From contig JAPLDT010000088.1 of the NCBI GenBank assembly GCA_026391315.1, positions 6,222 through 70,221 of the forward strand: DNA of 64,000 nucleotides, in the 5' to 3' direction. The notes under the pieces are model-generated. The model did no database searches and was not told the DNA's origin. It saw only the letters and a list, made by a program, of their open reading frames with translations. The stretch is from Bacteroidia bacterium. Its GTDB lineage: Bacteria > Bacteroidota > Bacteroidia > Bacteroidales > Prolixibacteraceae. Each line of letters begins with the position of its first letter. Position 1 is the stretch's first letter. Of this stretch, positions 1 to 64,000 are shown piece by piece. The position numbers and the translations under genes were made by a program.

Positions 1-385
1 TGCCAGAAGTAACTTTTTGTCGGTTTTGATTATAAATGTCTGTTTGCAGTTCGATCATGCGTGAACGCTCATCTTTATGAATAATTTCTGCCCTAACGGA
101 TAAAGTATCTCCAATCCTAACAGGTAAATGGAATTCAAGATTTTGTGCGAACCATAATGCGCCATCACCAGGTAGTTTAGTGCCAATTATTGTTGAAATA
201 AATGAAGCCCCTAGCATTCCGTGAACAACCGGCTTTTTAAAGCTCGTCTTTGCAGCAAAATTAGGATCTGTGTGAAGAAGATTGTCATCTCCTGTCAGTT
301 CTACAAAATGACGAAGATCATCTTCCGTAATAGTATGCTTAAGTTGGGCTGTAAGACCCATTTTTAACTCGTCGAATTTATACAT
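1..385 (-). CDS. MaoC-like (R)-specific enoyl-CoA hydratase/dehydratase domain protein; C-terminus cut by the window edge
   Basis: Own minus-strand translation from the ATG at 383-385 gives MYKFDELKMGLTAQLKHTITEDDLRHFVELTGDDNLLHTDPNFAAKTSFKKPVVHGMLGASFISTIIGTKLPGDGALWFAQNLEFHLPVRIGDTL. This looks like a hot-dog fold MaoC pattern. It is absent from the ORF track because it runs off the window. It has an 8-nt overlap with the stop of the upstream gene. Confidence 0.7.
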   Translation of the reverse strand, partial: MYKFDELKMGLTAQLKHTITEDDLRHFVELTGDDNLLHTDPNFAAKTSFKKPVVHGMLGASFISTIIGTKLPGDGALWFAQNLEFHLPVRIGDTLSVRAEIIHKDERSRMIELQTDIYNQNRQKVTSG

Positions 386-989
386 TATTTATTTCAGATT
401 TGTAAGTTGCCAATTTAATTCTATTTCCAATAACGCGTGCAGGATTTCCTGCAACAATCGAGAATTCTGGAATTATGGAGGAGACAACCGACCCGGCACT
501 TATTACTGAACCTTTGCCAATATGCGTACCTGAGAGTAATATACAAGAAGCACCAATCCACACGTTATCTTCAATTACCACGCTGTATTGTTCATCTAAA
601 TAAGTGATAGATTTAGCAGAATGTCCTTGATTTAAAATTGGCAGATCAATTTTTTCAGTGTTGTGATTGGCAGATCTTATATAAGACGATCGGGCAATGC
701 CAACATAATCTCCAATATAACAGCCATATGATTCGGCAATTTCAAGTATAGACCCATCTCCTAAAATAAATTCCTTGCCAACATGAAGTTTGTCATTACA
801 GATTATGTTTGATTTACACCCAAAATAATGTGCATTATGGATGCCATATTGTCTACTCCAATAGGCAATCCTAATTTTATTCCCAATATATGAATTAGGG
901 TACCCAATTATCAAAGCCTTGAAAATGGCTGAAAATTCTGATATAAAAATTGAGAATACCTTTCTAATATTTCTTAAAATTGGCTTCAA
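378..989 (-). CDS. Hexapeptide-repeat (left-handed beta-helix) acetyltransferase
   Basis: 203 aa. The C-terminal stretch VWIGASCILLSGTHIGKGSVISAGSVVSSIIPEFSIVAGNPARVIG is typical of LbH sugar O/N-acetyltransferases. Confidence 0.8.
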   Translation of the reverse strand: MKPILRNIRKVFSIFISEFSAIFKALIIGYPNSYIGNKIRIAYWSRQYGIHNAHYFGCKSNIICNDKLHVGKEFILGDGSILEIAESYGCYIGDYVGIARSSYIRSANHNTEKIDLPILNQGHSAKSITYLDEQYSVVIEDNVWIGASCILLSGTHIGKGSVISAGSVVSSIIPEFSIVAGNPARVIGNRIKLATYKSEINNV

Positions 990-1090
990 ATTCTTTGATA
1001 TTTCACTTGATTCTAAAAGATTAATGATAATACTTACAACTCAAGCATTAATTCATGAAGGTCACATTTTTATTTTCGTATTAAAATTTT

Positions 1091-2074
1091 TCATAAATCT
1101 TGACGTTGTACTTCATATTCTGAAGGAGGTACAATACTCTGCAATGGTTTGCCTGTAAGAAAGCGAACGGCCTCTTCTGTGGCTTCAATTTCCATCCTGG
1201 ATCTGCAATCAATAGACATTGAACCCATGTGAGAAGTGAGGATACAACGTTCAATCTTGTTTAGTTCACCGTCATAAGGTTCCTGTTCGAAAACATCAAT
1301 TGCTGCACCAGAAAGATGGCCTGAATTTAACACTTCTGCAAGATCTTTCTCATTGATGATCCCGCCCCTTGATGCATTTATAATCATTGCATCAGACTTC
1401 ATCATCAGTAATTGTTCACGACGGATCATATTCTTAGTCAGAGGAGTTAATGGTATATGTAGGCTAATAATATCTGCTTTATGATAAATTTCGTCCTTGC
1501 CCACCCATTCGAGTTTTAGTTCGGGTACAAGTTTGGGATTTGGTAGTATATCATTGACCAATACTCTTGGAGTGCCAAAGCCAGCCAAACGTGATAATAC
1601 ACGTCGCCCAATACGTCCCACACCGATAATCCCAATTGTTACTTCTGGAATTCGTCGACCAAAATGGCGTTGCCATTCTCCACGATGAAGTTGTGCATTG
1701 GACACATGGATATTCCGCAGTAGGCTTAACATGAGTCCAATTGTGAGTTCTGTAACTGCAGGAGCGGGTGCTTCAGGCGTATAACAGACTTGAATACCGC
1801 GTCGCTCGGCTGCCAATAAATCCACGCCATCAAGACCTACTCCTACACGTGAAATAAGTTTAAGCTTGTTAGCACGGCTCATAACTTTGTCGGTGATCAG
1901 CTCAGTCCCTGCAATCAAAACATCGAAATCTGTTATCATTTCTGCAAGTTCATCTTCCTTAAGCTTACGGCCGATCGGATTGATCAGGTATTCGATACCT
2001 GCGGCTTCAAGCAATTCGATCGGAAGGTGGTTTTTGTCACCGAATGGAACGGTCGTAATTAGGACTTTGTACAT
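1091..2074 (-). CDS. D-isomer-specific 2-hydroxyacid dehydrogenase family (phosphoglycerate dehydrogenase-like)
   Basis: 327 aa. NAD-binding motif GIIGVGRIGRRV. It also has the catalytic-domain layout ASRGGIINE...AAIDVFEQEP...TSHMG. Confidence 0.8.
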   Translation of the reverse strand: MYKVLITTVPFGDKNHLPIELLEAAGIEYLINPIGRKLKEDELAEMITDFDVLIAGTELITDKVMSRANKLKLISRVGVGLDGVDLLAAERRGIQVCYTPEAPAPAVTELTIGLMLSLLRNIHVSNAQLHRGEWQRHFGRRIPEVTIGIIGVGRIGRRVLSRLAGFGTPRVLVNDILPNPKLVPELKLEWVGKDEIYHKADIISLHIPLTPLTKNMIRREQLLMMKSDAMIINASRGGIINEKDLAEVLNSGHLSGAAIDVFEQEPYDGELNKIERCILTSHMGSMSIDCRSRMEIEATEEAVRFLTGKPLQSIVPPSEYEVQRQDL

Positions 2075-2080
2075 AGCGTT

Positions 2081-3877
2081 TTAATTATTTTGATGAAGTG
2101 ATTTTGTAGTAGTTAAGATATTTTTCAACAACTCAACTGGATTCTTCACTGTACGGGCGAATCGGTTACAGAAACAATCCCGTACTTCTTGAATGTTGGG
2201 CTGATTCCACCAGCTGGGTACATCATCCCAAATTGCGGCTACTTTGGCAGCTGCAGATTCGGGAGTTTCATGGAAGATGCCAACTTCTTTAAGCCGATTG
2301 AAATAGGGAATGGCTTCATCACGAAGTTCCCAATATTCAGGATTCCAGAATATTATTGTTGGAATATTCAAGGATAGGGACTCAAGAAATGTTGTGGCGT
2401 TGTAAGAGGAAATATAGAGTCGGGAGTGTTTGAGGAGGGACGACATTGATGTTTCACCATTATCTAACCTCACATTTGGAAAGCGGTCATTCCATCTTTC
2501 TTTTTGATTCCAACCCAAATCTTGGCTGTATAAACGAACTAATAAGCTATAACGTAATTTAGAGGGTAATGCAGCGGTAAAACGGCATTGGTCTTCAAAA
2601 TAGCTTAGCCATTGGGACGAAATAGGTTCTGCAGATAATTTATAGCTTTGTCGAGGATATACAACAGTAACTAGCAGCAAATCTTTGCCCACCGACTTTT
2701 TCTTCCTAACAAGCGTTGGATTTTTCATATTAAAGGTTGGTTGTACATTTAGATCCCGAATTTTATCCCATCCCCAGGTTAGGTATTTATCTGATATTTT
2801 AATTTCATGATCTTCATTAACTACAAATTTCGATATACCATATCCACCTCCGTGTTGCCCAATTACAAGGGGCATACCTTCTTCTACTTTAGTGGCCGCC
2901 CATGCTTTGAAAATATCACTGCCAATATGTGAGTTGGATGTAAAACAGAAGCTTGGATTCTTAGGCCATTTGAGGTTTTTGCATTGTTCGCTTAGCTTCT
3001 TATATCCCTCAAGATACGAAGTTGGAATATTGGCAGGTATCATTTTTCTTGAAATTTCGTCAAATTTAGTACTGTTCTTATCTGAAAGAGTCCACTTTCG
3101 AAGAGAAGGATTCGGAATCTCTTGCGGTGTTTGCGTTGAATGCCAATGCTTTGGGAATTGACCTAGCTTTAACTGCAATAAAAAGTCCTGCTGAGTTGGG
3201 AGATAAGAAGAGATAATAAGCGCCTCATTATCGCTGACAATTTTTTGCGAAATCCAAGCTGAAGTTTTTATTAAACCATTTTGAAGCTGTTTTCGAAAAG
3301 TCATTCCATTGGCAATGTACTTTGATGTTGTAACCAATGAATCACTGTTTTTCAGGTTTTTATAGGGTACTTCTTCAATTGATATATCTGTAAAACTCTT
3401 TAACAATTGTCCGTAAATTGATTCGTTCCAAATATCATTGGCAAATAACAGGGGGAATTGGTCCATATCATTTGGGATATACTGTTGTGGTGTTGTTTGA
3501 AGAATATTTACACCATTAATTTCAAATCGCTGAATTGCCAAATCTATCATAGACCAACGATCAAACAACATTTGGACAAAGTATCCAAGCCAGGGGCCTA
3601 TCAAAATACGCCAATAGCGAATGGAATGATTGACATTATGAATTTTGTTAAGTTTTTCCGTCAATTCCAGTATCAATTCTTCATATAGTTCTTGCAAGTA
3701 TTTATAGTCATTAAAAAGCTTCTTGCGATCATTCCAATGATATGGCATCATCTCGGAGTCTAGATTTTCCCAAACAGCTTTGCGGTTGTAAAGCTTGCAC
3801 CATTCACCTAAAAAAAGTACAGGGCGGTCAGATTTCCATGTTTCTTCAAGTGCAGTTGTTATTAGGAATCGGTTCAA
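2081..3877 (-). CDS. Putative transferase, LIC12162-like family (family name recalled, not verified)
   Basis: 598 aa, no TM segments. The N-terminus FLITTALEETWKSDRPVLFLGEWC matches my recollection of the LIC12162 (TIGR04331) family found beside sialic-acid genes in Leptospira O-antigen loci. It lies adjacent to the CBS-neuC-neuB-neuA genes. Confidence 0.45.
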   Translation of the reverse strand: MNRFLITTALEETWKSDRPVLFLGEWCKLYNRKAVWENLDSEMMPYHWNDRKKLFNDYKYLQELYEELILELTEKLNKIHNVNHSIRYWRILIGPWLGYFVQMLFDRWSMIDLAIQRFEINGVNILQTTPQQYIPNDMDQFPLLFANDIWNESIYGQLLKSFTDISIEEVPYKNLKNSDSLVTTSKYIANGMTFRKQLQNGLIKTSAWISQKIVSDNEALIISSYLPTQQDFLLQLKLGQFPKHWHSTQTPQEIPNPSLRKWTLSDKNSTKFDEISRKMIPANIPTSYLEGYKKLSEQCKNLKWPKNPSFCFTSNSHIGSDIFKAWAATKVEEGMPLVIGQHGGGYGISKFVVNEDHEIKISDKYLTWGWDKIRDLNVQPTFNMKNPTLVRKKKSVGKDLLLVTVVYPRQSYKLSAEPISSQWLSYFEDQCRFTAALPSKLRYSLLVRLYSQDLGWNQKERWNDRFPNVRLDNGETSMSSLLKHSRLYISSYNATTFLESLSLNIPTIIFWNPEYWELRDEAIPYFNRLKEVGIFHETPESAAAKVAAIWDDVPSWWNQPNIQEVRDCFCNRFARTVKNPVELLKNILTTTKSLHQNN

Positions 3878-4014
3878 AATTGGTCTATTTTTAAATTTTC
3901 AATCTATTTCAAGGATACTACTATGTACATTAAATAACTATATCAATATCCTTGAACTCTCAATTTGTATGTATTCATGGATTAAATAGTGCTTTGATAT
4001 CTAATATTTTTTAC

Positions 4015-4365
4015 CTATAAGTTAAATTTTTCACTCATGTATTTCACAATATTTATCACATCCGATAATTCGTTATTTTCATTTAAAACAGGAACTAAAG
4101 TTATACCTTGTTTAAAGTAAAGCATTAGTTTATTATCATCAAATTGCATTAGATATTTATAACCTGGATTTATGATGTTTTTTACTGGTGATTTAATATT
4201 AGTCCCTTTTAGTAGGGCCCGAAGAATATCGCCTTCACTTAATACCCCTACGACTCGTTTATTGTTGTTAGTTACGACAACACAACGAGAGGCATTTAAT
4301 TCTATCATTTCGATTGCGTGCTCAATTAATTGAGTATCCAATATAATATATTTAGCAAGTTCCAT
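4015..4365 (-). CDS. CBS-pair domain protein
   Basis: 116 aa. Two CBS-like halves are visible (VVVTNNNKRVVGVLSEGDILRAL and LVPVLNENNELSDVINIVKYM). The stop is 4 nt from the neuC-like start. Confidence 0.65.
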   Translation of the reverse strand: MELAKYIILDTQLIEHAIEMIELNASRCVVVTNNNKRVVGVLSEGDILRALLKGTNIKSPVKNIINPGYKYLMQFDDNKLMLYFKQGITLVPVLNENNELSDVINIVKYMSEKFNL

Positions 4366-4368
4366 AAT

Positions 4369-5523
4369 TTAGTATGTAATATCTTTAACAATGAGTTGGT
4401 TATCAATTTCCGTATTTGTTAAAATATTTAGAATCCTTTCTGAAGATTTCCCATCACCATAGGGATTTACACAATTGGCATCAACAAAGTTCTTAAATTC
4501 TGGACTCAACGCTTTTTGTAATGAACTTAAAATATGTTTTTCGTTAAAATCAGCATTAATTATATTAATTCCCTGTTCTCTTCCAAGTTGTCGGCGTCCA
4601 AGATTAATTGCGGGAGTTTTAAAAGTAGGTGCTTCTAATAATCCTGAACTAGAATTTCCAACTAATACCTTAGCATATTTTAAGAAACCTAAGTAGTCTT
4701 GCCGTTTAATATTTGAAAACATATAATGTTCTCCGGTTAAGAATTTCTCGATACCTTCTCTCACTTTTACCGAACCTGCATCATTGTTTGGAAGTATGAC
4801 AATCTTAGGTAGTGATATTTTATTCACTGCTTTCATTGTTTCTTCGATCTGCTTGTCGGCGATGTCGAATTCTTCTGTTACAGGATGTTGAACAATCATC
4901 ATGAAATCTCGGTTCAAATCAAAATTAAACCGTTCTTTGATCTCTTCTTTTGAGGTATAATAGCCGGACACTAACTCATCCAGTTGAGGTGCACCTACAT
5001 TAAATACACGGAATTCTTCCTCTCCTAATTTTAGCAAGCGTTTTCTTGCATCTTCATTCGATGCGATATGAATATGAGCAAATTTCCCGATGGCATGACG
5101 AGCCATTCCATCGATGTTGCCAGACCGTTCACCTGCCTGAATATGCATGACAGGAATATATGCATATCCTCCGGCAATGGCCCCCATTAATTGTTCCCCT
5201 CTGTCTCCAGCCAGTACAATCCAGTCAGGTTTGTCGCTTGCCAAAATATCTGCAAATGATGAGAGGAAGATCCCTAACGATTTAATTTGAGTAAAATGGT
5301 TATAACCATCAATTGACATATTAATTTTGTAATCTACCTTAAATCCATCGTTCTCAATTTCTTTAATAGATTCTCCAAAGGATGGGAGTAGGTGCATATT
5401 TGTGACACATAAACAGTATGTAAACTCCTCACTGGATTCAATAAGCCTTAATAAGGGTCTTATGTAGCCCCATTCACCCCTTGATCCGGTTAGAAAGAGT
5501 AACTTTCTTTTTTTTCCATGCAT
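4369..5523 (-). CDS. neuC: UDP-N-acetylglucosamine 2-epimerase (hydrolysing), NeuC/LegG type
   Basis: 384 aa. The N-terminal LFLTGSRGEWGYIRPLL and the GDRGEQL and NSSSGLLEAP motifs are typical of hydrolysing 2-epimerases. It lies immediately upstream of neuB. Confidence 0.85.
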   Translation of the reverse strand: MHGKKRKLLFLTGSRGEWGYIRPLLRLIESSEEFTYCLCVTNMHLLPSFGESIKEIENDGFKVDYKINMSIDGYNHFTQIKSLGIFLSSFADILASDKPDWIVLAGDRGEQLMGAIAGGYAYIPVMHIQAGERSGNIDGMARHAIGKFAHIHIASNEDARKRLLKLGEEEFRVFNVGAPQLDELVSGYYTSKEEIKERFNFDLNRDFMMIVQHPVTEEFDIADKQIEETMKAVNKISLPKIVILPNNDAGSVKVREGIEKFLTGEHYMFSNIKRQDYLGFLKYAKVLVGNSSSGLLEAPTFKTPAINLGRRQLGREQGINIINADFNEKHILSSLQKALSPEFKNFVDANCVNPYGDGKSSERILNILTNTEIDNQLIVKDITY

Positions 5524-5526
5524 AAT

Positions 5527-6552
5527 TTATTCAAAATCACTCCAAGTTAATAATATATTTTTTCCAATGTCTTTTTTTGCCTTTTTCCCGAGTACCTCAT
5601 CCATTCTATGCGATGGAATGCCAGTTCCAGGTCGTTTTGTCCAGATCATTTTTTCGGAGATTATCTCACCTTTTTTAATTTCTTCTACACTAACAATACT
5701 CCTGAAAGCCCACTCCCTAATCTGTACTTCCCTCTGGTGAATCTTTTTTTCATTACCCATGGCAGCTTCTATTTTACGAATACCATCACACAGTAAATGA
5801 AGTTCTTGAAAATCAATAGATACACTTTGATCTGGACCCGGTGTGCGCTTATCTAATATTACATGTTTCTCTATTATAGCTGGCCGAAGTACTGTTGCTG
5901 CCAAACATGTATATATGTCTGGTGTATGATCTGAATGACCAATGATTGCTTTAGGAAAGCGAGTTTTCATTTCGGAAATAACTCCAAAATTAACATCCTC
6001 ATATTTGGGTGGGTACTCAGAAACGCAATTTGTCATTGCTAATTTAACTCCATAATCGGTTAATGCTTTATAGGTACGATAAATTTCCTCATAACTACAC
6101 ATCCCCGTAGAAACAATCATCGGATTTCCAAGATCGGCTATCTTTAGTAAGGAAGGCACATCTGTCATTTCTCCTGACCCAATTTTAAAAATATCTAGCC
6201 CAATTGATTTTAGTTCAACTGCCGCCTTATAACTAAATGGTGTGCACATGTACTTAATTCCAATTTCATTGCAGAATACCATCAGTTCCATGTGATTTTC
6301 AAGACTTAATGCATTCTTAACGAGAAAATCATATAAAGGTGTTTCAAAATTATCACTTTTAGGAACATCTTGAAGCATCTCTTCATAAGGCAAGTGATGT
6401 TGAAATTTTATGGCACTCGCGCCAGCTAATTTAGCTTGGACACACATTTCTCTAGCATCGTCCATATTCCCCATATGGTTATCACCTGCTTCTGCAATGA
6501 TAAACACAGGATGATTGGATCCAATTTTTACTTTATCTACTAAGATTTCCAT
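5527..6552 (-). CDS. neuB: N-acylneuraminate (nonulosonate) synthase with C-terminal SAF domain
   Basis: 341 aa. It shows FIIAEAGDNHMGNMDDAREM, AGASAIKFQ and a C-terminal SAF-like RSIVSVEEIKKGEIISEKMIWTKRPGTGIP. Confidence 0.9.
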   Translation of the reverse strand: MEILVDKVKIGSNHPVFIIAEAGDNHMGNMDDAREMCVQAKLAGASAIKFQHHLPYEEMLQDVPKSDNFETPLYDFLVKNALSLENHMELMVFCNEIGIKYMCTPFSYKAAVELKSIGLDIFKIGSGEMTDVPSLLKIADLGNPMIVSTGMCSYEEIYRTYKALTDYGVKLAMTNCVSEYPPKYEDVNFGVISEMKTRFPKAIIGHSDHTPDIYTCLAATVLRPAIIEKHVILDKRTPGPDQSVSIDFQELHLLCDGIRKIEAAMGNEKKIHQREVQIREWAFRSIVSVEEIKKGEIISEKMIWTKRPGTGIPSHRMDEVLGKKAKKDIGKNILLTWSDFE

Positions 6553-6582
6553 ATCAAATTATTAAATATGAATACATTAAAT

Positions 6583-7260
6583 TTATAAATCAATTATGCA
6601 GTTAGCTAATTTTAAATCAAATTCAGTATCTATATCGATAACAGATTTTTCATTCATAATAAGCAAAGCCGAATATTTGTCGTAAAATATCTGTTTTTCT
6701 TTGAAAAATTTAACAGAACAACCATAAAATCCTCCAGAGTTAAAATAAACGGGGGGGAAAGACTGACGTGGTTTTGACATAAATTCTGGCATTAGATAAT
6801 TAAGTAAACCAGATTCATCACGGATAAGATAGTCAGCTGGATGATGCATAACCTTTGTTACACCTAAAACTGATTCACTCCCTGATTTCAAAAGATCGAC
6901 TCCTTGTCTCATCTCATTTATAGTTCTGAATGGCGCAGTAGGTTGTAACAGTACAAAATGAGTTAATGCAAATTCAGTTTTAGCCAGATAGTCTAAAACA
7001 TGATTAACAACTTCAACCTGAGAAACATTGTCGCCACATAAATGCTCAGGTCTTTTGAATGGGACTTCAATTTTCGAATATTTTTGACTCAATTCTATGG
7101 CACTTTCAAGATCAGTGCTCAAAATTATTTTATCGAAAACTTCTGATTTAGATGCTATTTCAAAAGTATGTTGGATTAATGGCAAACCACCTAAATTGAG
7201 CATGTTTTTACCAGGTAATCCTTTAGAATTAGCCCTAGCAGTAATAATAGCAACAACCAT
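6583..7260 (-). CDS. neuA: Acylneuraminate cytidylyltransferase (CMP-nonulosonate synthetase)
   Basis: 225 aa. The N-terminus VAIITARANSKGLPGKNMLNLGGLPLI is the CMP-NeuAc/KDO synthetase signature. Confidence 0.85.
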   Translation of the reverse strand: MVVAIITARANSKGLPGKNMLNLGGLPLIQHTFEIASKSEVFDKIILSTDLESAIELSQKYSKIEVPFKRPEHLCGDNVSQVEVVNHVLDYLAKTEFALTHFVLLQPTAPFRTINEMRQGVDLLKSGSESVLGVTKVMHHPADYLIRDESGLLNYLMPEFMSKPRQSFPPVYFNSGGFYGCSVKFFKEKQIFYDKYSALLIMNEKSVIDIDTEFDLKLANCIIDL

Positions 7261-8426
7261 TATATTGTTTGCATTAATAGATTGATTGTGTCTAATTGTT
7301 TATTTAATTCTGGCTGGGTTGTATTGACGTAGATAGGAATAGCAATAGAGCGATTGAGCAATTTGGCCGTTCTATGCCATTGAGTTTTCCAATTATCTCT
7401 ATATGCCTTTACATTTGTGAACATATGATTCCATGTTCCTGCAAAATGCCAGTCAATTGCATCTGGTATGTTCTTTGTTGAATATCCTGCAGTTTTGTAT
7501 CCATTTAAGAATTTTTCTGCAAATTTGGCCTGTTCAAAATTAAAAATAAGTGTATCACCCAGATCACCAATTTCGTCAGTGATTTTTCTGTACGAAATTT
7601 TATTTTTGTCAATATTCTGTTTTAAGAATGACTTATGTTCCTTACTTTTTTTTACAATAAAATCAAGTCTCTTTAGTTGTGCAATACCTACTCCACCTTG
7701 CATTTCAGTCATTCGATAATTCATCCCTGCTATACTCCTGGTATCTCTTCCTCTCGGAAATGCAGGATTACTTTCGTGGCCGTGATCATGATATTCCTTC
7801 GCATATTTATAGATTGACTGATTACCTGTAACAATCAGGCCGCCTTCACCGGTTGTAATTGTTTTTGCAAAATCAAGACTAAAGATACCTGCATCACCTA
7901 TTGTCCCAACATATTTCCCGTTATAGGTCGCTCCTAAAGCCTCACATCCATCTTCCAGTACGGGAATTTTATACTTGTTTGCTATTCCCATAATTTCATT
8001 CATTGATGCCGGATTTCCCAACATGTGAACCGGTACAATTAGTTTCGTATTAGCCGTGATAGCATTTTCAAATTCCAACGGATCCATATTGTATGTGTCA
8101 TCTACATTAACAATTACAGGAATAGCTCCAATGGCAAGAATTGATTCAACGGTTGCGACGAAAGTATGCGCTTGAGTTATAACTTCATCTCCAGCCTTAA
8201 CACCCATTGCTAGCATAGCAACCAATTGAGCAACTGTACCAGATGTTACTGCCTGAGTATATTGGCAATTGAATTTCCGAGAAAATTCATTTTCAAATTC
8301 TCTTACTCTATAGCGGCCATTACGCAAATTATCAAAACCATGTGGGAATAATACTCCATTACTAGTTTCGAAAATATCAATCAATTGTTCTTTCTCTTCT
8401 TTCCCAATTAATTCGTATCCAGGCAT
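7260..8426 (-). CDS. DegT/DnrJ/EryC1/StrS-family PLP aminotransferase
   Basis: 388 aa. The PLP-lysine region is SLDFAKTITTGEGG. It also has GDEVITQAHTFVATV. The stop shares 1 nt with the neuA start. Confidence 0.85.
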   Translation of the reverse strand: MPGYELIGKEEKEQLIDIFETSNGVLFPHGFDNLRNGRYRVREFENEFSRKFNCQYTQAVTSGTVAQLVAMLAMGVKAGDEVITQAHTFVATVESILAIGAIPVIVNVDDTYNMDPLEFENAITANTKLIVPVHMLGNPASMNEIMGIANKYKIPVLEDGCEALGATYNGKYVGTIGDAGIFSLDFAKTITTGEGGLIVTGNQSIYKYAKEYHDHGHESNPAFPRGRDTRSIAGMNYRMTEMQGGVGIAQLKRLDFIVKKSKEHKSFLKQNIDKNKISYRKITDEIGDLGDTLIFNFEQAKFAEKFLNGYKTAGYSTKNIPDAIDWHFAGTWNHMFTNVKAYRDNWKTQWHRTAKLLNRSIAIPIYVNTTQPELNKQLDTINLLMQTI

Positions 8427-8430
8427 AATT

Positions 8431-9483
8431 TTACATTTTTTTGATTAATTCAATAACTTTTTCTTTCGTAAAAATTGATCTCCAGTTTTTCCCGAAAGCA
8501 TTTTCTAAAGGCCTCTCATTCTTTAATGTGGCATCGGCGATTCTATTTATTTGTTCTAATGAAATTTCGGGTGTAATTATTTTGGGAAGTCTTACATTAT
8601 ATTTTTCCAAAATTTCTTTAAATTTAGATACTTCAGGATAATATTCTGCTAATTGATTAAAAGCTATGCATATTGAAAATCCATGATGTAGGTTCAAGAC
8701 TAAACTTAATCCATAAGATAATGGGTGGCATATCCCAACATTTGAATTTGCAATTGCTATACCTCCCATTGCAGAAGCGACCTGCAATTTTTCTAAATTC
8801 ATTTCCCCAAGAAATATTTCTTCCATCATATTCAAGGACTTTTCGGCAAAAGCAATTGTCATTTCGTCATTTTGACTTCCTCTTAGCGATTCAACATTGT
8901 GCACATAGCAATCCATCGCAGTATATATAAATTGTTCATTGGGAACAGTTGTTAATAGGTCAGGATCAAGAATGACCTGATCGTAAACGCTGTGATCAGA
9001 ATTTATTCCTAATTTTTTTGTCTTACTTGTCATTACGGCTGTCCTTGTAAACTCCGCTCCAGTACCTGCAATTGTGGGTATTCCGATTTTATAAATAGGT
9101 GCATTTTTGACTAAATCCCACCCCTGATAATCCTCGGCACTACCAGGATTTGTTAATAATATAGAAATAGCTTTTGCAATATCTAAGGTACTCCCACCTC
9201 CGATACCAATTATGACGGAGGGTCGAATCGCTTTTATTTTCAGAGTTTCAATTATTCCATCAATATACTCTGAATGGGGTTCATTTGTAGTATCAACAAA
9301 TATTACCGTGTCATTTTCTAATATTGGTAATTTGTTTGTAAGAGAAATGCTTTTAAAAAAATGATCAATTAAAAAAACAACATAAGAATTACTATTTTCT
9401 CTCTTGAAGGAGAGTAGTAATTCTAATTCATTTATAGAGCCAGAGCCAATAATGTAGTATTGAACAAGTTTTGAGTTTTTCAT
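8431..9483 (-). CDS. Iron-containing alcohol dehydrogenase family protein (KdnB-like candidate)
   Basis: 350 aa. It has the Fe-ADH nucleotide/metal motifs GIGGGSTLDIAKA, DCYVHNVE and HPLSYGLSLVLNLHHG. It is paired with the downstream aminotransferase. Confidence 0.75.
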   Translation of the reverse strand: MKNSKLVQYYIIGSGSINELELLLSFKRENSNSYVVFLIDHFFKSISLTNKLPILENDTVIFVDTTNEPHSEYIDGIIETLKIKAIRPSVIIGIGGGSTLDIAKAISILLTNPGSAEDYQGWDLVKNAPIYKIGIPTIAGTGAEFTRTAVMTSKTKKLGINSDHSVYDQVILDPDLLTTVPNEQFIYTAMDCYVHNVESLRGSQNDEMTIAFAEKSLNMMEEIFLGEMNLEKLQVASAMGGIAIANSNVGICHPLSYGLSLVLNLHHGFSICIAFNQLAEYYPEVSKFKEILEKYNVRLPKIITPEISLEQINRIADATLKNERPLENAFGKNWRSIFTKEKVIELIKKM

Positions 9484-9811
9484 ATTTATTGATTTCTAAT
9501 GTTATGGATATTTGATGAAATATTTTTTAGTCTGACAATTCCACTATCAAACTGGTGGTTAAGTTTAATTGTCAATTAATTTACAAATTTAATGGGTTCT
9601 GAATTCTTCATTATAATTCTAAATTGTTTATGCGGATAGTCTATTACTGTAGTTGAAATCTAATCATAAACTATTCCTGACAAACACAACCTCATCGGTT
9701 ATAGGATCAACTTCTATAATCATGCAACTAATCTTTCCCGTTAATTGTAAAGATGAATGTAGGGAGGCTATACACATAACTATTACTCGAAATCCTTTAT
9801 GCCAAGAGTCC

Positions 9812-11338
9812 TTATTCATTTCTAAATTTCTGCATGATCGGTTTTAAAAGTGCGCTCAATTCGGTGGCTGAAATACCAAGCAGGTGCGGAAATTTTTTCA
9901 AAATGAAAACTACACCAAGCGTATAAAGCATCCCGGACAAAATGAATGAAATCCATAAATTGGTTATTAATTCTTTGCAAAGTAGCTTAGAGGCAATACC
10001 AACTATTAGGAAAGCGACAATAATTTTAATATAATTGCCAGTAATTTTTGACCATTTGAGGTTAAGTTCAGAAGTACAAAATTTTAACAAGATAAGATGA
10101 TTTAGGTAGGTGACCGACACCATTGCAATTGCAAAGCCTGTGGCTCCTAAGTTTAAACCAAAATATTCATTTGGAGCTATAAAAAAGAATGTCAATATTA
10201 AACCTAGGATAATAATCATTAACTGTACATTTCGCAATAATGCAGTTTTGTTAGTTGCATAAATGAGAACATAAAGAATACTATTGGCAATATACGGGAT
10301 CGGATAGAATAGCATTATTGTAGTTGGGAGAATAGCGCCGTCAAAAGATTTGCCTCCAATTAGTAGGGTAACTGCAGTAGCATTTAACGCCATAAACACT
10401 GAAAAATAGGATGAAATAGTAGTAAAAATGGATATAGATTTGTTAAATAGTGAACTCATTTTAATGATATCCTTATCATAAAATGAAATAGAAAACTCCC
10501 TGAGTAACAAGGGCGTAATGGAATTCGAGAAGGTAATTATTAATGCTGAAAAAGAATCCGAGAGCGAAAAGTAACCCTGCTGTACAGAGCCGGAAAATTT
10601 CTGCAGCATCCACCTCCCTGCGAGACTTAAAGGAAGTCCAACTATTGCTAGCACTAAAAGTGGATGGGAATACTCGTAAAAGGAAGTAAATTTTAATTTG
10701 AATTGGGCAAGGGATATTCTAGTATGCAAAACAGGGATACCATTTGATTTCAGCACTGCAATAAATCCAACTAAAAGCACAAATGTTGCAATAAAGCTGT
10801 AAGAAAATAGAGAAAAGAGATTTACCCATTTAAAAAGGTAAAAAAATAAGAGAAGCACAAATATACCGGATAGCTTTGCAATGAAATTAAATATGGAAGC
10901 TTTTCTTGTCAAACCGCACGTGTCCGTCATCGAATCCAGTAATGACGAAATAAAAGTGAAGAAGGTCAGAAAGAACGCAAGCCATACATAGAATATTTCC
11001 TGACCTGGGAAAAGGACACCGGATAAGCCTGATAAAAATGCCAGAATGATAATAATGCATGCGACAGACCACGATATAAATGTATAATTCCAGTAAAACG
11101 AAATGACGGTTTTATCATGATGATTTTTGGCTAATTCTGTCAAAAAAAAATTTCCACCAAATCCAATTAAACTGGACAAAATAGCAAAAACATATATCAA
11201 GTATTTGAAATCACCGTAAGATGCTGGCCCAAGCATCCTTGTGATGATAGAAGTGGTGAGCACGTTTAATGGGATGACTAAAAAACTTGTACTAAGTTTG
11301 AACAGGTACCTTTTTTTTAATGAATCTAAATTGATCAA
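9812..11338 (-). CDS. wzx: Polysaccharide flippase, Wzx/MOP superfamily
   Basis: 508 aa and almost entirely hydrophobic, with about 12-14 predicted helices. It sits in a polysaccharide-locus context. Confidence 0.75.
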   Translation of the reverse strand: MINLDSLKKRYLFKLSTSFLVIPLNVLTTSIITRMLGPASYGDFKYLIYVFAILSSLIGFGGNFFLTELAKNHHDKTVISFYWNYTFISWSVACIIIILAFLSGLSGVLFPGQEIFYVWLAFFLTFFTFISSLLDSMTDTCGLTRKASIFNFIAKLSGIFVLLLFFYLFKWVNLFSLFSYSFIATFVLLVGFIAVLKSNGIPVLHTRISLAQFKLKFTSFYEYSHPLLVLAIVGLPLSLAGRWMLQKFSGSVQQGYFSLSDSFSALIITFSNSITPLLLREFSISFYDKDIIKMSSLFNKSISIFTTISSYFSVFMALNATAVTLLIGGKSFDGAILPTTIMLFYPIPYIANSILYVLIYATNKTALLRNVQLMIIILGLILTFFFIAPNEYFGLNLGATGFAIAMVSVTYLNHLILLKFCTSELNLKWSKITGNYIKIIVAFLIVGIASKLLCKELITNLWISFILSGMLYTLGVVFILKKFPHLLGISATELSALLKPIMQKFRNE

Positions 11339-11359
11339 ATTGAAGTAATTAAAGTGTTC

Positions 11360-12652
11360 TCATTTTAACCAAATAATGTTATTACGAAGGAAGTTTGCTC
11401 CAAAAAGAGCTCTGATTTGACCATGTAATTGTATCCCATTCGTGTCTCTTACCGCATGGATAGGAAATATTTCCCAGAAACGTTTCTGCAGGATTTCATC
11501 GTCTTCTTGAGGCTGCCAGGAACCATTGATGCGCTCAGCCATTTCGATAACGACATCACGAATTTCTTCAGAAGTGTTTTCGTTGAGTTCTATGCCCTTG
11601 GAGGTGAAATCCGAAGTTTGCAGGCTGAACCCAACTTTACGATAGAAAATTTCCCTAAGTGTCAATTCTCTCCTTTCCTCAACCAAAATATGATGTTTCG
11701 TGATACCAAGAAATTGATTACTGAAAGTAAATAAATATCCCAGTGGAACCATATTTACATATACTACTGGCCGACGAAATATGAGAGGAATCGCATCGAA
11801 ACCGGTACCAACTGAAATACAAAAATCGCACTTAGCACCCAAATAGATGTCCATAAAATCATTACGCATTCCATTGGTAGCATAATCAATTACCTTAGGA
11901 TGATTACTTTTTAGAGCATCTTTGACATGAACTCCCATTCTTATCACGAAGTAGTCTCGATCCGCAAGTTCCTCTACAGCAAGAATATATTTTTCAATAT
12001 TACTGTCTCGGAAGTTATGATAATTGCAGTCAGCACCAGATAGGTGTGCATTCAGATACTCACTGTCGCGTACAATTAAACAGACAAATTGAGCATCAGT
12101 AGAAATACCCATATTTCGAAGTCCATCTTCACCACGAGCCTCTTCTTCATTTGTAAATAAGAGATGTGCAGGGAATCGATCTAGTAGATTGTGCACATCA
12201 CGATCATTCTGTGTATTTCTCCCAACCTCATGAATTGTACCACCAGGAATCATCTTATTAATAAAATCTATAGGAGCCAAAATCCAAGTAGGCCATATGC
12301 GGAGAGACCGTTTCCACATGGTGGTCAATTGATGATTGCAGATAGGTTTATGAGCTAAATAAAAAAGATTAAAATGGTATTGAATGGGCTTGTTGATGCC
12401 TGCATCACGTTCGCAGAGGTATAACTCGGTATTGGCAGCAAAGTGGCCAATGCGACAACTGTTCAACCCTCCCAGTCTTACAAGCAGCCAAGGTCTGACC
12501 ATACGCATCACGAACACAACCGGGATTGCAATTATGTATAAAGGCAACATTAGGAGAATATGTAAGGCATATTTCATTTTTCTGAATAGTACTATTTTTC
12601 CCCCCTTATGTATTTGTGTTATCTGTTGCTTAAAAAAAGTTGGAATATTCAT
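11360..12652 (-). CDS. Membrane-anchored hypothetical protein; possible TIGR04372-like glycosyltransferase (recollection only)
   Basis: 430 aa. It has one N-terminal TM helix (LHILLMLPLYIIAIPVVFVM) followed by a soluble domain with RIGHFAANTELYLCE. It has no GT-A DxD or obvious GT-B signature that I can recognise. Confidence 0.35.
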   Translation of the reverse strand: MNIPTFFKQQITQIHKGGKIVLFRKMKYALHILLMLPLYIIAIPVVFVMRMVRPWLLVRLGGLNSCRIGHFAANTELYLCERDAGINKPIQYHFNLFYLAHKPICNHQLTTMWKRSLRIWPTWILAPIDFINKMIPGGTIHEVGRNTQNDRDVHNLLDRFPAHLLFTNEEEARGEDGLRNMGISTDAQFVCLIVRDSEYLNAHLSGADCNYHNFRDSNIEKYILAVEELADRDYFVIRMGVHVKDALKSNHPKVIDYATNGMRNDFMDIYLGAKCDFCISVGTGFDAIPLIFRRPVVYVNMVPLGYLFTFSNQFLGITKHHILVEERRELTLREIFYRKVGFSLQTSDFTSKGIELNENTSEEIRDVVIEMAERINGSWQPQEDDEILQKRFWEIFPIHAVRDTNGIQLHGQIRALFGANFLRNNIIWLK

Positions 12653-12768
12653 AAGTTTCGATTATACTAATTCAGGGTACAAGCATTAGTAGTTAAAGCG
12701 ATCATAAATATATTCCAGGTTTTATAGGCGAATATCGAGTATGAAAAGGGAATAAAGATCAATTTGAT

Positions 12769-13632
12769 TTATTGTCCGTTAAGATCTAGAATTTCATCCA
12801 ATCCTGTCCAGACATCAGGAAGTAATATATTCAGTTCCGTTAATCGACTGCAATCTAGGGTGGTGTTTTTAGCTGAGTAGTTGATTCCGACCTCCTTGCA
12901 AGAAATTGGCTGGATCAATTGTTCATTGATATTTAACTTAAGCGCTAAATGTGTGGCGAGATCAGAATATGTTATATCCTGGCTTGAAGAGAGTTGAAAA
13001 ATTCCCGGGATTTGTCTTTCGGCAATTTTTCGTAAAACTGATACCGCCAATGAAATTGGAACGGGTGATATAAACATATCGGGAAAAGGATGAATTACAT
13101 TTCCCGCCTTCAACTCTTTAATCCAGCCTTTTAACAAAGGCATTTCCGGAGTGATGACTTTACTAAAACGAACAATCGCTACTTGAGACCCAAATTTTAT
13201 TAATTGATCTTCTGCTTCGGCTTTCTGACGACCATATTCGTTTTGTGGATCTACTGGATCGAATGATTTTGCAAATGCCTTGTTCCCGTTAAAAACAGCA
13301 TTGCTGGATAGAAAAATTACAAATGCTCCGGCTTTAACCATCAGAGTGGCAAGCGCAACTGAACCATTTACATTTACAAGCCGACTGAATTCAGGATCAT
13401 TGGCACATTGTTCCTGAGATGTTATTGCTGCACAAATAATTACTGTTTTAATTGAGTGAGGAAGAATAGGCCAGTGTTTTATATCGTCAGACAAGTCGAG
13501 AAACAGACATCTTTCATTTACGCTGCTTTGAAAGCATGTGGTACTTAATACCGAATTTCCATCAGCTTCATATAATGCCACCAAACGACTACCTATCGTT
13601 GAGTCCCCTCCAACAATTAGCACATCATTCAT
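12769..13632 (-). CDS. NAD(P)-dependent sugar epimerase/reductase (RmlD-like SDR)
   Basis: I start it at the internal Met (MNDVLIVGGDSTIGSRL, a Rossmann motif). This gives an ATGAATGA 8-nt overlap with the upstream stop. The ORF track extends it to 13713. Confidence 0.65.
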   Translation of the reverse strand: MNDVLIVGGDSTIGSRLVALYEADGNSVLSTTCFQSSVNERCLFLDLSDDIKHWPILPHSIKTVIICAAITSQEQCANDPEFSRLVNVNGSVALATLMVKAGAFVIFLSSNAVFNGNKAFAKSFDPVDPQNEYGRQKAEAEDQLIKFGSQVAIVRFSKVITPEMPLLKGWIKELKAGNVIHPFPDMFISPVPISLAVSVLRKIAERQIPGIFQLSSSQDITYSDLATHLALKLNINEQLIQPISCKEVGINYSAKNTTLDCSRLTELNILLPDVWTGLDEILDLNGQ

Positions 13633-14290
13633 AAAAAATGCAGCTAAAGTCTCCCATATACCCACATTTATTAAAAATCCACTCCCACTCTTTTGGGGTA
13701 TAGAAACATTCACATGTAAGTTGCCAATACATTAAATTCACTTTTTCTTCCTCCGTTCTGTATGAATCTACAACAAGGTATTTGTTGCCCTTACAGACCC
13801 GCTCAATTTCTTTTAAAGATTTTTCCAAATCGGGAAGGTCTAAATTATGCAGGGTATTTATCGAAAGAACAAGGTCAAAAAAATTGTCTTCATATGGTAA
13901 CTCAATTGCATTTCCCAATCTCAGAAACGGCATCATTTCCTCTTTTGCGTTGTCCAAAGCATATTTTGAAATGTCCAGACCGAAAACTTCAATCCCGGGA
14001 ATGGACTTACTGAATTCAAACAATAAATATGCTTTTCCACATCCCACATCTAAAATTTTTTGGCCAGATTTTATATTATAATGTTTAACTATTTGATCAG
14101 CAACAGGTCGCCATCGACCATCATAACTGAATCCTCCATACCCGTATTTGCGATCACCATCCCAATAATTTACATCAAATTTTTTGGCGATTTTGGCACA
14201 TTCCGCTTTATTGACTCCAATAACACGTTCACCCAAATAATCACGTGTGGTCTTTTTATGAACTTTCTCAATAAAATCTATATACGCCAT
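13625..14290 (-). CDS. Class I SAM-dependent methyltransferase
   Basis: 221 aa. Motif I is ILDVGCGKAYLL, and the post-I and motif II spacing is as expected. Confidence 0.8.
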   Translation of the reverse strand: MAYIDFIEKVHKKTTRDYLGERVIGVNKAECAKIAKKFDVNYWDGDRKYGYGGFSYDGRWRPVADQIVKHYNIKSGQKILDVGCGKAYLLFEFSKSIPGIEVFGLDISKYALDNAKEEMMPFLRLGNAIELPYEDNFFDLVLSINTLHNLDLPDLEKSLKEIERVCKGNKYLVVDSYRTEEEKVNLMYWQLTCECFYTPKEWEWIFNKCGYMGDFSCIFYE

Positions 14291-14307
14291 TTTATTGCCG
14301 TTTATAA

Positions 14308-15369
14308 TTAAAAGGGTCCTTTAAATTCTTTGTTAGGAATATCAAGTGGACTTTTTTGAACAATGTCAAGTTCCTCCTCAGTTTTCTCATTTTTACCAAG
14401 CATTTTTAATACTGAATTTATAATATTGATAGCTCTTGGATGATAATATCTGGTTAATCCAGGTGTACTGGGCGATGGGAAGTCTGGAAGTGTAAGACGA
14501 ACAGGTTTAGCTTTAAGAAATCCAAAGGCTTCCTCGCAAGCTATGGCAATAATTTCCCCGGCAATACCCCCAGTTTTCCATGCCTGATCAGCAACAACCA
14601 AATGTCCTGTTTTCTTCACAGATTCGAGCACGGCATCAGCATCCAATGGTCTAATTGAGCGCATATCAATGACCTCAGCATCAATACCAAGTTTCATTAA
14701 AATATTGGCTGCAAACAAGGCTTCAATAACCATATAAGAAAATGCCACAATTGTTACATCGGAGCCTGATCTAGCAATATTGGCCTTTCCGATCGGAATT
14801 CTATAAATAGCTTCCGGGACCTTACCTGTAATGGTATGCAACCACCTGTGCTCTAAAAATATAACCGGATTGTTGTCTTCTATAGCAGATACCATGAGTC
14901 CTTTAGCATCGTATGGAGTTGCAGGCATAATGACTTTTAGCCCTGGGATGTGAGCAAACATTGCCTGAAGGCTTTGTGAGTGCTGAGGTCCCTGGCCCCA
15001 GCCACGGCCGATGAACATCCGGATTACTAAAGGCATTGAAGATTTGCCCCCAAACATATAATGCCAATTTGCCGCTTGGTTTATTATCTGTTCTGTTGCC
15101 AAAAGCGCGAACTCCATTCGGTGATGAGCCATAATAGGACGCATTCCGGTTAGAGCAGAACCGATTGCCACACCCGTCATTCCGTTTTCAGAAGTAGGCA
15201 TATCCATTGCTCTCATTTTGCCATACTTTTCTTGTAGCCCAATTGTTGTTCCAAAAAAACCGGAGGGATCAGGAACGCCTAAACCCATTATATAAACTTT
15301 ATCGTCTTTTGCCATACACATATCGATGGCTTCAGATAATGCTTTCGCATATGTTATTATTCTCTCCAT
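14308..15369 (-). CDS. ThDP-dependent 2-oxoacid dehydrogenase E1 component, beta subunit-like (transketolase Pyr/C-terminal domains)
   Basis: 353 aa. It shows DKVYIMGLGV, TSENGMTGVAIGSALTGMRPI and EFALLATEQIINQAANWHYMFGG. Confidence 0.85.
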   Translation of the reverse strand: MERIITYAKALSEAIDMCMAKDDKVYIMGLGVPDPSGFFGTTIGLQEKYGKMRAMDMPTSENGMTGVAIGSALTGMRPIMAHHRMEFALLATEQIINQAANWHYMFGGKSSMPLVIRMFIGRGWGQGPQHSQSLQAMFAHIPGLKVIMPATPYDAKGLMVSAIEDNNPVIFLEHRWLHTITGKVPEAIYRIPIGKANIARSGSDVTIVAFSYMVIEALFAANILMKLGIDAEVIDMRSIRPLDADAVLESVKKTGHLVVADQAWKTGGIAGEIIAIACEEAFGFLKAKPVRLTLPDFPSPSTPGLTRYYHPRAINIINSVLKMLGKNEKTEEELDIVQKSPLDIPNKEFKGPF

Positions 15370-15391
15370 TATATTTTTCCTTTTTGACTAT

Positions 15392-16405
15392 TTACTTTGC
15401 GTAAAGATGAGTGAAAAGCGATGCTTCATCAGGGTAAGGAGCTGACTTTGCAAATGCAAATGCATCCGTAATTTCCAAGTTTATTACTTTGGTCATTTGC
15501 TCAATTTCAAGTTTAAAATTATCATCTTCAACTAATTTTAAGGCAAGCATTTTGAGTGGATCTTTCGCTTTCCACAAATTGAATTCTTCTTCTGATCTAT
15601 ATCCTAGTTGATTGTCAAAATTGGTTCCACAGTGCTCATAATAACGATAAGTTGAAAGTTCCAACAATGTTGGTCCACCACCAATACGTGCTTTTTCTAC
15701 AGCCTTTGTTGTGGCATTATAAACAGCCACTACATCATTTCCATCACATTTAAAAGCTTCAACGCCATGAGCCTTAGCTATATCAATTAAATTCCTTTCA
15801 GCCGGCTGCCTAACTGAAAGAGGAGAGTATACAGAGTAAAGGTTATTTTCACAAATGAAAATCACAGGCAATTTGCACAGTGCTGCATAATTCAGACTTT
15901 CTGAAAGGACACCTTCTTCTGTCGCAGCATCACCAAAAAAAGCAACACTTACTTCTGATTTATTTTGTATTTTGAATCCAAGAGCTATGCCAACACCGAT
16001 TGGGATTGTGCTACCTACTATAGGGACAGCATAGAATCCAATAGAAGGATCGTTTAGATGCATAGATCCACCTTTGCCTCCACAACATCCGGTTTCTCTG
16101 CCATAAAGTTCACTTAGCATAGCTTTAAGGTTACCGCCTTTTGCTAAATAGTGAGCATGTGATCGATGTGTACTTAATGCAAAATCATCTTTTCCCAATG
16201 CTTTGCATACTCCAACTGCAGGAGCTTCCTGTCCGACACTTAGGTGAACCGGGCATCTCATTTCCTGCTCAGGATAGATTTCAGCAATTTTCTCTTCAAC
16301 CAACCTGATTCGAAGCATATCGTAATAGAACAATTTCAAATCCCCATTCTTTAATTCATTTACATATTCGCGATAGCTTTGTCTATCTGATATTTTGAGT
16401 TCCAT
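15392..16405 (-). CDS. ThDP-dependent 2-oxoacid dehydrogenase E1 component, alpha subunit-like
   Basis: 337 aa. The ThDP-binding region is GDAATEEGVLSESLNYAALCKLPVIFICENNLYS, together with HRSHAHYLAKG. Confidence 0.85.
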   Translation of the reverse strand: MELKISDRQSYREYVNELKNGDLKLFYYDMLRIRLVEEKIAEIYPEQEMRCPVHLSVGQEAPAVGVCKALGKDDFALSTHRSHAHYLAKGGNLKAMLSELYGRETGCCGGKGGSMHLNDPSIGFYAVPIVGSTIPIGVGIALGFKIQNKSEVSVAFFGDAATEEGVLSESLNYAALCKLPVIFICENNLYSVYSPLSVRQPAERNLIDIAKAHGVEAFKCDGNDVVAVYNATTKAVEKARIGGGPTLLELSTYRYYEHCGTNFDNQLGYRSEEEFNLWKAKDPLKMLALKLVEDDNFKLEIEQMTKVINLEITDAFAFAKSAPYPDEASLFTHLYAK

Positions 16406-16436
16406 TATATTCTTCTTTAATGTAATTTATACAACT

Positions 16437-17543
16437 TTATAAAGTGCTATAGAAATTTGCAATCGATGATAGCATATATTCCAATTGGTCTCTGCTAATA
16501 TACTGATGGGCCGGAAGCGTCATTATTTCTTTACAATAAATTTCTGAATTTAGGAAGTCTCCTTCTTTATAGCCAAGGTCCCTGGCGGCTTCCTGTAGGT
16601 GTAATGGAACGGGATAATGTATTTTCGCTTCAATTTTAAGCTCATTTAAGTATTTCATCAATTCGTCGCGTTTATGGAATTTCGCCATATAAAGACTATA
16701 CGTTTCCCAGTAGCCTATTGGTCTGGGCGGTACATTGACAAAAGGGGCCAATGCTTTAAGGCCCTCATCCAGTATTTCTGCGTTTTTGTTACGTTCTTCA
16801 ACTGTTACATGCACAGTTTTAAGAATGTGACTGGCCACTATTGCTTGCAGCGGTTGCAACCTCATATTGACTCCCCAGATACGGTTGTGATCCCGGTCGA
16901 CCATTCCATGATTTCGATAAATTCGCATCCAATTTGCTAATTCATCATCATCCGTGCTAACCATACCACCATCTCCCATTACATTGAGTGGTTTTAACGG
17001 GTGCATACTCCAGGCATTTGCATGACCAAAAGTTCCGGAATTCTTTTCAAAAATCCTGCCACCAGGAGCCATACATGCATCCTCAACAACTTTTAATCCA
17101 TGTTCATTCGCAATACCCATTATTGCTGGCATATCAGGTGCTGCTCCACCCCAATGAACCGGAAGAATTGCTTTAGTCTTGGATGTTATCGCTCCCCGGA
17201 TTTGGTTCACATCCATTTGATATCGATCATCAATATCTACAAAAACAGGTTTTGCACCAGCAGCTACGATAGCTCCAATCGTAGCATAAAAAGTGACAGG
17301 AACAGAAATTACTTCATCTCCCGGACCAACTCCAATCGCTTTCAGAGCAAGAATTAGGGCGTCAGTACCAGTATTTGTCCCAATGACGTGTTTACTTCCA
17401 ATAAATTCTGCAAATAATTTTTCAAAATTCTCAACATATGAACCTAATGTAAATTCAGTAGATTGAATTAATTTTTCCCAATCCGCAAGAATTGCATCAT
17501 GGTTTGAAAATTGCATTGGAAGGTAGTTGTAGGGTACAATCAT
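16437..17543 (-). CDS. DegT/DnrJ/EryC1/StrS-family PLP aminotransferase
   Basis: 368 aa. It shows GTDALILALKAIGVGPGDEVISVPVTFYATIGAI and SMHPLKPLNVMGDGG. Confidence 0.85.
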   Translation of the reverse strand: MIVPYNYLPMQFSNHDAILADWEKLIQSTEFTLGSYVENFEKLFAEFIGSKHVIGTNTGTDALILALKAIGVGPGDEVISVPVTFYATIGAIVAAGAKPVFVDIDDRYQMDVNQIRGAITSKTKAILPVHWGGAAPDMPAIMGIANEHGLKVVEDACMAPGGRIFEKNSGTFGHANAWSMHPLKPLNVMGDGGMVSTDDDELANWMRIYRNHGMVDRDHNRIWGVNMRLQPLQAIVASHILKTVHVTVEERNKNAEILDEGLKALAPFVNVPPRPIGYWETYSLYMAKFHKRDELMKYLNELKIEAKIHYPVPLHLQEAARDLGYKEGDFLNSEIYCKEIMTLPAHQYISRDQLEYMLSSIANFYSTL

Positions 17544-17554
17544 ATTATTTGTTC

Positions 17555-18652
17555 TTATTTTTTATAAAAGGTACTAATAAGTTCAGCGACCAAGTCCTGC
17601 TGTTCGTGTGTAAGCCCCGGGTAAAGAGGTAAACTCATAATACGTTTGCTGAGCTGCTGTGTAACAGGAAAGTCATTGGGTTTATAGTTCAGTCCAGCAG
17701 CTGCTGGTTGCATATGAATGGGTGTTGGATAATGCACCAACGCTTCCACACCATTGTCGCGCAGAAATTTTTGTAATTCATCCCGATTCTCCGCTAAAAC
17801 GACATAGGTTTGAAAGACATGATATTCATCAAGTCCTTCTTCTGGCACTTTTACATATGGCTTCAATAATTCATTGTATCGAAAAGCCAGTTCGCGGCGT
17901 TCTTCAGTCCAATGCTCCAATTCCTGTAATTGGATCCGGAGTAAAGCAGCCTGCAATTCGTCAAGCCGACAATTAAAACTCCAAAAATCACATTGATCCC
18001 GATTCTTTAGTCCATGATTTTTACTGATATTGAAACGTTCGATCAGGTTGGCATTTTTTGTCGTAATGATACCTGCATCTCCAAAAGCATGAAGATTCTT
18101 TAACGGATGCAGGCTAAAACTTGCTGCATCTCCCCAACTCCCAACACGTTTGCCTTTTAGTTTTGCACCAACAGATTGGGCAGCATCTTCAAGTACAAAC
18201 AGGTTATATTTATTTGCTATATTATTAATTTCAAGCATTTTAGCTGGACGTCCTGTCAGATGAATCGGAATAATGGCTTTGGTTCGGGAAGTAATAGCCT
18301 GCTCGATTTTGTACGGATCAATATTAAGATCTTCGGTAACATCAACGAAAACCGGCGTAGCTCCAACCAAAGCAATTGTTGAAGCAGATGCAATGAACGA
18401 ATTTGGCGCAGTAATAACTTCATCCCCAAGTCCAATTCCCATCGCACGTAGGATTAAATGCAAAGAATCAGTGCCGTTAGAAGTGCCTGAGGCAAAAGGA
18501 GAGCCGCAAAATAATGCAAACTCTTGTTCGAACGCAGCACAATTTGGACCCTGAATATAATGGCCACTATCAATTACTTGCTCAAATGCCTGGATCAATT
18601 TTTGGCGTATTGGAGCATTTTTTATTTTAAAGGCGGTGTAGGGTACTCTCAT
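17555..18652 (-). CDS. DegT/DnrJ/EryC1/StrS-family PLP aminotransferase
   Basis: 365 aa. It shows GTDSLHLILRAMGIGLGDEVITAPNSFIASAS and SLHPLKNLHAFGDAG. Confidence 0.85.
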   Translation of the reverse strand: MRVPYTAFKIKNAPIRQKLIQAFEQVIDSGHYIQGPNCAAFEQEFALFCGSPFASGTSNGTDSLHLILRAMGIGLGDEVITAPNSFIASASTIALVGATPVFVDVTEDLNIDPYKIEQAITSRTKAIIPIHLTGRPAKMLEINNIANKYNLFVLEDAAQSVGAKLKGKRVGSWGDAASFSLHPLKNLHAFGDAGIITTKNANLIERFNISKNHGLKNRDQCDFWSFNCRLDELQAALLRIQLQELEHWTEERRELAFRYNELLKPYVKVPEEGLDEYHVFQTYVVLAENRDELQKFLRDNGVEALVHYPTPIHMQPAAAGLNYKPNDFPVTQQLSKRIMSLPLYPGLTHEQQDLVAELISTFYKK

Positions 18653-18702
18653 CTCAATGATTCTTTAAATAATGGCTCAATCTATTAACAAGATTTATAG
18701 TT

Positions 18703-19152
18703 TTATTTTTTTGATGCTAAAATCACCAAATCCCATATTGAAACAAGATATTCGGGCATTGCAATATCCGAAGCTTCATTTCGTGAAATAAATTCCAAGG
18801 CCTGTCCTTCCTGGCATACATAGCTGCTATGACCGTCATACAAATCCCAAAAGATGTGTAGCATCTTTGGAGTTTGATTTATAAATGAATCATTAATCTG
18901 CATAAGCCAATGCAAATCCTTACATTGGTAATTAGTTTCTTCAAAGAACTCACGCTTGGCGCATGTCAAAATGTCTTCTCTGTTCTCTAAATGTCCACCA
19001 GGGAAAACCCAAAGACCTGATGCACTTAAACCTGGCTTCACATCACGTAGTTGCAAAAGAACTTCATGATTTGAGTTTATAAGAACTACAGCACAGACTA
19101 TTCCATTATGTTGAATTTCAACGTCCTTTATGTCTTCTCTCACGAATTTCAT
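18703..19152 (-). CDS. NUDIX hydrolase
   Basis: 149 aa. The Nudix box is GGHLENREDILTCAKREFFEETN. Confidence 0.8.
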   Translation of the reverse strand: MKFVREDIKDVEIQHNGIVCAVVLINSNHEVLLQLRDVKPGLSASGLWVFPGGHLENREDILTCAKREFFEETNYQCKDLHWLMQINDSFINQTPKMLHIFWDLYDGHSSYVCQEGQALEFISRNEASDIAMPEYLVSIWDLVILASKK

Positions 19153-20314
19153 AAGCTGCTAAATGGAAGCCATTTCTTATCAAAAATGTCTCAAATGAAG
19201 TGTGCATTGGTCTTATTAAAATCTGGATTGGTAAAACTGCGAAGAATTTATTCATGTTTGATGCAGCTCTGAGAAATAGATAATCAAATATTTTTTTTGT
19301 AATATTGATTGGGTCGTTTTTAAGTCTATTTAGAATTCTTTTTTTCAATGATTTTTCCTTATGCGCGGCAAATCTATTGTTGCTTTCCTCAAATGAATAT
19401 TTCTCATGCCAAAGTGGAGGTAATAGAGTTTTCTTTCCCATTTCCTTATATAGTTTTCCCAGAAAAACTTGATAAGAACGCGACTTTGGAGCATTATGCC
19501 CTATGTTTGCTGAACGTTCAAGAGCTTCGAAAGCAAGTTCTGTATAACCAAAAGCACATGCTGCAAAAGCTAATTTATCTAACTTCCTGCATATTTCGTT
19601 TGTATCTGTTCCATTAATAGCATCTGGACGAAGAAGATATAAGGCCTCCCCCTGTAAAGGGATTGCTTTGCCTCTAAATAATTCGGGGATCCTTCTATAG
19701 CCTATATTAAATGGGGTAATATCCGCCAATATAAAGTTATTCTTCCTGAGAAACTCGTCAAGCTCTCCAAATAAAGGTGCGCCCTCATAAAGTGTAACAA
19801 AGTTTATTTCAACTAGCACGGCAACTGTATTCTTACTTAAACATTGCTTTGCCCCTAAAAGAATTGGTAATTCAGCACCTTGAGTATCAATCGACAAGAA
19901 ATCAGGCGCAGTCACAATGCCATTTTCGACCAGAGAATCAAGAGTAATCGTGTTTAAATTAATGATTTTCTCAGTTTTTAGAGCAAACTCGAAAACATAA
20001 TCATATTTAAGAATTTTGTGATAAAAATTCCCATATCTTGTGTCCATCGGATATAAGGAGCTTGTATAAGGGCAGTAATTTATAAAAAAATTTGCCTGCC
20101 CGCATTTGTCAGCTAAGCAATATGGTAAAACAGTTACATTTTTTCGTTTCCATACATCTTCTATTTGCTCTACACAGGTATCATCAGCGTCATAAATTGC
20201 GTATGTAATGTCCTCTGAAAAATTTGGTAAGTCAGGGAAGGCAATACTACCAGTTCGTCCTCCAATATGATGAACGGAAAATAATGTGGGATCACTTTTG
20301 TCGAAAGTAGTCAT
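19118..20314 (-). CDS. FkbM-family methyltransferase with C-terminal extension
   Basis: 398 aa. The central FLSIDTQGAELPILLGA block is typical of the FkbM family. It has a 35-nt overlap with the downstream NUDIX start. Confidence 0.65.
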   Translation of the reverse strand: MTTFDKSDPTLFSVHHIGGRTGSIAFPDLPNFSEDITYAIYDADDTCVEQIEDVWKRKNVTVLPYCLADKCGQANFFINYCPYTSSLYPMDTRYGNFYHKILKYDYVFEFALKTEKIINLNTITLDSLVENGIVTAPDFLSIDTQGAELPILLGAKQCLSKNTVAVLVEINFVTLYEGAPLFGELDEFLRKNNFILADITPFNIGYRRIPELFRGKAIPLQGEALYLLRPDAINGTDTNEICRKLDKLAFAACAFGYTELAFEALERSANIGHNAPKSRSYQVFLGKLYKEMGKKTLLPPLWHEKYSFEESNNRFAAHKEKSLKKRILNRLKNDPINITKKIFDYLFLRAASNMNKFFAVLPIQILIRPMHTSFETFLIRNGFHLAAYEIRERRHKGR

Positions 20315-20332
20315 GGCTTAATTTTATTTTAG

Positions 20333-21214
20333 TTATTTAACTGAGTCATTATAACAAAGCACTAACCCTTTTGACAAGGGTAAGAATTTAAAATCTGGGA
20401 ATGCAGAATAAGAAGAAGAAATATTGAATGCACGATAACCGTTGTGTGGCATTGGCCCTACGCGTATTGTTTGCTTTATTTGAGAATTTTTGCCTGATAA
20501 CCGCACTGATAGTTCTGCAATATCCCTGAATGATATCACTTCTCCGGTTGCAACATTGAGAATGCCGTTACTACAATGTAATAGTACCCGGCTTACTAAT
20601 TCTGCAACATCATCCACGTACACGTGATCGCGGAGTTCTTCACCCTCTCCAAAAAGTATAATGTCTTCACCTTTAGCAACTAGTCTTAGGAAACGATTGG
20701 GGCCGTATCCGTTGTGGGGATCCTCACTTCCATATATCAATGTTGGTCTAATGAAACAAAGTGGACCCGAATAAGCATTAGAAAGCATAACTTCTCTTGC
20801 AAGATGCATAATGCCATGTAGAGTGCCAGGTTGAGCACAAGAACTTTCGGTGAGAGGTAAATTGCTATCAGCATAAACTGCATCTGAACTAATATAGACA
20901 ACATGGTGAACAGGAGACAGTCTTAAAGCTTCACAAACTGATTCACACATGTGAAGATTTTCTATCAGCATCGATTCTGTTTTAACCGGAGCTTTGGCAG
21001 CAACAAACAAGAGTGCATCATCCGCATGTAAAAGATTTGCAAGTTTTGTTCCTGCACCCTGATGTGTCAGATCCAACATATCTTGGGTTAGTGGCAGTAC
21101 ATTTGTATTTAAAGCCTCAAGTTTATGCTGAATAGCCGAAGATACAAAACCCCCTGCGCCAAGAATGACGATACGAGCAGGTGAAACAGGTTTATTGTGA
21201 AAATGAGTTATCAT
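20333..21214 (-). CDS. NAD-dependent epimerase/dehydratase (extended SDR)
   Basis: 293 aa. It has the ILGAGGFVSSAI Rossmann motif and an SSDAVY...catalytic region. Confidence 0.75.
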   Translation of the reverse strand: MITHFHNKPVSPARIVILGAGGFVSSAIQHKLEALNTNVLPLTQDMLDLTHQGAGTKLANLLHADDALLFVAAKAPVKTESMLIENLHMCESVCEALRLSPVHHVVYISSDAVYADSNLPLTESSCAQPGTLHGIMHLAREVMLSNAYSGPLCFIRPTLIYGSEDPHNGYGPNRFLRLVAKGEDIILFGEGEELRDHVYVDDVAELVSRVLLHCSNGILNVATGEVISFRDIAELSVRLSGKNSQIKQTIRVGPMPHNGYRAFNISSSYSAFPDFKFLPLSKGLVLCYNDSVK

Positions 21215-21222
21215 TTTTATGG

Positions 21223-22542
21223 TTATTTTTTTACTGAGGCACCTAATGTTGCATATATGAACCCTTTTGCATTTAAGTAGTCCCCGTCCAGCATCTTGTA
21301 TGGATCAATTATTATTTTGCCTGTCATGGTCTTTTCAATAATTTCGGTAGAAATAGACCGAAACTCTGGCCATGGGGTAAGTATAGCTAAAACATCAGCT
21401 CCTTTTATCGCATCAATAGCACTGATTTTTCTCACAACATATTGTCCGGCAGCTTCGGGAGGAGCCGCAGGATCGTAAGCCAGAACCTTACGATCAGACA
21501 AATGTTTTAAAAACTCCAAAGAGGGGGAGTTTTTAAGTGAGTGTGTATTCTCCTTGTACGTAAGTCCTAAGACCGAGATTGTTATATTCTTTTTTTTGTC
21601 AAGTCCAAGTTGCTGAAATGTTTTCCAAGGCCAATCTTTTCTGTGGTAAGAATTTTTCACCCAGGATTGAACTACTCCTCCGTCTGTATTGTGTTTTTCA
21701 GCATAGCGCAGTACTGTCTCAAGGTCTCTTTCCAAATTGCCCCCTGAGATGCCCAGTCCAGGAGTTAAATAGGAATATTGACCAATTCGTTTATCCAGAC
21801 GAAGTGCAGGAACGATTTCTGACCAATCTGCTCCAATATTTTCACAGATTTCAGCTAAAGTATTTGCCGTTGTAACTGATGCTACCAGGCACATATTGAT
21901 AGATATTTTTGCCAGTTCAGCACTTTCGTAACGCATTGGAAGAATTGGACAACTGAATGCCTGTAAATAATTGAGAAATCGTTTATCTATTGGAAGAGCA
22001 GGGTTCGCGCATCCAATTATATATCTCTCAGGGTACATGGCACGTTCAACTGCCCGACCAAAGATGAGCGTTTCAACTTGGTAGAAGAGCTGATTTTCAG
22101 GCCACTTAATCTGCCGCGAAAAACCAGGTGGAACCTGGCAGAGGATTACCAATAGCGTTTCTTTGTGCATAATCGCAGTAGCCATATCAATCATTGAATG
22201 AATAGGCGTTAAATCGCTTACCCCATGATCATTGGTTGGTACATCAACAGCAATATAAACGATATCACATTGGTTAAGAATTTTTGGATCTGCGCTAAAA
22301 GTGATTTTACTTTGATTTTCAGTTAAAAGTTCAGTTAATCCGGGTTCCAACACATGAGGGATAGAACTATTTAACTGATTGATTAATTCTAAATCGTTAT
22401 GATATCCTATTATGTTAAATCCGTACGCAGCACCCGCAACAGCTGAGTTAAGTCCCAGATGTGTAAGTCCTGCAAAGCCAACAATAGGCTTTGTAAAATC
22501 GGAATTTTCAGGACTAGTATTGTTTTTTGATATAGGAAACAT
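21223..22542 (-). CDS. Nucleotide-sugar dehydrogenase (UDP-glucose/GDP-mannose dehydrogenase family)
   Basis: 439 aa. It has an N-terminal dinucleotide fold (VGFAGLTHLGL), a central helical domain and a C-terminal LGLTYKENT motif. Confidence 0.8.
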   Translation of the reverse strand: MFPISKNNTSPENSDFTKPIVGFAGLTHLGLNSAVAGAAYGFNIIGYHNDLELINQLNSSIPHVLEPGLTELLTENQSKITFSADPKILNQCDIVYIAVDVPTNDHGVSDLTPIHSMIDMATAIMHKETLLVILCQVPPGFSRQIKWPENQLFYQVETLIFGRAVERAMYPERYIIGCANPALPIDKRFLNYLQAFSCPILPMRYESAELAKISINMCLVASVTTANTLAEICENIGADWSEIVPALRLDKRIGQYSYLTPGLGISGGNLERDLETVLRYAEKHNTDGGVVQSWVKNSYHRKDWPWKTFQQLGLDKKKNITISVLGLTYKENTHSLKNSPSLEFLKHLSDRKVLAYDPAAPPEAAGQYVVRKISAIDAIKGADVLAILTPWPEFRSISTEIIEKTMTGKIIIDPYKMLDGDYLNAKGFIYATLGASVKK

Positions 22543-22548
22543 TTAGTT

Positions 22549-23466
22549 CTATTTTAGTGATAAACCTAGTTGCCGAAGATTGGTTTGTAGCCATAGATCA
22601 TTTGAGAGATCGGTAACAATACCTGATTCAACAAGTTGTTTGAAATGATTGTATTCAGCTTCCCATGTCGGATCATCTTGAACCAACGTAATTTTTATTT
22701 CTGGTGGCCTGCCGGAGGGCAATACGCGTACCCGGTGTGAAAAAGTAGTGGGGCCCCATTTGCACAAAGACTCAATATGAGCAGTACCATTTTCTGCCAA
22801 GATATCGCATGTAAAGTGATTTTTCCACATACATAACGTCATTTCCAATTCAATACGGGGCAGATTCTTTTCCGAGCTAATAATAATATGATCTGAGGCA
22901 AGGTTTTCAAACCGATGAGCAGCAGTCAATTTAAATTTACCTAAATCATTCCCAAACCAAAAACGGCAAGTGTCAAGCAAATGCGATCCAAGATCTGGCA
23001 GAACGCCATCCCCCTGATCACGCCAATTGCTGTCGCGCACCAATCTTGCCGTACCATTGCCATAAAACATGCGGCACGAATAGATTTTGCCAAGTTTTCC
23101 TGATGCTATCAGTTCACGCATCTGAATAAAATGCGGTTCAAAGCGATGGTTGTAAGCTGTATAGCAAAGCTTTTTTTTTGATCTTGCCAATTGTTCTATT
23201 TCTGTAATATCCTTGTCATTTACAGCCCAGAGAGGTTTCTCAACTAGAACATGTTTGTCATTTTCCAAGGCGTAACGCAACAATTCAATTTTAGGTTCAT
23301 CCGGAATGCATGCAAGAACAGCATCATAACTGTTAATCGGCACATCAGCTATATGACGGTATTCCGCCTCAGGATTGACCGGATCTACACTGGCAACAAA
23401 ATCTTTACCAGCGAATTTACGACGTTTGTAACCTTGAACACCCAGGCCTGCAACAATTACTCTCAT
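22549..23466 (-). CDS. Gfo/Idh/MocA-family oxidoreductase
   Basis: 305 aa. It shows MRVIVAGLGVQG and a VLVEKPL motif. Confidence 0.8.
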   Translation of the reverse strand: MRVIVAGLGVQGYKRRKFAGKDFVASVDPVNPEAEYRHIADVPINSYDAVLACIPDEPKIELLRYALENDKHVLVEKPLWAVNDKDITEIEQLARSKKKLCYTAYNHRFEPHFIQMRELIASGKLGKIYSCRMFYGNGTARLVRDSNWRDQGDGVLPDLGSHLLDTCRFWFGNDLGKFKLTAAHRFENLASDHIIISSEKNLPRIELEMTLCMWKNHFTCDILAENGTAHIESLCKWGPTTFSHRVRVLPSGRPPEIKITLVQDDPTWEAEYNHFKQLVESGIVTDLSNDLWLQTNLRQLGLSLK

Positions 23467-25028
23467 TTTACCTCACTGGTTTTGTAACTAACCATTTTTT
23501 CTACAACATCAATTTTTGCCAATAGGTTTTCAGGTTTGATCGGGATGTTCCCATCAAATTCGCATTCGCAGGCAGCCGCCATGGATCCTAGAATTCCAGC
23601 CATCACCAATGAATTTGTTGCCATCATCGTCAATGTTGAATAAGCGAGTAGTGCATCGCCCGCGCCAACAGCATCAACAACATTACTTGCAAAGGAGTCG
23701 ATAGAAAAGGAAGGTGTTTCCAGATTTCCATTTTGGGCAGCGACACAGAAGATTCCACGATCCCCTAATTTTAGTATCAGATTTTGATAATTACAGGCAT
23801 CCAGTAAGAAAGTTGCTAGTCTGCCAACTCCGGAATCTTGATTGGCCAAAGCAAAACGGGCTTCACGTTCATTTGGTGTAATTAAATCAAATTCCTTGAA
23901 CTCAGTAATATTGCCCCATCGACTAGCAACCTGGCTATCTGCGACTTTAAAAGCTCCTGCAGGTATAGCCTGGGTTAGAGCAGAAATGCTTATTCGATTG
24001 AAAATTCCATGACGAAAATCGCTAAAAACTATGGCATCAGCTAGAGAGTTTTGAACTGACGAGGTTAATTTCTGAAGTATCTCTTCTGATATTGGACTGT
24101 TATCCAAAGTGTCAATTTTAAGAAGCCTATAGCCTCCAGAGATTATGGCATTCTTTTGAGTTGTAGGACGGTTTGGGTCTATGATAGGAATGATTTCAAC
24201 TCCTGACTCTTTCAATCCTTCAATGACAAAGTCTTTCAACCTATCATTCCCTAAAACCGTTGAAAAAGTAACCTGTGCTCCGGCTGCTCGCAGATGCTGG
24301 GCTACTATACCTGCACCACCAATGTAATCATCTTGTCCCTGATAGAGGACACTAAAGGTTGGTGTCTTAGTTTGGCCACCTATGAAAGTTGTCCGTGTAT
24401 AAGAATCAACAATTGTATCTCCAACTACGTGTACATGGTAATTCGATAATTTTGATACAGTATCACGTAAGCTGTCGAAACTAATCTTATTAATCTGCAT
24501 CAATAGTAAAAGTTTCTCAAGCTGGACTTGTGGAAGGGAGAGATTTAAAAATTTCGAGGATGAGTAAACGACATCTCCTGGAGTAAATATCATTTGACCA
24601 CCGTAACCTTCAACTACGTCTGCCTCTTCTTGTGTTGCCGGAGGTAATCCTGTTGAAGTGTATTCGAAGCCTTTGGCAAAATAATCCGGTTTGAGTTCTT
24701 TTAGATTCATGAGAGGTGTTTCCTGGTCATCAATCATCACATAATCGACCATCTCGAAAGCAGCAAGATTCAATGCCCTTAGTCCTTCAGGAATATGAGG
24801 GCGATAGATCCCCTTTTTAATATGACGATCAGCAGTGATAGAGGCTATCAAAATATCAGCTTTTGTTTTTGCATAAGCCAGATGTCTAACATGACCTGGA
24901 TGAACGACATCAAAAACACCATGACAAAGTATAACCTTTTTTTGTCTGGGGAAGGGGCCAATTAAAGCTATTAATTCTAAAGGTGTTTTTAGTTTGTAGC
25001 GGTATTTTTCAAAAAATTCGACTGTCAT
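23463..25028 (-). CDS. Bifunctional heptose-1-phosphate nucleotidyltransferase / heptose-7-phosphate kinase (HldE-like, domain order reversed)
   Basis: 521 aa. The N-terminal cytidylyltransferase-like domain has CHGVFDVVHPGHVRHL (HxGH). The C-terminal PfkB ribokinase-like domain has VDAVGAGDALLA. It is clustered with gmhA and gmhB. Confidence 0.75.
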   Translation of the reverse strand: MTVEFFEKYRYKLKTPLELIALIGPFPRQKKVILCHGVFDVVHPGHVRHLAYAKTKADILIASITADRHIKKGIYRPHIPEGLRALNLAAFEMVDYVMIDDQETPLMNLKELKPDYFAKGFEYTSTGLPPATQEEADVVEGYGGQMIFTPGDVVYSSSKFLNLSLPQVQLEKLLLLMQINKISFDSLRDTVSKLSNYHVHVVGDTIVDSYTRTTFIGGQTKTPTFSVLYQGQDDYIGGAGIVAQHLRAAGAQVTFSTVLGNDRLKDFVIEGLKESGVEIIPIIDPNRPTTQKNAIISGGYRLLKIDTLDNSPISEEILQKLTSSVQNSLADAIVFSDFRHGIFNRISISALTQAIPAGAFKVADSQVASRWGNITEFKEFDLITPNEREARFALANQDSGVGRLATFLLDACNYQNLILKLGDRGIFCVAAQNGNLETPSFSIDSFASNVVDAVGAGDALLAYSTLTMMATNSLVMAGILGSMAAACECEFDGNIPIKPENLLAKIDVVEKMVSYKTSEVK

Positions 25029-25038
25029 TTTGTATAAA

Positions 25039-26037
25039 TTATTTATTTCCCATATATTGAAACCATGTTTCTGTTGCTTTCCCTATTGATTCAGGATTCC
25101 AAAGAGGGGCATCTTTCCAGTTTTCGATTTCGGCCACCATTTTTGAAACTCCTAATTCAAAAGGAACCGTGGGTTTCCATCCTAGTTCAGATGTAATTTT
25201 ACTTATATCTGCCCAGGTGCAATCAGGTTCACCCGGACGCTTAGGAACATAGACAACTTCACCCCCAAGCAATTCAACTAGTCGGTTAACAGATTGGGGT
25301 GCATCGGCACCAACATTGTAAATCTGACCCACTCTTTGTGTTTGTGCTGTTGCCAGAAATGCTTTGGCAATATCGGTTACATAAATGAAATCCCTTGTTT
25401 GATTACCGTCACCTACAACGGTATAAGGTTTCCCGGCAAGTTTTTGTTTAAAAAATACTCCGAAAACTGCACCATATGCGCCAGTGGTGCGCACACGAGT
25501 TCCATAAGCATTAAATATTCTGATCGAATTGACAGGTAATCCATATACATTGTGCCAATGAAAGACGGCCTGTTCTCCCTGGTATTTGCTTAGTGCATAA
25601 GGGTAGAGAGGCTGAATAGGATGGTCTTCCCTTGTTGGTGTATTTGCAAGTCCGTAACATGAAGAAGAAGCTGCATAAACAAACTTGTTTATCCTCGCAA
25701 AGCGGGAAGCTTCCAATACCCGCACTGTGCCTTGGATATTTGTTTGCATATAGGCAATTGGTTGTTCTATTGAAGGGACAATATCACCTATCCCTGCAAA
25801 GTGAAAGACAAAATTTGCGCCTTTAAAAAGTGTGCTGCCTGATTCCAGATTGCAGATATCAGCTTGTTCAAAGTTCAATCGCGAATCATTTGCATGGTGG
25901 GCCAAATTTCGTTCATGACCACCTGAAAGGTTATCAATTACCCGAACTTCAATATCATTTTCAAGTAACAGATCAACCATGTGGCTGCCAATAAAACCGG
26001 CACCACCAGTGACTACCGCAATTTTTTTCGTACTCAT
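25039..26037 (-). CDS. NAD-dependent nucleotide-sugar epimerase/dehydratase (extended SDR)
   Basis: 332 aa. It shows VTGGAGFIGSHMVDLL and YALSKYQGE (YxxxK). Confidence 0.8.
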   Translation of the reverse strand: MSTKKIAVVTGGAGFIGSHMVDLLLENDIEVRVIDNLSGGHERNLAHHANDSRLNFEQADICNLESGSTLFKGANFVFHFAGIGDIVPSIEQPIAYMQTNIQGTVRVLEASRFARINKFVYAASSSCYGLANTPTREDHPIQPLYPYALSKYQGEQAVFHWHNVYGLPVNSIRIFNAYGTRVRTTGAYGAVFGVFFKQKLAGKPYTVVGDGNQTRDFIYVTDIAKAFLATAQTQRVGQIYNVGADAPQSVNRLVELLGGEVVYVPKRPGEPDCTWADISKITSELGWKPTVPFELGVSKMVAEIENWKDAPLWNPESIGKATETWFQYMGNK

Positions 26038-27041
26038 TTTGCTTGAAGTCTTTTTAAACGGCGCACATTAAAATAAAAATCATCTTCAAAACTGTTCGGG
26101 AGTTTTCCTTCCTTGAAAGCATGGCAAAGATCCCGGATTGCCTCTTCAATGGAGTGATTGGGCTGGAATCCAAGAATTCGTTTAATCTTATCAGAATTTA
26201 TATGATAAGAGCGATTATCATCACTAGGTGTAGTAACAATTTCAATTTCATTACGATCCGGGAATTCCTCTTGAACCACCTTCTTTACCAAATGTGCAAT
26301 GTCCATGATGGACATGTTTTGGTATCCAACATTGAATGTCTCGTTTTGTATCTTTTCAGAAGGCGCATTTAACAACATCTCAACTGTGTCGCAATAATCT
26401 TGTACATGAAGATTGGGCCTTAATTGATCACCTCCAAAAACGGTGATTTTGTTTTTGTTTACAGCATGATTTGTAAGAATATTTACTGACAAGTCAAGGC
26501 GCTGGCGAGGTGCAAAACCACATACCGTAGCCGGCCTAAAAATTACTCCAATAAAATTATCGTCCGTATGTTTCTTTAATAGAGGTTCACACATTCCCTT
26601 GTACTTATTGTAAAGAGTCAGGGGCACCAAAGGATGATCTTCTGTTACATTGGGCTTGTCGGAAACTCCATATACTGAACTGGATGATGCATATATAAAT
26701 CTTTTGATCCCCGCTTGCTTAGCTGCTACAACCATCGGCTCAAATGCATCAAGATTGACGCTTGTTGATAGCTTTTCGTCCAGTTCAAAACTTGCATCAT
26801 TTGAGATACAAGCCAGGCTCACAAAAGCGTCATGCCCAGCACAGGATGCTAAAATTTTTGCTGTATCGCGTATATCACCTTGAATTATTGTAAGATTTGG
26901 ATTATCTGTTGGCAAAAAATCTTTCCCAAAATATTGAATGTCATAAACGGTTACTTTATAACCATGTGATAAAAGTTGAGGTACCAATAAGCTGCCGCAA
27001 AAGCCTGCACCTCCAGTGATAAATATTGATTTAAAAAGCAT
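26034..27041 (-). CDS. NAD-dependent nucleotide-sugar epimerase/dehydratase (extended SDR)
   Basis: 335 aa. It shows ITGGAGFCGSLLV and YNKYKGMCE (YxxxK). It has a 4-nt overlap with the downstream gene. Confidence 0.8.
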   Translation of the reverse strand: MLFKSIFITGGAGFCGSLLVPQLLSHGYKVTVYDIQYFGKDFLPTDNPNLTIIQGDIRDTAKILASCAGHDAFVSLACISNDASFELDEKLSTSVNLDAFEPMVVAAKQAGIKRFIYASSSSVYGVSDKPNVTEDHPLVPLTLYNKYKGMCEPLLKKHTDDNFIGVIFRPATVCGFAPRQRLDLSVNILTNHAVNKNKITVFGGDQLRPNLHVQDYCDTVEMLLNAPSEKIQNETFNVGYQNMSIMDIAHLVKKVVQEEFPDRNEIEIVTTPSDDNRSYHINSDKIKRILGFQPNHSIEEAIRDLCHAFKEGKLPNSFEDDFYFNVRRLKRLQAK

Positions 27042-27073
27042 AGAGTTTTTTTTAATTATTTTTCTTAATTGAG

Positions 27074-27799
27074 TTATTTTAGGTCGATAGTGAAACTTGC
27101 TGTTTTGGCGTCATTATAAAACATCTTGACCGTATCAAGCGAATACTCATCCAAATCATAACCAACCAAGGCTAATTTCTTAAGGATGTCGTTGGTGACA
27201 GTAATAATTTGGCATCCTATCTGGTCTGCATGGAAAATGTTCAAAAGCTCCCGAGGACTTGCCCAAATGACTTCTGCCTTTGGTTTCTGTTTGGTTATTT
27301 CAACTACTGATTTCATAAGAGGCAGAGGATCAACACCGGTATCGGCGATACGTCCGGCAAAAACAGAAACATAAGAGGAAACCTCAGGATTCAGATTAGA
27401 AACGACATCCTGCACCTGATTTAATGTCATCATGGCAGTAATATTTAGTTTAACGCCACTGTCACTTAGGTCTTTAATTAAATATTTTGCAGATATTCTT
27501 TGGGTGTTTGTGATAGGAATTTTTACATATACATTATCCCCCCAGGTGGAAATCTTCAATGCCTGACGTTTCATTTCATCAAAATCATCAGAAAAGACCT
27601 CGAAGGAGAGTGGCTTATCTGTTATAATTTGTAAAATATCTTTTGCAAAATACTCATAATTGGTGATGCCTGCCTTTTTCATCAAAGTTGGGTTTGTTGT
27701 TAACCCCTTGATAAATGGCTTGTTATACATTTCAATCATGCCGTTTTTATCGGCACCGTCGGCAAAGATTTTCACTTTGAGTTTGCTAATTTCAATCAT
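27074..27799 (-). CDS. Transaldolase / fructose-6-phosphate aldolase family (short TalC/Fsa type)
   Basis: 241 aa. It shows IFADGAD, GLTTNPTL and VYVKIP (Schiff-base lysine context). Confidence 0.8.
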   Translation of the reverse strand: MIEISKLKVKIFADGADKNGMIEMYNKPFIKGLTTNPTLMKKAGITNYEYFAKDILQIITDKPLSFEVFSDDFDEMKRQALKISTWGDNVYVKIPITNTQRISAKYLIKDLSDSGVKLNITAMMTLNQVQDVVSNLNPEVSSYVSVFAGRIADTGVDPLPLMKSVVEITKQKPKAEVIWASPRELLNIFHADQIGCQIITVTNDILKKLALVGYDLDEYSLDTVKMFYNDAKTASFTIDLK

Positions 27800-28335
27800 A
27801 ACATTAATTTATTTGTAAGTATATAGTTAACAGCTTTTTGTAATGATTTGACAGTGGCTTCGGGATTTAATGGGCGACTTTCAGCGTATTGTCTATCAAT
27901 AAAAATCGATTTGCATCCGGCTCTCTGTCCCGCCACAACATCGCTTGCTCTATCTCCTACCATGTAACTTTTACCGAGATCAATTTTGTGTTTTTCGGCT
28001 GCAGCAAGTAACATGCCCGGATTAGGTTTCCGACAATTGCATCCTTCATCCTGACGATGGGGACACAGAAATACGTCATCTATTTTTGTTTTATCGAAGA
28101 GCTTCTTGTGCATTGATTCCACGATGGAAAGTGCAACAAATCCATTTCCAATATCCGGTTGATTTGTTACAACAATGACTTTAAATCCGGCTTGTTGAAG
28201 AAGATTAACTAAATGATGAGAATTAGGCATCAAAATGAAATTCTTTAGTTCACGGGGGGCATAAGACTTGCCATTGCGAACAAATGTTCTGCAAAGTACG
28301 CCGTCACGATCTAAGAATACAGCAGGACTAAGCAT
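27796..28335 (-). CDS. gmhB: D-glycero-D-manno-heptose 1,7-bisphosphate phosphatase (HAD)
   Basis: I start it at the internal Met (MLSPAVFLDRDGVL, the HAD motif I). It also has VVTNQPDIG, the Zn-finger-like CPHRQDEGCNCRKPNPGM, and MVGDRASD. The ORF track extends it to 28383. Confidence 0.8.
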   Translation of the reverse strand: MLSPAVFLDRDGVLCRTFVRNGKSYAPRELKNFILMPNSHHLVNLLQQAGFKVIVVTNQPDIGNGFVALSIVESMHKKLFDKTKIDDVFLCPHRQDEGCNCRKPNPGMLLAAAEKHKIDLGKSYMVGDRASDVVAGQRAGCKSIFIDRQYAESRPLNPEATVKSLQKAVNYILTNKLML

Positions 28336-28339
28336 TGAA

Positions 28340-28930
28340 TTACCATTTTGTGGCCTGGATTTGAAGAGCAGGATGAGAGACAAGGCAGTGCCATATGACG
28401 GCTTGAAAAGCTTCGCTGTGAGGAGTTACTAATCTATCATCAACTACTGGAACAAGTACAACAACATCTCCGGTCATTTTGGTATAACCACCATCGCGTC
28501 CTACAATCCCAAAGATTTTGGCCTTTTTTTCTTTTGCCAAGTCAATCGCTTTGATCAGATTTACACTTACTTTTTTTTCAGCATTTCCACCTCCAACTGA
28601 CAAAATAAATATAGCATCTTTTGCTTTAAGTTTACTCCCAATTAACCAGCCTGCTAAAGCGCCATCCCATCCTTCATCGTTGATCCTTGCTGTGAGTTCA
28701 GATACATTGTCCGTGGGTGCATAAGTTTCAATACCACAGAGCTTACGAAAATCATTCACAGCATGAGAACAGTTAGCTGCACTACCGCCGACTCCAAGGA
28801 GGAATAGCCTGCCATTCCTTTCTCTCAAATTGATTAGCTCATTGGCAAGTGATTCAATCTGTTGTTTATCAATTAGGCCAGCGATTGTCTGAACTTGTTC
28901 GAAATATTGGTGAATGTGGTTGTTTTGCAT
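28340..28930 (-). CDS. gmhA: SIS-domain sedoheptulose-7-phosphate isomerase
   Basis: 196 aa. It shows LFLLGVGGSAANCSHAVNDF and ILSVGGG. Confidence 0.8.
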   Translation of the reverse strand: MQNNHIHQYFEQVQTIAGLIDKQQIESLANELINLRERNGRLFLLGVGGSAANCSHAVNDFRKLCGIETYAPTDNVSELTARINDEGWDGALAGWLIGSKLKAKDAIFILSVGGGNAEKKVSVNLIKAIDLAKEKKAKIFGIVGRDGGYTKMTGDVVVLVPVVDDRLVTPHSEAFQAVIWHCLVSHPALQIQATKW

Positions 28931-29006
28931 AATTATTTGGATAAGATTTAGTTGTCAACTACAAATTTGGAGAAAGGAGAACCATGTGTAATTACTAATG
29001 GGAAGA

Positions 29007-29036
29007 TTTCACGAATTTAGACGAATTACACGAACG
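29007..29036 (-). repeat. ACGAAT-triplet motif
   Basis: The plus strand reads TTTCACGAATTTAGACGAATTACACGAACG. It lies 76 nt upstream of the gmhA start. Confidence 0.9.
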
Positions 29037-29042
29037 CTTTGA

Positions 29043-30167
29043 TCAGACTTTTTCCATCCATTTTTTCTTGAGTGGTTCGATGAAGCCTTTCCCAAAAACA
29101 ATTCCAGTTCCAATGACTCCCCCAAAAAAGAGCCAGATAAAAAGGATCATCGGTTTATTGGGCTTGGATTTCTCACTTGGAACGGTCACTGGCTCAATAA
29201 TCGTAAATACCGGTGTATCTTTTTTGACCTGTATTTTGGCTTGCTCCAATTGTTTGGCCAATTCCTGAAACACACTAAATGCAATGGTGTATTTTGATTG
29301 GATACGGTCGAGTTCAATGCGCGGCAGGCCACTGGTGAAATTTTTGTTGCGATCGGTTACCAGGGCGAGACTGACCTGCGCTTTCTCGAATTCGGCTTTG
29401 ATTTCGTTGTAACGCCGCTGAATAAAGTCGAGGTTGGCCTTGGCTTTTTCGATTTTGAATTCAGTGATGGAATTCTGCAACAGGTTCTGTGCTTTTTGAG
29501 CCAACTGCGCAGCAATTAATGGTTCAGACATTTGAGTGGTCAAAGTCAAATACCCTTCCTTAGCGTTTACATTCAATGAAACTATTCCATCTAATGCTTT
29601 TTTCAAAGCATACTGATCATTCGTAAGTAAAATGAGCTGGTTAACCAATCCATCCGCAAGGGATAATTCTTTTGGTTTTCCTTTGATAGCGCTGATTAAC
29701 AGACCCGGGAGGCCAATGGTGTATTTCTGAATTGAACCAAGTATGGTTGGCTTGCTGTATTTGGTGTAATAATCGAAAAGGGTAATGGGTTTTGCATAAT
29801 CCTGAAAATTTAGCGGGGTATTCATCAGTTCGAGCTGAAAGGGAATGCTTTTAACGATTTGTGGATAAATCATGGGTGAGAGATCCGCCCCGGGAGTGGC
29901 ATCGAGGCTGATTCCTGCCAGGGCAGCCAATCCGCCCAGTCCGCCCATTCTAGATTGACTGTCGCCTGATTGAGGTACCATCACGGTAGTAGCAGTAAAT
30001 TCGTTGGGTGTAGAAATGGCAATTACAATTCCCAGTATTGCCCCGCAAAGAACTGAATAAAGGATGATTTTCCTGCCGTTCCACATGGTGTGGGCTAGGG
30101 CAAGCAGGTCGATTTCGTCAGGATCGCTGTTTGGGGGAGGGGTGGGTATTTGGGTTTCTTTTTCCAT
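29043..30167 (-). CDS. wzz: Chain-length determinant protein (Wzz family)
   Basis: 374 aa. It has an N-terminal TM segment (ILYSVLCGAILGIVIAI), a long coiled periplasmic region and a C-terminal TM segment (MILFIWLFFGGVIGTGIVF). Confidence 0.75.
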   Translation of the reverse strand: MEKETQIPTPPPNSDPDEIDLLALAHTMWNGRKIILYSVLCGAILGIVIAISTPNEFTATTVMVPQSGDSQSRMGGLGGLAALAGISLDATPGADLSPMIYPQIVKSIPFQLELMNTPLNFQDYAKPITLFDYYTKYSKPTILGSIQKYTIGLPGLLISAIKGKPKELSLADGLVNQLILLTNDQYALKKALDGIVSLNVNAKEGYLTLTTQMSEPLIAAQLAQKAQNLLQNSITEFKIEKAKANLDFIQRRYNEIKAEFEKAQVSLALVTDRNKNFTSGLPRIELDRIQSKYTIAFSVFQELAKQLEQAKIQVKKDTPVFTIIEPVTVPSEKSKPNKPMILFIWLFFGGVIGTGIVFGKGFIEPLKKKWMEKV

Positions 30168-30177
30168 AATAAGACAA

Positions 30178-30207
30178 TTTCACGAATTAAAACGAATGAC
30201 ACGAACG
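30178..30207 (-). repeat. ACGAAT-triplet motif
   Basis: The plus strand reads TTTCACGAATTAAAACGAATGACACGAACG. It lies 10 nt upstream of the wzz start codon. Confidence 0.9.
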
Positions 30208-30228
30208 GGTCGAGGATCGATTTGAGGA

Positions 30229-30519
30229 TTATTTTTGCATTTTTAATAATCTTGCTGAATGATGTATCCGGACTACACCAATGTATTTACGGTGAATCTT
30301 ATAGATGATACGATAGCTGCCTTCAATTAGTTCTCTCAAGGATCTCTTCCCATATTCAGGTACGATCCTTCCTGACTCGGGAAACTGTTCAATCTGATCA
30401 ACCCGAGAAATAAGCTTTTCTACCAAATTGTTTGCATACGCATGAGACTCTTTTGAAATGTAATCGTGAATGTTTCTCAGGTCATCAATTGCAAGTTCTG
30501 TCCAAACAATTTTCACCAT
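30229..30519 (-). CDS. ParE/RelE-family type II toxin
   Basis: 96 aa. It shows IVWTELAIDDLRNIHDYI...FPESGRIVPEY...RELIEGSYRIIYKI...VVRIHHSAR. Confidence 0.8.
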   Translation of the reverse strand: MVKIVWTELAIDDLRNIHDYISKESHAYANNLVEKLISRVDQIEQFPESGRIVPEYGKRSLRELIEGSYRIIYKIHRKYIGVVRIHHSARLLKMQK

Positions 30520-30686
30520 TTTGAAACTATCTCTTTAACTTTGTTATGAGGAACGGTTTTTCCCTGTTCCAATTCTATTAGACCTTTCTCGACCTTTTCC
30601 ATAAAAATTAGTTTTTCAAACAAACTTTCAAGTTCAAAATCAGGAGGAAATTCTCTAATGGCATCAATCACAAGTTCCTTTTTCAT
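30513..30686 (-). CDS. Small antitoxin candidate paired with ParE
   Basis: Own translation gives MKKELVIDAIREFPPDFELESLFEKLIFMEKVEKGLIELEQGKTVPHNKVKEIVSKW. Its stop overlaps the toxin start (ATGGTGA). It is below the ORF-track length cutoff. Confidence 0.6.
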   Translation of the reverse strand: MKKELVIDAIREFPPDFELESLFEKLIFMEKVEKGLIELEQGKTVPHNKVKEIVSKW

Positions 30687-30720
30687 GTTTATATTTTGTT
30701 TTTTAATTGTCGGTTATCTA

Positions 30721-30750
30721 TTTCACGAATTATTACGAATTACACGAACG
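30721..30750 (-). repeat. ACGAAT-triplet motif
   Basis: The plus strand reads TTTCACGAATTATTACGAATTACACGAACG. It lies 34 nt upstream of the ParE-antitoxin start. Confidence 0.9.
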
Positions 30751-30770
30751 GGAGATCGGTAGTCGAGGTT

Positions 30771-31166
30771 TTATATTGAAGATGTTAAGTATTCAAGAAT
30801 TTTAAGGTAAAGTTCTTCGGCATATTTGAAGTTGGTTTCAACCTCTTCGCGAATGGGAACTATGTACCTCGGGCCAGGATAGCGATCTGTCTCGTAATAA
30901 TCACTGATAACTATAATAGCATCTATTTTAGATTTGTCAATTTGAATCTTCTCACAAACAAAACGAAATAGGATTGTTAAGGAATGTGTCCTGGGAATTG
31001 CAATACTGTGATATGCAAACACTGCTTTAAAAGATTTCTCGATAGTTTGATGTATTTCTAAAGCAATACTGTCAGTATAATGATTCTCTCTGATCAATAA
31101 TCTGGCTGTGTCCAAATTTTTCTTTGCCAGATTTAGCCACTCTAATGCGTACGCTTGATTAGGCAT
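30771..31166 (-). CDS. HEPN-domain protein (HepT-like toxin candidate)
   Basis: I start it at the internal Met (MPNQAYALEWL), which gives an ATGCCTAA 8-nt overlap with the upstream MNT gene. A conserved PRTHSL motif is present. The ORF track extends it to 31211. Confidence 0.7.
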   Translation of the reverse strand: MPNQAYALEWLNLAKKNLDTARLLIRENHYTDSIALEIHQTIEKSFKAVFAYHSIAIPRTHSLTILFRFVCEKIQIDKSKIDAIIVISDYYETDRYPGPRYIVPIREEVETNFKYAEELYLKILEYLTSSI

Positions 31167-31485
31167 AAATGGTTTTACCCTTGGTGTAAATCTCTTTATA
31201 GAATAGATCACCTAAATTAATTCTTTCCAGAATCCTCTTTTCGTTGTCAACAATAATATCGAATGAATAGTCGAGTTTGCCTAGTTTGACCCATAAAGCT
31301 TTTTTCAAGGTAATTCTAAAATCGCGTGTTTCATTTGCCGGGATGTTTTTTATAACCAAAAGATCAATATCACTGGACTCATTGGGTGTACCATAGGCAT
31401 ACGAGCCGAAAAGGATGATTTTCTCTACCCCATATTGTGTAATGATGGAAGTAACTTCTTTTAGTATTTTGTCTGGATTGGTCAT
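31159..31485 (-). CDS. Minimal nucleotidyltransferase (MNT/MntA-like antitoxin candidate)
   Basis: 108 aa. The NTase motif is LFGSYAYGTPNESSDIDLLV. Confidence 0.75.
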   Translation of the reverse strand: MTNPDKILKEVTSIITQYGVEKIILFGSYAYGTPNESSDIDLLVIKNIPANETRDFRITLKKALWVKLGKLDYSFDIIVDNEKRILERINLGDLFYKEIYTKGKTIYA

Positions 31486-31503
31486 TTAACTTCTGATAAA
31501 AGA

Positions 31504-31584
31504 TTTCACGAATCCCGAATCGCTCCGCTCTCGGGACGAATTCCATTAAAAACAATTTCACGAATTAAAACGAATTTCACGAAT
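31504..31584 (-). repeat. Composite of ACGAAT words with an embedded CCCGA...TCGGG hairpin unit
   Basis: The sequence is TTTCACGAATCCCGAATCGCTCCGCTCTCGGGACGAATT + CCATTAAAAACAA + TTTCACGAATTAAAACGAATTTCACGAAT. The same modules recur in swapped order at 32157-32248. Confidence 0.85.
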
Positions 31585-31778
31585 GGGATGAGGGGGTAAT
31601 GTAAATTACAATCCTTCAATTGCATTAGCCGGAATTATTCGGTGAATGTAAACTATGGAGCCAAAAATGGCAAATATTATAACCATTTCATGTGTATAAA
31701 ATTTGTTTTTTAATTGCCACATGGAATACCCACATATTCATTTTCGGTTGGTGTGAAAATATCCTCATGGGTATTTCT

Positions 31779-31973
31779 TTATAGTTTATGCGCTTTGTGT
31801 TTTGTCCGTATTTTAGTAATTGTGGTCGTGTATAATAAGGCAATGTTTCGTACGTCTACTCCGTAATGATTACTTAGTTTATCCCATACCTTGTCCCATA
31901 CTTCATTATGCGATAAAGCGGTACAGTTTTGTAAATCTTCGGGTAAAGGATATTCAATTGCAGCTACTTTCAT
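31779..31973 (-). CDS. Hypothetical small protein
   Basis: 64-aa ORF with no recognisable family. It shares its 105-nt upstream leader with the DUF2283 gene at 32344-32538. Confidence 0.35.
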   Translation of the reverse strand: MKVAAIEYPLPEDLQNCTALSHNEVWDKVWDKLSNHYGVDVRNIALLYTTTITKIRTKHKAHKL

Positions 31974-32073
31974 TCGTAAATATATTTGTTAAATTATTAT
32001 ATATCAGTATGTACTCATGGAACTCGCAAATGGATTTACATCGCCTTTTGTTAACTTAGCCCATGCTCGTTTC
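31969..32073 (-). repeat. 105-nt duplicated leader, copy a
   Basis: By eye it is about 80 percent identical to 32534-32638. It ends exactly at the start codon of the 64-aa gene. Confidence 0.85.
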
Positions 32074-32147
32074 TTGTGTTTTTCGATTTCGCGTACTAAT
32101 TTACGTCCGGTTGGGCTGTCGATATTTATGCGAGCTGTAACTTCCAT
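32004..32147 (-). CDS. Hypothetical small protein (47 aa)
   Basis: Own translation gives MEVTARINIDSPTGRKLVREIEKHKKRAWAKLTKGDVNPFASSMSTY. An ACGAAT-triplet motif lies 9 nt upstream of its start. Its 3' two-thirds lies in the duplicated leader, so coding status is doubtful. Confidence 0.25.
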   Translation of the reverse strand: MEVTARINIDSPTGRKLVREIEKHKKRAWAKLTKGDVNPFASSMSTY

Positions 32148-32156
32148 GATGTTAAT

Positions 32157-32248
32157 TTTACGAATGCCACGAATTTAAAACGAATTCCATTAAAAACAAT
32201 TTCACGAATCCCGAATCGCTCCGCTCTCGGGACGAATTAGACGAACGG
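32157..32248 (-). repeat. Composite of ACGAAT words with an embedded CCCGA...TCGGG hairpin unit (second copy)
   Basis: It shares CCATTAAAAACAATTTCACGAATCCCGAATCGCTCCGCTCTCGGGACGAATT with 31504-31560. Confidence 0.85.
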
Positions 32249-32343
32249 GACGAGGCAGATTTGTGTGGATTACTATGTTTTTTGTTAGTGATATTGTACA
32301 AAGTGTGTTCGTGCAATTGGTTTAAAATTAGTGGAATTAGTTT

Positions 32344-32538
32344 TTAAGCAACTTCATAAAGAATCCCTTTTTCTTGTTCCATTTTACTTGAAGCATTCAG
32401 AATTTCAATGCCTACTATTTGGCCATCTTCCGCATAATCAAGTATGATGTCAGGCTTTTCCTGATCACTTTCTGCTATTTTCTGAGAAGAAAAACTGATG
32501 TAGACTATATCAGTTTCTTTGTCATATTTGATTTTCAT
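32344..32538 (-). CDS. DUF2283-family small protein (antitoxin-like partner)
   Basis: 64 aa. MKIKYDKETDIVYISFSSQKIAESDQEKPDIILDYAEDGQIVGIEILNAS matches the DUF2283 pattern I know (KIxYDxExDxLYIxL...GxxVGIEIL). Confidence 0.65.
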   Translation of the reverse strand: MKIKYDKETDIVYISFSSQKIAESDQEKPDIILDYAEDGQIVGIEILNASSKMEQEKGILYEVA

Positions 32539-32638
32539 TCGTAAATATTATTAGTAAATTATTAAATTTCAGTAAGTACTCATGGAACTCGCAAATGCAC
32601 TTATATCGCTTTTTGTGACATTAGTCTTTGCTCGTTTC
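32534..32638 (-). repeat. 105-nt duplicated leader, copy b
   Basis: By eye it is about 80 percent identical to 31969-32073. It ends exactly at the start codon of the DUF2283 gene. Confidence 0.85.
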
Positions 32639-32893
32639 ATACTTTTCTATTTTTGATGTTTTATAAGCTGTAACAACCAAGGGTGGGTTTTTTGAGTTAT
32701 TAACAAATATTCTGTAAAGATATGGTTTGTCGATTTCAATGACAATTTTTTGATAGATATCAATATTTCCCGATTTTATTATTTTCTTCTCTTTTGATTG
32801 TAGAATTTCCTCTATTATTTGTTTTGAAAGGGATCGGGCCTCAATCTGATCAATTACATGATTTGAAAACTGAAATATCTGTTTTAATGACAT
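32621..32893 (-). CDS. DUF4258-family protein (BECR/RelE-like toxin candidate)
   Basis: 90 aa. It shows FSNHVIDQIEARSLSKQIIEEIL...LVVTAYK, the pattern of DUF4258 proteins that commonly pair with DUF2283. Confidence 0.55.
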   Translation of the reverse strand: MSLKQIFQFSNHVIDQIEARSLSKQIIEEILQSKEKKIIKSGNIDIYQKIVIEIDKPYLYRIFVNNSKNPPLVVTAYKTSKIEKYETSKD

Positions 32894-33162
32894 AGATTAA
32901 ATCATTCAATTAATATGAAACGAAGTTTGATGAAAATAATTACTTGAATGAATTAATAAAGATTTGTGAAGCCTTATTTTCTCAGATTAATCTTAGTTGA
33001 AAATTGGAGAGGATTGAATCTGAATCTTATTATATTATTTTTGAACAATCGCTCTTTCCGTCCGAAAATAGGTTACCCGCTTTTTATAAAATGCTACCGC
33101 GGACCGTGCATCTTTCATATTCCCAACCCTATATTTTTTGTTTGGTGATATTATCATAAATG

Positions 33163-33187
33163 CGTTCGTGTAATTCGTGAAATTCGT
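33163..33187 (+). repeat. ACGAAT-triplet motif, inverted orientation
   Basis: CGTTCGTGTAATTCGTGAAATTCGT is the reverse complement of the motif seen elsewhere. It is preceded by TATATTTTTTGTTTGGTGATATTATCATAAA, which is shared with 36375-36405. Confidence 0.85.
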
Positions 33188-33364
33188 TCTTCATTAGAGT
33201 TGTTTGGAAATCAACAACAAAGAGAAAAGGGTCATTGTAGCAGAGGTGGAATTGAGTTTATTCAAAAAATTAGCCCAAATTAAAACCACAGAACTTGAGC
33301 AAAAGATTATCTTTCGACCACCCCTAATTACAAATCCGCGCCAGTGGTATTTTTTTGTATTTTA

Positions 33365-36307
33365 TTACAACTGTTTGGACAAAATCAGAAGGGTGAAAAT
33401 TGCTGTTGTAGCTGCTAACGTACGATTCCAGAAATCGTTCCAATTCATTTTTTCATTGGCAACCTTTGGCTCTTTTGGGGGTTTAAGATGCATGCTTACC
33501 GTTGCGCCGGTTTCAACCTGAGGGTATTTTTTGAAGAGCCAGAGAATAGATTTTGTTGATTTCATCTGCCCGTTTTTGAGCGTAACGGTTACACTCTTCT
33601 TGTCGGCATCTTTGATGAAGCCCCCGGCATAATTTTTGACGTACCATTTGGCTGAATGGTTGCCCTGGTAGACAATGTTCAGGCTGGCGCCACCCTCCTG
33701 CCTGAGCCGAGTGCCGGTCGATTCGATGGTGATGGTGTTTTCCAAGCGGTTGATGTTGATTATATCCCCTTCGAAAAGGATGGGGTCAATTCTTTTGTTC
33801 CCACTGTGATTTATTGCTTTTTTTACGTCTATTGTTATAGATCCTCTGTTGTTGTAGGTACGGAAAAGACGACTTCCTTTGGCATCGGCGCTGGGAAGAA
33901 GACCTCCTGCTCTATTAATGATCGCACTTAATTGTGTTTGCTTCGTATCCAATTGGTAGATCCCGGGATAGGCAATTTCACCTGTAATTTCGATGTATCT
34001 TCCCATCGTAAAACCCGGGGTTAACCTGACAACAACGTAATCATACGGTTGAAGTGTAAAATAGGCGGGGGTAAGGACCTTGTAGGTACTATCCACCTCC
34101 AATTTTATGACTTCCAATTTTACCGGCTCTTTGGGAGAAATGTGCGTCCGAAATACTTCAATTTTGTTAAATGCTGCTCCAAGGGTAAATCCTCCGCAGG
34201 CAGTGAGGATGTCGGGAATGGTGAGTGAACTGTCGTAAATGAAAGATCTTGGTGTTTTTATGGCGCCACTTACCTGTACCTCGCCGTTGTTGATGTACAG
34301 GGAGCTGTCGTACACATTCAGCTGGTCACCGGGTTGCAAAAGAATATTTTCAGATTTATCGAGTTCAATTCGGATGTATTGCATTCTCTGGGGGACTAAC
34401 AGGTCGCGACGAAAAATGTAGGCCACATTGGATGCTCCGGCCTTTAACCCTCCAGCAAGTTCAAGTGCATTTTTAATGGATACCCTGTCGGTAAAAGTAA
34501 AAGTTTGTTCGAATGGACTGCGCACAAAACCTGCAACAGCAATCCTATTTGTTTCGGTAAAGGTGTTTTTGTCAAAGATCATCAGTTGGTCACCGGGAAG
34601 CAGAACATAATCGTTGGAGGTCGCCAGTTCGAGTCGCAGATATTTTTTTTCCTTTGGATTCAACAAATTGTAGCGCAGTATATATGCAATGGGATAGAAA
34701 TCAATTTTTAAACCACCCGCCATTTCGATAGCCTGCTTCACCGTAAGATGGTCGGTAATGGCAAAACTTTTTTCAAACGGTGCACGAACATGACCGGTTA
34801 CGGATATACTGGCCACATCGCGAAAATTGGCCAATTCCGTTACGGCTACCTTGTCGCGGGGATAGAGTTGAAAGGTCTTGTTGGAGTCCCTTAAATTGTT
34901 GTAGTTGACGGAGAAACGCTCAATGGTCAAATCCTTGCGAATCCGCTCCACAAAGATCAGGTCCAGTTTGGCCTGTGGGGTCGGCTGGGCATTTTTCAAC
35001 AGAATATCGAGCGTGGGGTTGGCTGTTAAATCGAACCTGCCCGGGTAGAAGAGGCTTCCGGATATGTCGACAAACTGCTCGATCGGCTTGCCAATCGCCT
35101 TGGTGCGTATAATATCCCCGTTTTGAAGCGGGACAACAGTTTTGCCGGAAAGCACATCGGTAAGATTCCACTCCTGAAGCCGCACTTCGCCGTTGGAAAT
35201 GCGTTCGATCTGCACAAAGTCCGCATAGGTGTTTTCATTGATGCCACCTGCGAATTTGATCAGACTGGCAAGGGTTTCGTTGGGGAGCATCTCATATCGC
35301 ATGGGGCGTTTTACTGCACCTTCCACCCTTACCAGCTCCTGTGCCACCGGAACAAAGAGAATGTCGTTTTGCTGCAAATCGAACTTGAACTGGATGGTAG
35401 GGTCGTTCATAAATGCGTAGAGGTCGATGGTTTTGCGCTCATTGCCACGGATCAACTGGATGGCGCGCACCGAACCGATGTTGGTAACGCCGCCTGCCGC
35501 CGAGAGGGCATTGAAGGCCGAGTTGAGGGCCGAGAGGTTGAAGCCTCCTGTGAGCTTGGACTCGCCAAAGACATTCACCATGATAGTCCGTGCAGAGGCG
35601 ATGGTAAGGGCAAACTGGTCGGAATTGAAGGTATAGGAGGAGGAGAAACGTTCCTGCAACAGCTTTCTTGCCTGCAACAGGGAGAGCCCCTGTAAAAATA
35701 TTTTGGGCATCCCGGTAGGCTGTATGAATCCCTGACTGTTTACCGGCAACTGCATGTCCGTTTGAGAGGCGCCGAATATGGAGATACGGATTTCATCGCC
35801 CGCGCCCAGGATGTAGGTGTCGGGGGCACGGGAGCCGTCGGTGGTACGGAAGACATCGAGCGACTGGTCGGTAAAGAGGGAGTGGCCGTAGATGGCCCCG
35901 GGGTTGTCCTGTGCAGCCGCTTTCTGGGCTACTTTCTGTCCAGCTTCGGCAATGGCCTCTTCTTTGGTGGTAGCGGGCTCTTTGGGACCATTCACAGTGG
36001 GTATAACTGTAACAACAGTAGTGGGAGTTGTCACTTTGGTTGCGTTGCCGGCGGCAGCTTTTTTCTCTTTCTCCATCTCGTCGAGCACGGCCGTTATCCT
36101 GGCCTGGTATGTGGGCAGCTCGGCAGGGGGGATGTTCTCGATGTCGATCCCATTCTTCAGGAGCCGGGCTTTTACCTCCGCTTCGTTGAGCCCGCGCTTG
36201 GTGAGTTCGGCGTTGATCATGGTCTGAATGGCGGGGGTGGGCACATTCTGTGATTTAAGAGGTGGGGTTATTACAAGGAGTAATAGGATGAATAGAAGAT
36301 TCTTCAT
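33365..36307 (-). CDS. wza: Outer-membrane polysaccharide export protein, large multi-SLBB Wza/BexD family
   Basis: 980 aa. It has a signal peptide (MKNLLFILLLLVITPPLKSQ), Poly_export-like IYGHSLF...YILGAGDEI, and many repeated SLBB-like units (GxVxxPG...L..AI..AGG). Confidence 0.8.
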   Translation of the reverse strand: MKNLLFILLLLVITPPLKSQNVPTPAIQTMINAELTKRGLNEAEVKARLLKNGIDIENIPPAELPTYQARITAVLDEMEKEKKAAAGNATKVTTPTTVVTVIPTVNGPKEPATTKEEAIAEAGQKVAQKAAAQDNPGAIYGHSLFTDQSLDVFRTTDGSRAPDTYILGAGDEIRISIFGASQTDMQLPVNSQGFIQPTGMPKIFLQGLSLLQARKLLQERFSSSYTFNSDQFALTIASARTIMVNVFGESKLTGGFNLSALNSAFNALSAAGGVTNIGSVRAIQLIRGNERKTIDLYAFMNDPTIQFKFDLQQNDILFVPVAQELVRVEGAVKRPMRYEMLPNETLASLIKFAGGINENTYADFVQIERISNGEVRLQEWNLTDVLSGKTVVPLQNGDIIRTKAIGKPIEQFVDISGSLFYPGRFDLTANPTLDILLKNAQPTPQAKLDLIFVERIRKDLTIERFSVNYNNLRDSNKTFQLYPRDKVAVTELANFRDVASISVTGHVRAPFEKSFAITDHLTVKQAIEMAGGLKIDFYPIAYILRYNLLNPKEKKYLRLELATSNDYVLLPGDQLMIFDKNTFTETNRIAVAGFVRSPFEQTFTFTDRVSIKNALELAGGLKAGASNVAYIFRRDLLVPQRMQYIRIELDKSENILLQPGDQLNVYDSSLYINNGEVQVSGAIKTPRSFIYDSSLTIPDILTACGGFTLGAAFNKIEVFRTHISPKEPVKLEVIKLEVDSTYKVLTPAYFTLQPYDYVVVRLTPGFTMGRYIEITGEIAYPGIYQLDTKQTQLSAIINRAGGLLPSADAKGSRLFRTYNNRGSITIDVKKAINHSGNKRIDPILFEGDIININRLENTITIESTGTRLRQEGGASLNIVYQGNHSAKWYVKNYAGGFIKDADKKSVTVTLKNGQMKSTKSILWLFKKYPQVETGATVSMHLKPPKEPKVANEKMNWNDFWNRTLAATTAIFTLLILSKQL

Positions 36308-36318
36308 TTTATTATTTA

Positions 36319-36443
36319 TTTCACGAATTTAGACGAATTACACGAACGAGTTAATGATGATTCGTGTAGATTACTATATTTTTTGTTTGGGGATATTATC
36401 ATAAAGGGGTTCGTGTAATTGGTTTAAAATTAGTGTAATTAGT
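36319..36443. repeat. Palindromic element of about 125 nt: ACGAAT triplet, spacer, degenerate inverted ACGAAT triplet
   Basis: The left arm is TTTCACGAATTTAGACGAATTACACGAACG (11 nt upstream of the wza start). The right arm is GGTTCGTGTAATTGGTTTAAAATTAGTGTAATTAGT. A related copy lies at about 32200-32340 and a half copy at 33100-33187. Confidence 0.75.
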
Positions 36444-36552
36444 ATATAATCACAAACGAGATAATGATGATTTGTAAAATCTTATTTTTTAAAATTAATC
36501 TTAGTAGAAAATCGGAGACGGGTGAATCAAAATCTTATTATCTTATCTTTCA

Positions 36553-36621
36553 CCCTTCGGCTACGCTCAGGGACCGGTGCCTTTTTAAACTCTTCACCCT
36601 TCGGCTACGCTCAGGGACCGG
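36553..36621 (+). repeat. Two copies of the 25-nt repeat CCCTTCGGCTACGCTCAGGGACCGG, 44 nt apart
   Basis: The copies lie at 36553-36577 and 36597-36621 and are exact over the core. CCTAGTCATCC words follow. Confidence 0.9.
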
Positions 36622-36761
36622 TACTCGTCCTAGTCATCCTAGTCATCCAAGTCGTCCTAGTCCTTGCACAGCTTCGCCTCCTCAGTCCCATTTCTTTGCA
36701 AAAGGACTGCTATTTGCTTCTTAATAAATGTAGCCGGCAAAACCAGTGCGGTTAAGTCGGC

Positions 36762-37301
36762 TTAGTTTTTGTGCTGCCACAAAAGCAGCATATCTTTTTC
36801 GCTCATCTCCTGGTAAGTCGATTTGAACTGCAGCGTATTGATGAGTTTGTAACAGATGTCTTTTTGTAACAGGGGCTTAGCCTTTTTGATCAATGAATCC
36901 AGAAAATCGGTGTCAATATCGTTTCCGACCAGGAGTACGTCGATGTTGGGTCCGTCGCTTCCGTGCGCGAACGAGCCGGTAAGGTAAACTTCCTCTACCG
37001 ATCCAAGTTTTTCAATCACCTGTTCAAGTATTTGATCGATGCCCAAATGTTTGTGCAACAGATTTTTTATTTCCGGATATAATGGGTAGGAGGTGTTCGC
37101 GGAGTAGATCCTGCGGTTACCGGATTCATGGGCTACGATAAGGCCGGCCTGCTCGAAACGGTTCAGTTCCAGACGTATGGAATTGGTTGATTCGCCAAAT
37201 TCGCTCTCCAAACCACGCAGGTAAGCCTGGGTGCTGCTGTTGAGAAAAAACTTCAACAACAACCGTATTCTGGTCTTGGATGTTATTAGGTCACCGAGCA
37301 T
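36762..37301 (-). CDS. Winged-helix (ArsR-like) transcriptional regulator fused to a nucleotidyltransferase-like domain
   Basis: 179 aa. The N-terminal KTRIRLLLKFFLNSSTQAYLRGLESEFGESTNSIRLELNRFEQAGLI is a wHTH. The C-terminal EVYLTGSFAHGSDGPNIDVLLVG resembles a minimal NTase motif. Confidence 0.6.
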   Translation of the reverse strand: MLGDLITSKTRIRLLLKFFLNSSTQAYLRGLESEFGESTNSIRLELNRFEQAGLIVAHESGNRRIYSANTSYPLYPEIKNLLHKHLGIDQILEQVIEKLGSVEEVYLTGSFAHGSDGPNIDVLLVGNDIDTDFLDSLIKKAKPLLQKDICYKLINTLQFKSTYQEMSEKDMLLLWQHKN

Positions 37302-37515
37302 TCAACTTAGGTTAATTGAGTAGCTAAATTACTCATTTGGAGTTTTGGATGATTTTTTGAAATAATTACAAAAAATAGGTCAAAGATGGGATAAGGCAAG
37401 CAGAGTCGAAGAAATATTACACAGAGAAAAAATAACTATTAATGAAATATCTGTTTGGGATGGAAATTTATGCCTCCTGATAAATTTTAGAGGAAAACAC
37501 AGAGTTCACGGAGTT

Positions 37516-37536
37516 AAAAATCGCAAGCGATTTTTT
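37516..37536. terminator. Weak palindromic terminator-like hairpin between the wbpA-like gene and the regulator
   Basis: AAAAATCGC AA GCGATTTTT. The stem is short and AT-rich, so this is only suggestive. Confidence 0.25.
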
Positions 37537-37627
37537 CTCTTTGAATAATAATTTGCCCGGTCAGAGATGTCAATGACGCCTGATAAATGACATCTGATGC
37601 TAAAACAAGCAGATGAAATTCCCGTTT

Positions 37628-37653
37628 CCCCTTCGGCTTCGCTCAGGGACCGG
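37628..37653 (+). repeat. 25-nt repeat, single copy
   Basis: The sequence is CCCTTCGGCTTCGCTCAGGGACCGG. It lies 8 nt downstream of the wbpA-like stop. Confidence 0.85.
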
Positions 37654-37660
37654 AACGTTT

Positions 37661-38965
37661 TTATAGTTTGTAAACCTTATCGGATGCTATTTTCACGGCA
37701 TTACGGAGATCGACGATCAGTTTTGCATTTTTAAGGATATCGTCGATGTCGAAAACAGAGTGGCTGGTGGTAATGACTACACAGTCTGATTGTTGGAGCA
37801 GCTCAGAGGTAAGCGGCGCTGAATTGAAATGAAGGCCCCTGGTGGTGGCAATGGTTGGGATGTAAGGATCATGGTAATGAATGATCCCTCCTTTTTGGGC
37901 TACTTCGTCAATGATTTTAAGCGCCGGGGATTCGCGTTCGTCGTTAATATCAGGTTTGTAGGCTACTCCTAAAAACAATATTTTGCTTCCGTTAATCGCC
38001 TTTTGTTGTCGGTTCAGCGCGGACGCAATCTTAAGGGTCATCCGATGGGGCATCATCATGTCGATGTGGCCCGCGGTATGGATCATGGAGAGGTCGAAGT
38101 TGAATTTTTTGGCAATGTGTTCGAGGTAAAACGGATCGAGCGGGATGCAATGGCCGCCAATACCCGGACCCGGATAAAAGGCCTGGAACCCATATGGTTT
38201 AGTTTTGGCGGCATCGATTACTTCCCATATATCGATGTTCATTTTCCCGCACAACAGGGCCATTTCGTTGATCAGGCTGATGTTGATCAACCGGTAAGTA
38301 TTCTCCAGTATCTTCACCATTTCGGCAACCTTAGGGGAGCTTACAGGGTGAATCTGGTCAATGGCATAACCATAAATTGCCTTTCCCAACACCAATCCGT
38401 CATCTGACATTGCACCCAGTACTTTAGGGGTATTTCTGGTCCCGAATTGTTTATTTCCTGGATCGACCCGTTCAGGGGAATATGCCAGCCAAAAATCAAT
38501 TCCCTCTTTTAGCCCTGATTCCCTTTCCAGGATTGGCAACATGAAATCTTCGGTCGTGGTTGGATAGGTTGTACTTTCGAGACAGATAAAGGTACCCTTC
38601 TTCATGTTTTGACCTATCTCCCGACAAGCTGTTTCTATGAATTCCATGTTCGGTTTCTTGAACTGGTCGAGAGGAGTTGGCACGCAAATTAGTATGGCAT
38701 CACATTCGCTGATTCTCGAAAAATCGGTTGTGGCTTTGAAATATTTGTTTCCGACCGCTTCTGAGAGCTCCTGATCAGAAACATCTCCAATGTAGTTAAT
38801 TCCGCTATTTACTTTTTCAACTTTAGAAAGGGACTTGTCGAATCCAATGGTCATGACTTTCTTTTCCGCGAAGCTTACAGCAAGCGGTAGACCAACATAA
38901 CCGAGGCCGATGATGCCGACAGTGAAGTCGTTATTCGATATTTTTTGAAGTAAATTTGATTTCAC
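37661..38965 (-). CDS. UDP-N-acetyl-D-glucosamine (or -mannosamine) 6-dehydrogenase, WbpA/WecC-like
   Basis: 434 aa. It shows VGIIGLGYVGLPLAV and GGHCIPLDP. The only possible start is GTG at 38963-38965, inside the ACGAAT-triplet motif. Confidence 0.8.
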   Translation of the reverse strand: MKSNLLQKISNNDFTVGIIGLGYVGLPLAVSFAEKKVMTIGFDKSLSKVEKVNSGINYIGDVSDQELSEAVGNKYFKATTDFSRISECDAILICVPTPLDQFKKPNMEFIETACREIGQNMKKGTFICLESTTYPTTTEDFMLPILERESGLKEGIDFWLAYSPERVDPGNKQFGTRNTPKVLGAMSDDGLVLGKAIYGYAIDQIHPVSSPKVAEMVKILENTYRLINISLINEMALLCGKMNIDIWEVIDAAKTKPYGFQAFYPGPGIGGHCIPLDPFYLEHIAKKFNFDLSMIHTAGHIDMMMPHRMTLKIASALNRQQKAINGSKILFLGVAYKPDINDERESPALKIIDEVAQKGGIIHYHDPYIPTIATTRGLHFNSAPLTSELLQQSDCVVITTSHSVFDIDDILKNAKLIVDLRNAVKIASDKVYKL

Positions 38966-38988
38966 GAATTTTGACGAATTACACGAAT
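38961..38988 (-). repeat. ACGAAT-triplet motif overlapping the GTG start of the wbpA-like gene
   Basis: The sequence is TTCACGAATTTTGACGAATTACACGAAT. The CAC at 38963-38965 is the reverse complement of the GTG start. Confidence 0.85.
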
Positions 38989-39199
38989 ATGTTAATGAAG
39001 ATTTGTGCGAACAATTGAGTTATAAATTTGATATATAAACCTTATTTTTCTGTTTAAACCTTAGTAGAAATGGGTGGTAGATTGAATCTGACCTTATTAC
39101 CTTATTGAATTGGATAAATTAAATAAGGGTGGTTTTAGTATGAATGTTTTTCTTTTTCAAATATTGCATTTTTCCGTCTGAAACAGAAATTTACGCCTC

Positions 39200-39340
39200 T
39201 TTGTGCTGCCTCTCGCAGGCGGTTCAACTTTCCACATCTCTACCCCGGGGTGCCGCTCCTTCGTCGCTCTGCCCCGGGCTACAAATATGCCGCCACTACG
39301 TGGCTGGATTAGTAAGCGTGCTATATTGTGGTTTGGAACC
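39200..39340. repeat. Partial, diverged copy of the composite repeat core
   Basis: CCCCGGGGTGCCGCTCCTTCGTCGCTCTGCCCCGGGCTACAA is shared with 42822-42862. The hairpin GCCAC-TAC-GTGGC at 39292-39304 replaces CCGC-TAC-GCGG. Confidence 0.75.
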
Positions 39341-39444
39341 GGCCTTATATTCTTGCCCATCGACCCTTCGTCCTATCTTCCCTTCATTCTTCCATCCGTC
39401 CCTCAGTCATTTTAGTCATTTTCCGTCCTACCCGTTTCATTTTC

Positions 39445-40335
39445 TCACCTACGAAGACTGCTGGCGATTTCAATGCTTTTCCTTGCATCGTCGATGCCGA
39501 AGCCTTCACCGTTCAGGATGGCTTTGTAGCTTTCGGTATGCAGATCGGTAAAGCCTTCGCTAAATTCAAGCTCTTCACCTTCAATGTTTATTTTGCGGTA
39601 GGTGCGTTTTTGGTTGGCAACAGCTTCTGCGGGCAAGTCATTTTCATCCACACTCAAAAACCAGTTGACATTAGCCTTTTCAAAGTAAAGTTTGCCTCCG
39701 GCTTTCCCTGGTAGGTTAATTTCCTGTTCCACACCCTTAAAATCGCCGAAAACCCATCCCAACATGTCAAAAAAGTGTATTCCGATATTGGTGGCAACTC
39801 CTCCGGATTTATGAATATCCCCTTTCCAGGAGAAAAAGTACCAATTTCCGCGACTGGTGATGTAGGAGAGATCAACTTCGTACACTTTGCCTTTTGGCCC
39901 ATCATCAATGTTTCTTTTTAACTGCTGAATGGCAGGATGTAACCTTAACTGCAGGATTGTAAATATTCTTTTGCCGGTTTCCTGTTCGATCTCCTGCAGG
40001 CCATCCAGATTCCAGGGATTCAATACCAAAGGTTTCTCACAGATGGCATGTGCATCATTGCGCAAGGCCATTCGCATATGGGCGTCGTGAAGATAATTGG
40101 GGGAACAAATGCTCACATAATCTATTTTCTGGGTACCCAGACGGCGAAGTTTATCAAGGTGTCTGTCAAATCTTTCGGGTTCTGTGAAGAAATCTGCTTT
40201 AGGAAAATAACTATCCATAATGCCAATGCCGTCGTAAGGATCAAGGGCACAAACCAGATTGTTCCCAGTCTCTTTGATGGCTTTCAGGTGGCGGGGGGCA
40301 ATGTAGCCGGCGGCTCCGATTAAAGCAAAATTCAT
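39445..40335 (-). CDS. UDP-N-acetyl-2-amino-2-deoxy-D-glucuronate 3-dehydrogenase, WbpB/WlbA-like (Gfo/Idh/MocA)
   Basis: 296 aa. MNFALIGAAGYIAPRHLKAIKETGNNLVCALDPYDGIGIMDSYFP...ICSPNYLHDAH...ICEKPLVL closely follows the WbpB/WlbA pattern. Confidence 0.8.
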   Translation of the reverse strand: MNFALIGAAGYIAPRHLKAIKETGNNLVCALDPYDGIGIMDSYFPKADFFTEPERFDRHLDKLRRLGTQKIDYVSICSPNYLHDAHMRMALRNDAHAICEKPLVLNPWNLDGLQEIEQETGKRIFTILQLRLHPAIQQLKRNIDDGPKGKVYEVDLSYITSRGNWYFFSWKGDIHKSGGVATNIGIHFFDMLGWVFGDFKGVEQEINLPGKAGGKLYFEKANVNWFLSVDENDLPAEAVANQKRTYRKINIEGEELEFSEGFTDLHTESYKAILNGEGFGIDDARKSIEIASSLRR

Positions 40336-40340
40336 ATTTA

Positions 40341-40374
40341 CTAATTACACTAATTTAGACGAATTACACGAACG
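40341..40374 (-). repeat. ACGAAT-triplet motif (first unit degenerate)
   Basis: The sequence is CTAATTACACTAATTTAGACGAATTACACGAACG. It lies 5 nt upstream of the wbpB-like start. Confidence 0.75.
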
Positions 40375-40518
40375 ATATAATGAGGATTTGTAGAATAAAG
40401 CAAGTAAGAAATCAGCGTATTAATTGAACCTGAACCTTGCACAGCTTCGCCTCCTCAGTCCCATTCTATGTAAAAAGGACTGCTATTTTTGCAATTGCGA
40501 CACTGGATTGTAGTTTAT

Positions 40519-40577
40519 GATGTTATTAGGTCGCCAAATATTCAACTTAGGTTAATTGAGTAGCTAAATTACTCATT
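40519..40577 (-). pseudogene. Relic of the wHTH-regulator 5' end and promoter-proximal region (start codon lost)
   Basis: GATGTTATTAGGTCGCCAAATATTCAACTTAGGTTAATTGAGTAGCTAAATTACTCATT aligns with 37279-37337 (about 5 mismatches), and CAT has become AAT at the start-codon position. Further similarity links 40632-40648 to 37356-37372. The downstream hairpin repeat is also duplicated (36662-36716 versus 40435-40492). Confidence 0.7.
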
Positions 40578-40807
40578 AAATTCAAAATTCCAAACTATAT
40601 ATGTGGCTTTAATGAAGTAATGGGTAATTTATTTGAAATAATTACAATAAAAAGGTGATAACAATACAGAGGACCCTTGCTTGAATTAGTTCCAGATGAT
40701 TGAAATTTGAGTCGATTCCAATTAGTGTCATACTATGAGCTCGTTGTGGTAAAAAGATATGACACGAATATCACTAAGGGAAAAACAAAGGACATTAAAT
40801 AGATGCC

Positions 40808-41380
40808 TTATATTTTTCTGACTGAATCATTTTTGAGTTCGTATTTGTCTCCGCTTTCGGCACAAACAGCATGGCCGGAGTCGTTGAAATGGAGGCGGAT
40901 TCCGTATTCGGAGATCCAGCCAATCTGAATGGCAGGATTGCCAACAACAAGGGCGTATGGCTCGACAGTTTTGGTCACGACCGCTCCGGCACCCACAAAT
41001 GCATATTCGCCAATGTCGTTTCCGCACACAATGGTGGCATTGGCGCCAATGGATGCCCCTAATTTCACGGTAGTTTTCGCGTATTCATTCTTCCGGTTGA
41101 CATGGCTGCGCGGATTGATGACATTGGTGAAGACACAGGAGGGTCCGAGGAAGACATCGTCCTCGCAAACGACTCCGGTGTATAGGGATACATTGTTTTG
41201 CACTTTCACATTGTTGCCCAGCACCACTTCGGGTGAGACAACAACGTTTTGGCCAATATTGCAGTTTTCACCGATGACTGCACCGGTCATGATATGAGAA
41301 AAGTGCCAGATTTTCGTGTTGTTACCAATGGTACATCCGGGATCGATTATTGCAGATGGATGAGCGGTGTAGTCGGGCAT
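40808..41380 (-). CDS. UDP-2-acetamido-3-amino-2,3-dideoxy-D-glucuronate N-acetyltransferase, WbpD/WlbB-like (LbH)
   Basis: 190 aa. It shows KIWHFSHIMTGAVIGENCNIGQNVVV...VFTNVINPRS...GANATIVCGNDIGEYAFVGAGAVVTKTVEPYALVVGNPA. Confidence 0.85.
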   Translation of the reverse strand: MPDYTAHPSAIIDPGCTIGNNTKIWHFSHIMTGAVIGENCNIGQNVVVSPEVVLGNNVKVQNNVSLYTGVVCEDDVFLGPSCVFTNVINPRSHVNRKNEYAKTTVKLGASIGANATIVCGNDIGEYAFVGAGAVVTKTVEPYALVVGNPAIQIGWISEYGIRLHFNDSGHAVCAESGDKYELKNDSVRKI

Positions 41381-41478
41381 AAGGTTTCAAAAATAAGGTT
41401 TATATTATCCTGGAATTCAATAATCACAGTTTCTCCGTTTCGTTTCTTCTTCGTTTCAATTCTTCCGGTTTCCCTGTT

Positions 41479-42591
41479 TCAATTTCTAAAATCAAGAATA
41501 GTCTCACAAATGTAACTCAACTCTTCCTCCGTCATTTCAGTATGAATAGGAAGGGCGAGAACTGATTCACAGAGCTTTTCTGTTACCTGCAGAGAAAATC
41601 CGACAGGGACATATTTGCTAAATGCCTGTTGTTTGTAGAGTGGTAAGGGGTAGTAGATCATGGTTGGAATCCCCTTTTCTGCAAGGTATTCTTTTAGACG
41701 ATCCCTTATTCCATCCTTTATTTTCAGTGTAAACTGGTTGCAGGTGGTTGGTGTGGCAGGCAAATAGGAGGGCAATATTGCGTATTCGAAATTTTTCAGT
41801 GCCTTTTGGTAGAAGGCCCCTACGGCCTTGCGCGCCTCCAGGTAAGTATCAAGGTGAGGGAGTTTGACATTCAAGATAGCAGCCTGCAAAGTATCGAGGC
41901 GCGAGTTGCAGCCTACAACTTCATGGTAATATTTTTTCTTCTGACCATGGTTGGCGATCATCCGGATCTTTTCGGCTAGCGCCGGAAGGTTGGTCATTAT
42001 AGCGCCACCGTCGCCCATGCATCCAAGATTTTTGGTGGGGAAGAAGGAGGTACAGCCAATGTGGCCGATGGTGCCGGCCTTCTTGATCGTCCCGTCCAAA
42101 AAGCGACAGGTGGCTCCAAGCGACTGGGCATTGTCTTCAATGACAAAAAGTTGATGGGCTTCGGCCAGTTTCATTAACGGCTCCATGTCGGCACATTGAC
42201 CGAAGAGATGCACGGGGATAATGGCTCTGGTGCGTGAGGTTATTGCATTGATAATCCCCGATAGGGATATGTTGAAAGTATTTTCATCGACATCCACCAT
42301 CACCGGTTGCAGGCCCAGAAGCGCTATCACTTCCGCGGTAGCGACATAAGTAAAGGCAGGGAGGATTACCTCATCGCCTGGTTTAAGTTCGAGCGCCATC
42401 AGGGCAATTTGCAAGGCATCTGTTCCGTTGGCGCATGCGATTACATAATCTGCCTGCAAAAATTCCGCCAGTTTCTTTTCGAAAATGGCAACCTCTTCCC
42501 CTTTGATAAAGGCGGATGAGTTTATTACCCGCTGAATAGCGGAAAGGATAGGCTGTTCCAACTTTTTGTGCTGGGAGAGCAGATCGACCAT
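41479..42591 (-). CDS. UDP-2-acetamido-2-deoxy-3-oxo-D-glucuronate aminotransferase, WbpE/WlbC-like (DegT family)
   Basis: I start it at the internal Met (MVDLLSQHKKLEQPI). The 22 upstream codons in the ORF track (MRKTEPVPERSRRANILL) are a translation of the 25-nt repeat at 42618-42642. It also shows CANGTDALQIALMALELKPGDEVILPAFTYVATAEV. Confidence 0.85.
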   Translation of the reverse strand: MVDLLSQHKKLEQPILSAIQRVINSSAFIKGEEVAIFEKKLAEFLQADYVIACANGTDALQIALMALELKPGDEVILPAFTYVATAEVIALLGLQPVMVDVDENTFNISLSGIINAITSRTRAIIPVHLFGQCADMEPLMKLAEAHQLFVIEDNAQSLGATCRFLDGTIKKAGTIGHIGCTSFFPTKNLGCMGDGGAIMTNLPALAEKIRMIANHGQKKKYYHEVVGCNSRLDTLQAAILNVKLPHLDTYLEARKAVGAFYQKALKNFEYAILPSYLPATPTTCNQFTLKIKDGIRDRLKEYLAEKGIPTMIYYPLPLYKQQAFSKYVPVGFSLQVTEKLCESVLALPIHTEMTEEELSYICETILDFRN

Positions 42592-42702
42592 GTCAATTTT
42601 TTTGAGCAAGATGTTTGCCCTTCGGCTACGCTCAGGGACCGGTTCTGTTTTTCTCATTTTGTTGTTACCCTCTCACCTTCAATTATTAGCGCGTTCCGTC
42701 CG

Positions 42703-42990
42703 CCCTTCGGCTACGCTCAGGGACCGGTCTCATCTTCTTGTCATTCGTTCTGTCCGTCCGAATTAATCCTATTGATTTTCTCGGCATGCTACCGCGGACG
42801 GCTTTCTTCGCATCATTCCAACCCGGGGTGCCGCTCCTTCGTCGCTTTGCCCCGGGCTACAATACTATAACCGCTACGCGGTAGGATTCGAGAAGGATCC
42901 ACATTGTGGTCAGGAAATTTAGATTGTGCAAAAGCCAATTTTCACATTTTCACATTTTCACATTTTCCAATTTTCACATTATTTTCACCC
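42703..42990. repeat. Composite dispersed repeat of about 290 nt, copy 1
   Basis: By eye it aligns with 59628-59930 at roughly 80-85 percent. The order is the 25-nt repeat, GGTCTCATC, GTCCGTCCGAA, CTACCGCGGACGG, a GC hairpin, CCGCTACGCGG, GGATCCAnATTGTGGTCAGGAAATTTAG, then a TTTCACAT word array. Confidence 0.85.
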
Positions 42991-42995
42991 GTCTG

Positions 42996-43123
42996 CCCTT
43001 CGGCTTCGCTCAGGGACCACCCCGCTCAGGGACTGGTCTCATTTTCTCATATTCCCCCTCGGCTACGCTCGGGGACCGGTGACTTGTCCCAGTCATCCCC
43101 CTTCGGCTACGCTCAGGGACCGG
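42996..43123 (+). repeat. Cluster of three 25-nt repeats plus a partial duplicate
   Basis: Copies lie at 42996-43018 (with a partial repeat at 43021-43036), 43055-43079 and 43098-43123. Spacing is irregular. Confidence 0.85.
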
Positions 43124-43322
43124 CACTATTTCTTCGTCCCAGTCATCCTAGTCGTCCCACGGCTTCGCCTCCTCAGTCACATTTAGCAACCAAGCGGGCC
43201 CAACAAAATTTCCAATAAGGCGTTAAGTAAGGCAGCCGAATGCAAATATACATGACTTGAAACTGAATTCGGTAGGATAATAACGCTGGTACTGTAAGAA
43301 CAAAACCATAAACAATGACCCC

Positions 43323-43883
43323 TTACTGTTGAAAAGTGAAGGGGATATCGGTTTCTGACAAAAGTGGCAATTTCCGGTCCTTTTCAGAAAGTTGTAATAA
43401 TTCGGCTGGTAATTGCCAGTCAATCTGCAGATCAGGATCATCAAACCGTATTCCCGCATCGTAATCGGGGGCATAGAGGTTGTCGACTTTGTAGGAGAAA
43501 ATAGCCTCCTCGCTTAAAACCACAAACCCGTGAGCAAAGCCACGGGGTATAAAGAGTTGCTGTTTGCTGGTGTCATTAAGTTCGATGCAGTAGGATTGCT
43601 TGAAAGTTGGTGAACCCTTGCGCAGATCGACTACCACATCCAGGATCTGCCCTGTAATAACCCTGACCAGCTTGGCTTGCGAAAAGGGAGGCTTCTGAAA
43701 GTGCAATCCCCGAAGAACTCCCAGACCTGATTTGGATTCGTTGTCCTGGACGAATTCGGTCTTCCCTAAGGCTTCGTCAAACTTGGTTTGCTGGAAGGAT
43801 TCGAAGAAATATCCTCGCTGATCGCCGAAAACTTTGGGTTCAATCAGAAACAGGCCTGGGAATGGAGTCGAAATGAAGTTCAT
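43323..43883 (-). CDS. rmlC: dTDP-4-dehydrorhamnose 3,5-epimerase
   Basis: 186 aa. It shows FGDQRGYFFESF...LRGLHFQ...QAKLVRVITGQILDVVVDLR...IPRGFAHGF. Confidence 0.9.
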   Translation of the reverse strand: MNFISTPFPGLFLIEPKVFGDQRGYFFESFQQTKFDEALGKTEFVQDNESKSGLGVLRGLHFQKPPFSQAKLVRVITGQILDVVVDLRKGSPTFKQSYCIELNDTSKQQLFIPRGFAHGFVVLSEEAIFSYKVDNLYAPDYDAGIRFDDPDLQIDWQLPAELLQLSEKDRKLPLLSETDIPFTFQQ

Positions 43884-43924
43884 CTAAGAAAATTGTTTGA
43901 ATTGTTTGAATTGTTTGAAAAGTT

Positions 43925-44794
43925 TCAAACCAGCGATAGCAAGTATTGTCCGTATTGATTCTTTTTTAGCAAATTACCTTGTTCACGGAGTTGAGCCTCG
44001 TCAATCCACTTGTTGCGAAAGGCGATCTCTTCTAGGCAGGCGACTTTGAGCCCCGTGCGTTTTTCGATGGTGGCAATGAAGGAGCCGGCCTCAAGCAACG
44101 ATTCATGGGTTCCGGTGTCGAGCCATGCGTAACCGCGACCCATCAGCTCAACTTTAAGCTCTTTTCTGTCGAGATAAACCTGGTTGACTGTGGTGATTTC
44201 CAGTTCGCCCCTGGGAGATGGTTTTATATTTTTTGCAATCCCTATCACAGAATTGGGGTAAAAGTAGAGTCCAATTACAGCATAATTGGATTTGGGTTTG
44301 TCAGGTTTCTCTTCGATGGTGGTGACATTTTCACTTGAATCGAATGTACATACCCCATAGCGTTCAGGATCATTGACCCAGTAGCCAAATACCGCAGCTT
44401 TTCTGTGAAAGGTCACCTGCTCAACGGCCTTGTTGAGGAGCTCAATAAATCCGTGTCCATAGAAAATATTGTCGCCTAAAACGAGACAGACGTCGTCGGA
44501 TCCAATAAAGTCTTCACCCAGTACAAATGCCTGGGCCAAACCATCCGGTGAAGGTTGGACAACATATTGAAGTTCAATGCCGAACTGAGAACCATCACCC
44601 AGCAGCCGGATAAAGGCGGCCTGTTCTTCGGGGGTAGTAATTATCAGTATTTCGCGGATGCCTGCCAGCATCAGCACCGACATAGGATAGTAAATCATCG
44701 GTTTATCGTAGATCGGGAGCAACTGCTTCGAAGTGCCAAGCGTAATCGGGTGCAGCCGCGATCCGGATCCGCCTGCAAGGATGATACCCTTCAT
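43925..44794 (-). CDS. rmlA: Glucose-1-phosphate thymidylyltransferase
   Basis: 289 aa. It shows [37 protein letters not shown]...[15 protein letters not shown]. Confidence 0.95.
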
Positions 44795-44871
44795 GGTAAG
44801 TGGATAAGTTGGTTTATAGGCGAAGATAGGAAGAATTTTGGAATGTTACGTTTTCTGGGGAATGAAACATT

Positions 44872-44951
44872 AAACGGGAAGAGGGAAACGGGAAGAGGGA
44901 AGAGGGAAACGGGAAGAGGGAAACGGGAAGAGGGAAGAGGGAAGAGGGAAT
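44872..44951 (+). repeat. Polypurine GGGAAGA/GGGAAAC tandem word array (about 13 GGG tracts)
   Basis: The sequence AAACGGGAAGAGGGAAACGGGAAGAGGGAAGAGGGAAACGGG... is read directly. It fits the G3-N4-G3 quadruplex motif many times over. Confidence 0.9.
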
Positions 44952-45049
44952 GGAGAGATAAATGTTGTTGGCAAATTTGGAATTATGGTAAAATATCGGT
45001 ATATTTAGGTAAGAGTTTAGGTTGTCAATTATTTTTAATTCTTTCAATT

Positions 45050-45427
45050 ATGAAAAATATAATATTGGTGCACACTGATTTAATTGTCTTTCAAAACGCA
45101 TTTAATTCGGCCGTTCAAATACATCAGTTTTCGCAAAACTTCCCATCTGAAGAAAAATTCTCCTTAACTGACCAAATTAGAAGAAGTTCACGATCAGTAG
45201 CTGCAAATCTTGCTGAGGCATTTAGAAAGAGAAGATACCCTAAGTCTTTTATTTCTAAATTGACAGATAGTGAAGGAGAGGCCGCAGAAACACAGGTATG
45301 GCTAAAGTTCGCAAATACCTTTAATTATCTTAACAGTGAGGATTATAATAAAATTAACTCAGCTTACGATCGCATTATTGCACAAATTGTTACGATGGTT
45401 CTCAATCCTGATAAGTGGACATTTTAA
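45050..45427 (+). CDS. Four-helix-bundle protein (TIGR02436 / 23S rRNA intervening-sequence protein family, Avd-like)
   Basis: 125 aa from the ATG at 45050. It shows FQNAFNSAVQIHQFSQNFPSEEKFSLTDQIRRSSRSVAANLAEAFRKRRYPKSFISKLTDSEGEAAETQVWL. The upstream part of track ORF 44555-45427 is antisense rmlA plus repeat sequence. Confidence 0.8.
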   Translation: MKNIILVHTDLIVFQNAFNSAVQIHQFSQNFPSEEKFSLTDQIRRSSRSVAANLAEAFRKRRYPKSFISKLTDSEGEAAETQVWLKFANTFNYLNSEDYNKINSAYDRIIAQIVTMVLNPDKWTF

Positions 45428-45466
45428 CTCCCACACCTCGCGTTTCCCGTTTCCCTCTTCGCTTCC

Positions 45467-45991
45467 TCATTCTTTCACCACAGCCAGATTGGTTGAGGGC
45501 GATTCTACCAGCACCGTAAAACCCAGCGGCAGAATGCGAAGGGCAACCCTGTTGTTGCCGCGAAAGGAGATGAGTTCACCACGGATGCCCATCATCGGAC
45601 CGGCAATGATTTCGACCTGCATGCCAGGAAGCAGCTCCTCCCTGGTAATTTCGACCTCTACCTCACTCTGTCCGAGCATCCGTTTGAGGATTTCAATGTC
45701 ATGGTCACGGATCACCGCTGCCTTTCCTTCGAAACGGACATACTGCATCACATTGTCGATTTGCAGTACGACATCGTAGTGTTTCCTGGTGATGTGAACA
45801 AATACATACCCGGAAATAAGCGGTATTTCTACCCATTTTTTACGGTCGCTCCACTGACGAAGCTTTCGTTGAAGAGGCAGGAAGGATTCGATTCCCTTAA
45901 ATTTTAACTCTTCATGTACCTTTTTCTCTGCACGTGAGTGGACATAGACAGCATGCCATTGTTCGATAAGGGGTTTTTCTTTTGGGGACAT
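45467..45991 (-). CDS. UpxY-family (NusG-like) transcription antiterminator
   Basis: 174 aa. It has an NGN domain (WHAVYVHSRAEKKVHEEL...ESFLPL) and a KOW-like region (GMQVEIIAGPMMGIRGELISF). It is the first gene of the locus, as in Bacteroides capsule operons. Confidence 0.8.
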   Translation of the reverse strand: MSPKEKPLIEQWHAVYVHSRAEKKVHEELKFKGIESFLPLQRKLRQWSDRKKWVEIPLISGYVFVHITRKHYDVVLQIDNVMQYVRFEGKAAVIRDHDIEILKRMLGQSEVEVEITREELLPGMQVEIIAGPMMGIRGELISFRGNNRVALRILPLGFTVLVESPSTNLAVVKE

Positions 45992-46056
45992 ATTCGGTAG
46001 ATTATAGATTCATACATCATTGAAAAAGAAGGGGAGACTGGGCGAATGAAAGAAAT

Positions 46057-46357
46057 GTTTGAAATGTTTAAAAAGTTTGAAAAGTTACCGGTCCCTGAGC
46101 GAAGTCGAAGGGAAATGTTTGAAATGTTTAGGAAGTTTAAAAAGTTGCTGGTCCCTGAGCCTGTCGAAGGGGCGAAGTAATTGGATAAAATAGTCACCGG
46201 TCCCTGAGCTTGTCGAAGGGGTTTTTCTGTATGGACCTTATGGTAAATAAATTTCACAACAAAGATCACAAGAGTTGACACGAAGGACACAAGGACTTCA
46301 ATTTTTCGGTTAAACTCCGGCACCGTTAACATTTCAAACTTTTTAAACATTTCAAAC
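46057..46357. promoter_or_regulatory. 30-bp inverted repeat pair (29/30 match) bracketing a 241-bp segment upstream of upxY; candidate invertible element
   Basis: The left arm at 46057-46086 is GTTTGAAATGTTTAAAAAGTTTGAAAAGTT. The right arm at 46328-46357 is AACATTTCAAACTTTTTAAACATTTCAAAC. The interior holds three reversed 25-nt repeats (46088-46112, 46148-46172, 46197-46221) and a second left-arm-like copy at 46117-46146. Confidence 0.5.
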
Positions 46358-46438
46358 AATTTAAACCAATAAGAAGTTGCGCAATTCTAAAAGTATAGGA
46401 TATGCAGGCAAAAGCATTCTCCCCTTCTCCCCCTCTTT

Positions 46439-48874
46439 TTACTTTGGGAAGCCCGATGGCGGTGCAGCCGCAGCGTCCGCGCCCCAGCTTTTGTTGGGCA
46501 ACTCGCCCATCTGCAGCTCAAGCAGCGCCCCATTCATCAGTTCCTCATGAGTAAACCACGGTTTGTTAAGCGGTTGACCATTCAGTTTGGCGCTTTGGAT
46601 GTACTTGTTTTTGACAGAACATCCGGTTGCTTTGATGGTAAAAGTCTTACCATTCCCGAGGGATATTTTTACCTCCTCGAAAAGCGGAGAGCCAATGTTG
46701 TAGTTGGGCAATCCAGGGGTAACCGGATAAAAGCCCATCGAGGAGAAGACCACAAATGCGGTCATACCACCGCCGTCCTCGTCACCGGGTATGCCGAAAA
46801 TGTTGTCCTTGAACCAGACATCCAGCAGAAAACGAATCCGCTTCTGGGTTTTCCAGGGTTCACCCGAATAGTTGTAGAGGTAGGGGATGAAGAAACTTGG
46901 TTCGTTGCCCATCGAATATTGCCCTACCATGCCGGTGGCATCGGCGAATTTGGCCCAGAAAGCGAATTTACTCCGGCCAAGCGGCTCGCGGAAAAGCTGA
47001 TCGATGGTGGCTGTGAATCCTTCGCGTCCACCCATCAACCCAATGAGGCCGTGGAGATCGTGTTGTGCCTGCCATGCATAGGTATAGCCGTTGTTTTCGT
47101 CGTAATAATCGCGTCCGCCAGGACCGCCATCGAATTTTGGATCAATGTCGATCCAGTTTCCGGCAGAATCTTTCGGCCACATTAGCTTCTTATCAGGACG
47201 ATAGAGGTTGCGGTAGTTGAGCGATTGTTTACGGTAGTAGACCGCATCATTAGGCTTGTTCAGCTCTCCTGCCATTTCAGATAAGGCCCAGTCGTCGAAA
47301 CTATGAGCGAGGGTGATGGCAACACTCTCGCGACGTTCAAAATCGTGCACAAGCTTGACCGTCTCAGTCTGTCCTGGCCACAAAGCAGGGTAAAAGCCTT
47401 TTTCGCGGTAGAATGTGTCGAGGATGCATTTCGGACCATTTCGCCAGGGAAGCATGGTGGCTGAGGTGGCATTCTTCAGCATCCCTTCGTAAGCTTTAGG
47501 GACATCAAAATTGCGGATCCCTTTTCGGTAACCATCCAGCAGTGCTACGGTGGAGTGAAAACCATTCATGGCAGGATCATCTTTGAATAGCAGCGGAAAT
47601 TGCGGCAGCCATCCCCCCTGTTCATACATGGTGACATACGATTGCAGCATGTCTCCCTCCATTTCGGGATGAAGAATGGAACGGAGTGGGTGCATGGCGA
47701 GATAAGTGTCCCAAATCCAGTCGTCCACGTAAAAATCGCGGGTGGTGGGGTGTACTTTGTGGTCGTAAGCGCTGTAGTATTGACCATGCTCGTTGATGTT
47801 GATCATCCTTTCGTACTGCCTGTACAGAGAGGTGTAGAAGGTGCGGCGCTGGGCTTCCGTACCTCCTTTTACCTTAATCTGGTCCATCACGGTAGTCCAT
47901 TTTTGCTCGGCATTTTTTCTGGTTCCGTCAAAATCCCATGCCGGAATCTCTGCTGCCAGATTGGCTTTGGCCTGTTGGATGCTGATAAAGGAGATGGCGT
48001 ATTTCATCACCACTTCCGAAGGGGTATTGGCTCCAAAGCGAATCCATGCACCCGGTTTGACGGATGATTCTCCTTTTTTAGGATCGGAAACCTGAAGGCT
48101 CAGCTTTCCGGCTTGACCGGCCTGGTTCACTTCACCGTACACATAAGCTTTCATCCCCATAAACTCTTCCGTTCCAGAAAAAGACATTCCCGATCTCCCA
48201 GTCTCCCAGTCCCCCAGTCCCTTAGTCTTTCCGTCTTTACTTCTTTCGGTCGCCCCTTCGCCCCCTCGTCCCTTCACCCCCTCGTTTTCCATCTCCCAAC
48301 TTCCCTGGTTGACAACGCGTAGCGCCAAAAACTTCTCTCCCTTACCAGGAAAGCTAAACCTGAAAATACCGCATTTGGCGCCGGGAGTGAACTCAGTTTT
48401 GATGTTGTTGTCAATGAAGTAGGTGGAATAGTAAAACGGACGAGTAATCTCCAGATCGTGGTCATAGGTTTGCCGTTTTCCCCAGGTTTCAGCTTTTGGC
48501 TCCCCCAGATAAGGCATGACTCCAAACAATTCCCCTTTGCGGTGGGAGGAGATGGTTAACGGAAAAAAACTGATCTGATCATCTAAATAATCTGCACGGA
48601 CAGGATAAAAACGTACCATTTGGTTAGGCAGATGCACTGTTGGACGCGTAGGCTGAAGGAGGATACCGACATTGCCAATGGTGGGGTCGACAGTTTCAAG
48701 ATTGGTGCGGGTTTGGGCGGTTGCGGAAAATGCGGATATTAGAAAGATAAGGGAAATGACGGAGAGACGGAGGGACGGAGGGACTAGGGGACTTGGAGAC
48801 TGGGAGACTGGGAGACTGGGAGAATTGACACTCGTACCTCTTCGAAACGGGATTGAAAATAGTTTGCTTTTCAT
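46439..48874 (-). CDS. GH92-family glycoside hydrolase (alpha-mannosidase-like), secreted
   Basis: I start it at Met-12 of the track ORF (MKSKLF...). It has GH92 hallmarks: YDHDLEITRPFYYSTYF, GMVGQYSMGNEPSFFIPYLY and GIPGDEDGGGMTAFVVFSSMGFYPVTPG. It carries two in-frame repeat-derived inserts (see findings). Confidence 0.85.
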   Translation of the reverse strand: MKSKLFSIPFRRGTSVNSPSLPVSQSPSPLVPPSLRLSVISLIFLISAFSATAQTRTNLETVDPTIGNVGILLQPTRPTVHLPNQMVRFYPVRADYLDDQISFFPLTISSHRKGELFGVMPYLGEPKAETWGKRQTYDHDLEITRPFYYSTYFIDNNIKTEFTPGAKCGIFRFSFPGKGEKFLALRVVNQGSWEMENEGVKGRGGEGATERSKDGKTKGLGDWETGRSGMSFSGTEEFMGMKAYVYGEVNQAGQAGKLSLQVSDPKKGESSVKPGAWIRFGANTPSEVVMKYAISFISIQQAKANLAAEIPAWDFDGTRKNAEQKWTTVMDQIKVKGGTEAQRRTFYTSLYRQYERMININEHGQYYSAYDHKVHPTTRDFYVDDWIWDTYLAMHPLRSILHPEMEGDMLQSYVTMYEQGGWLPQFPLLFKDDPAMNGFHSTVALLDGYRKGIRNFDVPKAYEGMLKNATSATMLPWRNGPKCILDTFYREKGFYPALWPGQTETVKLVHDFERRESVAITLAHSFDDWALSEMAGELNKPNDAVYYRKQSLNYRNLYRPDKKLMWPKDSAGNWIDIDPKFDGGPGGRDYYDENNGYTYAWQAQHDLHGLIGLMGGREGFTATIDQLFREPLGRSKFAFWAKFADATGMVGQYSMGNEPSFFIPYLYNYSGEPWKTQKRIRFLLDVWFKDNIFGIPGDEDGGGMTAFVVFSSMGFYPVTPGLPNYNIGSPLFEEVKISLGNGKTFTIKATGCSVKNKYIQSAKLNGQPLNKPWFTHEELMNGALLELQMGELPNKSWGADAAAAPPSGFPK
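48187..48290 (-). repeat. Repeat-word segment translated in frame inside GH92 (internal)
   Basis: The plus strand reads TCTCCCAGTCTCCCAGTCCCCCAGTCCC...CGCCCCTTCGCCCCCTCGTCCCTTCACCCCCTCG. It encodes ENEGVKGRGGEGATERSKDGKTKGLGDWETGRSG. The boundaries are approximate. Confidence 0.7.
48761..48832 (-). repeat. Repeat-word segment translated in frame in the GH92 signal-peptide n-region
   Basis: The plus strand reads GGAGAGACGGAGGGACGGAGGGACTAGGGGACTTGGAGACTGGGAGACTGGGAGACTGGGAGA. It encodes SPSLPVSQSPSPLVPPSLRLS. It is inverted relative to 48197-48222. Confidence 0.75.
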
Positions 48875-48936
48875 TGTAGTAGTTATAGTATGATTCAAAT
48901 AGTTCAATTTAAATTACTTTGAGACCTTAGTGAAAT

Positions 48937-48983
48937 CCTTTGTGGCCTTAGTGTTGAAATTTTTACCACTAAGACCACAAAGG
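48937..48983. repeat. Strong hairpin (17-bp stem with 1 mismatch, 13-nt loop) in the GH92/DUF1080 divergent spacer
   Basis: CCTTTGTGGCCTTAGTG ... CACTAAGACCACAAAGG. It is built from CACAAAGG/CCTTAGTG words that recur nearby. Confidence 0.8.
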
Positions 48984-49144
48984 AATGCACAAAGGAACAC
49001 AAAGTTGATCCGCAAATGATGGTTGCAAATGTAACTTGATTTGGGTAGAAAATCAATTCGAAAAAGATACCGTTTGCGATAACGGAATGGAAAAAGATGT
49101 TTATTTTAGCAAAAACATTTACCAACTATATTAGACCAATACAA

Positions 49145-50512
49145 ATGAAGAAAATTAGCATTTTGTTATTATTGACACTCTTTGTATCCGGAGCTTTCGC
49201 TGCTAAATCAGGATGGGTCAACCTGTTCAACGGGAAAAATCTGGACGGATGGAAAGTTGTCAACGGCAATGCAGACTACAAAATTGTCAACGGAGAGATT
49301 GTAGGTACCAGCATCTGTAACAGCCCGAACAGCTTTTTGGCTACCGGAGTCAACTATGGAGACTTTATCCTTGAATACGAAATGAAGATGGACCGCGGAC
49401 TCAACTCCGGTGTCCAGATCAGGAGTATCAGCGACCCGGCAGTCATGAATGGCAGGGTACACGGATACCAGGTGGAGTGCGATGACTCCGAACGCGCCTG
49501 GTCGGCAGGTATTTACGATGAAGCACGTCGCGGTTGGCTTTACCCGATGGAGTACAACCAGGCTGCAAAAAAATCTTACAAAAAAGGTGAATGGAACAGT
49601 TACCGGGTTGAGTGTGTTGGTAATACCATTCGCACCTGGCTCAATGGCGTACCCTGTGCCAATCTGGTAGATGACATGACGGCTTCAGGTCTGATCGCAC
49701 TTCAGGTCCATGCCATTGGAGATAGAAAAGAAGATGAAGGGAAAACGATCTGCTGGAGAAACATCCGGATCAAAACTGAAAAACTGGCTGCGGAACAGAA
49801 GAAAACTGATGCTCCCGAGGTAAGCTATCTGAGCAACACCCTTACCAAAGCTCAGCAAAAAGAGGGCTGGAAGTTGTTGTGGGATGGCAAAAGTATGAAT
49901 GGCTGGCTCAACGCAAGAGATGGCAAACTGCCCACAAAAGGATGGACAATCCTTGACAATGAAGTAGTAGCCAACCTGAAGGATAACAAAGGCGGAGGAG
50001 ACATAGTGACCGAAAAGGAGTACAAAAATTTCATCCTGGAGATTGATTTTAAATTTACTCCCAGGGCCAATGGCGGGATTAAATATTTTATTCAGCCCAA
50101 TCCCAAGGGAGAAGGATTTTCAAATATCGGCTGCGAATATCAAATTCTGGACGACAAATTGCATCCTGATGCTAAAGCGGGAATCAATGGCGACCGCACG
50201 CTGGCCTCATTGTACGACCTGATCCCTGCCAACTCTCAAAAATTTGATCCTGCCCAGTCTGTTAAACGGAGCAACGGTGTGAACCAGTGGGAACGTGCCC
50301 GCATCGAGGTAAGGGGTGAAAAAGTTGCCCACTATCTGAACGGCATCAAGATCGTAGAGTATATCCGCGGTACGCCTGAATGGAAAGCGCTGGTCGCAAC
50401 CAGCAAATTCGCGAAGGTCGCGGGCTTCGGCGAATATGCCACCGGCCACATCCTGCTGCAGGACCATGGGGATGAGGTGCATTACCGCAATATTAAGATA
50501 AAAGAGCTGTAA
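49145..50512 (+). CDS. Tandem DUF1080 (3-keto-disaccharide hydrolase-like) domain protein, secreted
   Basis: I start it at MKKISILLLLTLFVSGAFA. It has two copies of the pattern WxxLFNGKxLxGW...GDIxxxxxYxxFxLxxExK...NSGxxxR...EYQILD...RNIRIKEL. Confidence 0.8.
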   Translation: MKKISILLLLTLFVSGAFAAKSGWVNLFNGKNLDGWKVVNGNADYKIVNGEIVGTSICNSPNSFLATGVNYGDFILEYEMKMDRGLNSGVQIRSISDPAVMNGRVHGYQVECDDSERAWSAGIYDEARRGWLYPMEYNQAAKKSYKKGEWNSYRVECVGNTIRTWLNGVPCANLVDDMTASGLIALQVHAIGDRKEDEGKTICWRNIRIKTEKLAAEQKKTDAPEVSYLSNTLTKAQQKEGWKLLWDGKSMNGWLNARDGKLPTKGWTILDNEVVANLKDNKGGGDIVTEKEYKNFILEIDFKFTPRANGGIKYFIQPNPKGEGFSNIGCEYQILDDKLHPDAKAGINGDRTLASLYDLIPANSQKFDPAQSVKRSNGVNQWERARIEVRGEKVAHYLNGIKIVEYIRGTPEWKALVATSKFAKVAGFGEYATGHILLQDHGDEVHYRNIKIKEL

Positions 50513-50537
50513 TGAATAAGTTTGAAATGTTTTTTTA

Positions 50538-50558
50538 GTTTGAAATGTTTGAAGGGTT
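50538..50558. repeat. Left arm of the perfect 21-bp inverted repeat bracketing the second four-helix-bundle gene
   Basis: GTTTGAAATGTTTGAAGGGTT. Its exact reverse complement occurs at 51018-51038 and again at 51036-51056. Confidence 0.9.
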
Positions 50559-50615
50559 ACGGCCTCTTTGTAATTTGTTTAAAGGGTTTGAAATGTTTAT
50601 AATGTTTGAAATGTT

Positions 50616-51008
50616 ATGACTATTAAATGCTTTGAAGATTTAGAGATTTGGCAGGAAGCACGAGAATTGTGTAAACTGGTGAGACAAGTCACATTTAGGG
50701 AACCATTTGTAAATGAGTTCAGATTCAGGGATCAAATGAACGCATCGGCTGGATCGATAATGGATAACATTGCAGAAGGATTTGACAGAGGAGGAAACAA
50801 GGAATTCATACAATTTCTGAGTATCAGTAAAGGATCTTGCGATGAAACCCGCTCTCAATGTTACCGGGCTTTTGATGCCGGGTATATACAGGAAACAGAA
50901 CTCAATGATCTTTTGGGACGAACCCAACGATTAAAATTAAAAATTGGCAATTTTATGGAATACCTTAAACATAGTCCCCTAACCGGAACCAAATACAAGA
51001 AAGATTGA
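50616..51008 (+). CDS. Four-helix-bundle protein (TIGR02436 / 23S rRNA intervening-sequence protein family, Avd-like)
   Basis: 130 aa. It shows FEDLEIWQEARELCKLV...FRDQMNASAGSIMDNIAEGFDRGGNKEFIQFLSISKGSCDETRSQ. Confidence 0.85.
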   Translation: MTIKCFEDLEIWQEARELCKLVRQVTFREPFVNEFRFRDQMNASAGSIMDNIAEGFDRGGNKEFIQFLSISKGSCDETRSQCYRAFDAGYIQETELNDLLGRTQRLKLKIGNFMEYLKHSPLTGTKYKKD

Positions 51009-51017
51009 AATATTTCA

Positions 51018-51056
51018 AACCCTTCAAACATTTCAAACCCTTCAAACATTTCAAAC
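51018..51056. repeat. Right arm (two overlapping registers) of the 21-bp inverted repeat
   Basis: AACCCTTCAAACATTTCAAAC occurs at 51018-51038 and at 51036-51056. Confidence 0.9.
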
Positions 51057-51076
51057 AATTAAAACTACTATTTATC

Positions 51077-52432
51077 ATGGAACCAAAACAAGATTTATCC
51101 CGCCGCAACTTTATCTCCACCTCAGCATTGGGGAGTGTCGCGACACTGGGGGCCGCAAATTTGCTACTTTCCTGCTCTGGACCGGGAACCAAACCAATCA
51201 AAGAAACGGTCTCATCGGCGATGCTGGATCTGGCGCCGGATGGCAAAGTATTACGTGCAGGATTGGTAGGATGCGGCGGAAGAGGTACCGGTGCGGCCAT
51301 CAACTTTGTCGATGCAGGACCAAACCTTCAGATCGTTGCGCTGGGCGATGTTTTTCAGGATAAGATGGCCGAGTCGAGGGCTCAGCTGAAAAAGCAGCGA
51401 AACATTGAAGTGCCCGATGAAAAGTGTTTTGTCGGATTCGATAGTTACCAGAAGGTGCTCGATGCCGGCGTGGATATCGTCCTGTTGTGCACCCCTCCTC
51501 ATTTCCGGCCGGCCCATGTCGAAGCTGCCGTCAATGCCGGGAAGCACATCTTTATGGAGAAACCCTGTGCGGTCGATCCGGTTGGCGCACGATCCATTCT
51601 GGTCTCCTCCAAGAAGGCGGAGCAGCTGGGATTGTCGATTGTAAGCGGCACGATTCGTCGTGTGCAAAAAGATTATGTCGAGACACACAGGAGGGTTGCT
51701 GCTGGTGAGATCGGCGAGATTGTCAGCGCTCATGTGGTTCGGAATGGCGGTGCGCTTTGGGTGAAAAAGAGAAGACCCGAGTGGACCGACATGGAGTACA
51801 TGCTCCGCAATTGGGAGAACTTCTGCTGGCTCTCGGGCGACCACATCGTCGAACAGTTTATCCACGAGGTAGATGTGATGAACTGGCACATTGGAAAAAA
51901 TCCGGTGAAATGTATGGGCTGGGGTGGCCGTCAGCGGCGCGTCTCAGGCGACCAGTACGATTTTTTCAGCGTCGAATATGTCTACGACAACGGAATGCAG
52001 GCACATTGCGCCGCCCGTCAGGTAAGCGGATGCAGCAACCTGAAGCGCGAAATCATCGTGGGTACCAAGGGATATGCCGATTGCAACGGCACGCTTTTCC
52101 ATCCGGATGGTACGGTGATGTGGAAATATCCATACCCAAAAGACGGGGATACCGATCTGACCTGGAAGGTTAAAGATCCTTATGTGCAGGAGCATGTTAA
52201 CCTGGTGACGGCGATACGTACGGGAAAACGGTTCAGTGATGCGGAGGCCCAGGTCAATTCTACCCTGATCACCATGATGGGAAGAATCGCGGCCTACACC
52301 GGCAAGGATGTTACCTGGGATGAGATGATGAACTCCGGTCTTTCGCTGGGACCTAAAACATATGCCTTCGGGCCTGTTCCAAATATCCCGGAGGTGATTC
52401 CGGTGATTGGGATTGAAGCGGTGCCTTCGTAA
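51077..52432 (+). CDS. Gfo/Idh/MocA-family oxidoreductase with Tat signal
   Basis: I start it at MEPKQDLSRRNFISTSALGSVATLGAANLLLS (twin-arginine motif). It also shows GLVGCGGRGTGAA and FMEKP. The 24 upstream track codons (FKPFKHFKPFKHF) translate repeat words. Confidence 0.85.
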   Translation: MEPKQDLSRRNFISTSALGSVATLGAANLLLSCSGPGTKPIKETVSSAMLDLAPDGKVLRAGLVGCGGRGTGAAINFVDAGPNLQIVALGDVFQDKMAESRAQLKKQRNIEVPDEKCFVGFDSYQKVLDAGVDIVLLCTPPHFRPAHVEAAVNAGKHIFMEKPCAVDPVGARSILVSSKKAEQLGLSIVSGTIRRVQKDYVETHRRVAAGEIGEIVSAHVVRNGGALWVKKRRPEWTDMEYMLRNWENFCWLSGDHIVEQFIHEVDVMNWHIGKNPVKCMGWGGRQRRVSGDQYDFFSVEYVYDNGMQAHCAARQVSGCSNLKREIIVGTKGYADCNGTLFHPDGTVMWKYPYPKDGDTDLTWKVKDPYVQEHVNLVTAIRTGKRFSDAEAQVNSTLITMMGRIAAYTGKDVTWDEMMNSGLSLGPKTYAFGPVPNIPEVIPVIGIEAVPS

Positions 52433-52601
52433 AAAAAGTTTGAAGGGTTTGAAAAGTTTAAAATGTTTAGCGCCCCAAACACTTCAATTTTTTTGAACAC
52501 TTCAAACAAACTAAAATATCTTTCGGCAGACTCAGAAACCATTGGATCTTGGTAGGGATGTTCCGAGACCGTAACCCTTCAAACATTTTAAACTTTTAGG
52601 A

Positions 52602-53504
52602 ATGAAACGCAGGGAATTTGCCAGAAACACAATTGCAGCCTCATTGGGAGTGATGGCAGCCCCCAATTTGGGGATTGCCCAAACTGAAAAGAGCCCGGCA
52701 AGATCCATCAAAAAGGGGATCATGTGGGGAAATATTGGGTTCGGTACATCCATTATGGAAAAATTTCAGGCTGCCAAGACAGCCGGGTTCGATGGTGTTG
52801 AGGTGTACAGTCATCTCAACAGGGAGGAGGTTCTTCAGGCTGCCAAACAAACCGGAATGATCATCCCATCTGTTTGCGGCTCCCTTCATGGCAAATATTC
52901 ATTGTCCGATCCCGATCCGAAGGTCCGGGCACTTGGGGTTGATGCGCTAAAGGTAACCTTTGAAGATGCCAAAGCTTATGGCGCAGACACCATCCTGCTG
53001 GTTCCCGGCAGGGTGAACGAAACGGTCAGCTACGACCAATGCTGGGATTTGTCGATCGCTGAGATTCGAAAGGTTCTTCCGTTGGCTGGGAAGCTTGGTG
53101 TGACCATTGCCATCGAAAATGTCTGGAACAACTTTCTGCTTTCGCCGCTTGAGGCAGCCCGCTACATCGACCAATTCAATTCGCCTCTCGTGAAGGCCTA
53201 TTTCGATTGCGGAAATGTGCTGGTCATCGGATGGCCGGAGCAGTGGATCAGAATCCTTGGGAAGCGAATCGCGAGGATTCATATCAAAGAATACAGCCGG
53301 AAAATTGCCGACAAACAGGGTAAATGGGCCGGATTTGGTGTGGCTTTGCAGGAGGGCGACAACAACTGGCCGGTCATTGTCAAAGCTCTGGATGAAATTG
53401 GTTACCATGGTTGGGCAACCATCGAACAACCAGGAGGAGATAACCCAGAGGGTTTAAAAGAGTTGTGCCATCGTCTGACAAATATCCTTAATCTTCCATT
53501 ATGA
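52602..53504 (+). CDS. Xylose-isomerase-like TIM-barrel sugar phosphate isomerase/epimerase with Tat signal
   Basis: 300 aa. It shows MKRREFARNTIAASLGVMAAP, then the AP-endonuclease-2/TIM pattern (IAIENVWNNFL, HIKEY). Confidence 0.8.
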   Translation: MKRREFARNTIAASLGVMAAPNLGIAQTEKSPARSIKKGIMWGNIGFGTSIMEKFQAAKTAGFDGVEVYSHLNREEVLQAAKQTGMIIPSVCGSLHGKYSLSDPDPKVRALGVDALKVTFEDAKAYGADTILLVPGRVNETVSYDQCWDLSIAEIRKVLPLAGKLGVTIAIENVWNNFLLSPLEAARYIDQFNSPLVKAYFDCGNVLVIGWPEQWIRILGKRIARIHIKEYSRKIADKQGKWAGFGVALQEGDNNWPVIVKALDEIGYHGWATIEQPGGDNPEGLKELCHRLTNILNLPL

Positions 53505-53983
53505 GAAGCTATTACACGAGTATGGAGAGTCCGGTTGGCCGGATCGTCCTGGTTTCGAATGATACGCATTTGAAATCACTCTCTTTCAGCGGCGAGCAGG
53601 TAGATGAACCGGATAAACTGCCCGAAATTTTGTTGAGGACAGTTCACCAGTTAAATGAATATTTTGCCGGTACAAGGTTCATGTTTGATCTTGAAATTGA
53701 TCCGGATGGTTCCGAATTTCAGAAACTGGTTTGGCAACAATTGCTCAAGGTTCCATTTGGAAGCACCAAAAGCTACCGCGAAGTTGCTGTCAGCCTTGGT
53801 TCTGCCTTAAATACACGCGCGGTTGGCACCGCAAATGGCAAAAATCCAATTGCGATCATAGTTCCCTGTCACCGGGTCATCGGAAGTGATGGGAAGATGG
53901 TGGGTTATGCAGGCGGTTTGGACCGGAAGAAATGGTTGTTGTTGCATGAAGCTCAACATACGAAACGGCAGGAGCTTTTCTGA
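53501..53983 (+). CDS. ogt: Methylated-DNA--protein-cysteine methyltransferase
   Basis: 160 aa. The active site is IIVPCHRVIGSDG, and it also shows YREVA...RAVGTANGKNP. Its start overlaps the upstream stop (ATGA). Confidence 0.9.
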   Translation: MRSYYTSMESPVGRIVLVSNDTHLKSLSFSGEQVDEPDKLPEILLRTVHQLNEYFAGTRFMFDLEIDPDGSEFQKLVWQQLLKVPFGSTKSYREVAVSLGSALNTRAVGTANGKNPIAIIVPCHRVIGSDGKMVGYAGGLDRKKWLLLHEAQHTKRQELF

Positions 53984-53992
53984 TGGGGAAAA

Positions 53993-54023
53993 TTTCACGA
54001 ATCTAGGCGAATTGCACGAACGG
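53993..54023. repeat. ACGAAT-triplet motif outside the polysaccharide locus
   Basis: The sequence is TTTCACGAATCTAGGCGAATTGCACGAACGG. It lies just after the ogt stop and is followed by the MITE-like palindrome at 54077-54243. Confidence 0.8.
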
Positions 54024-54076
54024 CAGAGATATGATGATGCGCAATATATATATGATGAATTTGATACGTTAATGAT

Positions 54077-54243
54077 TATATAAACCTTATTTTTTAAAAT
54101 CAATCTTAGTAGAAAGGTGGATGCGTGGGATGTGGATCTTATTATCTTATTTTATAATTGTCAGAGAATAAGATAATAAGATTGGGGATTCAATCTAATG
54201 TCTGATTCTACTAAGATTAAAAAACTGATTATAAGGTTTATAT
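54077..54243. mobile_element. MITE-like palindromic element of about 167 bp with no coding capacity
   Basis: The left half is TATATAAACCTTATTTTTTAAAATCAATCTTAGTAGAAA...GGATCTTATTATCTTAT. It is mirrored by ATAAGATAATAAGATT...TTTCTACTAAGATTAAAAAACTGATTATAAGGTTTATAT. Half copies lie at about 32965-33040, 36470-36545 and 39045-39125. Confidence 0.7.
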
Positions 54244-54359
54244 TATCATGGTTTTTTACTACGAACGTGCAAATTGGATTTGAATGCGAAACCCTTTTTT
54301 TAACTTTAGTCACTCTAGTCACTTTAGTTCACTTTAGTCACTTTTTATAAAATAACAGA

Positions 54360-55760
54360 ATGACAACCAAAACAATTCAGATGGGCTTGGTAATAATGGC
54401 ATTGCTATCTTCCTGTGGCAGTGGAAAAAAGAATGTTCAACTGGCAGGATCTAATTCATTTACAGGCGCAAAGGGCGAAGTGCGGCTGATAACTCTCGAT
54501 CCAGGGCACTTTCATGCAGCCCTGGTACAGAAAAAGATGTACGACCAGGTCAATCCTGAGGTTCGTGTTTATGCTCCGGAAGGAGCAGATCTAGCCCAGC
54601 ATCTCGGTAGAATAGAGGGGTACAATAGTCGAAAAGAGAACCCAACCGCATGGAAAGAGGTGGTTTACAACGGATCGGATTACTTCCAGAAGATGTTGGA
54701 CGAGAAGCTGGGCAATGTGGTTGTGCTTTCCGGCAATAACCGCATCAAAAGCGAATACATCAAAAAATCGGTGGAGGCTGGATTCAATGTGCTTGCAGAT
54801 AAGCCGATGGTCATTACACCTGAAAATTTCCCGATGCTTGAAGAGTCTTTCAAGATTGCAGCAGCAAAAGGTGTGATTTTGTACGACATAATGACAGAAA
54901 GGCATGAGATCACTTCAATGGTACAGATGGAGATTTCTCATGTGCCGGCAATTTTTGGCACCCTGCTGCCGGGAACACCTGAGCATCCGTCCATTGAAGT
55001 TTTGAGTGTCCACTTTTTTTACAAAAGTGTTTCAGGTTCGGCGCTTGTTCGTCCGGGTTGGTTTTTCGATGTGGACCAACAGGGCGAAGGGATGGTCGAT
55101 GTGGCCACTCACCTGGTCGATTTGGTTCAATGGGGCTGCTTTCCCGGAGTGATTCTGCAAAAATCGGATATCGAGATGCTGCAGGCCAGGCATTATCCTA
55201 CAGTTCTGACGTTGGATGAGTTCAAAGCTGTCACCAAACTTGAGAGCTTCCCTGATAATCTTTCCAAATTTGTAAAAGACGGAAAACTGGATGAATATGC
55301 CAATGGAGAAATGCTGTATAAAATCAAGGGTATTCATGCCAAAGTCACTGCTGAATGGCGATACAAATCACCTGAAGGTTCGGGCGATACCCATTACTCT
55401 ATTCTTCGTGGTTCCAAAGCCTCCGTCGAGATCAAACAGGGAGAGGCTGAAAAATTCCTGCCAGCCCTTTATGTCCACGCTAATCCGGGTACGGCACTTC
55501 CCGAATTCGTGGCCGCCTTGGAAAATGCTGTGGTGAAAAATAGTTCCCATGCGGGATTAACCCTCGAAAAGGTGGATGAACTAACCTGGAAAGTGAATAT
55601 CCCTGCCGGGTACAAAGTCGGTCATGAGGCGCATTTCAGCCAGGTAACTGAGCAATACCTCGAATATCTCAAAGCCGGGAAACTGCCCGAATGGGAGGTG
55701 CCGAATATGATTGTGAAGTATTATACAACCACGGAAGCGTTGAAGCTCGCTAGGAAGTAA
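54360..55760 (+). CDS. Gfo/Idh/MocA-like oxidoreductase lipoprotein (putative oxidoreductase C-terminal domain type)
   Basis: 466 aa. It has a lipobox (ALLSSCGS), then LITLDPGHFHAALV and VLADKPM. Confidence 0.6.
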   Translation: MTTKTIQMGLVIMALLSSCGSGKKNVQLAGSNSFTGAKGEVRLITLDPGHFHAALVQKKMYDQVNPEVRVYAPEGADLAQHLGRIEGYNSRKENPTAWKEVVYNGSDYFQKMLDEKLGNVVVLSGNNRIKSEYIKKSVEAGFNVLADKPMVITPENFPMLEESFKIAAAKGVILYDIMTERHEITSMVQMEISHVPAIFGTLLPGTPEHPSIEVLSVHFFYKSVSGSALVRPGWFFDVDQQGEGMVDVATHLVDLVQWGCFPGVILQKSDIEMLQARHYPTVLTLDEFKAVTKLESFPDNLSKFVKDGKLDEYANGEMLYKIKGIHAKVTAEWRYKSPEGSGDTHYSILRGSKASVEIKQGEAEKFLPALYVHANPGTALPEFVAALENAVVKNSSHAGLTLEKVDELTWKVNIPAGYKVGHEAHFSQVTEQYLEYLKAGKLPEWEVPNMIVKYYTTTEALKLARK

Positions 55761-55808
55761 GATATTAGAATAAAAAAAGCGCGAAAGCGCTTTTTTTATT
55801 CTAATATC
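55761..55808. terminator. Bidirectional intrinsic terminator between convergent genes
   Basis: GATATTAGAATAAAAAAAGCGC GAAA GCGCTTTTTTTATTCTAATATC is a perfect palindrome. It has a GC core and A/T runs on both sides. The right arm overlaps the last codons of the aldose epimerase gene. Confidence 0.8.
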
Positions 55809-56674
55809 TCCACAACGTACTCAGCTTCGAACATCGCCCCTGCCTCCAGCTGCAGCACTCCCTCTTTGTTCTCGAACCGCTGATCAGTATCCCATTTGTC
55901 GGCAATGCCAAGCCAGGGTTCGATGCAGACATAGTCGCCATTGGTCTTAGCCCAGATACCCATGTAGGGGAAGTCGTCGAATGAAACGGATAATGCCTCA
56001 TCTGATTTTTTGCTGCGAAGCGTTATTTTTTTTGATTTCAGATCTTTGAAAATGAGCGCATCTTTACTGAACAACTCATGGGTGAGCGGAATAACATTCG
56101 AGTTGTTGAAAACAGGAGCTGTCTTGTCAGAAATCGTCCCGTCATCAAACAGTAGCCACGTAGATGAATTTTCTTTGGTTTCAAATTCGAGGTAATAATC
56201 CTCGTACTTTTCATTTTCATGCCTTGGGCATTTGAATCCAGGGTGACCACCCAAAGAGAAAAAGAGCGGTGATTTGCCTGTATTTGTAATCTGGTGCACC
56301 ACCCTGATTTTGGTATCTTCCAAAATAAACTGGATCGTAAACTCAAAATCAAAGGGATAGATTTTGTGGGTCTCTTTGTTGGAGGCCATTCCGAAAGTCA
56401 GGGAATCAGCGGTAATTCCTGTTAAGAGTAGATCCGGATTATCCCGGATAAATCCATGTTTTTTGAGCTCATATTTTACTCCGTTCCATAGATAGGAGTC
56501 GTTTTTTAATCCGCCCACAATTGGAAACAGGATAGGCGCCGAGCTGTTCCAAATAGCCGGATCGCTGCCCCACATGTATTCGATGCCGCTTTTCAGCGAT
56601 TTGATCGAGAAGAGTTCTGCTCCCGGTTGGCGGACGGCAATTTCGAGTTTTGAGTTTTTAGCGTAGTGTAGCAT
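55796..56674 (-). CDS. Aldose 1-epimerase (galactose mutarotase-like) family protein
   Basis: 292 aa. It shows PILFPIVGGL, LKKHGFIRD, GGHPGFKCP and IEPW, typical of the YihR/LacX-like mutarotase fold. Confidence 0.75.
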   Translation of the reverse strand: MLHYAKNSKLEIAVRQPGAELFSIKSLKSGIEYMWGSDPAIWNSSAPILFPIVGGLKNDSYLWNGVKYELKKHGFIRDNPDLLLTGITADSLTFGMASNKETHKIYPFDFEFTIQFILEDTKIRVVHQITNTGKSPLFFSLGGHPGFKCPRHENEKYEDYYLEFETKENSSTWLLFDDGTISDKTAPVFNNSNVIPLTHELFSKDALIFKDLKSKKITLRSKKSDEALSVSFDDFPYMGIWAKTNGDYVCIEPWLGIADKWDTDQRFENKEGVLQLEAGAMFEAEYVVEILE

Positions 56675-56683
56675 AATGCAAAT

Positions 56684-56814
56684 TTGGAAAATGTGAAAAT
56701 TGAGGAACGATCAGATGTAAAATTATAAAAGGAATTGGAATTTTTATGAATTCTATTTTCCCTTAACACAAATCTTTCTTCATTTTCCAATTTTCCAATT
56801 TTCACATTTTCCAA
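56684..56814. repeat. 19-bp perfect inverted repeat spanning almost the whole DUF4838/aldose-epimerase spacer
   Basis: The left arm at 56684-56702 is TTGGAAAATGTGAAAATTG. The right arm at 56796-56814 is CAATTTTCACATTTTCCAA. The loop is 93 nt. Confidence 0.85.
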
Positions 56815-56822
56815 TTTTCACA

Positions 56823-59549
56823 TTATTTGATGTTTTCAATCAGACTGTGAAACGCCTTCCTCTCCACCTCCCCGCCTTCGGAGTAATGGGTTACATTTTC
56901 GCGTTTTGCAATACGGCAGAAATTGTCGTAGGTGCCATCCTGACGGGCAATGGCTGGTGTGCGTTTGCATTTGAGATAGAGAACTGGCAAGGAGCACATT
57001 TCAACACGGCGAACCACTTCGTCATTGTCGGCTACTTTAACCGCCTCTTTGAAAATATCGCACGACTGTTGCACGAAATCATCGGAGAAGATGGCATCGC
57101 CCGGTGTCAGTCCCAGATGTATATGGGTATCCGGTGTGATACGGTTGTGCAGCAGATCGAAATATTGCCTGACGAACTTTCCGGCCCGACCATAATAACC
57201 GTACATGAAATCGTTGATAACTGCCTCAGTATTGCACTCCGGATTCCACAATAATTTGGAAATCAGGTAGGAACGAAGCTCGGAAAACTCACCCCCACGG
57301 CTTTGGTAAGCAGCCTGCTCCATGATGCCAATGGCGTTGTTGTCCCTGAACGACTGTATGTTGGATTGCAGTACCCTGAAGTTGGGGTAAGGCATCACAT
57401 AATGCAAGAAATTAACCACATAATCCCAGATGTACATGTGGGGCGCAATGGCCGACCATCCCTTCAGATCATTGAGGAAGGATTTGTTTTCGGGACAGGA
57501 TTTGAAATCGTGTGCGAAACAGCATTCGATGCTGCACAACCGCACCACCACATTGTTCCTGGGCTTGATGTCTTTTGGCGGTGTTCTGGTATAAGTGTAG
57601 GCCAGTGTGCCGATAAATTTGTCAGGGAACTCCTTCTCCACCGCTTCGGCCACCTGATTTACAAACCAGATGATCAGTCCGGATTCGCTCCCTTTGGCCT
57701 TGACTATGGCCTGGCATTTGTCGCATTGGCACGGGTTGTTCCAGTCGTTTTGGGAGACATCGTAAATCAGGTATTCAGGACTTTCGCGCATCCGTTTTCT
57801 GATACGGTCTGTGATAATTCGCAGTACATCCGGGTTTGTGAGGCAAAGCTGTGCCTGCTCATGGATCCGTTTGCCATCGATTAAACTGTAATATTCGGGA
57901 TGTTTTTTGTAAAATTCTTCCGGTGGCATCAGCGGGTAAAAGGTATGAACCGCCCAGTAGCTATCGATGCCGCCGGGTTGTTCGCGGTAGCCCATGGCTC
58001 CGTTCATCTTGTTGCGGGTGGCCCAGATCGGATCAAAAGCCTCAAAATAGAAATCATTCCGTACCCGGACGCCCGGTTTTTCGGCATGGTCGAACCAGAC
58101 AAATTTCAGCTCCTCCCTTTTGGGGATCACATTCACGGTAGGGGTGTACCAACGGCAGCCCAGCTCTCTTTCCAGGAATTCGAAGACACCATACATGGTG
58201 CCACGCTTCTGGCCTCCGGTGATGAAAATGTTAGGACCGGAGTTGTAGTAGTGGAAGGATTCTTCGGCTGAAGCGGTGGTCTCCGCTGAGCCTGTCGAAG
58301 CGTGAAACCTTACAAGTGGGGATAAGTCGGTCCCTGAGCTTGTCGAAGGGTTTTGGGAGCTCTTCGAATCTGACTGAAAAGTGATTGATGACGCTTCGAC
58401 AGGCTCAGCGACCGGATCTTTCTTCTTCATTGTCAATTTGTTCACTTCGACAGGCTCAGTGAACAAATTGACTGCATCAGTACCAACTACAATTTTCGGT
58501 CCTTTATAATTCGGGTCTTCAGGGAGTTGCGGCAATTCCACCCCACTGATCTCCTTCAACCAGTGCTGAAGCTCTTTGGCAGCCCATTTTTCTGATTCTG
58601 AGGCATTGTTGGCAATGGCGATCCGGTAATCAGATTTTCCATGACTGAAAAGTGCATATTCGATTCGCTTTCCTGCCGTGAATTCGCTTGTTCGTTGCAG
58701 TATCTTTCCCGATTTCAGCTGAACAGTAACCTTTGCCTGGTATGGTTGGTAATTGGCTGACGGAATTTTAAGCGGAGTACAAAAGTTGGCAGTACGATCC
58801 ACCTTCAGGATCTCGGTGCCGTGAATGTCGCTGATGGTTACAGTTACTTTTTGAATCAGGTAGTTCAAAACATCCGGAAGGTAGGAGGAGAGGACGCTTG
58901 CAGTTCCGGATTCGTCAGCCCGGACTTTGAAAAGATCACCTCTATTGAGGGCTTCTGCAGCGGAAAAATTGTGAAATCTCAGGGCGAATCCCCATTTGTT
59001 TCCATGCTGTTCGACTTTTAACAGGAGGGTGTTGGTTCCTTTTTTTAGCATAACGGGGATCAGATCTCCATCAATTATGACACTGCGCTTGGTCGGATAA
59101 TCGAAAACTGAAGTACCGTTTACGAAGAGTTGTGCCCCGTCGTTGGTGCCCAGGCCAATCAGGTGAACACCCTCTTCTGCTGCCTCGACACTGGTAAAGG
59201 CATAGGCAAAAACGGGATAAGATTTGGAGAAGGCTGCGACCAGGTCGACGATCGAATCGGTCGACTGCCAATATTTCCAGACCATCGACTTTTTGCCGAT
59301 TTTGATTGCATCGCCGGCTTTTACCGATAGGTTTTGCTCTCCGCCCAATTTGCCGAGGTAATCTGTCTTGAATCCGGGAAGGTGATCCCACGATTTTTCG
59401 GGATCCGGCTGAGTTTGCAGCGGGATCGGACCGAGCAGCAGCCAGGATTTTAGGAATTGGCCGGGGATGATTTTCTGCGGAACATTTTGACAAAATCCCG
59501 GCAGGGAAATAAGTAGGAATAAAGAAATAGAAAGAAATAGTTGTTTCAT
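56823..59549 (-). CDS. DUF4838-domain putative glycoside hydrolase with N-terminal carbohydrate-binding-like region; carries an in-frame repeat insertion
   Basis: 908 aa. It has a signal peptide (MKQLFLSISLFLLISLPGFC). AAKELQHWLKEISGVELP and RGTMYGVFEFLERELGCRWYTP are typical of DUF4838 proteins. Confidence 0.65.
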   Translation of the reverse strand: MKQLFLSISLFLLISLPGFCQNVPQKIIPGQFLKSWLLLGPIPLQTQPDPEKSWDHLPGFKTDYLGKLGGEQNLSVKAGDAIKIGKKSMVWKYWQSTDSIVDLVAAFSKSYPVFAYAFTSVEAAEEGVHLIGLGTNDGAQLFVNGTSVFDYPTKRSVIIDGDLIPVMLKKGTNTLLLKVEQHGNKWGFALRFHNFSAAEALNRGDLFKVRADESGTASVLSSYLPDVLNYLIQKVTVTISDIHGTEILKVDRTANFCTPLKIPSANYQPYQAKVTVQLKSGKILQRTSEFTAGKRIEYALFSHGKSDYRIAIANNASESEKWAAKELQHWLKEISGVELPQLPEDPNYKGPKIVVGTDAVNLFTEPVEVNKLTMKKKDPVAEPVEASSITFQSDSKSSQNPSTSSGTDLSPLVRFHASTGSAETTASAEESFHYYNSGPNIFITGGQKRGTMYGVFEFLERELGCRWYTPTVNVIPKREELKFVWFDHAEKPGVRVRNDFYFEAFDPIWATRNKMNGAMGYREQPGGIDSYWAVHTFYPLMPPEEFYKKHPEYYSLIDGKRIHEQAQLCLTNPDVLRIITDRIRKRMRESPEYLIYDVSQNDWNNPCQCDKCQAIVKAKGSESGLIIWFVNQVAEAVEKEFPDKFIGTLAYTYTRTPPKDIKPRNNVVVRLCSIECCFAHDFKSCPENKSFLNDLKGWSAIAPHMYIWDYVVNFLHYVMPYPNFRVLQSNIQSFRDNNAIGIMEQAAYQSRGGEFSELRSYLISKLLWNPECNTEAVINDFMYGYYGRAGKFVRQYFDLLHNRITPDTHIHLGLTPGDAIFSDDFVQQSCDIFKEAVKVADNDEVVRRVEMCSLPVLYLKCKRTPAIARQDGTYDNFCRIAKRENVTHYSEGGEVERKAFHSLIENIK
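58270..58472 (-). repeat. Nested palindromic repeat block of about 200 nt translated in frame inside the DUF4838 gene
   Basis: Four CTGAGC-NNN-TCGAAG units are present, two in each orientation. There is a perfect 19-bp inverted repeat (58284-58302 / 58392-58410) and a 14-bp-stem palindrome at 58432-58472. Confidence 0.8.
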
Positions 59550-59627
59550 AGTATTTTGGATTTTCGATTTTGGATTGGCGTTAATTGAAATATTGTGGTT
59601 TAAAATTTTGCATTGAGTTAAATAGTG

Positions 59628-59930
59628 CCCTTCGGCTACACTCAGGGACCGGTCTCATCCATACATTTTCCCATTCTTTGCTTCTTTCAAAATTGTTACT
59701 GTTCCGTCCGAAATTAACTTACCATCTTTTTTTGGCATACTACCGCGGACGGCTCTTTATCATCATTCCCAACCTGGGGTGTCGCTCCTTCGTCGCTTTA
59801 CCTCGGACTACAATACTATAACCGCTACGCGGTAAGATTCGAAAAGGATCCATATTGTGGTCAGGAAATTTAGGATTGTGCAAAAGCCAATTTTCACATT
59901 TTCACATTTTCACATTTCCAAATTATTTTC
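59628..59930. repeat. Composite dispersed repeat of about 300 nt, copy 2
   Basis: See 42703-42990. It has the same orientation relative to the flanking minus-strand genes. Confidence 0.85.
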
Positions 59931-60017
59931 ACGCTTCTGCCTGTCTCTCTATCGTCCCAGTCATCCCAGTCATCCCAGTCGTCCAAGTCGTCCCTCGTCT
60001 CCCTGTCCCTCCGTCTC

Positions 60018-62444
60018 TCAGTCATTCTTAAGCAGCCACACCTCCGCCACCTGCGAACCCCTTTCTCCTTCTCCTTTGTCGTTTTGGGCGCAGCTCCAGG
60101 TGAAGGTTACTTTGCCGGATTGAGTCACCTCTTTCGGAAGTTGAAACTCAAAGATAGGCTGTGTTCCCATTCTGATAAAGTCGTGGATCAGGATGCCGTT
60201 GGCTTCGAGTTTCATCTTCGAGCGGAAACGTCCGGTGTAGGCTACGCGCAGTGTATATTTTCCTGCAGGGTCAAGATCGGTATATTCCATCACCAGTGGG
60301 GTGAAATAGAGGGTGTTGATCTGGTTCATCCAGGCCAGCGGAGTGGTTTGCCCTTCGAAGCCTTTGGCCACAATTTCGTCTACCCATTCAACACCTTTGA
60401 GTCCGACGCCGAAGCTGACGCGGGGCGATTCGAGGCTTCCGGGATCCTCCTGCCATCTTTTCTGTGATTTCACATGTTTCCACGAAGCCGGATTTCCAAG
60501 GTTATCGTAAAATCCGCCGGGGCCGGGATCGGTGCGGTGCAGCATCTTGCCAATATCGGCCAGTCGTTCCTTTTCATCGGTTCGTTTTTCGACCCGGTTG
60601 AGCTGGTCCAGCAGCCAGAGTGCGTCGTTGAGCGGGATGTCGATGTTGTCGATAAAGTTACCACGACCGCTCATGGCATGGTGTTTTTTGATGGTGAGCT
60701 GGGCACCGAAGCTTCGGAAAAGAGAATCCGCCAGGGCAAAGCAACGGCTTCTCAGCGGTTGTGCTATGGGCTCCTCTTTGGCCTGAAGCAGCGTGTGCCG
60801 GGCATCCTGGATGGCTTTGAGTGTTTCGGATGGTTTGGTTACTTCAAGAATGGACCGGGCCTGTTGTTCCAGATCAGTTTCATAGATCAGACGCCGCCGG
60901 ATGTAGGCATCAAAGTAGGCCCTGATAAGTCCGCTCTGGAACCTTGGATTTGAAAGCACCTCCGTGGAAGCTGAACGCTCCATGTCCTGCCATTGTTGTA
61001 GGGTTCTCTCGACTTGTTCGTTGGCCAGGAGCGGCCCGCGAAAATTCTGTTCGAGTGCCATCAACCCTTGAGCAACGGCATCTGCATATTGAGGTCCGAT
61101 GAAATAGCGAGCATAATCCCGGAGCGTTTCGATGGCAGGGGTTTCAGGATTCCAGTCCTGGCCGGTCCAGATAAATTTGTTCACGTCGTCGTTGGTGCCC
61201 TCCGAGTAGCTGATGCTTCCCTGTGCCAAAGAGGCATAACGGTTGTGGATCAACTTCTCATCGATCGGACGTGGGTTGATGCATTCGCGACCAAGTGTCA
61301 TGGCAAATGCCAGGTCCCATTGCTGAACCGGATACTGACAGCTGTAGCTGTGGGTGATATCGGGATAGAGACGGATCGGAATGGAGGGGTCAGTCACTTT
61401 GCGAACCTCAGGCAGTGGCATTTTGATCCACGGACCATAAACGACACCTCCCAGCCATTCCGGTTTCTTGTTGATATGGGCAAAAAAGTTTCCATACCAG
61501 ACGGTACTAGGCTTGAATGCCTGGGGGGATACCCAGATTTTGGCATTTGGGTGATATTTTTTCAATACCACAGCCTCCTGGCTTAACCAGTTAAAAAGCG
61601 GATCCGGTTCAAGATCGCCGGGATCGCCTCCGGGTACGAAAAGGGCATCGAGTTTGGGAAGGATGCTGAATATTTTTTCGCGTTCGGCAAGTTCGGCCTT
61701 GATTGAATCGGGGGAGTTGTAGTCGCTGTTCATGTTCGGATACCACATCCAGACATCCAGACCGTAGGATTTGCAGATTTTGGCCTGTTCGACAATCATT
61801 TGGATGGCGGGCAATTTCATGTGCACACTGGTGGCATCGTCATCGGTACGGGGAGGCATGATCTCGATGCTGTTGGCGCCGAAAAGAGCGAGATCGCGAA
61901 TGTAGCGGTCGTATTGGGCGACGGTCCAGGCATCGTAGGCATTGGTTTTTGGACGATAACCCAGCTGGTGGCCTCGGATGGGATAGGTGGGGGTTGAAGA
62001 GAGTGCGAGACGATCAGGTAAAAGTATTTTGTTCGCAGAGAGCTCCATCTTACGAAGGAGATATCCTGCTCCGAAAAGTGCACCTCGCTCATCATGGCCT
62101 GCGATAACCACCGTATTGGCATCCGGTATGACTATTTTGTACCCATCTTTCCCGGTAGGTGGCAGGGAATTCAGTACGGTTGTAATCCCGGTAGGAAGTT
62201 TAATTGCATCTTTTTCGAGACAAATGATAATTTGCGGCAGATCTTTGGAGTCCAGCTTTCCGGCGATAGCCGATTTAATATTGGTATGAAGCAGAAGCTC
62301 TTCCTGCAAAACAGTGGTAGCCTTGAAGAGCAGGAGGTTCTTTTTGTCAGAACAAAAGATGGATGTTTTGGAAAAATCGAGCCATTGCGCGGAAGTCACC
62401 AGCGGCAGGAGCCCCAATGCAAAAATGTAGAGCAAGCGGATCAT
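60018..62444 (-). CDS. Secreted putative glycoside hydrolase (GH20/GH67-like N-terminal domain plus TIM barrel); family uncertain
   Basis: 808 aa. It has a signal peptide (MIRLLYIFALGLLPLVTSAQ). GHDERGALFGAGYLLRKM followed by IRGHQLGYRPKTNAYDAW resembles the N-domain/catalytic junction of hexosaminidase/glucuronidase-like enzymes. Confidence 0.4.
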   Translation of the reverse strand: MIRLLYIFALGLLPLVTSAQWLDFSKTSIFCSDKKNLLLFKATTVLQEELLLHTNIKSAIAGKLDSKDLPQIIICLEKDAIKLPTGITTVLNSLPPTGKDGYKIVIPDANTVVIAGHDERGALFGAGYLLRKMELSANKILLPDRLALSSTPTYPIRGHQLGYRPKTNAYDAWTVAQYDRYIRDLALFGANSIEIMPPRTDDDATSVHMKLPAIQMIVEQAKICKSYGLDVWMWYPNMNSDYNSPDSIKAELAEREKIFSILPKLDALFVPGGDPGDLEPDPLFNWLSQEAVVLKKYHPNAKIWVSPQAFKPSTVWYGNFFAHINKKPEWLGGVVYGPWIKMPLPEVRKVTDPSIPIRLYPDITHSYSCQYPVQQWDLAFAMTLGRECINPRPIDEKLIHNRYASLAQGSISYSEGTNDDVNKFIWTGQDWNPETPAIETLRDYARYFIGPQYADAVAQGLMALEQNFRGPLLANEQVERTLQQWQDMERSASTEVLSNPRFQSGLIRAYFDAYIRRRLIYETDLEQQARSILEVTKPSETLKAIQDARHTLLQAKEEPIAQPLRSRCFALADSLFRSFGAQLTIKKHHAMSGRGNFIDNIDIPLNDALWLLDQLNRVEKRTDEKERLADIGKMLHRTDPGPGGFYDNLGNPASWKHVKSQKRWQEDPGSLESPRVSFGVGLKGVEWVDEIVAKGFEGQTTPLAWMNQINTLYFTPLVMEYTDLDPAGKYTLRVAYTGRFRSKMKLEANGILIHDFIRMGTQPIFEFQLPKEVTQSGKVTFTWSCAQNDKGEGERGSQVAEVWLLKND

Positions 62445-62485
62445 ATCAATTATAGTTAATAGTTACTTGTCGCAGTAAATAAATG

Positions 62486-62685
62486 TTACACAGAGTCTCA
62501 CAGAGGAGCACAGAGTTTCACAGAGAGGACGAATTGTTTGATTTTTTTTTATTGTTTGAAATGTTTGAAATGTTTGAAATGTTTGAAATGTTTGAAATGT
62601 TTGAAATGTTAAGGCTGACAACCCTCCAAATATTTCTTAATTTTTCTCTGTGCAACTCTGTGCTCCTCTGTGTAACTCTGTGTAA
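62486..62685. repeat. 41-bp inverted repeat (38/41 match) of CACAGAG words enclosing a GTTTGAAAT x6 tandem array
   Basis: The left arm is 62486-62526 and the right arm is 62645-62685. The tandem array (9-nt unit) is at 62554-62610. It lies in the divergent spacer between 60018-62444 (-) and 62785-63651 (+). Confidence 0.9.
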
Positions 62686-62784
62686 TAGTTTAAACGATCG
62701 AATAGTAATAGTAGCGAAACACCAAAATCCAAATATCGCAAAAAATTAATTAAATTCGTGCAATACAAACGAATCCATTCGGCT

Positions 62785-63651
62785 ATGAACAGAAGAGAGA
62801 TGATCGGGAAAACTGCCGCTTCGGTGGCCTTGTCGGCAACTGTTTTGCCTTTTCAGGAAAGTAGGGCAGCAGAACCGGCTTCAGGCGGATTGAAGGGAAA
62901 TATTCACCATTCGGTAAGCCAATGGTGTTACGGCGACATTCCACTTACAGACCTGGCAAAGGCATGCAAAGAGATGGGAATTGAGTCGATCGAACTGCTC
63001 CAGGAGAAGGATTGGGCAACGGTTCAAGCGCAGGGACTCAAATGTGCCGTTGGATATGCTACCGATTGGGGCATTCCCAAAGGATTCAACAGGATGGAGA
63101 ACCATGATAAACTGGTGGCCGATTTCGAGGCGATGATCCCTAAGGCGGCTGCTGCAGGAGTTCCCAACCTGATCTGTTTCTCCGGTAACCGGGAGGGCCA
63201 AAACGATCAGGTTGGACTGATCAATTGTGCCAAGGGATTGCGCAGGCTTACCCCGCTTGCCGAAAAGCATGGGGTGACGATCATCATGGAGTTGCTCAAC
63301 AGTTATGGCCACAAGGATTATCAGTGTGACCATACGGCCTGGGGCGCTGCCCTTTGCGAGATGGTTGGATCAGATAGGTTTAAGTTGCTGTATGATATTT
63401 TCCACATGCAGATCATGGAGGGGAATGTAATTGACACTATTCGTAAAAACAGCAAGTACATTGGCCACATTCATACCGGAGGTGTTCCCGGCCGGCACGA
63501 ACTGGATGAGACCCAGGAACTTTACTATCCTGCCATCATGAAGGCAATTGTCGATACCGGTTACAAAGGTTTTGTCGGACAGGAGTTTGTGCCAACCAAC
63601 CCCGACAAACTGGCGGCGCTACGCAAATGCATTCTGATATGCGATGTTTAG
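62785..63651 (+). CDS. Xylose-isomerase-like TIM-barrel protein (hydroxypyruvate-isomerase-like) with Tat signal
   Basis: I start it at the ATG at 62785 (MNRREMIGKTAASVALSATVLP). It also shows IIMELLNS, YDIFHMQIMEG and HIHTGG. The track ORF starts at an upstream GTG. Confidence 0.8.
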   Translation: MNRREMIGKTAASVALSATVLPFQESRAAEPASGGLKGNIHHSVSQWCYGDIPLTDLAKACKEMGIESIELLQEKDWATVQAQGLKCAVGYATDWGIPKGFNRMENHDKLVADFEAMIPKAAAAGVPNLICFSGNREGQNDQVGLINCAKGLRRLTPLAEKHGVTIIMELLNSYGHKDYQCDHTAWGAALCEMVGSDRFKLLYDIFHMQIMEGNVIDTIRKNSKYIGHIHTGGVPGRHELDETQELYYPAIMKAIVDTGYKGFVGQEFVPTNPDKLAALRKCILICDV

Positions 63652-63659
63652 GAAGTCAG

Positions 63660-63868
63660 AAAACCTTATTTTTTCGGGTAACCTTAGTAGAAATAAGGTA
63701 ATGTATTTATGATACTCGCCCGCGCTCAAATACTGCCTGGAACTTGCATTTTGGGATCGGGCGGAATAAACAAATAATGAAAGTTGAATTCTCCGAATAA
63801 GGTAATAAGCTTGGGGTTGTCTCTTTTCATTCTGTTTCTACTAAGGTTACCTTAAAAAATAAGGTTTT
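63660..63868. mobile_element. MITE-like element of about 209 bp with 34-bp terminal inverted repeats
   Basis: The left TIR at 63660-63693 is AAAACCTTATTTTTTCGGGTAACCTTAGTAGAAA. The right TIR at 63835-63868 is TTTCTACTAAGGTTACCTTAAAAAATAAGGTTTT. They match with 3 mismatches. It belongs to the same family as 54077-54243. Confidence 0.7.
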
Positions 63869-64000
63869 ACAGATCCTATTTTTTTGTACAATTATTTGGA
63901 ATGCAATGCAATCTGAAAAGGTTGAATAAAACTTTAAACAGTTTCAAAAAATTAGAAACACCTCAAACAATTTTCAAACACTTCAAACCCTATAGACACT

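What the first reader, a model, noticed from the sequence alone, without database searches (positions are those of the whole stretch)
48187..48290. Intergenic repeat words inserted in frame inside the GH92 catalytic protein
Seen:
- About 100 nt of CCCAGTC-type and CCCTCG-type words are read through without a stop in the GH92 frame. The plus strand reads TCTCCCAGTCTCCCAGTCCCCCAGTCCC...CGCCCCTTCGCCCCCTCGTCCC.
- This adds a Gly/Glu/Lys-rich stretch of about 34 aa (ENEGVKGRGGEGATERSKDGKTKGLGDWETGRSG) between SWEM and MSFSGTEEF in the N-terminal beta-sandwich region.
- The same word family forms spacer arrays at 36625-36660, 43085-43160 and 59945-60010.

Established: Rickettsia palindromic elements are a precedent for repeats that insert in frame into protein genes and are tolerated.

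Inference: the repeat family here can invade ORFs and is retained when it lands in a loop in a stop-free frame.
Basis: partly seen in the sequence, partly recalled or inferred. Interest (0 to 1): 0.65.

Follow-up and report, generated by a model that had tools for sequence, protein, structure and literature searches.

The report
In-frame repeat arrays inside a mannosidase gene
A mannosidase (GH92) gene carries two in-frame copies, in opposite orientations about 500 bases apart, of a short-word repeat that normally sits between genes; the enzyme seems to tolerate both, and whether the pairing has a function is not known.

Summary
Window 48188-48289 (minus-strand gene 46439-48874) is about 100 nt of 8-nt words. 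It is read in frame as 34 residues (E196-G229), a net 31 more than in orthologues that lack it.

Orthologues at 62-69% identity have no insert. In one clade of Prolixibacteraceae relatives the same site holds inserts of 10-76 extra residues with different words.

A good AlphaFold model puts the insert in a low-confidence coil at a beta-hairpin tip of the N-terminal sandwich, not in the catalytic domain.

It is the inverted complement of the insert (64 nt, 80%, 506 nt apart). This inverted repeat recurs in 11 of 14 insert-bearing orthologues.

Both arms belong to a dispersed family. The 5' arm is 89% identical to an intergenic copy at 59946-60030.

The best reading is tolerated selfish or mutational repeat DNA, reshaped by slippage and copy-to-copy conversion. 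There is no evidence for inversion or for selection on mRNA pairing.

Word-array inverted repeats also bracket all six 23S-rRNA-IVS-protein genes seen and the upxY leader. A functional reading therefore stays open.

The parts
46439..48874 (-). GH92 alpha-mannosidase gene, 811 aa from ATG 48874. The ORF lister extends it to TTG 48907.
   Evidence: Pfam PF17678 (residues 62-295, 1.4e-25) and PF07971 (residues 301-791, 1.3e-153). PDB GH92 hits down to 3e-98. AlphaFold model pLDDT 82.8; Foldseek TM 0.86-0.88 to 2wvy, 2wvx and 7zgm.
48188..48289 (-). Internal in-frame array (the finding): residues E196-G229. The sense strand is G/A-rich (GACTGGGA, GACGGAAA and GAGGGGGC words). It forms the downstream arm of the inverted repeat; the matching part is 48188-48251.
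   Evidence: Absent in orthologues at 62-69% identity, and 10-76 extra residues in the insert clade. Coil with pLDDT 43-57 between strands 190-195 and 227-238. No stop in the frame used only.
48758..48823 (-). 5' in-frame array: residues about 18-39 (SPSLPVSQSPSPLVPPSLRLSV), the n-region of the signal peptide. The sense strand is C/T-rich (TCCCAGTC then CCTCCGTC words). It forms the upstream arm of the inverted repeat.
   Evidence: The only in-frame start is ATG 48874, upstream of the array, and the other frames carry stops. It is 66/74 identical to the intergenic array at 59946-60030. Residues 1-32 have pLDDT below 50, followed by helix 34-52, which is the h-region.
48252..48757 (-). 506-nt spacer between the arms. 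This is native GH92 coding sequence: the signal-peptide h-region and the first 140 or so residues of the mature N-terminal domain.
   Evidence: Homologous residue for residue to insert-less orthologues. Spacer length is 446-580 nt in orthologues. In-silico inversion gives a 95-aa truncated product.
48925..48995 (.). Word-array hairpin (CCTTAGTG / CACAAAGG words) in the divergent promoter region just upstream of the GH92 gene.
   Evidence: DNA fold -21.2 kcal/mol, z = -8.4. Present in L001, L002 and L003.
59946..60030 (+). Intergenic copy of the same composite 'word-gradient' element (9-nt period). It abuts the stop of the minus-strand gene 60018-62444.
   Evidence: 89% identical (66/74) to the GH92 5' arm, with the same order of word variants.
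36621..36705 (+). Intergenic copy of the family (TCCTAGTCA words plus a shared 3' extension).
   Evidence: (family D12).
43126..43200 (+). Intergenic copy of the family, next to 25-nt CCCTTCGGCTACGCTCAGGGACCGG units.

Best explanation
The insert is one of two copies of a dispersed, fast-evolving 'word-array' repeat that became fixed inside the GH92 gene of one Prolixibacteraceae lineage. Both copies sit at positions that tolerate extra residues.

The 5' copy is translated as a Pro/Ser-rich extension of the signal-peptide n-region. It would be removed with the signal peptide (inferred). The internal copy lies in inverted orientation about 500 nt downstream. It is translated as a disordered Gly/Glu/Lys/Arg loop at the tip of a beta-hairpin in the N-terminal sandwich.

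The arrays change by slipped-strand gain and loss of 7-9-nt words. Only changes that keep the frame open survive. They also change by gene conversion or template switching with other copies, including the partner arm, so both arms tend to carry the words current in their genome (inferred).

The inverted repeat is therefore most likely a by-product of two copies in opposite orientation, not a device. Its consequences (a long-range mRNA stem, a substrate for recombination, assembly breaks) would be side effects.

Shown: the anatomy, the derived state, the single clade, hypervariability, family membership, loop location and an intact gene. Inferred: the mutational mechanisms and the lack of function.
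For: - Derived and clade-limited. There is no insert in the 62-69% orthologues or in L006, L007, L009 and L087. Insert-bearing genes form one clade in a neighbour-joining tree.
- Hypervariable length (10-76 extra residues) and word content at one fixed site.
- Family membership. The 5' arm is 89% identical to the intergenic copy at 59946-60030, which is better than the 80% to its partner arm. Words are shared with other intergenic arrays of the same genome, for example CCGTTTC words in L083 in both the GH92 arms and the GH92-upxY spacer.
- Permissive sites. The insert is a coil with pLDDT 43-57 between two strands. The 5' array lies before the h-region helix.
- Frame filter. Only the frame used is stop-free, in both arrays.
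- The gene is functional-looking. It has the full GH92 fold. Nucleotide identity in the spacer is 0.76-0.91, while four-fold sites are only 0.39-0.69 identical.
- No sign of RNA-level selection. Arm mismatches comprise 35 that are wobble-compatible in the mRNA, 44 that are wobble-compatible only in the antisense, and 44 others.
- Pairing is dispensable. L085 and L119 keep an insert but have no matching 5' arm.
- Rarity. Of 83 arrays in about 265 kb of clade DNA, only those of this gene lie deep inside a long ORF. All 102 database proteins that match (DWETGRLG)n are domain-less ORFs of 32-90 aa.
Against: - The insert has persisted through divergence that has nearly saturated synonymous sites. 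Under the deletion bias usual in bacteria, this is unexpected for useless DNA.
- The inverted-repeat relation is kept in 11 of 14 insert-bearing genes. L044 has 128 nt at 88% identity, including 60 identical bases. L004 has replaced both arms with CCGTTTC words. That needs ongoing homogenisation or selection.
- Window and L003 inserts are 88% identical with no indel, and third codon positions are 33/40 identical, against 62% at four-fold sites of the flanks. This is a weak hint of DNA-level constraint.
- Word-array inverted repeats are used systematically elsewhere in these genomes, around all six PF05635 genes seen and around the upxY leader in every orthologue. That suggests the inverted-repeat form itself may matter.
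Confidence: 0.55

Rival explanations
1. The two arms form a functional RNA element. In the GH92 mRNA the C-rich 5' arm pairs with the G-rich internal arm. The resulting 60-130-bp stem encloses about 500 nt. It would be cut by RNase III or would block elongation when the message is poorly translated. This would be the same logic as the stems that flank 23S rRNA intervening sequences and, in these genomes, PF05635 genes.
For: Both the minimum-free-energy and centroid folds of the first 751 nt contain the long-range stem (z = -2.2, 0 of 20 shuffles as stable). The inverted repeat recurs in 11 of 14 orthologues with lineage-specific words. Inverted repeats of word arrays bracket all six PF05635 genes seen and the GH92-upxY spacer.
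Against: Mismatches between the arms show no excess of G-U-compatible changes in the sense RNA (35 sense, 44 antisense, 44 other). Two lineages keep the insert without a partner. Own-partner complementarity is the best available in only 5 of 11 genomes, because the words are shared across the clade. Ribosomes would unwind a stem that lies inside a coding region.
Confidence: 0.17
2. The arms are the inverted repeats of an intragenic invertible segment. Recombination between them flips 48252-48757 and switches the gene off, leaving a 95-aa truncated product. This would be a phase-variable GH92 next to a capsule-type locus.
For: An inverted repeat within one gene, with inversion predicted to give a premature stop, is the class described for Bacteroides intragenic invertons (PMC10028968). 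In-silico inversion gives a 95-aa product. L044 has 60 identical bases in the arms, enough for homologous recombination. Two contigs (L011, L090) end exactly in the insert. The neighbouring upxY leader has an inverton-like architecture.
Against: All of the roughly 25 orthologous contigs that span the region have the same orientation, and no N-terminal segment was found on the opposite strand. No recombinase domain was found among about 50 window proteins scanned. The arm sequences are not conserved between lineages, unlike recognition sites of site-specific invertases. No flipped spacer was seen among orthologues of the upxY leader. Contig breaks are expected at any repeat.
Confidence: 0.1
3. 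The internal array arose in place by slippage of native G-rich turn codons. It resembles the intergenic family only because similar short words are favoured by the genome's mutational bias. No copy was ever inserted.
For: Insert-less relatives encode the turn with word-like sequence: L009 GGGATCGGGTA, L007 GGTACCGGAAA, L006 GGAGTCGGAAA. The last word of the window insert is GAGATCGGGA.
Against: The insert shows the same ordered succession of word types as its partner arm and as the intergenic copy at 59946-60030. In L044 it contains a 17-nt unit (GGCTCCGCTCGGGGACC) related to a 25-nt dispersed element. Colinear composite structure is not expected from local slippage alone.
Confidence: 0.12
4. 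The gene is a pseudogene, or the insert is an assembly artefact.
For: L119 has a truncated reading frame (353 residues after the VDP anchor). Repeats can cause misassembly.
Against: The window ORF is full length with all GH92 invariant columns. Inserts at the same site occur in at least 14 independent assemblies, always in frame. Conservation is strong relative to four-fold sites.
Confidence: 0.03

Closest known systems
Rickettsia palindromic elements (RPEs): selfish repeats inserted in frame in protein-coding genes (Ogata et al. 2000, as reviewed in PMC10969869)
   Same: A dispersed repeat family is read through in frame inside an otherwise conserved, apparently functional gene, at a position compatible with the fold.
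   Different: RPEs are discrete palindromic elements of about 150 bp with a conserved encoded peptide, and they hit dozens of genes. Here the unit is an array of 7-9-nt words. It is not self-complementary, has no conserved peptide and is hypervariable. One gene was hit in about 265 kb. The complementary half lies 500 nt away in the same gene.
Cyanobacterial STRR sequences (short tandemly repeated repetitive heptamers such as CCCCAGT)
   Same: These are tandem arrays of short C/G-skewed words in intergenic regions that can form hairpins, with unknown function (PMC2670836). They are also reported inside a functional gene, the RNase P RNA gene (title of Vioque 1997, cited in PMC2858038). The octamer behind (DWETGRLG)n also occurs in Crocosphaera, Calothrix and Moorena ORFs.
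   Different: A different phylum (Bacteroidota). Periods are 8-9 nt rather than 7. Here the arrays lie in a protein-coding gene and are translated. That STRR1 is CCCCAGT is my recollection and was not checked in a paper.
Intragenic invertons of Bacteroides (PMC10028968)
   Same: An inverted-repeat pair inside one gene. Predicted inversion gives a premature stop.
   Different: No inverted allele was seen and no invertase was found nearby. The arms are long (64-130 nt), imperfect, made of tandem words, and differ between lineages.
23S rRNA intervening sequences carrying PF05635 four-helix-bundle genes
   Same: In these genomes all six PF05635 genes seen are enclosed by long complementary flanks, as an intervening sequence is enclosed by its stem. 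The same kind of word arrays forms the GH92 arms.
   Different: The cassettes lie between protein-coding genes, not in rRNA. The GH92 bracket encloses native coding sequence, not a PF05635 gene. RNase III processing was not tested.

Membership tests
Glycoside hydrolase family 92 (host gene) | N-terminal GH92N beta-sandwich plus C-terminal GH92 catalytic domain | tested here: met
   PF17678 at 1.4e-25 and PF07971 at 1.3e-153. Foldseek TM 0.86-0.88 to BT2199, BT3990 and 7zgm.
RPE-like in-frame selfish repeat | The element belongs to a repeat family dispersed in the genome | tested here: met
   At least 5 related copies in the window. The 5' arm is 66/74 identical to 59946-60030.
RPE-like in-frame selfish repeat | Inserted in frame in a conserved gene and absent from orthologues | tested here: met
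RPE-like in-frame selfish repeat | The element itself is palindromic (folds on its own) | tested here: not met
   The insert alone folds at -2.3 kcal/mol (z = +0.7). The 5' arm alone folds at 0 kcal/mol.
RPE-like in-frame selfish repeat | Conserved encoded peptide, with many genes affected | tested here: not met
   Insert peptides differ in length and sequence between orthologues. Only this gene was affected among 83 arrays in about 265 kb. No domain-bearing protein was among the 102 (DWETGRLG)n hits.
Intragenic inverton | A pair of inverted repeats within one gene | tested here: met
   Arms 48188-48251 and 48758-48821: 64 nt, 80% complementary, 506 nt apart.
Intragenic inverton | Both orientations present in a population | tested here: inconclusive
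   Only assemblies could be examined. All contigs spanning the site have one orientation. Read-level data are not available.
Intragenic inverton | An invertase acting on conserved recognition repeats | tested here: not met
   No recombinase domain in about 50 window proteins. The enzyme could be encoded elsewhere. Arm sequences differ between lineages.
MITE | Terminal inverted repeats within one short element plus a target-site duplication | tested here: not met
   The insert has no internal inverted repeat. Comparison with the empty site (L009, L007, L006) shows only GGGA-type microhomology and no clear duplication (by eye).
STRR-type tandem word arrays | Tandem arrays of a 7-9-nt word, mostly intergenic, able to form hairpins with an inverted array | tested here: met
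   Described for cyanobacteria in PMC2670836.
Intein or other self-removing insert | Conserved splicing motifs and a structured domain | not tested
   The low-complexity Gly/Glu/Lys sequence has no Pfam hit beyond the two GH92 domains and is a low-confidence coil. No dedicated motif search was done.

The most novel reading that the evidence does not exclude
Inverted repeats built from lineage-specific word arrays may be a functional cis-element system of Prolixibacteraceae. They would act either as stems cut from transcripts, as in rRNA intervening sequences, or as substrates for recombination. The system would be tied to the PF05635 four-helix-bundle (IVS-protein / Avd-like) genes that these arrays always enclose. 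On this reading, the 5' end of the GH92 gene has been captured inside such a bracket, with both arms kept in frame. That would make expression of the enzyme switchable or dependent on translation.
Probability: 0.2. Interest if true: 0.8.

Novelty: new variant of a known kind. Interest (0 to 1): 0.55.

Why it matters
In-frame selfish repeats are known mainly from Rickettsia. This is a clear case in Bacteroidota, with an unusual geometry: both halves of a long inverted repeat lie in frame in the same gene. One half sits in the signal peptide and the other in a beta-hairpin loop. Both have turned over for a long time while the enzyme stayed intact.

The case marks two positions in GH92 that accept 10-76 extra residues. 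It shows that short-word arrays of the STRR type are not confined to cyanobacteria or to intergenic DNA.

It also links these arrays to PF05635 genes. All six PF05635 genes seen are enclosed by array inverted repeats. The roles of both STRR arrays and PF05635 proteins have been unclear for decades. If the brackets are processed or recombined, the link gives a concrete, testable handle on both.

Tried and rejected
- **Rfam and tRNA scans of the window.** No match, so the repeats are not known RNA families.
- **Search for an inverted allele.** No N-terminal GH92 segment lies on the opposite strand in any related genome or metagenome locus.
- **Flipped spacers between orthologues of the GH92-upxY intergenic region.** None found; forward alignments always score as well or better.
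- **RNA-level covariation through wobble bias.** No bias.
- **Own-partner against foreign-partner complementarity.** The own partner is best in only 5 of 11 genomes, because words are shared across the clade. 'Covariation' therefore cannot be claimed strictly.
- **First AlphaFold run with 29 sequences.** Too poor to use (pLDDT 49.6). It was repeated with 119 sequences.
- **Invertase or reverse transcriptase near the locus.** None found in the window.
- **Database search with the peptide that a perfect GACTGGGA array encodes.** It returned only short domain-less ORFs, so there is no evidence that such arrays are commonly captured by real proteins.
- **Literature searches.** No paper on Prolixibacteraceae inverted repeats was found. 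A search for in-frame REP insertions gave nothing relevant.
- **Vioque 1997.** The paper could not be opened.
Full report
**1. The observation**

The region lies in a minus-strand ORF. From ATG 48874 to the stop at 46439 it encodes 811 residues.

The protein is a GH92 alpha-mannosidase. Pfam finds GH92N at residues 62-295 and the catalytic domain at 301-791. Solved GH92 structures match down to 3e-98.

Tandem Repeats Finder reports three adjoining 8-nt arrays at 48194-48285. The CCCAGTC-type double word occurs 9 times in the window against 0.12 expected.

The arrays are read in frame as E196-G229 (ENEGVKGRGGEGATERSKDGKTKGLGDWETGRSG). The other two sense frames contain stops. The insert is in the N-terminal domain, not the catalytic one.

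**2. The insert is derived, old and hypervariable**

Among 4115 homologues, those at 62-69% identity (about 750 aa) go straight from ...HWDLLS to KNSLSGEEQF... with no insert.

DNA of relatives was fetched from genome and metagenome collections. All close relatives are Prolixibacteraceae-type metagenome-assembled genomes.

At exactly this site the closer group carries 0 to 76 extra residues:
- L006, L007, L009 and L087: no insert
- L083: 10 extra residues
- L085 and L119: 13
- L005: 14
- L082: 16
- L002: 21
- L001: 23
- window and L003: 31
- L004: 43
- L044: 76

Further inserts are seen in L161, L162 and L163.

In a neighbour-joining tree with the insert masked (321 ungapped columns), all repeat-type inserts fall in one clade. 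A single origin followed by turnover is the simplest history.

Four-fold degenerate sites between the window and these orthologues are only 0.39-0.69 identical, while the surrounding coding DNA is 0.76-0.91 identical. The gene is therefore under purifying selection, and the insert has survived a long divergence.

**3. Position in the protein**

With a 119-sequence alignment AlphaFold gives pLDDT 82.8 and pTM 0.84. The model superposes on BT2199, BT3990 and 7zgm at TM 0.86-0.88.

Residues 196-226 are coil with pLDDT 43-57, between strands 190-195 and 227-238. A two-residue beta-turn in the insert-less enzymes has become a loop of about 30 residues.

Whether the loop lies far from the active site could not be computed, because coordinates are not exposed.

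**4.

At 48758-48823 the sense strand reads TCTCCCAGTC TCCCAGTC TCCCAGTC TCCAAGTC CCCTAGTC CCTCCGTC CCTCCGTC TCTCCGTC. This encodes residues 18-39 (SPSLPVSQSPSPLVPPSLRLSV).

That stretch lies downstream of the only usable start and upstream of the hydrophobic core, which is helix 34-52 in the model. It is therefore the n-region of the signal peptide. It is open in the frame used, while the other frames have stops.

The repeat finder pairs 48188-48251 with 48758-48821 as an inverted repeat of 64 nt, 80% complementary, 506 nt apart. This is the longest inverted repeat in the whole window.

An RNA fold of the first 751 nt contains this long-range stem in both the minimum-energy and the centroid structures.

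**5. The inverted repeat recurs in orthologues**

In 11 of 14 insert-bearing genes the reverse complement of the insert matches the gene's own 5' array better than any of 200 composition-preserving shuffles. L005 ties, and L085 and L119 fail.

The words differ between lineages:
- window, L001, L002 and L082: CCCAGTC then CTCCGTC
- L003 and L162: GCCCCCTC
- L004 and L083: CCGTTTC in both arms
- L163: CCTCGTC
- L044: a composite of 128 nt at 88% identity, with 60 identical bases and a 17-nt GGCTCCGCTCGGGGACC unit in both arms

The spacer is 446-580 nt in all of them.

**6. How far this is true covariation**

It is not strict covariation.

- The words are shared across the clade, so an insert matches its own 5' arm best in only 5 of 11 genomes.
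- In the window the 5' arm is more similar to an intergenic array 11 kb away than to its partner. It matches 59946-60030 at 66/74 (89%), with the same succession of word variants and the same flanks, but matches its partner at only 51/64.
- Words used in the GH92 arms also occur in other spacers of the same genome.
- Arm mismatches show no excess of changes that would keep G-U pairs in the mRNA: 35 sense, 44 antisense, 44 other.
- L085 and L119 keep an insert with no partner. Instead they carry a local ATTTTCG / CGAAAAT inverted repeat in the n-region.

These results favour DNA-level processes over selection on an mRNA stem. Such processes include copying from a dispersed family, conversion between copies, and slippage.

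**7. Tests of the inversion idea**

Flipping the segment between the arms in silico gives a 95-residue product. That is the 'premature stop' class of intragenic invertons described in Bacteroides (PMC10028968).

However, every contig that spans the region has the same orientation. No recombinase domain was found in about 50 proteins of the window. The arm sequences are not conserved as recognition sites would be.

Two contigs (L011, L090) end inside the insert, but that is expected at any repeat. Read-level data would be needed to settle the question.

**8. Context that keeps a functional reading alive**

The window from 29 kb onward is dense with repeat families.

Inverted repeats made of word arrays enclose all six PF05635 (23S rRNA intervening-sequence protein) genes available, each with different words. 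These genes are window 45050-45427 and 50616-51008, L001 3915-4280 and 10693-11055, and one each in L010 and L090.

The spacer between the GH92 stop and the NusG-like upxY gene that heads the polysaccharide locus is bracketed in nearly every orthologue that retains a sizeable spacer. A G-rich array follows the stop, then comes an AT-rich stretch, and a C-rich array lies 40-60 nt before the upxY start. The words are again lineage-specific.

In L082 and L004 a G-rich array also lies upstream of the GH92 start. The 5' C-rich arm may therefore have begun as the downstream arm of such an ordinary intergenic bracket.

**9. Rarity**

Of 83 arrays detected in about 265 kb of clade DNA, only those in this gene lie well inside a long ORF.

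A database search with the peptide encoded by a perfect GACTGGGA array returned 102 proteins. All are 32-90 residues long without any Pfam domain, which marks them as spurious calls over intergenic arrays. Some come from cyanobacteria. Capture by a real gene therefore looks exceptional.

**10. Comparison with known systems**

- **Rickettsia palindromic elements** share the in-frame, tolerated, selfish character (PMC10969869). Unlike the insert here, they are self-palindromic units with conserved peptides. The insert does not fold on itself.
- **Cyanobacterial STRR heptamer arrays** are the closest known sequence class. They form hairpins in spacers and have no known function (PMC2670836). [quoted passage not shown]
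- **Intragenic invertons and rRNA intervening sequences** resemble the geometry, but their defining features were not met or could not be tested here.

**11. Verdict**

It needs amending: the insert is one arm of an in-frame inverted repeat built from a dispersed word-array family, and it is old and hypervariable.

The most likely explanation is tolerated repeat DNA shaped by slippage and conversion (0.55). Functional RNA-stem (0.17) and inverton (0.10) readings are not excluded.

Noticed in passing
window 44866-45470 and 50520-51065; L001 3884-4357 and 10617-11160; L010 about 4035-4307; L090 about 2874-3224: All six PF05635 (23S rRNA intervening-sequence protein, four-helix-bundle) genes seen are enclosed by inverted repeats made of tandem word arrays. 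Each uses different words (GGGAAGAGG, GTTTGAAAT, GTGGAAAG/GTTGAGAG, TGAAGGGA). The cassettes sit at different positions in related genomes, which suggests mobility or an IVS-like stem.
   Followed up: partly
window 45992-46438 (arms 46053-46099 / 46315-46361); the same spacer in L001, L002, L004, L005, L011, L044, L083, L090, L162, L163: The spacer between the GH92 stop and the NusG-like upxY gene that heads the polysaccharide locus is bracketed by a word-array inverted repeat in nearly every orthologue that retains a sizeable spacer, with lineage-specific words. The architecture resembles invertible capsule promoters of Bacteroides, but no flipped spacer was found between orthologues.
   Followed up: partly
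window 36554, 36598, 37630, 42619, 42704, 42997, 43056, 43100, 46090(-), 59629; L087 spacer after GH92: A 25-nt unit, CCCTTCGGCTACGCTCAGGGACCGG, has 10 copies in the window. In L087 two inverted copies form a near-perfect palindrome (REPIN-like). A variant sits inside both GH92 arms of L044 and is translated there.
   Followed up: partly
window 42690-42940 and 59620-59890 (partial copy 39240-39344): A repeated element of about 250 nt lies upstream of the minus-strand genes 41479-42657 and 56823-59549. It ends in ATTTTCAC arrays and has no Rfam match.
   Followed up: no
window 29000, 30171, 30714, 31549, 36312, 38953, 40338, 53986: Eight copies of an ATTTCACGAATT..ACGAATTACACGAAC motif lie mostly just upstream of gene starts in the polysaccharide locus. 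This may be a promoter or operator module.
   Followed up: no
window about 49065-49085; the equivalent position in L006-L010, L085, L087, L119: A small palindrome, CCGTT(W)YCGCAAACGG, is conserved about 150-200 nt upstream of the GH92 start in all orthologues, including insert-less ones. It lies between the divergent GH92 and 3-keto-disaccharide-hydrolase genes and is a likely operator.
   Followed up: no
L009 about 6040-6140: A CTTTATCC array of about 10 copies is read in frame as the hydrophobic core of the lipoprotein signal peptide (ILYPLSFILHPLSFILYSLSFILLLSC). This orthologue has no internal insert.
   Followed up: no
L085 and L119, 5' end of the GH92 gene: The n-region coding sequence contains its own local inverted repeat of ATTTTCG and CGAAAAT words. 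The internal insert of these two genes has no partner arm.
   Followed up: partly
proteins P0150, P0151, P0168, P0194, P0218: Short ORFs reading GRLGDWETGRLGDWET, the translation of the same GACTGGGA octamer array, occur in Crocosphaera watsonii, Calothrix and Moorena. The octamer array is therefore not confined to Bacteroidota.
   Followed up: partly
L119 (TBL_comb47_HYPODRAFT_10006677): The GH92 reading frame stops 353 residues after the VDP anchor, and the distance to upxY is 1352 nt. This is a possible pseudogene, rearrangement or assembly error.
   Followed up: no
window 1-29000 against 29000-64000: The tightly packed biosynthesis operon in the first 29 kb has almost no word arrays, whereas nearly every spacer after 29 kb carries several. 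The region 31212-33364 is 2.1 kb of repeats with no ORF of 110 aa or more, next to a HEPN gene (30771-31211).
   Followed up: no

Follow-up and report, generated by a model that had tools for sequence, protein, structure and literature searches.

The stretch of DNA analyzed here (the window) comprises 64,000 nucleotides of a Bacteroidia bacterium and contains two small genes encoding four-helix-bundle (4HB) proteins, each enclosed by inverted repeats (Table 1). The second of these cassettes (50520-51065) occupies the entire spacer between two genes of a sugar operon that run in the same direction: its first word begins 7 nt after the stop codon of the DUF1080 gene, 11 nt separate the end of its 3' array from the oxidoreductase ATG, and all three genes lie on the + strand. 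A previous sequence-only reading of this locus had described a perfect 21-bp inverted repeat around the CDS 50616-51008, placed in sense between a DUF1080 gene and a Tat-dependent oxidoreductase gene; all its coordinates were correct, and the placement was confirmed by the strands and by the domain matches.

The tandem unit of the inverted arms is a 9-nt word, and the order of the word variants is mirrored between the arms of the second cassette. The arrays form extended imperfect stems of 39-59 nt with 71-87% complementarity, and the inner 5' array pairs with positions 51009-51048 (40 nt, 85% complementary). A gap of 57 nt separates the outer arm from the ATG, and there is none between the stop codon and the 3' array. 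The exact 21-mer (0 mismatches) has no further occurrence in the 64 kb, while allowing up to three mismatches yields 13 matches in the window against 0.01 expected from shuffled sequences. The unit GTTTGAAAT occurs 18 times, distributed over five spacers of the window, and the first bases of the linker together with the arm (GGGTTACGGyCTC) reappear inverted at 52563-52575.

Table 1. Features of the two 4HB cassettes, their host genes and related word hairpins in the window.
Feature	Position	Strand	Remarks
First cassette, 5' array	44864..44957	+	GGGAAGA / GGGAAAC heptamers
First cassette, 17-nt perfect inverted repeat GAAGAGGGAAACGGGAA	44878-44894, 44899-44915, 44913-44929; partner 45444-45460
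Promoter-like motif, Bacteroidota type	44967..44998	+	TTTG-N20-TATATTTA, between arm and ORF
4HB-1, 4HB gene of the first cassette	45050..45427	+	125 aa; antisense to both neighbours
First cassette, 3' arm TTCCCGTTTCCCTCTTC	45438..45463	+
ORF-less word hairpin	46052..46366		GTTTGAAAT family; 27-nt perfect inverted repeat, 249-nt loop
Upstream host gene	49097..50512	+	two 3-keto-disaccharide-hydrolase/DUF1080 domains
Outer 5' word array	50520..50558	+	units GTTTGAAAT / GTTTGAAGG; contains the 21-nt arm
Perfect 21-nt arm GTTTGAAATGTTTGAAGGGTT	50538-50558	+	within the outer 5' word array
Non-repeat linker ACGGCCTCTTTGTAATT	50559..50575	+	separates both 5' arrays
Inner 5' word array	50576..50615	+	abuts the 4HB-2 start codon
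4HB-2, four-helix-bundle gene	50616..51008	+	130 aa; hairpin-loop cargo; PF05635, TIGR02436
3' word array	51005..51065	+	TTCAAAC units, reverse complement of the 5' words; contains both 3' arms
Exact reverse complement of GTTTGAAATGTTTGAAGGGTT	51018-51038 and again 51036-51056		in the 3' array
Downstream host gene, GFO/IDH/MocA oxidoreductase	51077..52432	+	SRRNF twin-arginine N-terminus
Next spacer, ORF-less hairpins	52434..52597	+	word family of the second cassette

The first cassette is organized as that reading had reported, and both cassettes of the window share the architecture of an ORF within an inverted repeat, with differing words. Its gaps measure 120-155 nt on the 5' side and 16 nt on the 3' side, and 4HB-1 is 28% identical to 4HB-2. 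Since the promoter-like motif lies downstream of the 5' arm, an mRNA starting there would lack this arm. The motif is kept in the counterpart of the related locus L001, where the remainder of the spacer is not conserved. Many other spacers of the window hold arrays and local hairpins, and words of the CCCAGT type occur too. The hairpin at 46052-46366 is inferred to be an empty form of the cassette element, and in the spacer that follows the oxidoreductase gene the segment 52569-52593 is an inverted copy of the 21-mer with one mismatch, giving a 20-nt perfect inverted repeat with 50543-50562.

The product of 4HB-2 matches PF05635 (8.5e-31, 106.8 bits, cut-off 33.8) and the TIGR02436 model 'four helix bundle protein' (7e-29, 100.2 bits, cut-off 24), and its N-terminus fits the family consensus MxIxxFEDLEIW. 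The AlphaFold2 model (pLDDT 92.2) has helices at residues 10-26, 35-57, 61-87 and 93-119, and its best Foldseek matches are 2GSC (TM 0.80/0.91) and 2RLD (0.73/0.86), followed by bAvd, 4DWL (0.74/0.88); phmmer also relates the protein to 2GSC (1e-8). The model is an up-and-down four-helix bundle in the size range of about 110-130 residues, like Xcc0516 (2GSC) and BT_0352 (2RLD). The protein is predicted to be near neutral, not basic (pI 6.6), whereas Avd is strongly basic. Members of the family carry the conserved motif GxxRxxxSxxxNxxE (PMC3936711), of which S47, N51 and E54 are present in 4HB-2 and invariant in the alignment, and Asn stands at the Arg position (QMNASAGSIMDNIAEG versus the subfamily consensus QIRASSGSIMDNIAEG; QMNAS versus QIRAS). 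The comparison with the homologue of locus L003 (pN 0.115, pS 0.82) shows that the coding sequence is under purifying selection. The family (PF05635, 'S23 ribosomal protein'), to which the proteins of 23S rRNA intervening sequences (IVS) belong, is very large, with at least 7,984 proteins at E <= 1e-5 among 8,000 scored candidates, and is still called functionally uncharacterised (PMC4990558, PMC11270868). In solved homologues, four-helix bundles are assembled into pentamers (2GSC, 4DWL; PMC4990558). By analogy, Avd, a scaffold of a structured RNA and a reverse transcriptase, would be the nearest functional precedent, but the function of the 4HB protein itself is unassigned.

The bracket is real and specific to the 4HB gene family. 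Among the 52 long ORFs of the window, a flanking inverted repeat of at least 12 nt is found only around the two 4HB genes (exact repeats, 21 nt at 4HB-2 and 17 nt at 4HB-1) and around the oxidoreductase gene next to 4HB-2, whose 17-nt repeat shares the 3' array of the second cassette; the other ORFs have flanking inverted repeats of 10 nt at most. Our survey comprised 92 non-redundant 4HB genes, the majority of them drawn from 79 loci of Bacteroidota species other than this one, and was completed with metagenome relatives; 53 of the 92 (58%) reached a flanking inverted-repeat score of at least 14, as against 13 of 719 control ORFs (1.8%; Fisher 2e-45). Swapping the partners between cassettes abolished the match (median score 8), and the arm of one cassette matched the second cassette of its locus with a score of at least 14 in only 1 of 32 comparisons. 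The median arm is 30 nt long, ends about 50 nt before the ATG and restarts about 13 nt past the stop codon. In all cassettes that were inspected, the arms consist of 7-9-nt words in tandem, and each cassette has words of its own. Such arrays are about eight times denser beside 4HB genes, and around these genes 44 arrangements are inverted only and 4 direct only. About 40% of the 4HB genes score below 14, and the bracket is thus common, not obligatory. A 4HB ORF is enclosed by 62 of 102 inverted array pairs, a count biased by ascertainment because the loci were picked for containing a 4HB gene. The 4HB counts are lower bounds, since the profile HMM missed a decayed ORF of another subfamily in locus L091 that was spotted by eye, and a few of the 'controls' might be unrecognised cassette genes. 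The other outliers of the screen are RAYT-like genes and GxxExxY genes.

The layout of hairpin plus gene is therefore the usual one for the 4HB family in Bacteroidota, and it recurs on cyanobacterial plasmids. The proposal of a general IVS-like cassette organization, made from the window alone, is in this way strongly supported far beyond it. The condition under which that proposal would have fallen, spacers that nearly always hold such repeats regardless of their content together with a protein that binds no nucleic acid, does not apply: word hairpins are common in the spacers of this genome, but they do not bracket other genes. We have found no account of the generality of the bracket outside rRNA in the searchable literature. 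The cassettes lie mostly in sense between genes of the same strand and without a promoter motif of their own: 70 of 82 (85%) share the direction of both neighbours, from which a median of 88 and 63 nt separates them, an upstream TTTG-N17-23-TAnnTTTn motif precedes only 3 of 95, and the strict TAnnTTTG box was found upstream of none of these 95.

The words themselves are linked to the type of protein. Genes of the 4HB-2 type are mostly accompanied by heptamers containing GTT[TC] (69% versus 26% of the arrays elsewhere), and the 4HB-1 orthogroup by GGGRAGN purine words, both in Bacteroidota and on five of the six cyanobacterial plasmids compared (from Nostoc, Tolypothrix, Brasilonema, Oscillatoria and Leptolyngbya). 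Arms and 4HB gene are inherited together: sequence of the 5' arm is shared by 46% of the pairs with at least 70% protein identity and by 1% of those at 20-40%. The arms are private to each cassette, yet their word class follows the protein subfamily. The earlier inference that the element rather than the specific word matters thus holds for the exact word, which differs between the orthologous cassettes of the window and L001, but does not hold for the word class. A protein that acts on the stem or on the words, for which there are no binding data, would be consistent with this correspondence of subfamily and word class.

Cassette-free alleles, a check proposed along with that inference, do exist in relatives. 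The slot upstream of the oxidoreductase gene contains an ORF-less AAAGTGAA hairpin in L088, L089 and L090, an ORF-less CCTTTGTG hairpin in L125, a 4HB ORF of a different subfamily with two in-frame stops and GAGTTGAGA arms in L091, and a 5'-truncated 4HB-2 in L001 and L002. The slot thus occurs in five different states in relatives that share 91-97% oxidoreductase identity, which shows that the cassette is dispensable and has a fast turnover. No word-array hairpin was found upstream of the oxidoreductase gene in more distant loci (<=81% identity), many of whose spacers measure only 36-90 nt. The long spacer between the oxidoreductase and TIM-barrel genes of L088 contains no further 4HB gene but GTAG-type palindromes. 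No target-site duplication is visible at the edges of the slot in the five alleles, and the host sequence ATTTCAAACAA at its right edge resembles the window word.

A cassette of the 4HB-2 type with the same words is also found after a different gene in L003 and L004, loci with 68-83% DNA identity to the window across syntenic segments. In the first cassette, the 4HB-1 pair of the window and L001 has a pS of 0.78, the flanks 0.44-0.59, and the words differ, suggesting a replacement by a related cassette. The 4HB remnant of L001 has a dS of 0.075 versus 0.41 for the oxidoreductase, and the neighbouring DUF1080 fragments are equally similar (~96%). A specific transfer of a young cassette into L001 was rejected on this ground: the high identity spans the DUF1080 fragments too, and it corresponds to a recombination tract.

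At the RNA level, both the minimum free energy and the centroid structures predicted for 50513-51076 pair the 5' with the 3' arrays (-141.9 kcal/mol, z = -3.8) and bury the region just 5' of the 4HB-2 ATG in the inner stem. For the ORF-less alleles, simple hairpins are predicted in this position (z = -4.3 to -5.0). The two spacers contain no terminator-like site on the + strand, and a scan of the spacers for sigma-70 promoters and intrinsic terminators gave nothing above shuffled sequences, although it is of little value for Bacteroidota promoters. Among the mismatches of 64 stems, 83 are of the G:U type, 100 of the A:C type (p = 0.24) and 215 of the transversion type. Since there is no excess of changes compatible with G:U pairing on the sense strand, a positive signature of selection on RNA pairing is lacking; this test is confounded by register shifts within the arrays. 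Processes acting on DNA alone could suffice to keep the arms complementary.

Our preferred interpretation, to which we assign a probability of roughly 0.55, is that the locus harbors an IVS-type hairpin cassette, dispensable and of fast turnover, that is read through with the operon; the read-through, the stem and the cleavage by RNase III are inferred, without transcript data. The cassette would be transcribed by read-through from the DUF1080 gene, and in the RNA the 5' and 3' arrays would form two nested stems, with the 4HB ORF in their loop, its translation start concealed and both host cistrons side by side. The double-stranded stem would be a substrate of RNase III, as in the ORF-bearing 23S rRNA intervening sequences, and we propose that the insert could thus be cut out or neutralized, leaving the host transcript unharmed. 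A selfish or near-neutral element might thereby be able to live in operons and in rRNA alike. The ORF-less word hairpins would represent empty derivatives of the cassette, and the arms may stay complementary because one is copied from the other, with the DNA as template, a contribution at least equal to that of selection on RNA pairing. Some observations stand against this interpretation: the first cassette runs antisense to the flanking genes and carries a promoter-like motif of its own, the stems give no sign of selection on RNA pairing, the bracket falls short of a score of 14 in about 40% of the 4HB genes, and 4HB-2 is near neutral (pI 6.6) and has Asn in place of the Arg of the subfamily consensus. 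In addition, no benefit to the host or to the element has been shown.

The most serious competitor, possible although clearly less probable, is a mobile cassette operating at the DNA level, whose word arrays would be terminal repeats or homology arms rather than an RNA stem. It would be copied into spacers and rRNA helices via recombination or template switching between identical words, or by targeting hairpin tips, and the 4HB protein would be a word-specific maintenance or mobility factor like RAYT with REP. This explanation accounts well for alleles of one slot that differ in the whole hairpin, arms included, for the same cassette and words at another site in L003 and L004, and for the 4HB-1 pS exceeding that of its flanks with different words; the word class that tracks the protein subfamily across phyla, the absence of an RNA-strand signature in the stems, the mirrored order of the word variants, which fits templated copying, and the similarity of ATTTCAAACAA to the window word point in the same direction. 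The GxxExxY genes, of a PD-(D/E)XK-type family, are bracketed likewise, and the recovery of RAYT-like genes with REP-like palindromes indicates that the screen detects such relations. However, no recombinase, transposase or reverse transcriptase was found in or beside the cassettes, the borders of the slot show no target-site duplication, and no catalytic activity is known for the 4HB fold. The remnant identity in L001 reflects a recombination tract and not a cassette-specific transfer, and the strong sense bias between co-directional genes (70/82) is not predicted for an element acting purely at the DNA level. It should be taken into account that the DNA-level and RNA-level models can coexist.

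The arrays might instead be cis-regulatory, i.e., operators or RNA sites for an oligomeric (pentameric) 4HB protein or for a host factor, serving autoregulation or the control of neighbouring genes, with the inversion arising from symmetric binding and not from pairing. The arrays adjoin the start codon, the word class is specific to the protein subfamily, the solved homologues are pentameric (2GSC, 4DWL; PMC4990558) and start-codon-proximal direct repeats of heptamers have been proposed as sites of post-transcriptional regulators (PMC4679880). We nevertheless find this explanation improbable, because binding sites need no mirrored reverse complementarity, yet inverted arrangements outnumber direct ones by 44 to 4; moreover, orthologous cassettes differ in their exact words, other alleles of the slot contain ORF-less hairpins built of unrelated words, and 4HB-2 is not basic. 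That arrays of the commonest words happen to oppose each other around a small gene could be suspected from the 18 copies of GTTTGAAAT in five spacers and from the arrays and local hairpins present in many spacers. This coincidence was tested and rejected by the screen of window ORFs, the cross-locus survey and the orientation count, and very little room is left for it: the exact 21-mer is confined to the second cassette, the bracket is limited among the 52 ORFs to the 4HB genes and the oxidoreductase gene that shares an array, the frequencies across loci differ as 58% to 1.8% (Fisher 2e-45), and inverted arrangements prevail (44 versus 4 direct). Even harder to sustain is that the protein is the Avd of a diversity-generating retroelement (DGR) whose repeats would be the template and variable repeats. 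The fold resembles that of bAvd (TM 0.74/0.88) and 4HB-1 has weak matches to the bAvd and DGR Avd models, but its scores against NF033474 and PF22296 are only 26.9 (cut-off 80) and 28.4 (cut-off 40), 4HB-2 matches neither of these two models, the neighbourhood lacks a reverse transcriptase and a template/variable repeat pair, and the repeats are non-coding tandem words.

With these results, what had been an oddity of rRNA genes becomes a class of elements that is general and open to testing, and that retains the anatomy of intervening sequences outside rRNA, with the ORF in the loop of a stem of inverted tandem words. The layout is a statistical rule in Bacteroidota and recurrent on cyanobacterial plasmids, a single operon slot can be seen to cycle through filled, decayed and empty hairpins, and protein subfamily and word class go together. 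A possible origin is thereby offered for many intergenic short-tandem-repeat hairpins of these genomes. A more speculative proposal, which we regard as rather unlikely but worth stating, pairs the 4HB proteins of the IVS family, and likewise the small GxxExxY proteins, with tandem-heptamer hairpins in a word-specific partnership such as that of RAYTs and REPs: each subfamily would recognize its own word class (GTTYNRR, GGGRAGN) and assist in the formation, homogenization or movement of cassettes, which would settle at hairpin tips in operon spacers, cas loci and rRNA helices. If this were true, one mechanism would serve for the 30-year-old puzzle of the ORF-bearing rRNA IVS, for the unexplained short tandemly repeated repetitive (STRR)/heptamer arrays of cyanobacteria and Bacteroidota and for the abundance of these tiny genes. 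The system offers experimental handles, with RNA ends for mapping, words for binding assays and alleles for comparison.

Concerning known systems, the arrays are not a CRISPR array, which was excluded because their 7-9-nt units run head to tail without spacers, unlike 24-48-nt repeats with unique spacers. Genes of the 23S_rRNA_IVP family have been found wedged among cas genes, e.g., between cmr3 and cmr2 (PMC3936711), and we conjecture that a confusion of the arrays with CRISPR-like repeats is plausible and might have a share in the description of the family as CRISPR-associated. PADLOC gave no match, and PHROGs only a weak Avd match for 4HB-1. Like MITEs and integron cassettes, the element is a small promoter-less unit that lies between genes, carries a single ORF or no ORF within its inverted repeats and occurs in some relatives but not in others, but it differs from MITEs and insertion sequences in lacking a terminal sequence common to its copies, a target-site duplication and a nearby transposase, and from integron cassettes in that no integrase or attC was identified. 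The resemblance to REP/RAYT systems and REPINs lies in a small gene flanked by inverted copies of a repeat that populates other spacers, with a lineage-specific repeat type; unlike RAYTs, which are IS200-like tyrosine (HUH) transposases, the 4HB protein shows neither a transposase fold nor a catalytic motif and has no Y1 transposase match, and, unlike REPs, which are single palindromes of 20-40 nt, the repeats here are tandem 7-9-nt words, without evidence of a protein acting on them. Avd (bAvd, PDB 4DWL, 8UB7) is a homologous four-helix bundle, pentameric in crystals, but it acts on a structured RNA with a reverse transcriptase, and neither this enzyme nor a template/variable repeat is present at the cassette.

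Direct repeats of heptamers near start codons are known from Beggiatoaceae, cyanobacteria and some Bacteroidetes (PMC4679880). The cassette arrays resemble these STRR/heptamer repeats as intergenic tandem arrays of heptamers or nonamers near start codons with a patchy distribution that includes Cyanobacteria and Bacteroidetes (PMC4679880); however, that literature deals with direct repeats, without a 4HB link or an inverted partner, whereas here inverted pairs surround 4HB genes.

The closest parallel is provided by the ORF-bearing 23S IVS (S23p or 23S_rRNA_IVP) of Leptospira, Coxiella, Xanthomonas and Brucella, of which those of Leptospira are cited here only as related by PMC4990558. The Coxiella IVS contains a sense S23p ORF after tandem heptamers (GACAGAT, of variable copy number), inside an inverted-repeat stem that is cut by RNase III (PMC4990558). 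In CPR bacteria, ORF-bearing and ORF-less rRNA insertions are found at the same sites, with 23S_rRNA_IVP ORFs distributed among several sites of insertion (PMC11270868). The cassette described here differs in lying in an mRNA operon spacer and not in helix 25 or 45, and in having arms made almost wholly of tandem word arrays; RNase III excision has been shown for the rRNA IVS, while here it rests on a thermodynamic fold only. No rRNA or other Rfam family reached the gathering threshold in the whole window, and searching 44700-52700 by E-value retrieved nothing relevant. In common with the 23S IVS are the protein family (PF05635), an ORF in sense with the host transcript in the loop of an inverted-repeat stem, the short tandem repeats right upstream of the ORF, as in Coxiella (here GTTTGAAAT-type arrays at 50520-50615, up to the ATG), and the coexistence of ORF-less and ORF-bearing versions with a decay-prone ORF (PMC4990558, PMC11270868). 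Given that the hairpin-plus-gene layout is a rule of the family, these elements resemble rRNA intervening sequences, though they lie between protein-coding genes.

The sequence-only reading had described a 21-bp inverted repeat enclosing a gene of the four-helix-bundle (4HB) family (PF05635/TIGR02436, 23S rRNA intervening-sequence protein), lying in sense between a DUF1080 gene and a Tat-dependent oxidoreductase gene. Exact matches bear out this repeat, and strand and domain matches agree with the placement of the gene, here called 4HB-2. The exact 21-mer is found only at these three sites across the 64-kb window, and it has 13 matches with up to three mismatches versus 0.01 expected from shuffles. 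The arms are the best-matching portions of more extensive arrays of tandem 9-nt words, and the 5' and 3' arrays form imperfect stems of 39-59 nt. The 5' arm also has a second, more distant partner, because a 20-nt perfect inverted repeat with non-word bases (GGGTTACGGyCTC), 50543-50562/52569-52588, encloses 4HB-2 and the entire oxidoreductase gene.

Features of the two cassettes, states of the slot upstream of the oxidoreductase gene, and other bracketed genes (L, comparison loci)
Feature	Location	Description
5' arm, second cassette	50538-50558	exact 21-mer GTTTGAAATGTTTGAAGGGTT
3' arms, second cassette	51018-51038; 51036-51056	exact reverse complement of GTTTGAAATGTTTGAAGGGTT
5' word array, outer	50520-50558	
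5' word array, inner	50576-50615	runs into the ATG of 4HB-2
3' word array	51005-51065	begins at the stop codon of 4HB-2
4HB-2 ORF	50616-51008	same strand as both neighbours; 130 aa; PF05635 8.5e-31; TIGR02436 "four helix bundle protein" 7e-29
Upstream neighbour	49097-50512	two-domain DUF1080/3-keto-disaccharide-hydrolase gene; same strand as 4HB-2
Downstream neighbour	51077-52432	GFO/IDH/MocA oxidoreductase gene, twin-arginine signal; same strand as 4HB-2
4HB-1 ORF, first cassette	45050-45427	28% identical to 4HB-2
Slot state 1	window	4HB-2 cassette
Slot state 2	L088, L089, L090	ORF-less hairpin of AAAGTGAA words, spacer roughly 130-140 nt
Slot state 3	L125	ORF-less hairpin of CCTTTGTG words, 129 nt
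Slot state 4	L091	4HB-like ORF of another subfamily, two in-frame stops, flanking GAGTTGAGA/TCTCAACTC words
Slot state 5	L001/L002	4HB-2 of the window minus its first 88 nt and the entire 5' arm; adjoins DUF1080 fragments
GxxExxY genes with inverted word arrays	L020 4629-5006; L021 7502-7873; L022 6273-6647	
IS200/RAYT-like ORF/palindrome sites	L036 4049-4642; L037 15736-16206; L088 5480-5830; L051 17100-18050	

Short-period arrays are abundant in the spacers of the window, GTTTGAAAT alone occurring 18 times over five of them, and thus the relevant null is any gene of this genome and not random sequence. For every one of 52 long ORFs, we compared the two flanks and took their longest exact inverted repeat. 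Only 4HB-2 (21 nt), 4HB-1 (17 nt), and the oxidoreductase gene (17 nt, using the 3' array common to the 4HB-2 cassette) had one of at least 12 nt, and none of the remaining ORFs exceeded 10 nt. The idea of a cassette would have been refuted if spacers nearly always bracketed any content, which this test indicates is not the case. Gene-free local word hairpins exist, for example at 46056-46358 (27-nt perfect arms), 52438-52597, and 62499-62672.

Species-representative genomes were scanned with the 4HB-2 protein, yielding 79 loci, almost all from Bacteroidota; with the metagenome loci L001-L008 and the window, the set contained 107 4HB ORFs by a purpose-built profile. Each bracket was scored as the best ungapped inverted match (+1/-2) of the 250 nt upstream with the 150 nt downstream, and the controls were 719 ORFs more than 400 nt away from any 4HB gene. 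Scores of at least 14 were reached by 53 of 92 non-redundant 4HB genes versus 13 of 719 controls (Fisher 2e-45), with medians of 15 and 8, respectively. Swapping flanks (upstream of one cassette, downstream of another) gave a median of 8, and among 32 comparisons with the arms of a second cassette from the same locus, only one scored 14 or more. The general organization resembling an intervening sequence (IVS) that had been proposed for these cassettes is therefore supported, with two refinements: only the exact word is immaterial, the class of word following the protein subfamily, and an action of the protein on the stem or the words is merely a possibility compatible with this link. Around 4HB genes, the inverted arrangement predominates over the direct one (44 to 4). 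The matching arms are tandem words in all cassette flanks inspected, and the word varies from genome to genome. Typically, the arms measure about 30 nt, with about 50 nt between the 5' arm and the ATG and about 13 nt between the stop codon and the 3' arm. Array density within 300 nt of 4HB genes is about 8 times that elsewhere. Three high-scoring controls are GxxExxY genes (TIGR04256, 1e-43 to 1e-46) of about 124 aa with the same word-array bracket; the cassette type may thus accommodate two or more small-protein families that are unrelated. Two others are ORFs similar to IS200/REP-associated tyrosine transposases (RAYT), both flanked by REP-like palindromes; the one compared with NCBIfam, that of L036, reached 53.9 bits with the corresponding model, below its cut-off of 80.

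The words are not arbitrary, since the word class is linked to the protein subfamily. Heptamers make up 69% of the arrays beside 4HB-2-type genes, and GTT[TC] is present in 69% of these arrays versus 26% of those elsewhere in the same loci (Fisher 2e-15). The 5' arm is shared by 1% of the pairs at 20-40% protein identity, 13% at 60-70%, and 46% at 70% or more, the last figure being partly confounded by synteny. Whichever the strand, 45 of 53 cassettes have a 5' arm rich in G and poor in C.

As the sequence-only reading had noticed, the first cassette has its own inverted repeat, confirmed here as a perfect bracket of GGGAAGA/GGGAAAC heptamers. The window and the metagenome relative L001 carry 4HB-1 at the matching place, between rfbA and a NusG-like gene. 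The two proteins are just 60% identical, DNA similarity is undetectable, and the words are wholly different (GGGGAGAAGGGGCGAG... versus ...CTCGCCCCTTCTCCCC); the flanking genes share 80-89% DNA identity. The synonymous divergence of the pair (pS 0.78) exceeds that of the flanks (0.44-0.59). The orthogroup comprises the window, L001, and plasmids of Nostoc, Brasilonema, Tolypothrix, Oscillatoria, and Leptolyngbya, the closest plasmid-borne relatives being cyanobacterial (L168-L173, 48-59% identity). The 4HB-1 of the window is about equally near to these plasmid genes and to its positional counterpart. Purine-rich GGGRAGN-type words flank 7 of 8 members, being inverted in three plasmids (scores 15-22), less clearly inverted in that of Leptolyngbya (score 12), and in direct arrangement in that of Oscillatoria. 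The protein identities suggest that the 4HB-1 cassette lineage has been exchanged between Bacteroidota and Cyanobacteria.

Relatives were found via a 99%-identical truncated protein and a metagenome scan with the oxidoreductase. Among syntenic contigs with a 91-97% protein-identical oxidoreductase, the spacer upstream of this gene has five states, including the cassette-free alleles whose search had been advised; the ORF-less ones are predicted to fold as clean hairpins. The more distant orthologous loci (oxidoreductase identity of 81% or less) have no word-array hairpin in the slot, many having spacers of 36-90 nt, and therefore the hairpin is a lineage add-on outside the conserved design of the operon. 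In L003/L004, from a relative 68-83% DNA-identical to the window over syntenic segments, a 4HB-2-like cassette (76% DNA identity, identical GTTTGAAAT/GTTTGAAGG words) follows a different gene, the orthologue of 62785-63651, a position without a 4HB gene in the window. The cassette is dispensable and turns over. L001/L002 lack the GH92 gene (L001 6070-6540 versus window 45992-50704), their DUF1080 gene consists of two fragments matching 49024-49118 and 50200-50347, and after the NusG-like gene comes an ORF-less GGGAGACT hairpin. The DUF1080 fragments, this hairpin and the 4HB remnant match the window at about 96-98% and the flanking genes at 88-93%, a step suggestive of a recombination tract.

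Other repeat features were observed in the same DNA. The GH92-like ORF (46439-48907) contains in-frame word arrays at 48194-48285 and 48758-48823, translated as ...GRGGEGATERSKDGKTKGLGDWETGRSG... and ...SLPVSQSPSPLVPPSLRLS..., which, at a distance of 586 nt within the reading frame, make a perfect 18-nt inverted repeat. The motif CCCTGAGCGAAGTCGAAGGG recurs at 46088-46218, 43110-43123, 58284-58459, and around position 10000 of L020; three copies occupy the loop of the ORF-less hairpin, one 20-nt inverted pair falls within a 908-aa ORF, and another inverted pair surrounds the L020 4HB gene. A 3-kb stretch within a polysaccharide-export cluster (30168-33364) holds three toxin-antitoxin-like pairs, judged by translation (RelE/ParE-like, 30229-30686; HEPN and nucleotidyltransferase, 30771-31485; and 32344-32893), separated by ATTTCACGA-type arrays. 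The hairpin at 62489-62682 has arms of CACAGAG-type words (19-nt perfect inverted repeat) and a loop formed by a perfect (TGTTTGAAA) x 6.4 array, i.e., words of one kind nested in the hairpin of another. The REP-like palindromes of the IS200/RAYT-like ORFs (AACCCCTTCAGAG...) and the GTAGAGACG...CGTCTCTAC palindromes in spacers of related genomes are other repeat systems in the same spacers.

Of 82 4HB genes, 70 point the same way as both neighbours, at median distances of 88 nt upstream and 63 nt downstream, so that the cassette essentially fills the spacer. The Bacteroidota-type promoter-like motif TTTG-N17-23-TAnnTTTn was found upstream of only 3 of 95 4HB genes, and the strict TAnnTTTG box upstream of none of the 95. 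Two of the three carriers are the antisense first cassette of the window and its L001 counterpart, where TTTG-N20-TATATTTA is conserved though the remaining spacer is not. The second cassette has no such motif upstream, and a scan detected no terminator-like site on its strand in either spacer. Most simply, it is transcribed by read-through from the DUF1080 gene, which would place both arms on one RNA. In the predicted fold of 50513-51076 (-141.9 kcal/mol, z = -3.8), the minimum-energy and centroid structures alike join the 5' arrays to the 3' arrays, and the inner stem sequesters the bases immediately preceding the ATG.

Purifying selection acts on the 4HB-2 coding sequence (pN 0.115, pS 0.82), and the protein is predicted with confidence to form a four-helix bundle (pLDDT 92) that most resembles Xcc0516 (2GSC) and BT_0352 (2RLD), followed by Avd (4DWL, 8UB7), the accessory protein of diversity-generating retroelements (DGR). 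Residue 42 is Asn (QMNAS), this position being Arg in the subfamily consensus (QIRAS) and the family motif GxxRxxxSxxxNxxE.

Beyond the anatomy, specificity, generality, sense-in-operon placement, turnover and dispensability, selection on the ORF, and subfamily-linked word class demonstrated here, we infer jointly, with a probability of about 0.55, that the cassette would be transcribed by read-through, that its arrays would pair into a long stem looping out the ORF and hiding its start, and that this stem would be processed by RNase III, as in rRNA IVSs. The insert could thereby reside in operons with little harm. A purely RNA-level explanation is weakened by the stem mismatches, among which G:U-compatible changes are not overrepresented on the sense strand (83 versus 100). 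The main rival, which remains possible and does not exclude the RNA-level reading, is that the arms act on DNA, as homology arms or protein-recognized repeats that move or renew the cassette, the 4HB protein being a word-specific partner comparable to RAYT and REP; taken alone, it is disfavoured by the strong sense orientation and the lack of a recombinase. That the arrays are regulatory operators fits less well and seems improbable, and mere coincidence, with the bracket scores obtained, is hardly credible. The structural likeness to Avd might point to a DGR protein, but Avd models are not met and no reverse transcriptase lies nearby, leaving this identity with practically no support. With this bracket, the long-uncharacterized and very large 4HB family gains a reproducible genomic signature and concrete experiments.

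The nearest known system is the ORF-bearing 23S rRNA IVS. In Coxiella, an S23p ORF belonging to the 4HB family occupies, in sense orientation, the loop of a stem formed by inverted repeats, with tandem heptamers that vary in copy number ahead of it; RNase III cleaves the stem, and some strains have a decayed ORF (PMC4990558). In CPR bacteria, 23S_rRNA_IVP ORFs occur at several different insertion sites of 16S and 23S rRNA, and for other (LAGLIDADG) families, insertions with and without an ORF have been described at shared sites (PMC11270868). Genes of the 4HB family have also been noted wedged between cas genes (PMC3936711). We found no account of a 4HB-gene bracket outside rRNA in the literature searched, which did not include subscription papers. 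The second cassette has every anatomical feature of the 23S IVS save the host, which is an operon spacer rather than an rRNA helix, and therefore it is not a 23S IVS in the strict sense; the best description, by analogy, is an element of that type housed in a different class of transcript.

Follow-up and report, generated by a model that had tools for sequence, protein, structure and literature searches.

How has an enzyme gene come to hold, in its own reading frame, a nest of palindromic repeats whose other copies in the surrounding DNA lie in an intergenic spacer? The question is raised by a DUF4838 gene of a Prolixibacteraceae bacterium (Bacteroidota), which we have analysed within a stretch of 64,000 nucleotides, henceforth the window. 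The gene lies on the minus strand (56823-59549) and encodes a protein of 908 aa with a signal-peptide-like N-terminal segment. Its assignment, proposed in a first-pass annotation made from the sequence alone, is upheld by the Pfam domain DUF4838, which spans residues 467-798 (E = 1.9e-110), and the ORF is intact. The protein has 686 homologues, typically of 852-858 aa, and the synteny around the gene is kept in the orthologous loci L001, L002 and L003. An exact look-up found no identical entry in a collection of 15 billion proteins, and a PDB sequence search gave no match.

The first-pass annotation had seen four units of one repeat family inside the gene, two in each orientation. Exact cores, CTGAGCYTGTCGAAG, are indeed located at 58286-58300 and 58334-58348 on the plus strand and at 58394-58408 and 58445-58459 on the minus strand, the whole cluster occupying 58278-58472. 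The rest of the window has just two more copies, at 46155-46169 and 46204-46218; the total of six matches compares with 0.13 expected and was reached in none of 100 shuffles. First in coding order is unit 1 (58432-58472, minus strand), a perfect 15-bp stem formed by GTCAATTTGTTCACT and AGTGAACAAATTGAC (58432-58446 with 58458-58472) around the 11-nt loop GAGCCTGTCGA; it encodes a peptide containing FTEPVEVNKL, and the unit is missing from every orthologue examined. This palindrome had been taken for a separate one with a 14-bp stem; it is real, but its stem is one pair longer, and the 11 nt of its loop are themselves the last of the four repeat units by position. Unit 2 (58390-58415, minus strand) has a CCGGTC tag followed by CGCT[GAGCCTGTCGA]AGCG and encodes PVAEPVEA. 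Unit 3 (58326-58351), on the plus strand and antisense to the gene, has a TCGGTC tag followed by CCCT[GAGCTTGTCGA]AGGG and encodes NPSTSSGTD; its positions 58328-58350 are identical to a spacer copy at 46198-46220 over 23 of 23 nt, just as had been reported. Unit 4 (58278-58303, plus strand) has a GGTCTC tag followed by CGCT[GAGCCTGTCGA]AGCG and encodes HASTGSAE. Units 4 and 2 share a perfect inverted repeat (58284-58303 with 58391-58410), correctly noticed at first but of 20 bp and not 19, which bounds an element of 127 bp (58284-58410). MITEs, IS-derived elements of 50-500 bp, have terminal inverted repeats and target-site duplications; reading of the sequence found no direct repeats flanking the 127-bp element, for which no parent IS is known, nor any clear target-site duplications around the units.

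With two units forward and two inverted, the cluster constitutes a nested palindrome of the REPIN or BIME kind. The strong hairpins expected of it in mRNA and DNA were recovered when the block was folded against shuffles (RNA, -80.4 kcal/mol, z = -6.3; DNA, -53 kcal/mol, z = -8.2), and unit 1 by itself folds as DNA with -13.6 kcal/mol (z = -7.0). An intrinsic terminator was considered and ruled out, no terminator-like site or T-run being present on either strand of 58270-58480.

Across the family, the unit is laid out as an unpaired 5' tag, a covarying Watson-Crick stem of 4-5 bp and a conserved 11-nt loop, GAGCYTGTCGA; the in-gene units have GGTC or GTTC tags and stems of 4-15 bp. The single-stranded hairpin form of the unit can be written as CCGGTCCCTGAGCTTGTCGAAGGG. 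Stem positions pair in 88.6% of cells versus 63.0% in shuffles, none of 500 shuffles reaching as high, and pairing is 31-48% when the partner is slid, with at least eight stem types seen. According to nearest-neighbour calculation, the hairpins of single short units have marginal stability (-1.9 to -2.7 kcal/mol, z around 0), so it is covariation alone that supports their stem. The conserved 5' flank, C-C-G-Y-T-C-R, is asymmetric, a 3' counterpart or tail being absent. Among 282 units the tags include GTTC (59), TGTC (22), GCTC (17) and CCTC (14), while the units of the window carry GGTC. Nested units are found at the loop centre of other units, and inverted doublets and composites occur in Proteobacteria and in phage contigs. 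By inspection, the unit does not fit the core motifs of hammerhead or other ribozymes, of tRNA-like T or D arms or of integron attC sites.

Relatives of these units populate the spacers of the window. Three tagged units lie on the plus strand of one intergenic spacer (46089-46221; cores 46095-46110, 46155-46169 and 46204-46218), enclosed by a spacer-wide palindrome of tandem-repeat arms (46053-46099 with 46315-46361, 47 nt, 89% complementary). A regular-expression scan returned 10 further units with sibling loop types, all CCGGTC-tagged, of which nine have GAGCGWAGCCGA or its variant GAGTGTAGCCGA and one has GAGCGAAGTCGA. Eight siblings of the form CCGGTCCCTGAGCGWAGCCGAAGGG or near variants lie on the minus strand between 36555 and 43116 (starts 36555, 36599, 37631, 42620, 42705, 42998, 43057 and 43101), all intergenic or at gene edges, with the tag and stem of the in-gene family and a 12-nt loop; another sibling, CCGGTCCCTGAGTGTAGCCGAAGGG, lies on the minus strand at 59630-59645, in the spacer directly upstream of the DUF4838 gene. 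The CCGGTC tag is common to 17 units of the window, and in the syntenic spacers of close relatives units are present in some and absent in others.

Within the protein, the block corresponds to an expanded loop (58266-58481, minus strand, 216 nt, aa 357-428). Between the invariant residues G356 and E430 this loop has 73 aa, versus a mode of 18 aa found in 90 of 125 homologues, and at 908 aa the protein exceeds its closest orthologues (853 aa) by about 55 aa; the frame is open over all 908 aa, as first described, and the estimate of about 67 added residues was too high. AlphaFold2 gives pLDDT values of 27-33, below 50, at residues 361-426 and of 80-86 in the flanks; the added segment is accordingly predicted to be some 55 disordered aa on a surface loop. 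The gene's own frame is the single open one among the six frames of the block; of the shuffles, 3.4% are open. Unit-derived peptides are confined to the G356-E430 loop and are present in 8 of 125 homologues. An example of the peptides encoded by the repeat block is DPVAEPVEASSITFQSDSK.

In evolutionary terms, the history of this loop is not that of the clean insertion between conserved segments that had been proposed, for the orthologue alignment places the units in a hypervariable loop and finds units 2-4 in orthologues of about 80% aa identity. One of these, L003, has units 2-4 in the same order, orientation and frame; L002 has units 3-4; and P0125 and P0126, independent assemblies like L002 and L003, also carry units at this place. 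The closest orthologues, L001 and L127 (853 aa), and also L128, have a loop with a 9-nt tandem repeat only, (TCGTCCCAG)n, and no units; this tandem repeat is a spacer repeat too (window 59955-59994; L001 17405-17470). Since these closest orthologues lack units, the history requires either loss or recurrent gain, and since L124 has a unit in another reading frame of the same loop (PFDYAQGP), at least two independent colonisations have to be assumed. Judged from these alignments, the loop is an old and hypervariable hot spot, one clean recent insertion is excluded, and only in this Prolixibacteraceae clade is the loop shown to have been filled repeatedly, with both kinds of spacer DNA, 9-nt tandem repeats as well as hairpin units.

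The units are also conserved to a degree that their coding context does not predict. Unit 3 with its flanks is identical to L003 over 28 of 28 nt, and the unit itself is identical in L002 as well; unit 4 matches L003 over 19 of 19 nt, and unit 2 has in L003 a degenerate orthologous copy, CCGGTCGCTGAGGTTGCAGAAGCGTC. The synonymous (four-fold-type) third positions of the same gene have an identity of only 0.41-0.46. Units that stay identical where synonymous sites are 41% identical point to constraint or copy-correction acting on the nucleic acid, not on the peptide.

The loop motif extends far beyond this clade: it occurs in at least 120 genome stretches, which cover most phyla of bacteria, and in at least 120 contigs of viruses, with in-frame copies also in MetH and M17 aminopeptidase of other phyla. 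A metagenome scan with the stem variant of unit 1 returned its GTTCACT/AGTGAAC core in 40 stretches, which are unrelated loci and do not include the DUF4838 gene. Plasmid BLAST of a proteobacterial composite gave matches on megaplasmids of Sphingobium, Polaromonas and Methylobacter, in stretches that are practically unannotated (one 'hypothetical protein'). No transposase was found by Pfam among ten larger ORFs between 33 and 64 kb of the window, and no protein recurs within 2.5 kb of the units at 120 genome loci; when the 4,663 ORFs in this range were clustered all against all, nothing emerged beyond generic families (ABC ATPases, at 5 loci) and shared structural genes of phages. A full-text literature search for 15-mers and six-frame peptides of the unit gave no match. 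Scanned against Rfam, neither the window nor 21 related loci gave a family at its gathering score, the weak, repeat-driven matches being to RF02901 and microRNA models only. The consensus of RF02901 (AaHKsRNA41, Aggregatibacter sRNA 41) contains an inverted pair, GCUGAgCUUGcCGAAGC and UUCGgCAAGcUCAgC, equal to the unit with one loop difference, and this pair aligns to the window block and to a Nitrosomonadales element. Membership was rejected at 29.8 and 27.2 bits versus a gathering score of 97; the repeat portion alone matches, hence the block does not belong to that sRNA family.

How, then, did the DUF4838 gene acquire its repeats? The explanation that we consider probable is that four REP-type hairpin repeats make up the block and that a permissive loop on the surface of the enzyme accommodates them in frame. 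Colonisation of the coding region by the spacer repeat family, which the first-pass annotation had already put forward, is supported by the identical tagged units in the spacers of the window together with the 18-aa loop of most homologues, and would have proceeded in frame in the manner of the Rickettsia palindromic elements (RPE). The units may have come in as DNA that is mobile but non-autonomous, or copy-pasted, with single-stranded hairpins as intermediates, along the lines proposed for REP/RAYT and IS200/IS605-type systems, or alternatively by template switching at hairpins. Selection on the host gene would then leave only in-frame, stop-free versions in the tolerant loop, while the uniformity of the units would reflect either correction against other genomic copies or selection on DNA or RNA structure, with the encoded peptide as a passenger. 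A host function could instead be the cause of the very high conservation of the units, in which case 'passenger' would be the wrong word.

Among the alternatives, the one that survives best is that units 2-4 are not ancestral at all, and that each lineage has received its own copies through repeated independent insertion into a hot spot, their recency making the units look unmutated. The frame-shifted unit of L124, the unit-free closest relatives and the nested units, which show hairpin apices to be an insertion site of the family, all fit this account, as does the poor alignment of the inter-unit DNA, despite identical units, between the window, L002 and L003. We nevertheless regard it as unlikely, because units 2, 3 and 4 agree with L003 in approximate spacing in addition to order, orientation and frame, units 3 and 4 match likewise in L002 and P0125, and the flanks align too, for example AAAAC, which precedes unit 3, and CGAAG.GCGTC, which encloses unit 2.

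According to a second alternative, the units could be retained as a working nucleic-acid element, the coding context being exploited and not merely tolerated. Such an element might, as an mRNA structure, make the ribosome pause after the N-terminal domains and before the catalytic one; it might also serve the processing or stability of the transcript, give rise to a small RNA from within the gene, or bind a protein as DNA. The identity of units 3 and 4 amid saturated synonymous sites, the strong RNA fold, and a loop kept across phyla above covarying stems speak for it, and so does the near-identical inverted pair in the Aggregatibacter sRNA 41 consensus, which implies that such pairs can be transcribed as sRNA. 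But that Rfam match lies far under the gathering score, the hairpins are without a terminator-like T-run, and the units are absent from L001, L127, L128 and altogether 117 of 125 homologues; moreover, they occur in both orientations, so that no single RNA sequence is preserved. We thus give this proposal a low probability.

It is very improbable that the loop is an ordinary low-complexity linker, rich in Ser, Thr and Pro, grown by slippage under peptide-level selection for a flexible or glycosylated segment and resembling the spacers by accident. The (SSQ)n-type loops of close orthologues, the S/T-rich PSTSSGT and ASTGSAE encoded by reverse units and the predicted disorder would suit such a linker; yet the 23-nt identity to an intergenic copy, the common CCGGTC tag and the invariant synonymous positions within units already contradict it at the DNA level, as do the forward units, which give acidic EPVE rather than S/T, and the tandem repeat of the orthologues, itself a spacer repeat. 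A pseudogene or an assembly artefact (chimeric join or collapsed repeat) is hardly credible, for although palindromes are error-prone in assembly and the 908-aa product has no identical database entry, the ORF runs on intact to either side, with flanks 88-95% identical to orthologues, and four independent assemblies (L002, L003, P0125 and P0126) carry units there.

Returning to in-frame colonisation of a permissive loop as the preferred reading, the DUF4838 homologues provide for one enzyme loop a comparative series, from 18 aa through a tandem repeat only to two, three and four hairpin units, which shows selfish or structural DNA making new disordered protein segments. The identity of units amid saturated synonymous sites, together with a motif that crosses phyla and phages on covarying stems, points to a conserved process at the level of nucleic acids. 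Tentatively, and with more doubt than confidence, one may go further and envisage an undescribed superfamily of tagged mini-hairpins (xxTC tag, covarying 4-5-bp stem, GAGC-NN-GTCGA or sibling loops) that would be nearly pan-bacterial and carried by phages as well. Its loop would be recognised by widely conserved machinery; its members would insert at hairpin apices, including their own NN centre, building palindromic spacers with tandem-repeat arms; they would be subject to copy-correction or selection at the nucleotide level even in coding sequences, and would repeatedly seed disordered loops in DUF4838, MetH and M17 peptidase. In practice, the units yield spurious ORFs and odd insertions, which annotation pipelines should recognise.

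It remains to compare the present repeats with known systems. By description alone, they resemble the small dispersed repeats of cyanobacteria in being very small, hairpin-prone, nested and near tandem repeats, whereas the cyanobacterial repeats are reported for Nostoc and Anabaena only and the present family spans many phyla. In the work of Elhai and colleagues from 2008, those repeats are reportedly of 21-27 nt, with hairpin potential, nested and located among intergenic short tandem repeats, their mobility being said to follow from the comparison of orthologous regions.

REPINs and BIMEs associated with RAYT are inverted doublets of hairpin repeats that fold into a larger hairpin, or clusters in alternating orientation (Bertels and Rainey 2011, PMC3116915). 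The present family similarly forms inverted doublets and clusters of an imperfect palindrome in the REP size range (20-40 nt), with a tag plus hairpin suited to a single-strand transposase. Unlike REPINs, it has GGTC, GTTC, TGTC, GCTC or CCTC in place of the GTAG tag, is not species-specific and has an intragenic copy, and no RAYT was found in the scanned ORFs of the window or near the units.

Intragenic REPs with GTAG or CGTC tags have been described by Di Nocera, De Gregorio and Rocco (2013, PMC3733652); they are hairpins in which a tag of 4 nt is left unpaired at one end. CGTC REPs occur in several phyla, predominantly as inverted dimers, with no dedicated transposase known, and intragenic REPs, as singles, dimers or clusters, encode up to 43-82 aa that are argued to sit in flexible linkers or loops (PMC3733652). 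The present units share with them the tag-hairpin layout, the inverted dimers, the spread over several phyla and the tags TGTC and CCTC, although CGTC itself, the canonical tag, does not prevail here. The four CGTC families have conserved stems of 8-9 bp starting with A-T, loops of 4-5 nt and a CCA tail (PMC3733652), whereas our units have a variable, covarying outer stem of 4-5 bp, an 11-nt loop as the conserved part and no CCA tail, and their peptides (FDKLR, SLSK, LVEG, STSSG) are not in the table of intragenic REPs of PMC3733652.

The precedent first invoked for this locus was that of the RPE. According to PMC10969869 and PMC3733652, these palindromic repeats lie between genes and also in frame within unrelated functional genes (Ogata et al. 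2000, 2002), where the peptide that they add is tolerated and the ORF stays uninterrupted; RPE-1-type repeats are single consensus elements of about 100-150 bp confined to Rickettsia. The DUF4838 block agrees with them in having spacer copies, an in-frame insert, an intact ORF and an extra segment absent from homologues. It differs in its building block of about 25 nt, its cluster of four, its apparently unrelated sequence, its free-living host and a loop motif that recurs in many phyla and in phage contigs; RPE-4 and RPE-6 are set apart by their peptides (VIPAKAGI, SFPRKRES, DTVVKPRYD), unrelated to EPVE and STSSG. The kind of event is thus the same, but the precedent is wider than Rickettsia, in-frame REP-type repeats being documented well beyond it (PMC3733652). 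This type of event, intragenic REP or RPE, is already known, best from Rickettsia and a few Proteobacteria; with the present case, such colonisation of genes extends to the Bacteroidota.

The hairpin-repeat block within the DUF4838 gene is real and in frame. Exact CTGAGCYTGTCGAAG cores were located at all four of the units which the first-pass annotation had placed there, two per orientation (58286-58300 and 58334-58348 on the forward strand, 58394-58408 and 58445-58459 on the reverse). The only remaining exact copies in the window lie at 46155-46169 and 46204-46218, and the six together compare with 0.13 expected, a number reached in 0 of 100 shuffles. The reported identity of 58328-58350 with the spacer copy at 46198-46220 holds over 23 of 23 bases, while the perfect inverted repeat, given as 19 bp, measures 20 bp (58284-58303 with 58391-58410). 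The supposedly separate palindrome with a 14-bp stem (58432-58472) has a perfect stem of 15 bp (58432-58446 with 58458-58472), and since its 11-nt loop is the fourth unit, it belongs to the same repeat family instead of forming a second feature. The strong hairpins proposed earlier agree with the predicted folds of the 211-nt block, -80.4 kcal/mol as RNA (z = -6.3 vs. shuffles) and -53 kcal/mol as DNA (z = -8.2).

The host gene (56823-59549, reverse strand) is an intact ORF of 908 aa, with the DUF4838 domain at residues 467-798 (E = 1.9e-110) and conserved synteny with genes for an 808-aa protein, aldose epimerase, Gfo/Idh/MocA oxidoreductases and GH92. The gene for the 808-aa protein (60018-62444, reverse strand), which has no Pfam family, adjoins it in every syntenic locus fetched from other assemblies (L001, L002, L003, L124 and L126). 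Homologues usually have 852-858 aa, and the source names given for the close ones indicate Prolixibacteraceae (Bacteroidota). Between invariant G356 and E430, the loop counts 73 aa here versus 18 aa in 90 of 125 aligned sequences, its expansion being confined in this alignment to the close clade; the excess is ~55 aa instead of the ~67 aa first estimated. Structure prediction had also been suggested: in an AlphaFold2 model, built from a shallow alignment and poor in the catalytic domain, residues 361-426 are predicted to be disordered (pLDDT 27-33, without secondary structure) between well-modelled flanks (pLDDT 80-86). The frame stays open through the block, as originally read; of the six frames through the 216-nt loop it is the only one without a stop, the other five containing 2-7 each. 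A loop-length open frame arises in 3.4% of shuffles and, because the unit sequence itself blocks just one frame in six (C-TGA-GC), the open frame mostly reflects survivorship under host-gene selection. Spacer-type repeats occupy a tolerant, predicted disordered loop of an intact gene, which supports the view that the spacer family has colonised a coding region in frame.

How the loop acquired its units can be followed in orthologous DNA, fetched and aligned by loop. Outside the loop the window protein is 89% aa-identical to that of L001, and over the C-terminal half it is 95-96% identical to P0001 and P0005, encoded on L127 and L128. In these three closest relatives, compared at the DNA level, hairpin units are absent and the loop is (TCGTCCCAG)n, a 9-nt tandem repeat that also fills intergenic spacers (window 59955-59994; L001 17405-17470). 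With units numbered 1-4 in coding order, L002 (83% aa identity) combines TCGTCCCAG repeats with units 3 and 4, and L003 (81%) has units 3 and 4 plus a degenerate unit 2, all matching the window in order, orientation and frame; unit 1 is confined to the window among the orthologues compared. In L124 the loop has one unit, translated in a different frame (PFDYAQGP), which implies at least two colonisations of this site. The site is an old hot-spot loop in the Prolixibacteraceae clade compared, not the clean insertion envisaged earlier, and units 2-4 are partly shared with orthologues.

Unit 3 with its flanks is identical at 28 of 28 positions, and unit 4 at 19 of 19, between the window and L003, while four-fold-type third codon positions show only 41% identity with L003 and 46% with L002, and inter-unit DNA aligns poorly; hence the units are constant at the nucleotide level. 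They are conserved as DNA, and peptide-level selection in a disordered loop does not account for the invariant synonymous positions. This constancy could be due to DNA/RNA selection, to other copies serving as a template for correction, or to new insertions arriving again and again. Exploitation of the units as a nucleic-acid function within the gene would fit their nucleotide conservation and an sRNA hint from Aggregatibacter (RF02901), but the closest orthologues have no units and the units stand in both orientations. Recurrent independent insertion at the loop is a further rival. An ordinary linker grown by slippage is contradicted at the DNA level, and an assembly artefact or pseudogene is contradicted by independent assemblies.

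The window contains 17 units, all at 36-60 kb and each behind CCGGTC or a near variant. Their loops are GAGCYTGTCGA in six, GAGCGAAGTCGA in one and GAGCGWAGCCGA or its variant GAGTGTAGCCGA in nine, the seventeenth being a near variant of the latter in both loop and stem. Sibling units of the form CCGGTCCCTGAGCGWAGCCGAAGGG, or close to it, number nine; they have the same tag and stem and a 12-nt loop with a GCGWAGC mini-hairpin core, and all are on the reverse strand (36555-36570, 36599-36614, 37631-37646, 42620-42635, 42705-42720, 42998-43013, 43057-43072, 43101-43116 and 59630-59645). The polysaccharide locus at 1-34 kb, which is low in GC, has no hairpin unit. GC is 0.33-0.41 over 1-34000 versus 0.43-0.53 over 34000-64000; the boundary gene (33365-36307) encodes a polysaccharide-export protein and is succeeded by sugar-nucleotide genes (37.6-44.8 kb). 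Within ORF 44555-45427, ~45077-45390 (forward strand) encodes a 23S rRNA intervening-sequence protein or bAvd-like four-helix bundle (PF05635, E = 5.5e-30), with a nucleotidyl-transferase gene on one side and a NusG-like gene on the other.

A second instance of spacer-type repeats within coding sequence is the GH92 gene (46439 to ~48880, reverse strand), which has an in-frame tandem-repeat insert, EGVKGRGGEGATERSKDGKTKGLGDWETGRSG, at 48194-48285 (+17 aa relative to the L002 orthologue) and a likewise repeat-coded N-terminus, SPSLPVSQSPSPLVPP (48758-48823). Elsewhere, an Ulvibacter sp. MAG has an inverted unit pair in frame in the MetH activation domain (HFDRLSVT ... SHPELVEGQ; 305 residues over 271 Pfam profile positions, ~+34 aa), and a Saccharibacteria MAG has the in-frame unit PSTSSGQ directly ahead of the LVGKGVTFDTGG motif of an M17 leucyl aminopeptidase (320 residues over 309 positions, ~+11 aa). 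Entire intergenic spacers are spanned by palindromes with arms of arrayed 8-10-nt tandem repeats: 46053-46099 with 46315-46361 (47 nt, 89% complementary), 56680-56702 with 56796-56818 (23 nt, 96%) and 62481-62526 with 62645-62690 (46 nt, 89%). Orthologous spacers of L001, L124 and L127 have a like design with other repeat units. Unit presence varies in syntenic spacers of close relatives; 3' of the DUF4838 gene, L127 has two tagged units (4485-5028) and closely related L128 none (2948-3348), a difference falling within a tandem-repeat array. A separate dispersed element of ~150 nt (..TTCCGTCCGAAATTAAC..CCGCGGACGG..GGGGTGTCGCTCCTTCGTCGC..) occurs in several window spacers (59666-59815, 42753-42864, 39244-39310 and 41383-41487), and L001 has it in a spacer that is not syntenic (17039-17186).

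In public collections CCCTGAGCNNGTCGAAGGG has at least 120 genomic matches, with ~70 estimated by chance for the whole 596 Gb, and at least 120 viral contigs match too. The genomic matches listed include Bacteroidota, Cyanobacteria, Actinomycetota, all Proteobacteria classes, Chloroflexota, Acidobacteriota, Planctomycetota, Verrucomicrobiota, Nitrospirota and several candidate-phyla-radiation lineages. Fetched loci contain 302 occurrences of the loop motif versus 7.4 expected. Among 112 distinct units, with stems left free by the search pattern, 88.6% of cells are paired across five positions either side of the loop, against 63.0% in shuffles (0 of 500 as high) and 31-48% with slid partners. 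There are at least eight stem types (GGCT/AGCC, TGGT/ACCA, TGCT/AGCA, TCCT/AGGA, CACT/AGTG, CGCT/AGCG and others). Single short units are energetically undistinctive (-1.9 to -2.7 kcal/mol, z ~0); the support for their stem comes from covariation. A conserved unpaired tag, C-C-G-Y-T-C-R (chiefly GTTC, TGTC, GCTC and CCTC), precedes the stem; no counterpart was found 3' of it among the analysed units.

The family architecture extends from tag plus hairpin to inverted doublets and nested copies. The usual form in Proteobacteria and phage contigs is the inverted composite CCGTTCG-CCCT[loop]AGGG ... GGCT[loop']AGCC-CGAACGG, whose two units have different, self-complementary stems. Of 451 units, nine are nested: the inner unit is complete, with its own, differing stem, and occupies precisely the variable NN centre of the host unit's loop (L094, L159, L167, L169, L182, L186, L228 and L240; for example GGTGAGC-CATGAGCTTGTCGAATG-GTCGAACC). 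Phage and provirus contigs also show head-to-tail arrays of 2-3 abutting units with a 21-23-nt period, and tandem two-hairpin composites with a 70-nt period (L198 3150-3330 and 3980-4180; L188 4600-4760 and 7820-7960; L169 5450-5720). The units may spread via hairpin intermediates that are single-stranded, either transposing in a REP/RAYT-like manner or through template switching, and their uniformity would follow from copy-correction or selection on structure. No protein associated with units was found by Pfam among ten larger ORFs at 33-64 kb of the window, or by clustering of ORFs within 2.5 kb of units.

The small dispersed repeats of cyanobacteria, linked with Elhai et al. 2008, are reportedly very small, nested and set among tandem repeats; the present family would resemble them in all three respects. 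Rfam RF02901 includes an inverted pair of near-identical units, a match far under threshold. Palindromic repeats translated in frame are well documented in Rickettsia, as RPEs (review PMC10969869), and more widely for GTAG- and CGTC-tagged REPs, whose intragenic dimers and clusters encode 43-82 aa, argued to lie in flexible linkers or loops (PMC3733652). The latter paper identifies CGTC-1 with RPE-6 and CGTC-4 with RPE-4, and remarks that no dedicated transposase goes with CGTC REPs. Our family shares with CGTC REPs the tagged-hairpin layout and the tag variants TGTC and CCTC, although canonical CGTC is not its chief tag, but departs from their definition of stem, loop and tail, and its peptides are not in the table of intragenic REPs in PMC3733652. 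The phenomenon is already known, and the present case adds another member to it. The wider family, with its conserved loop, covarying stems, 5' tag, presence in many phyla and phage contigs, self-nesting and nucleotide-level conservation that persists even within coding DNA, may be undescribed so far.
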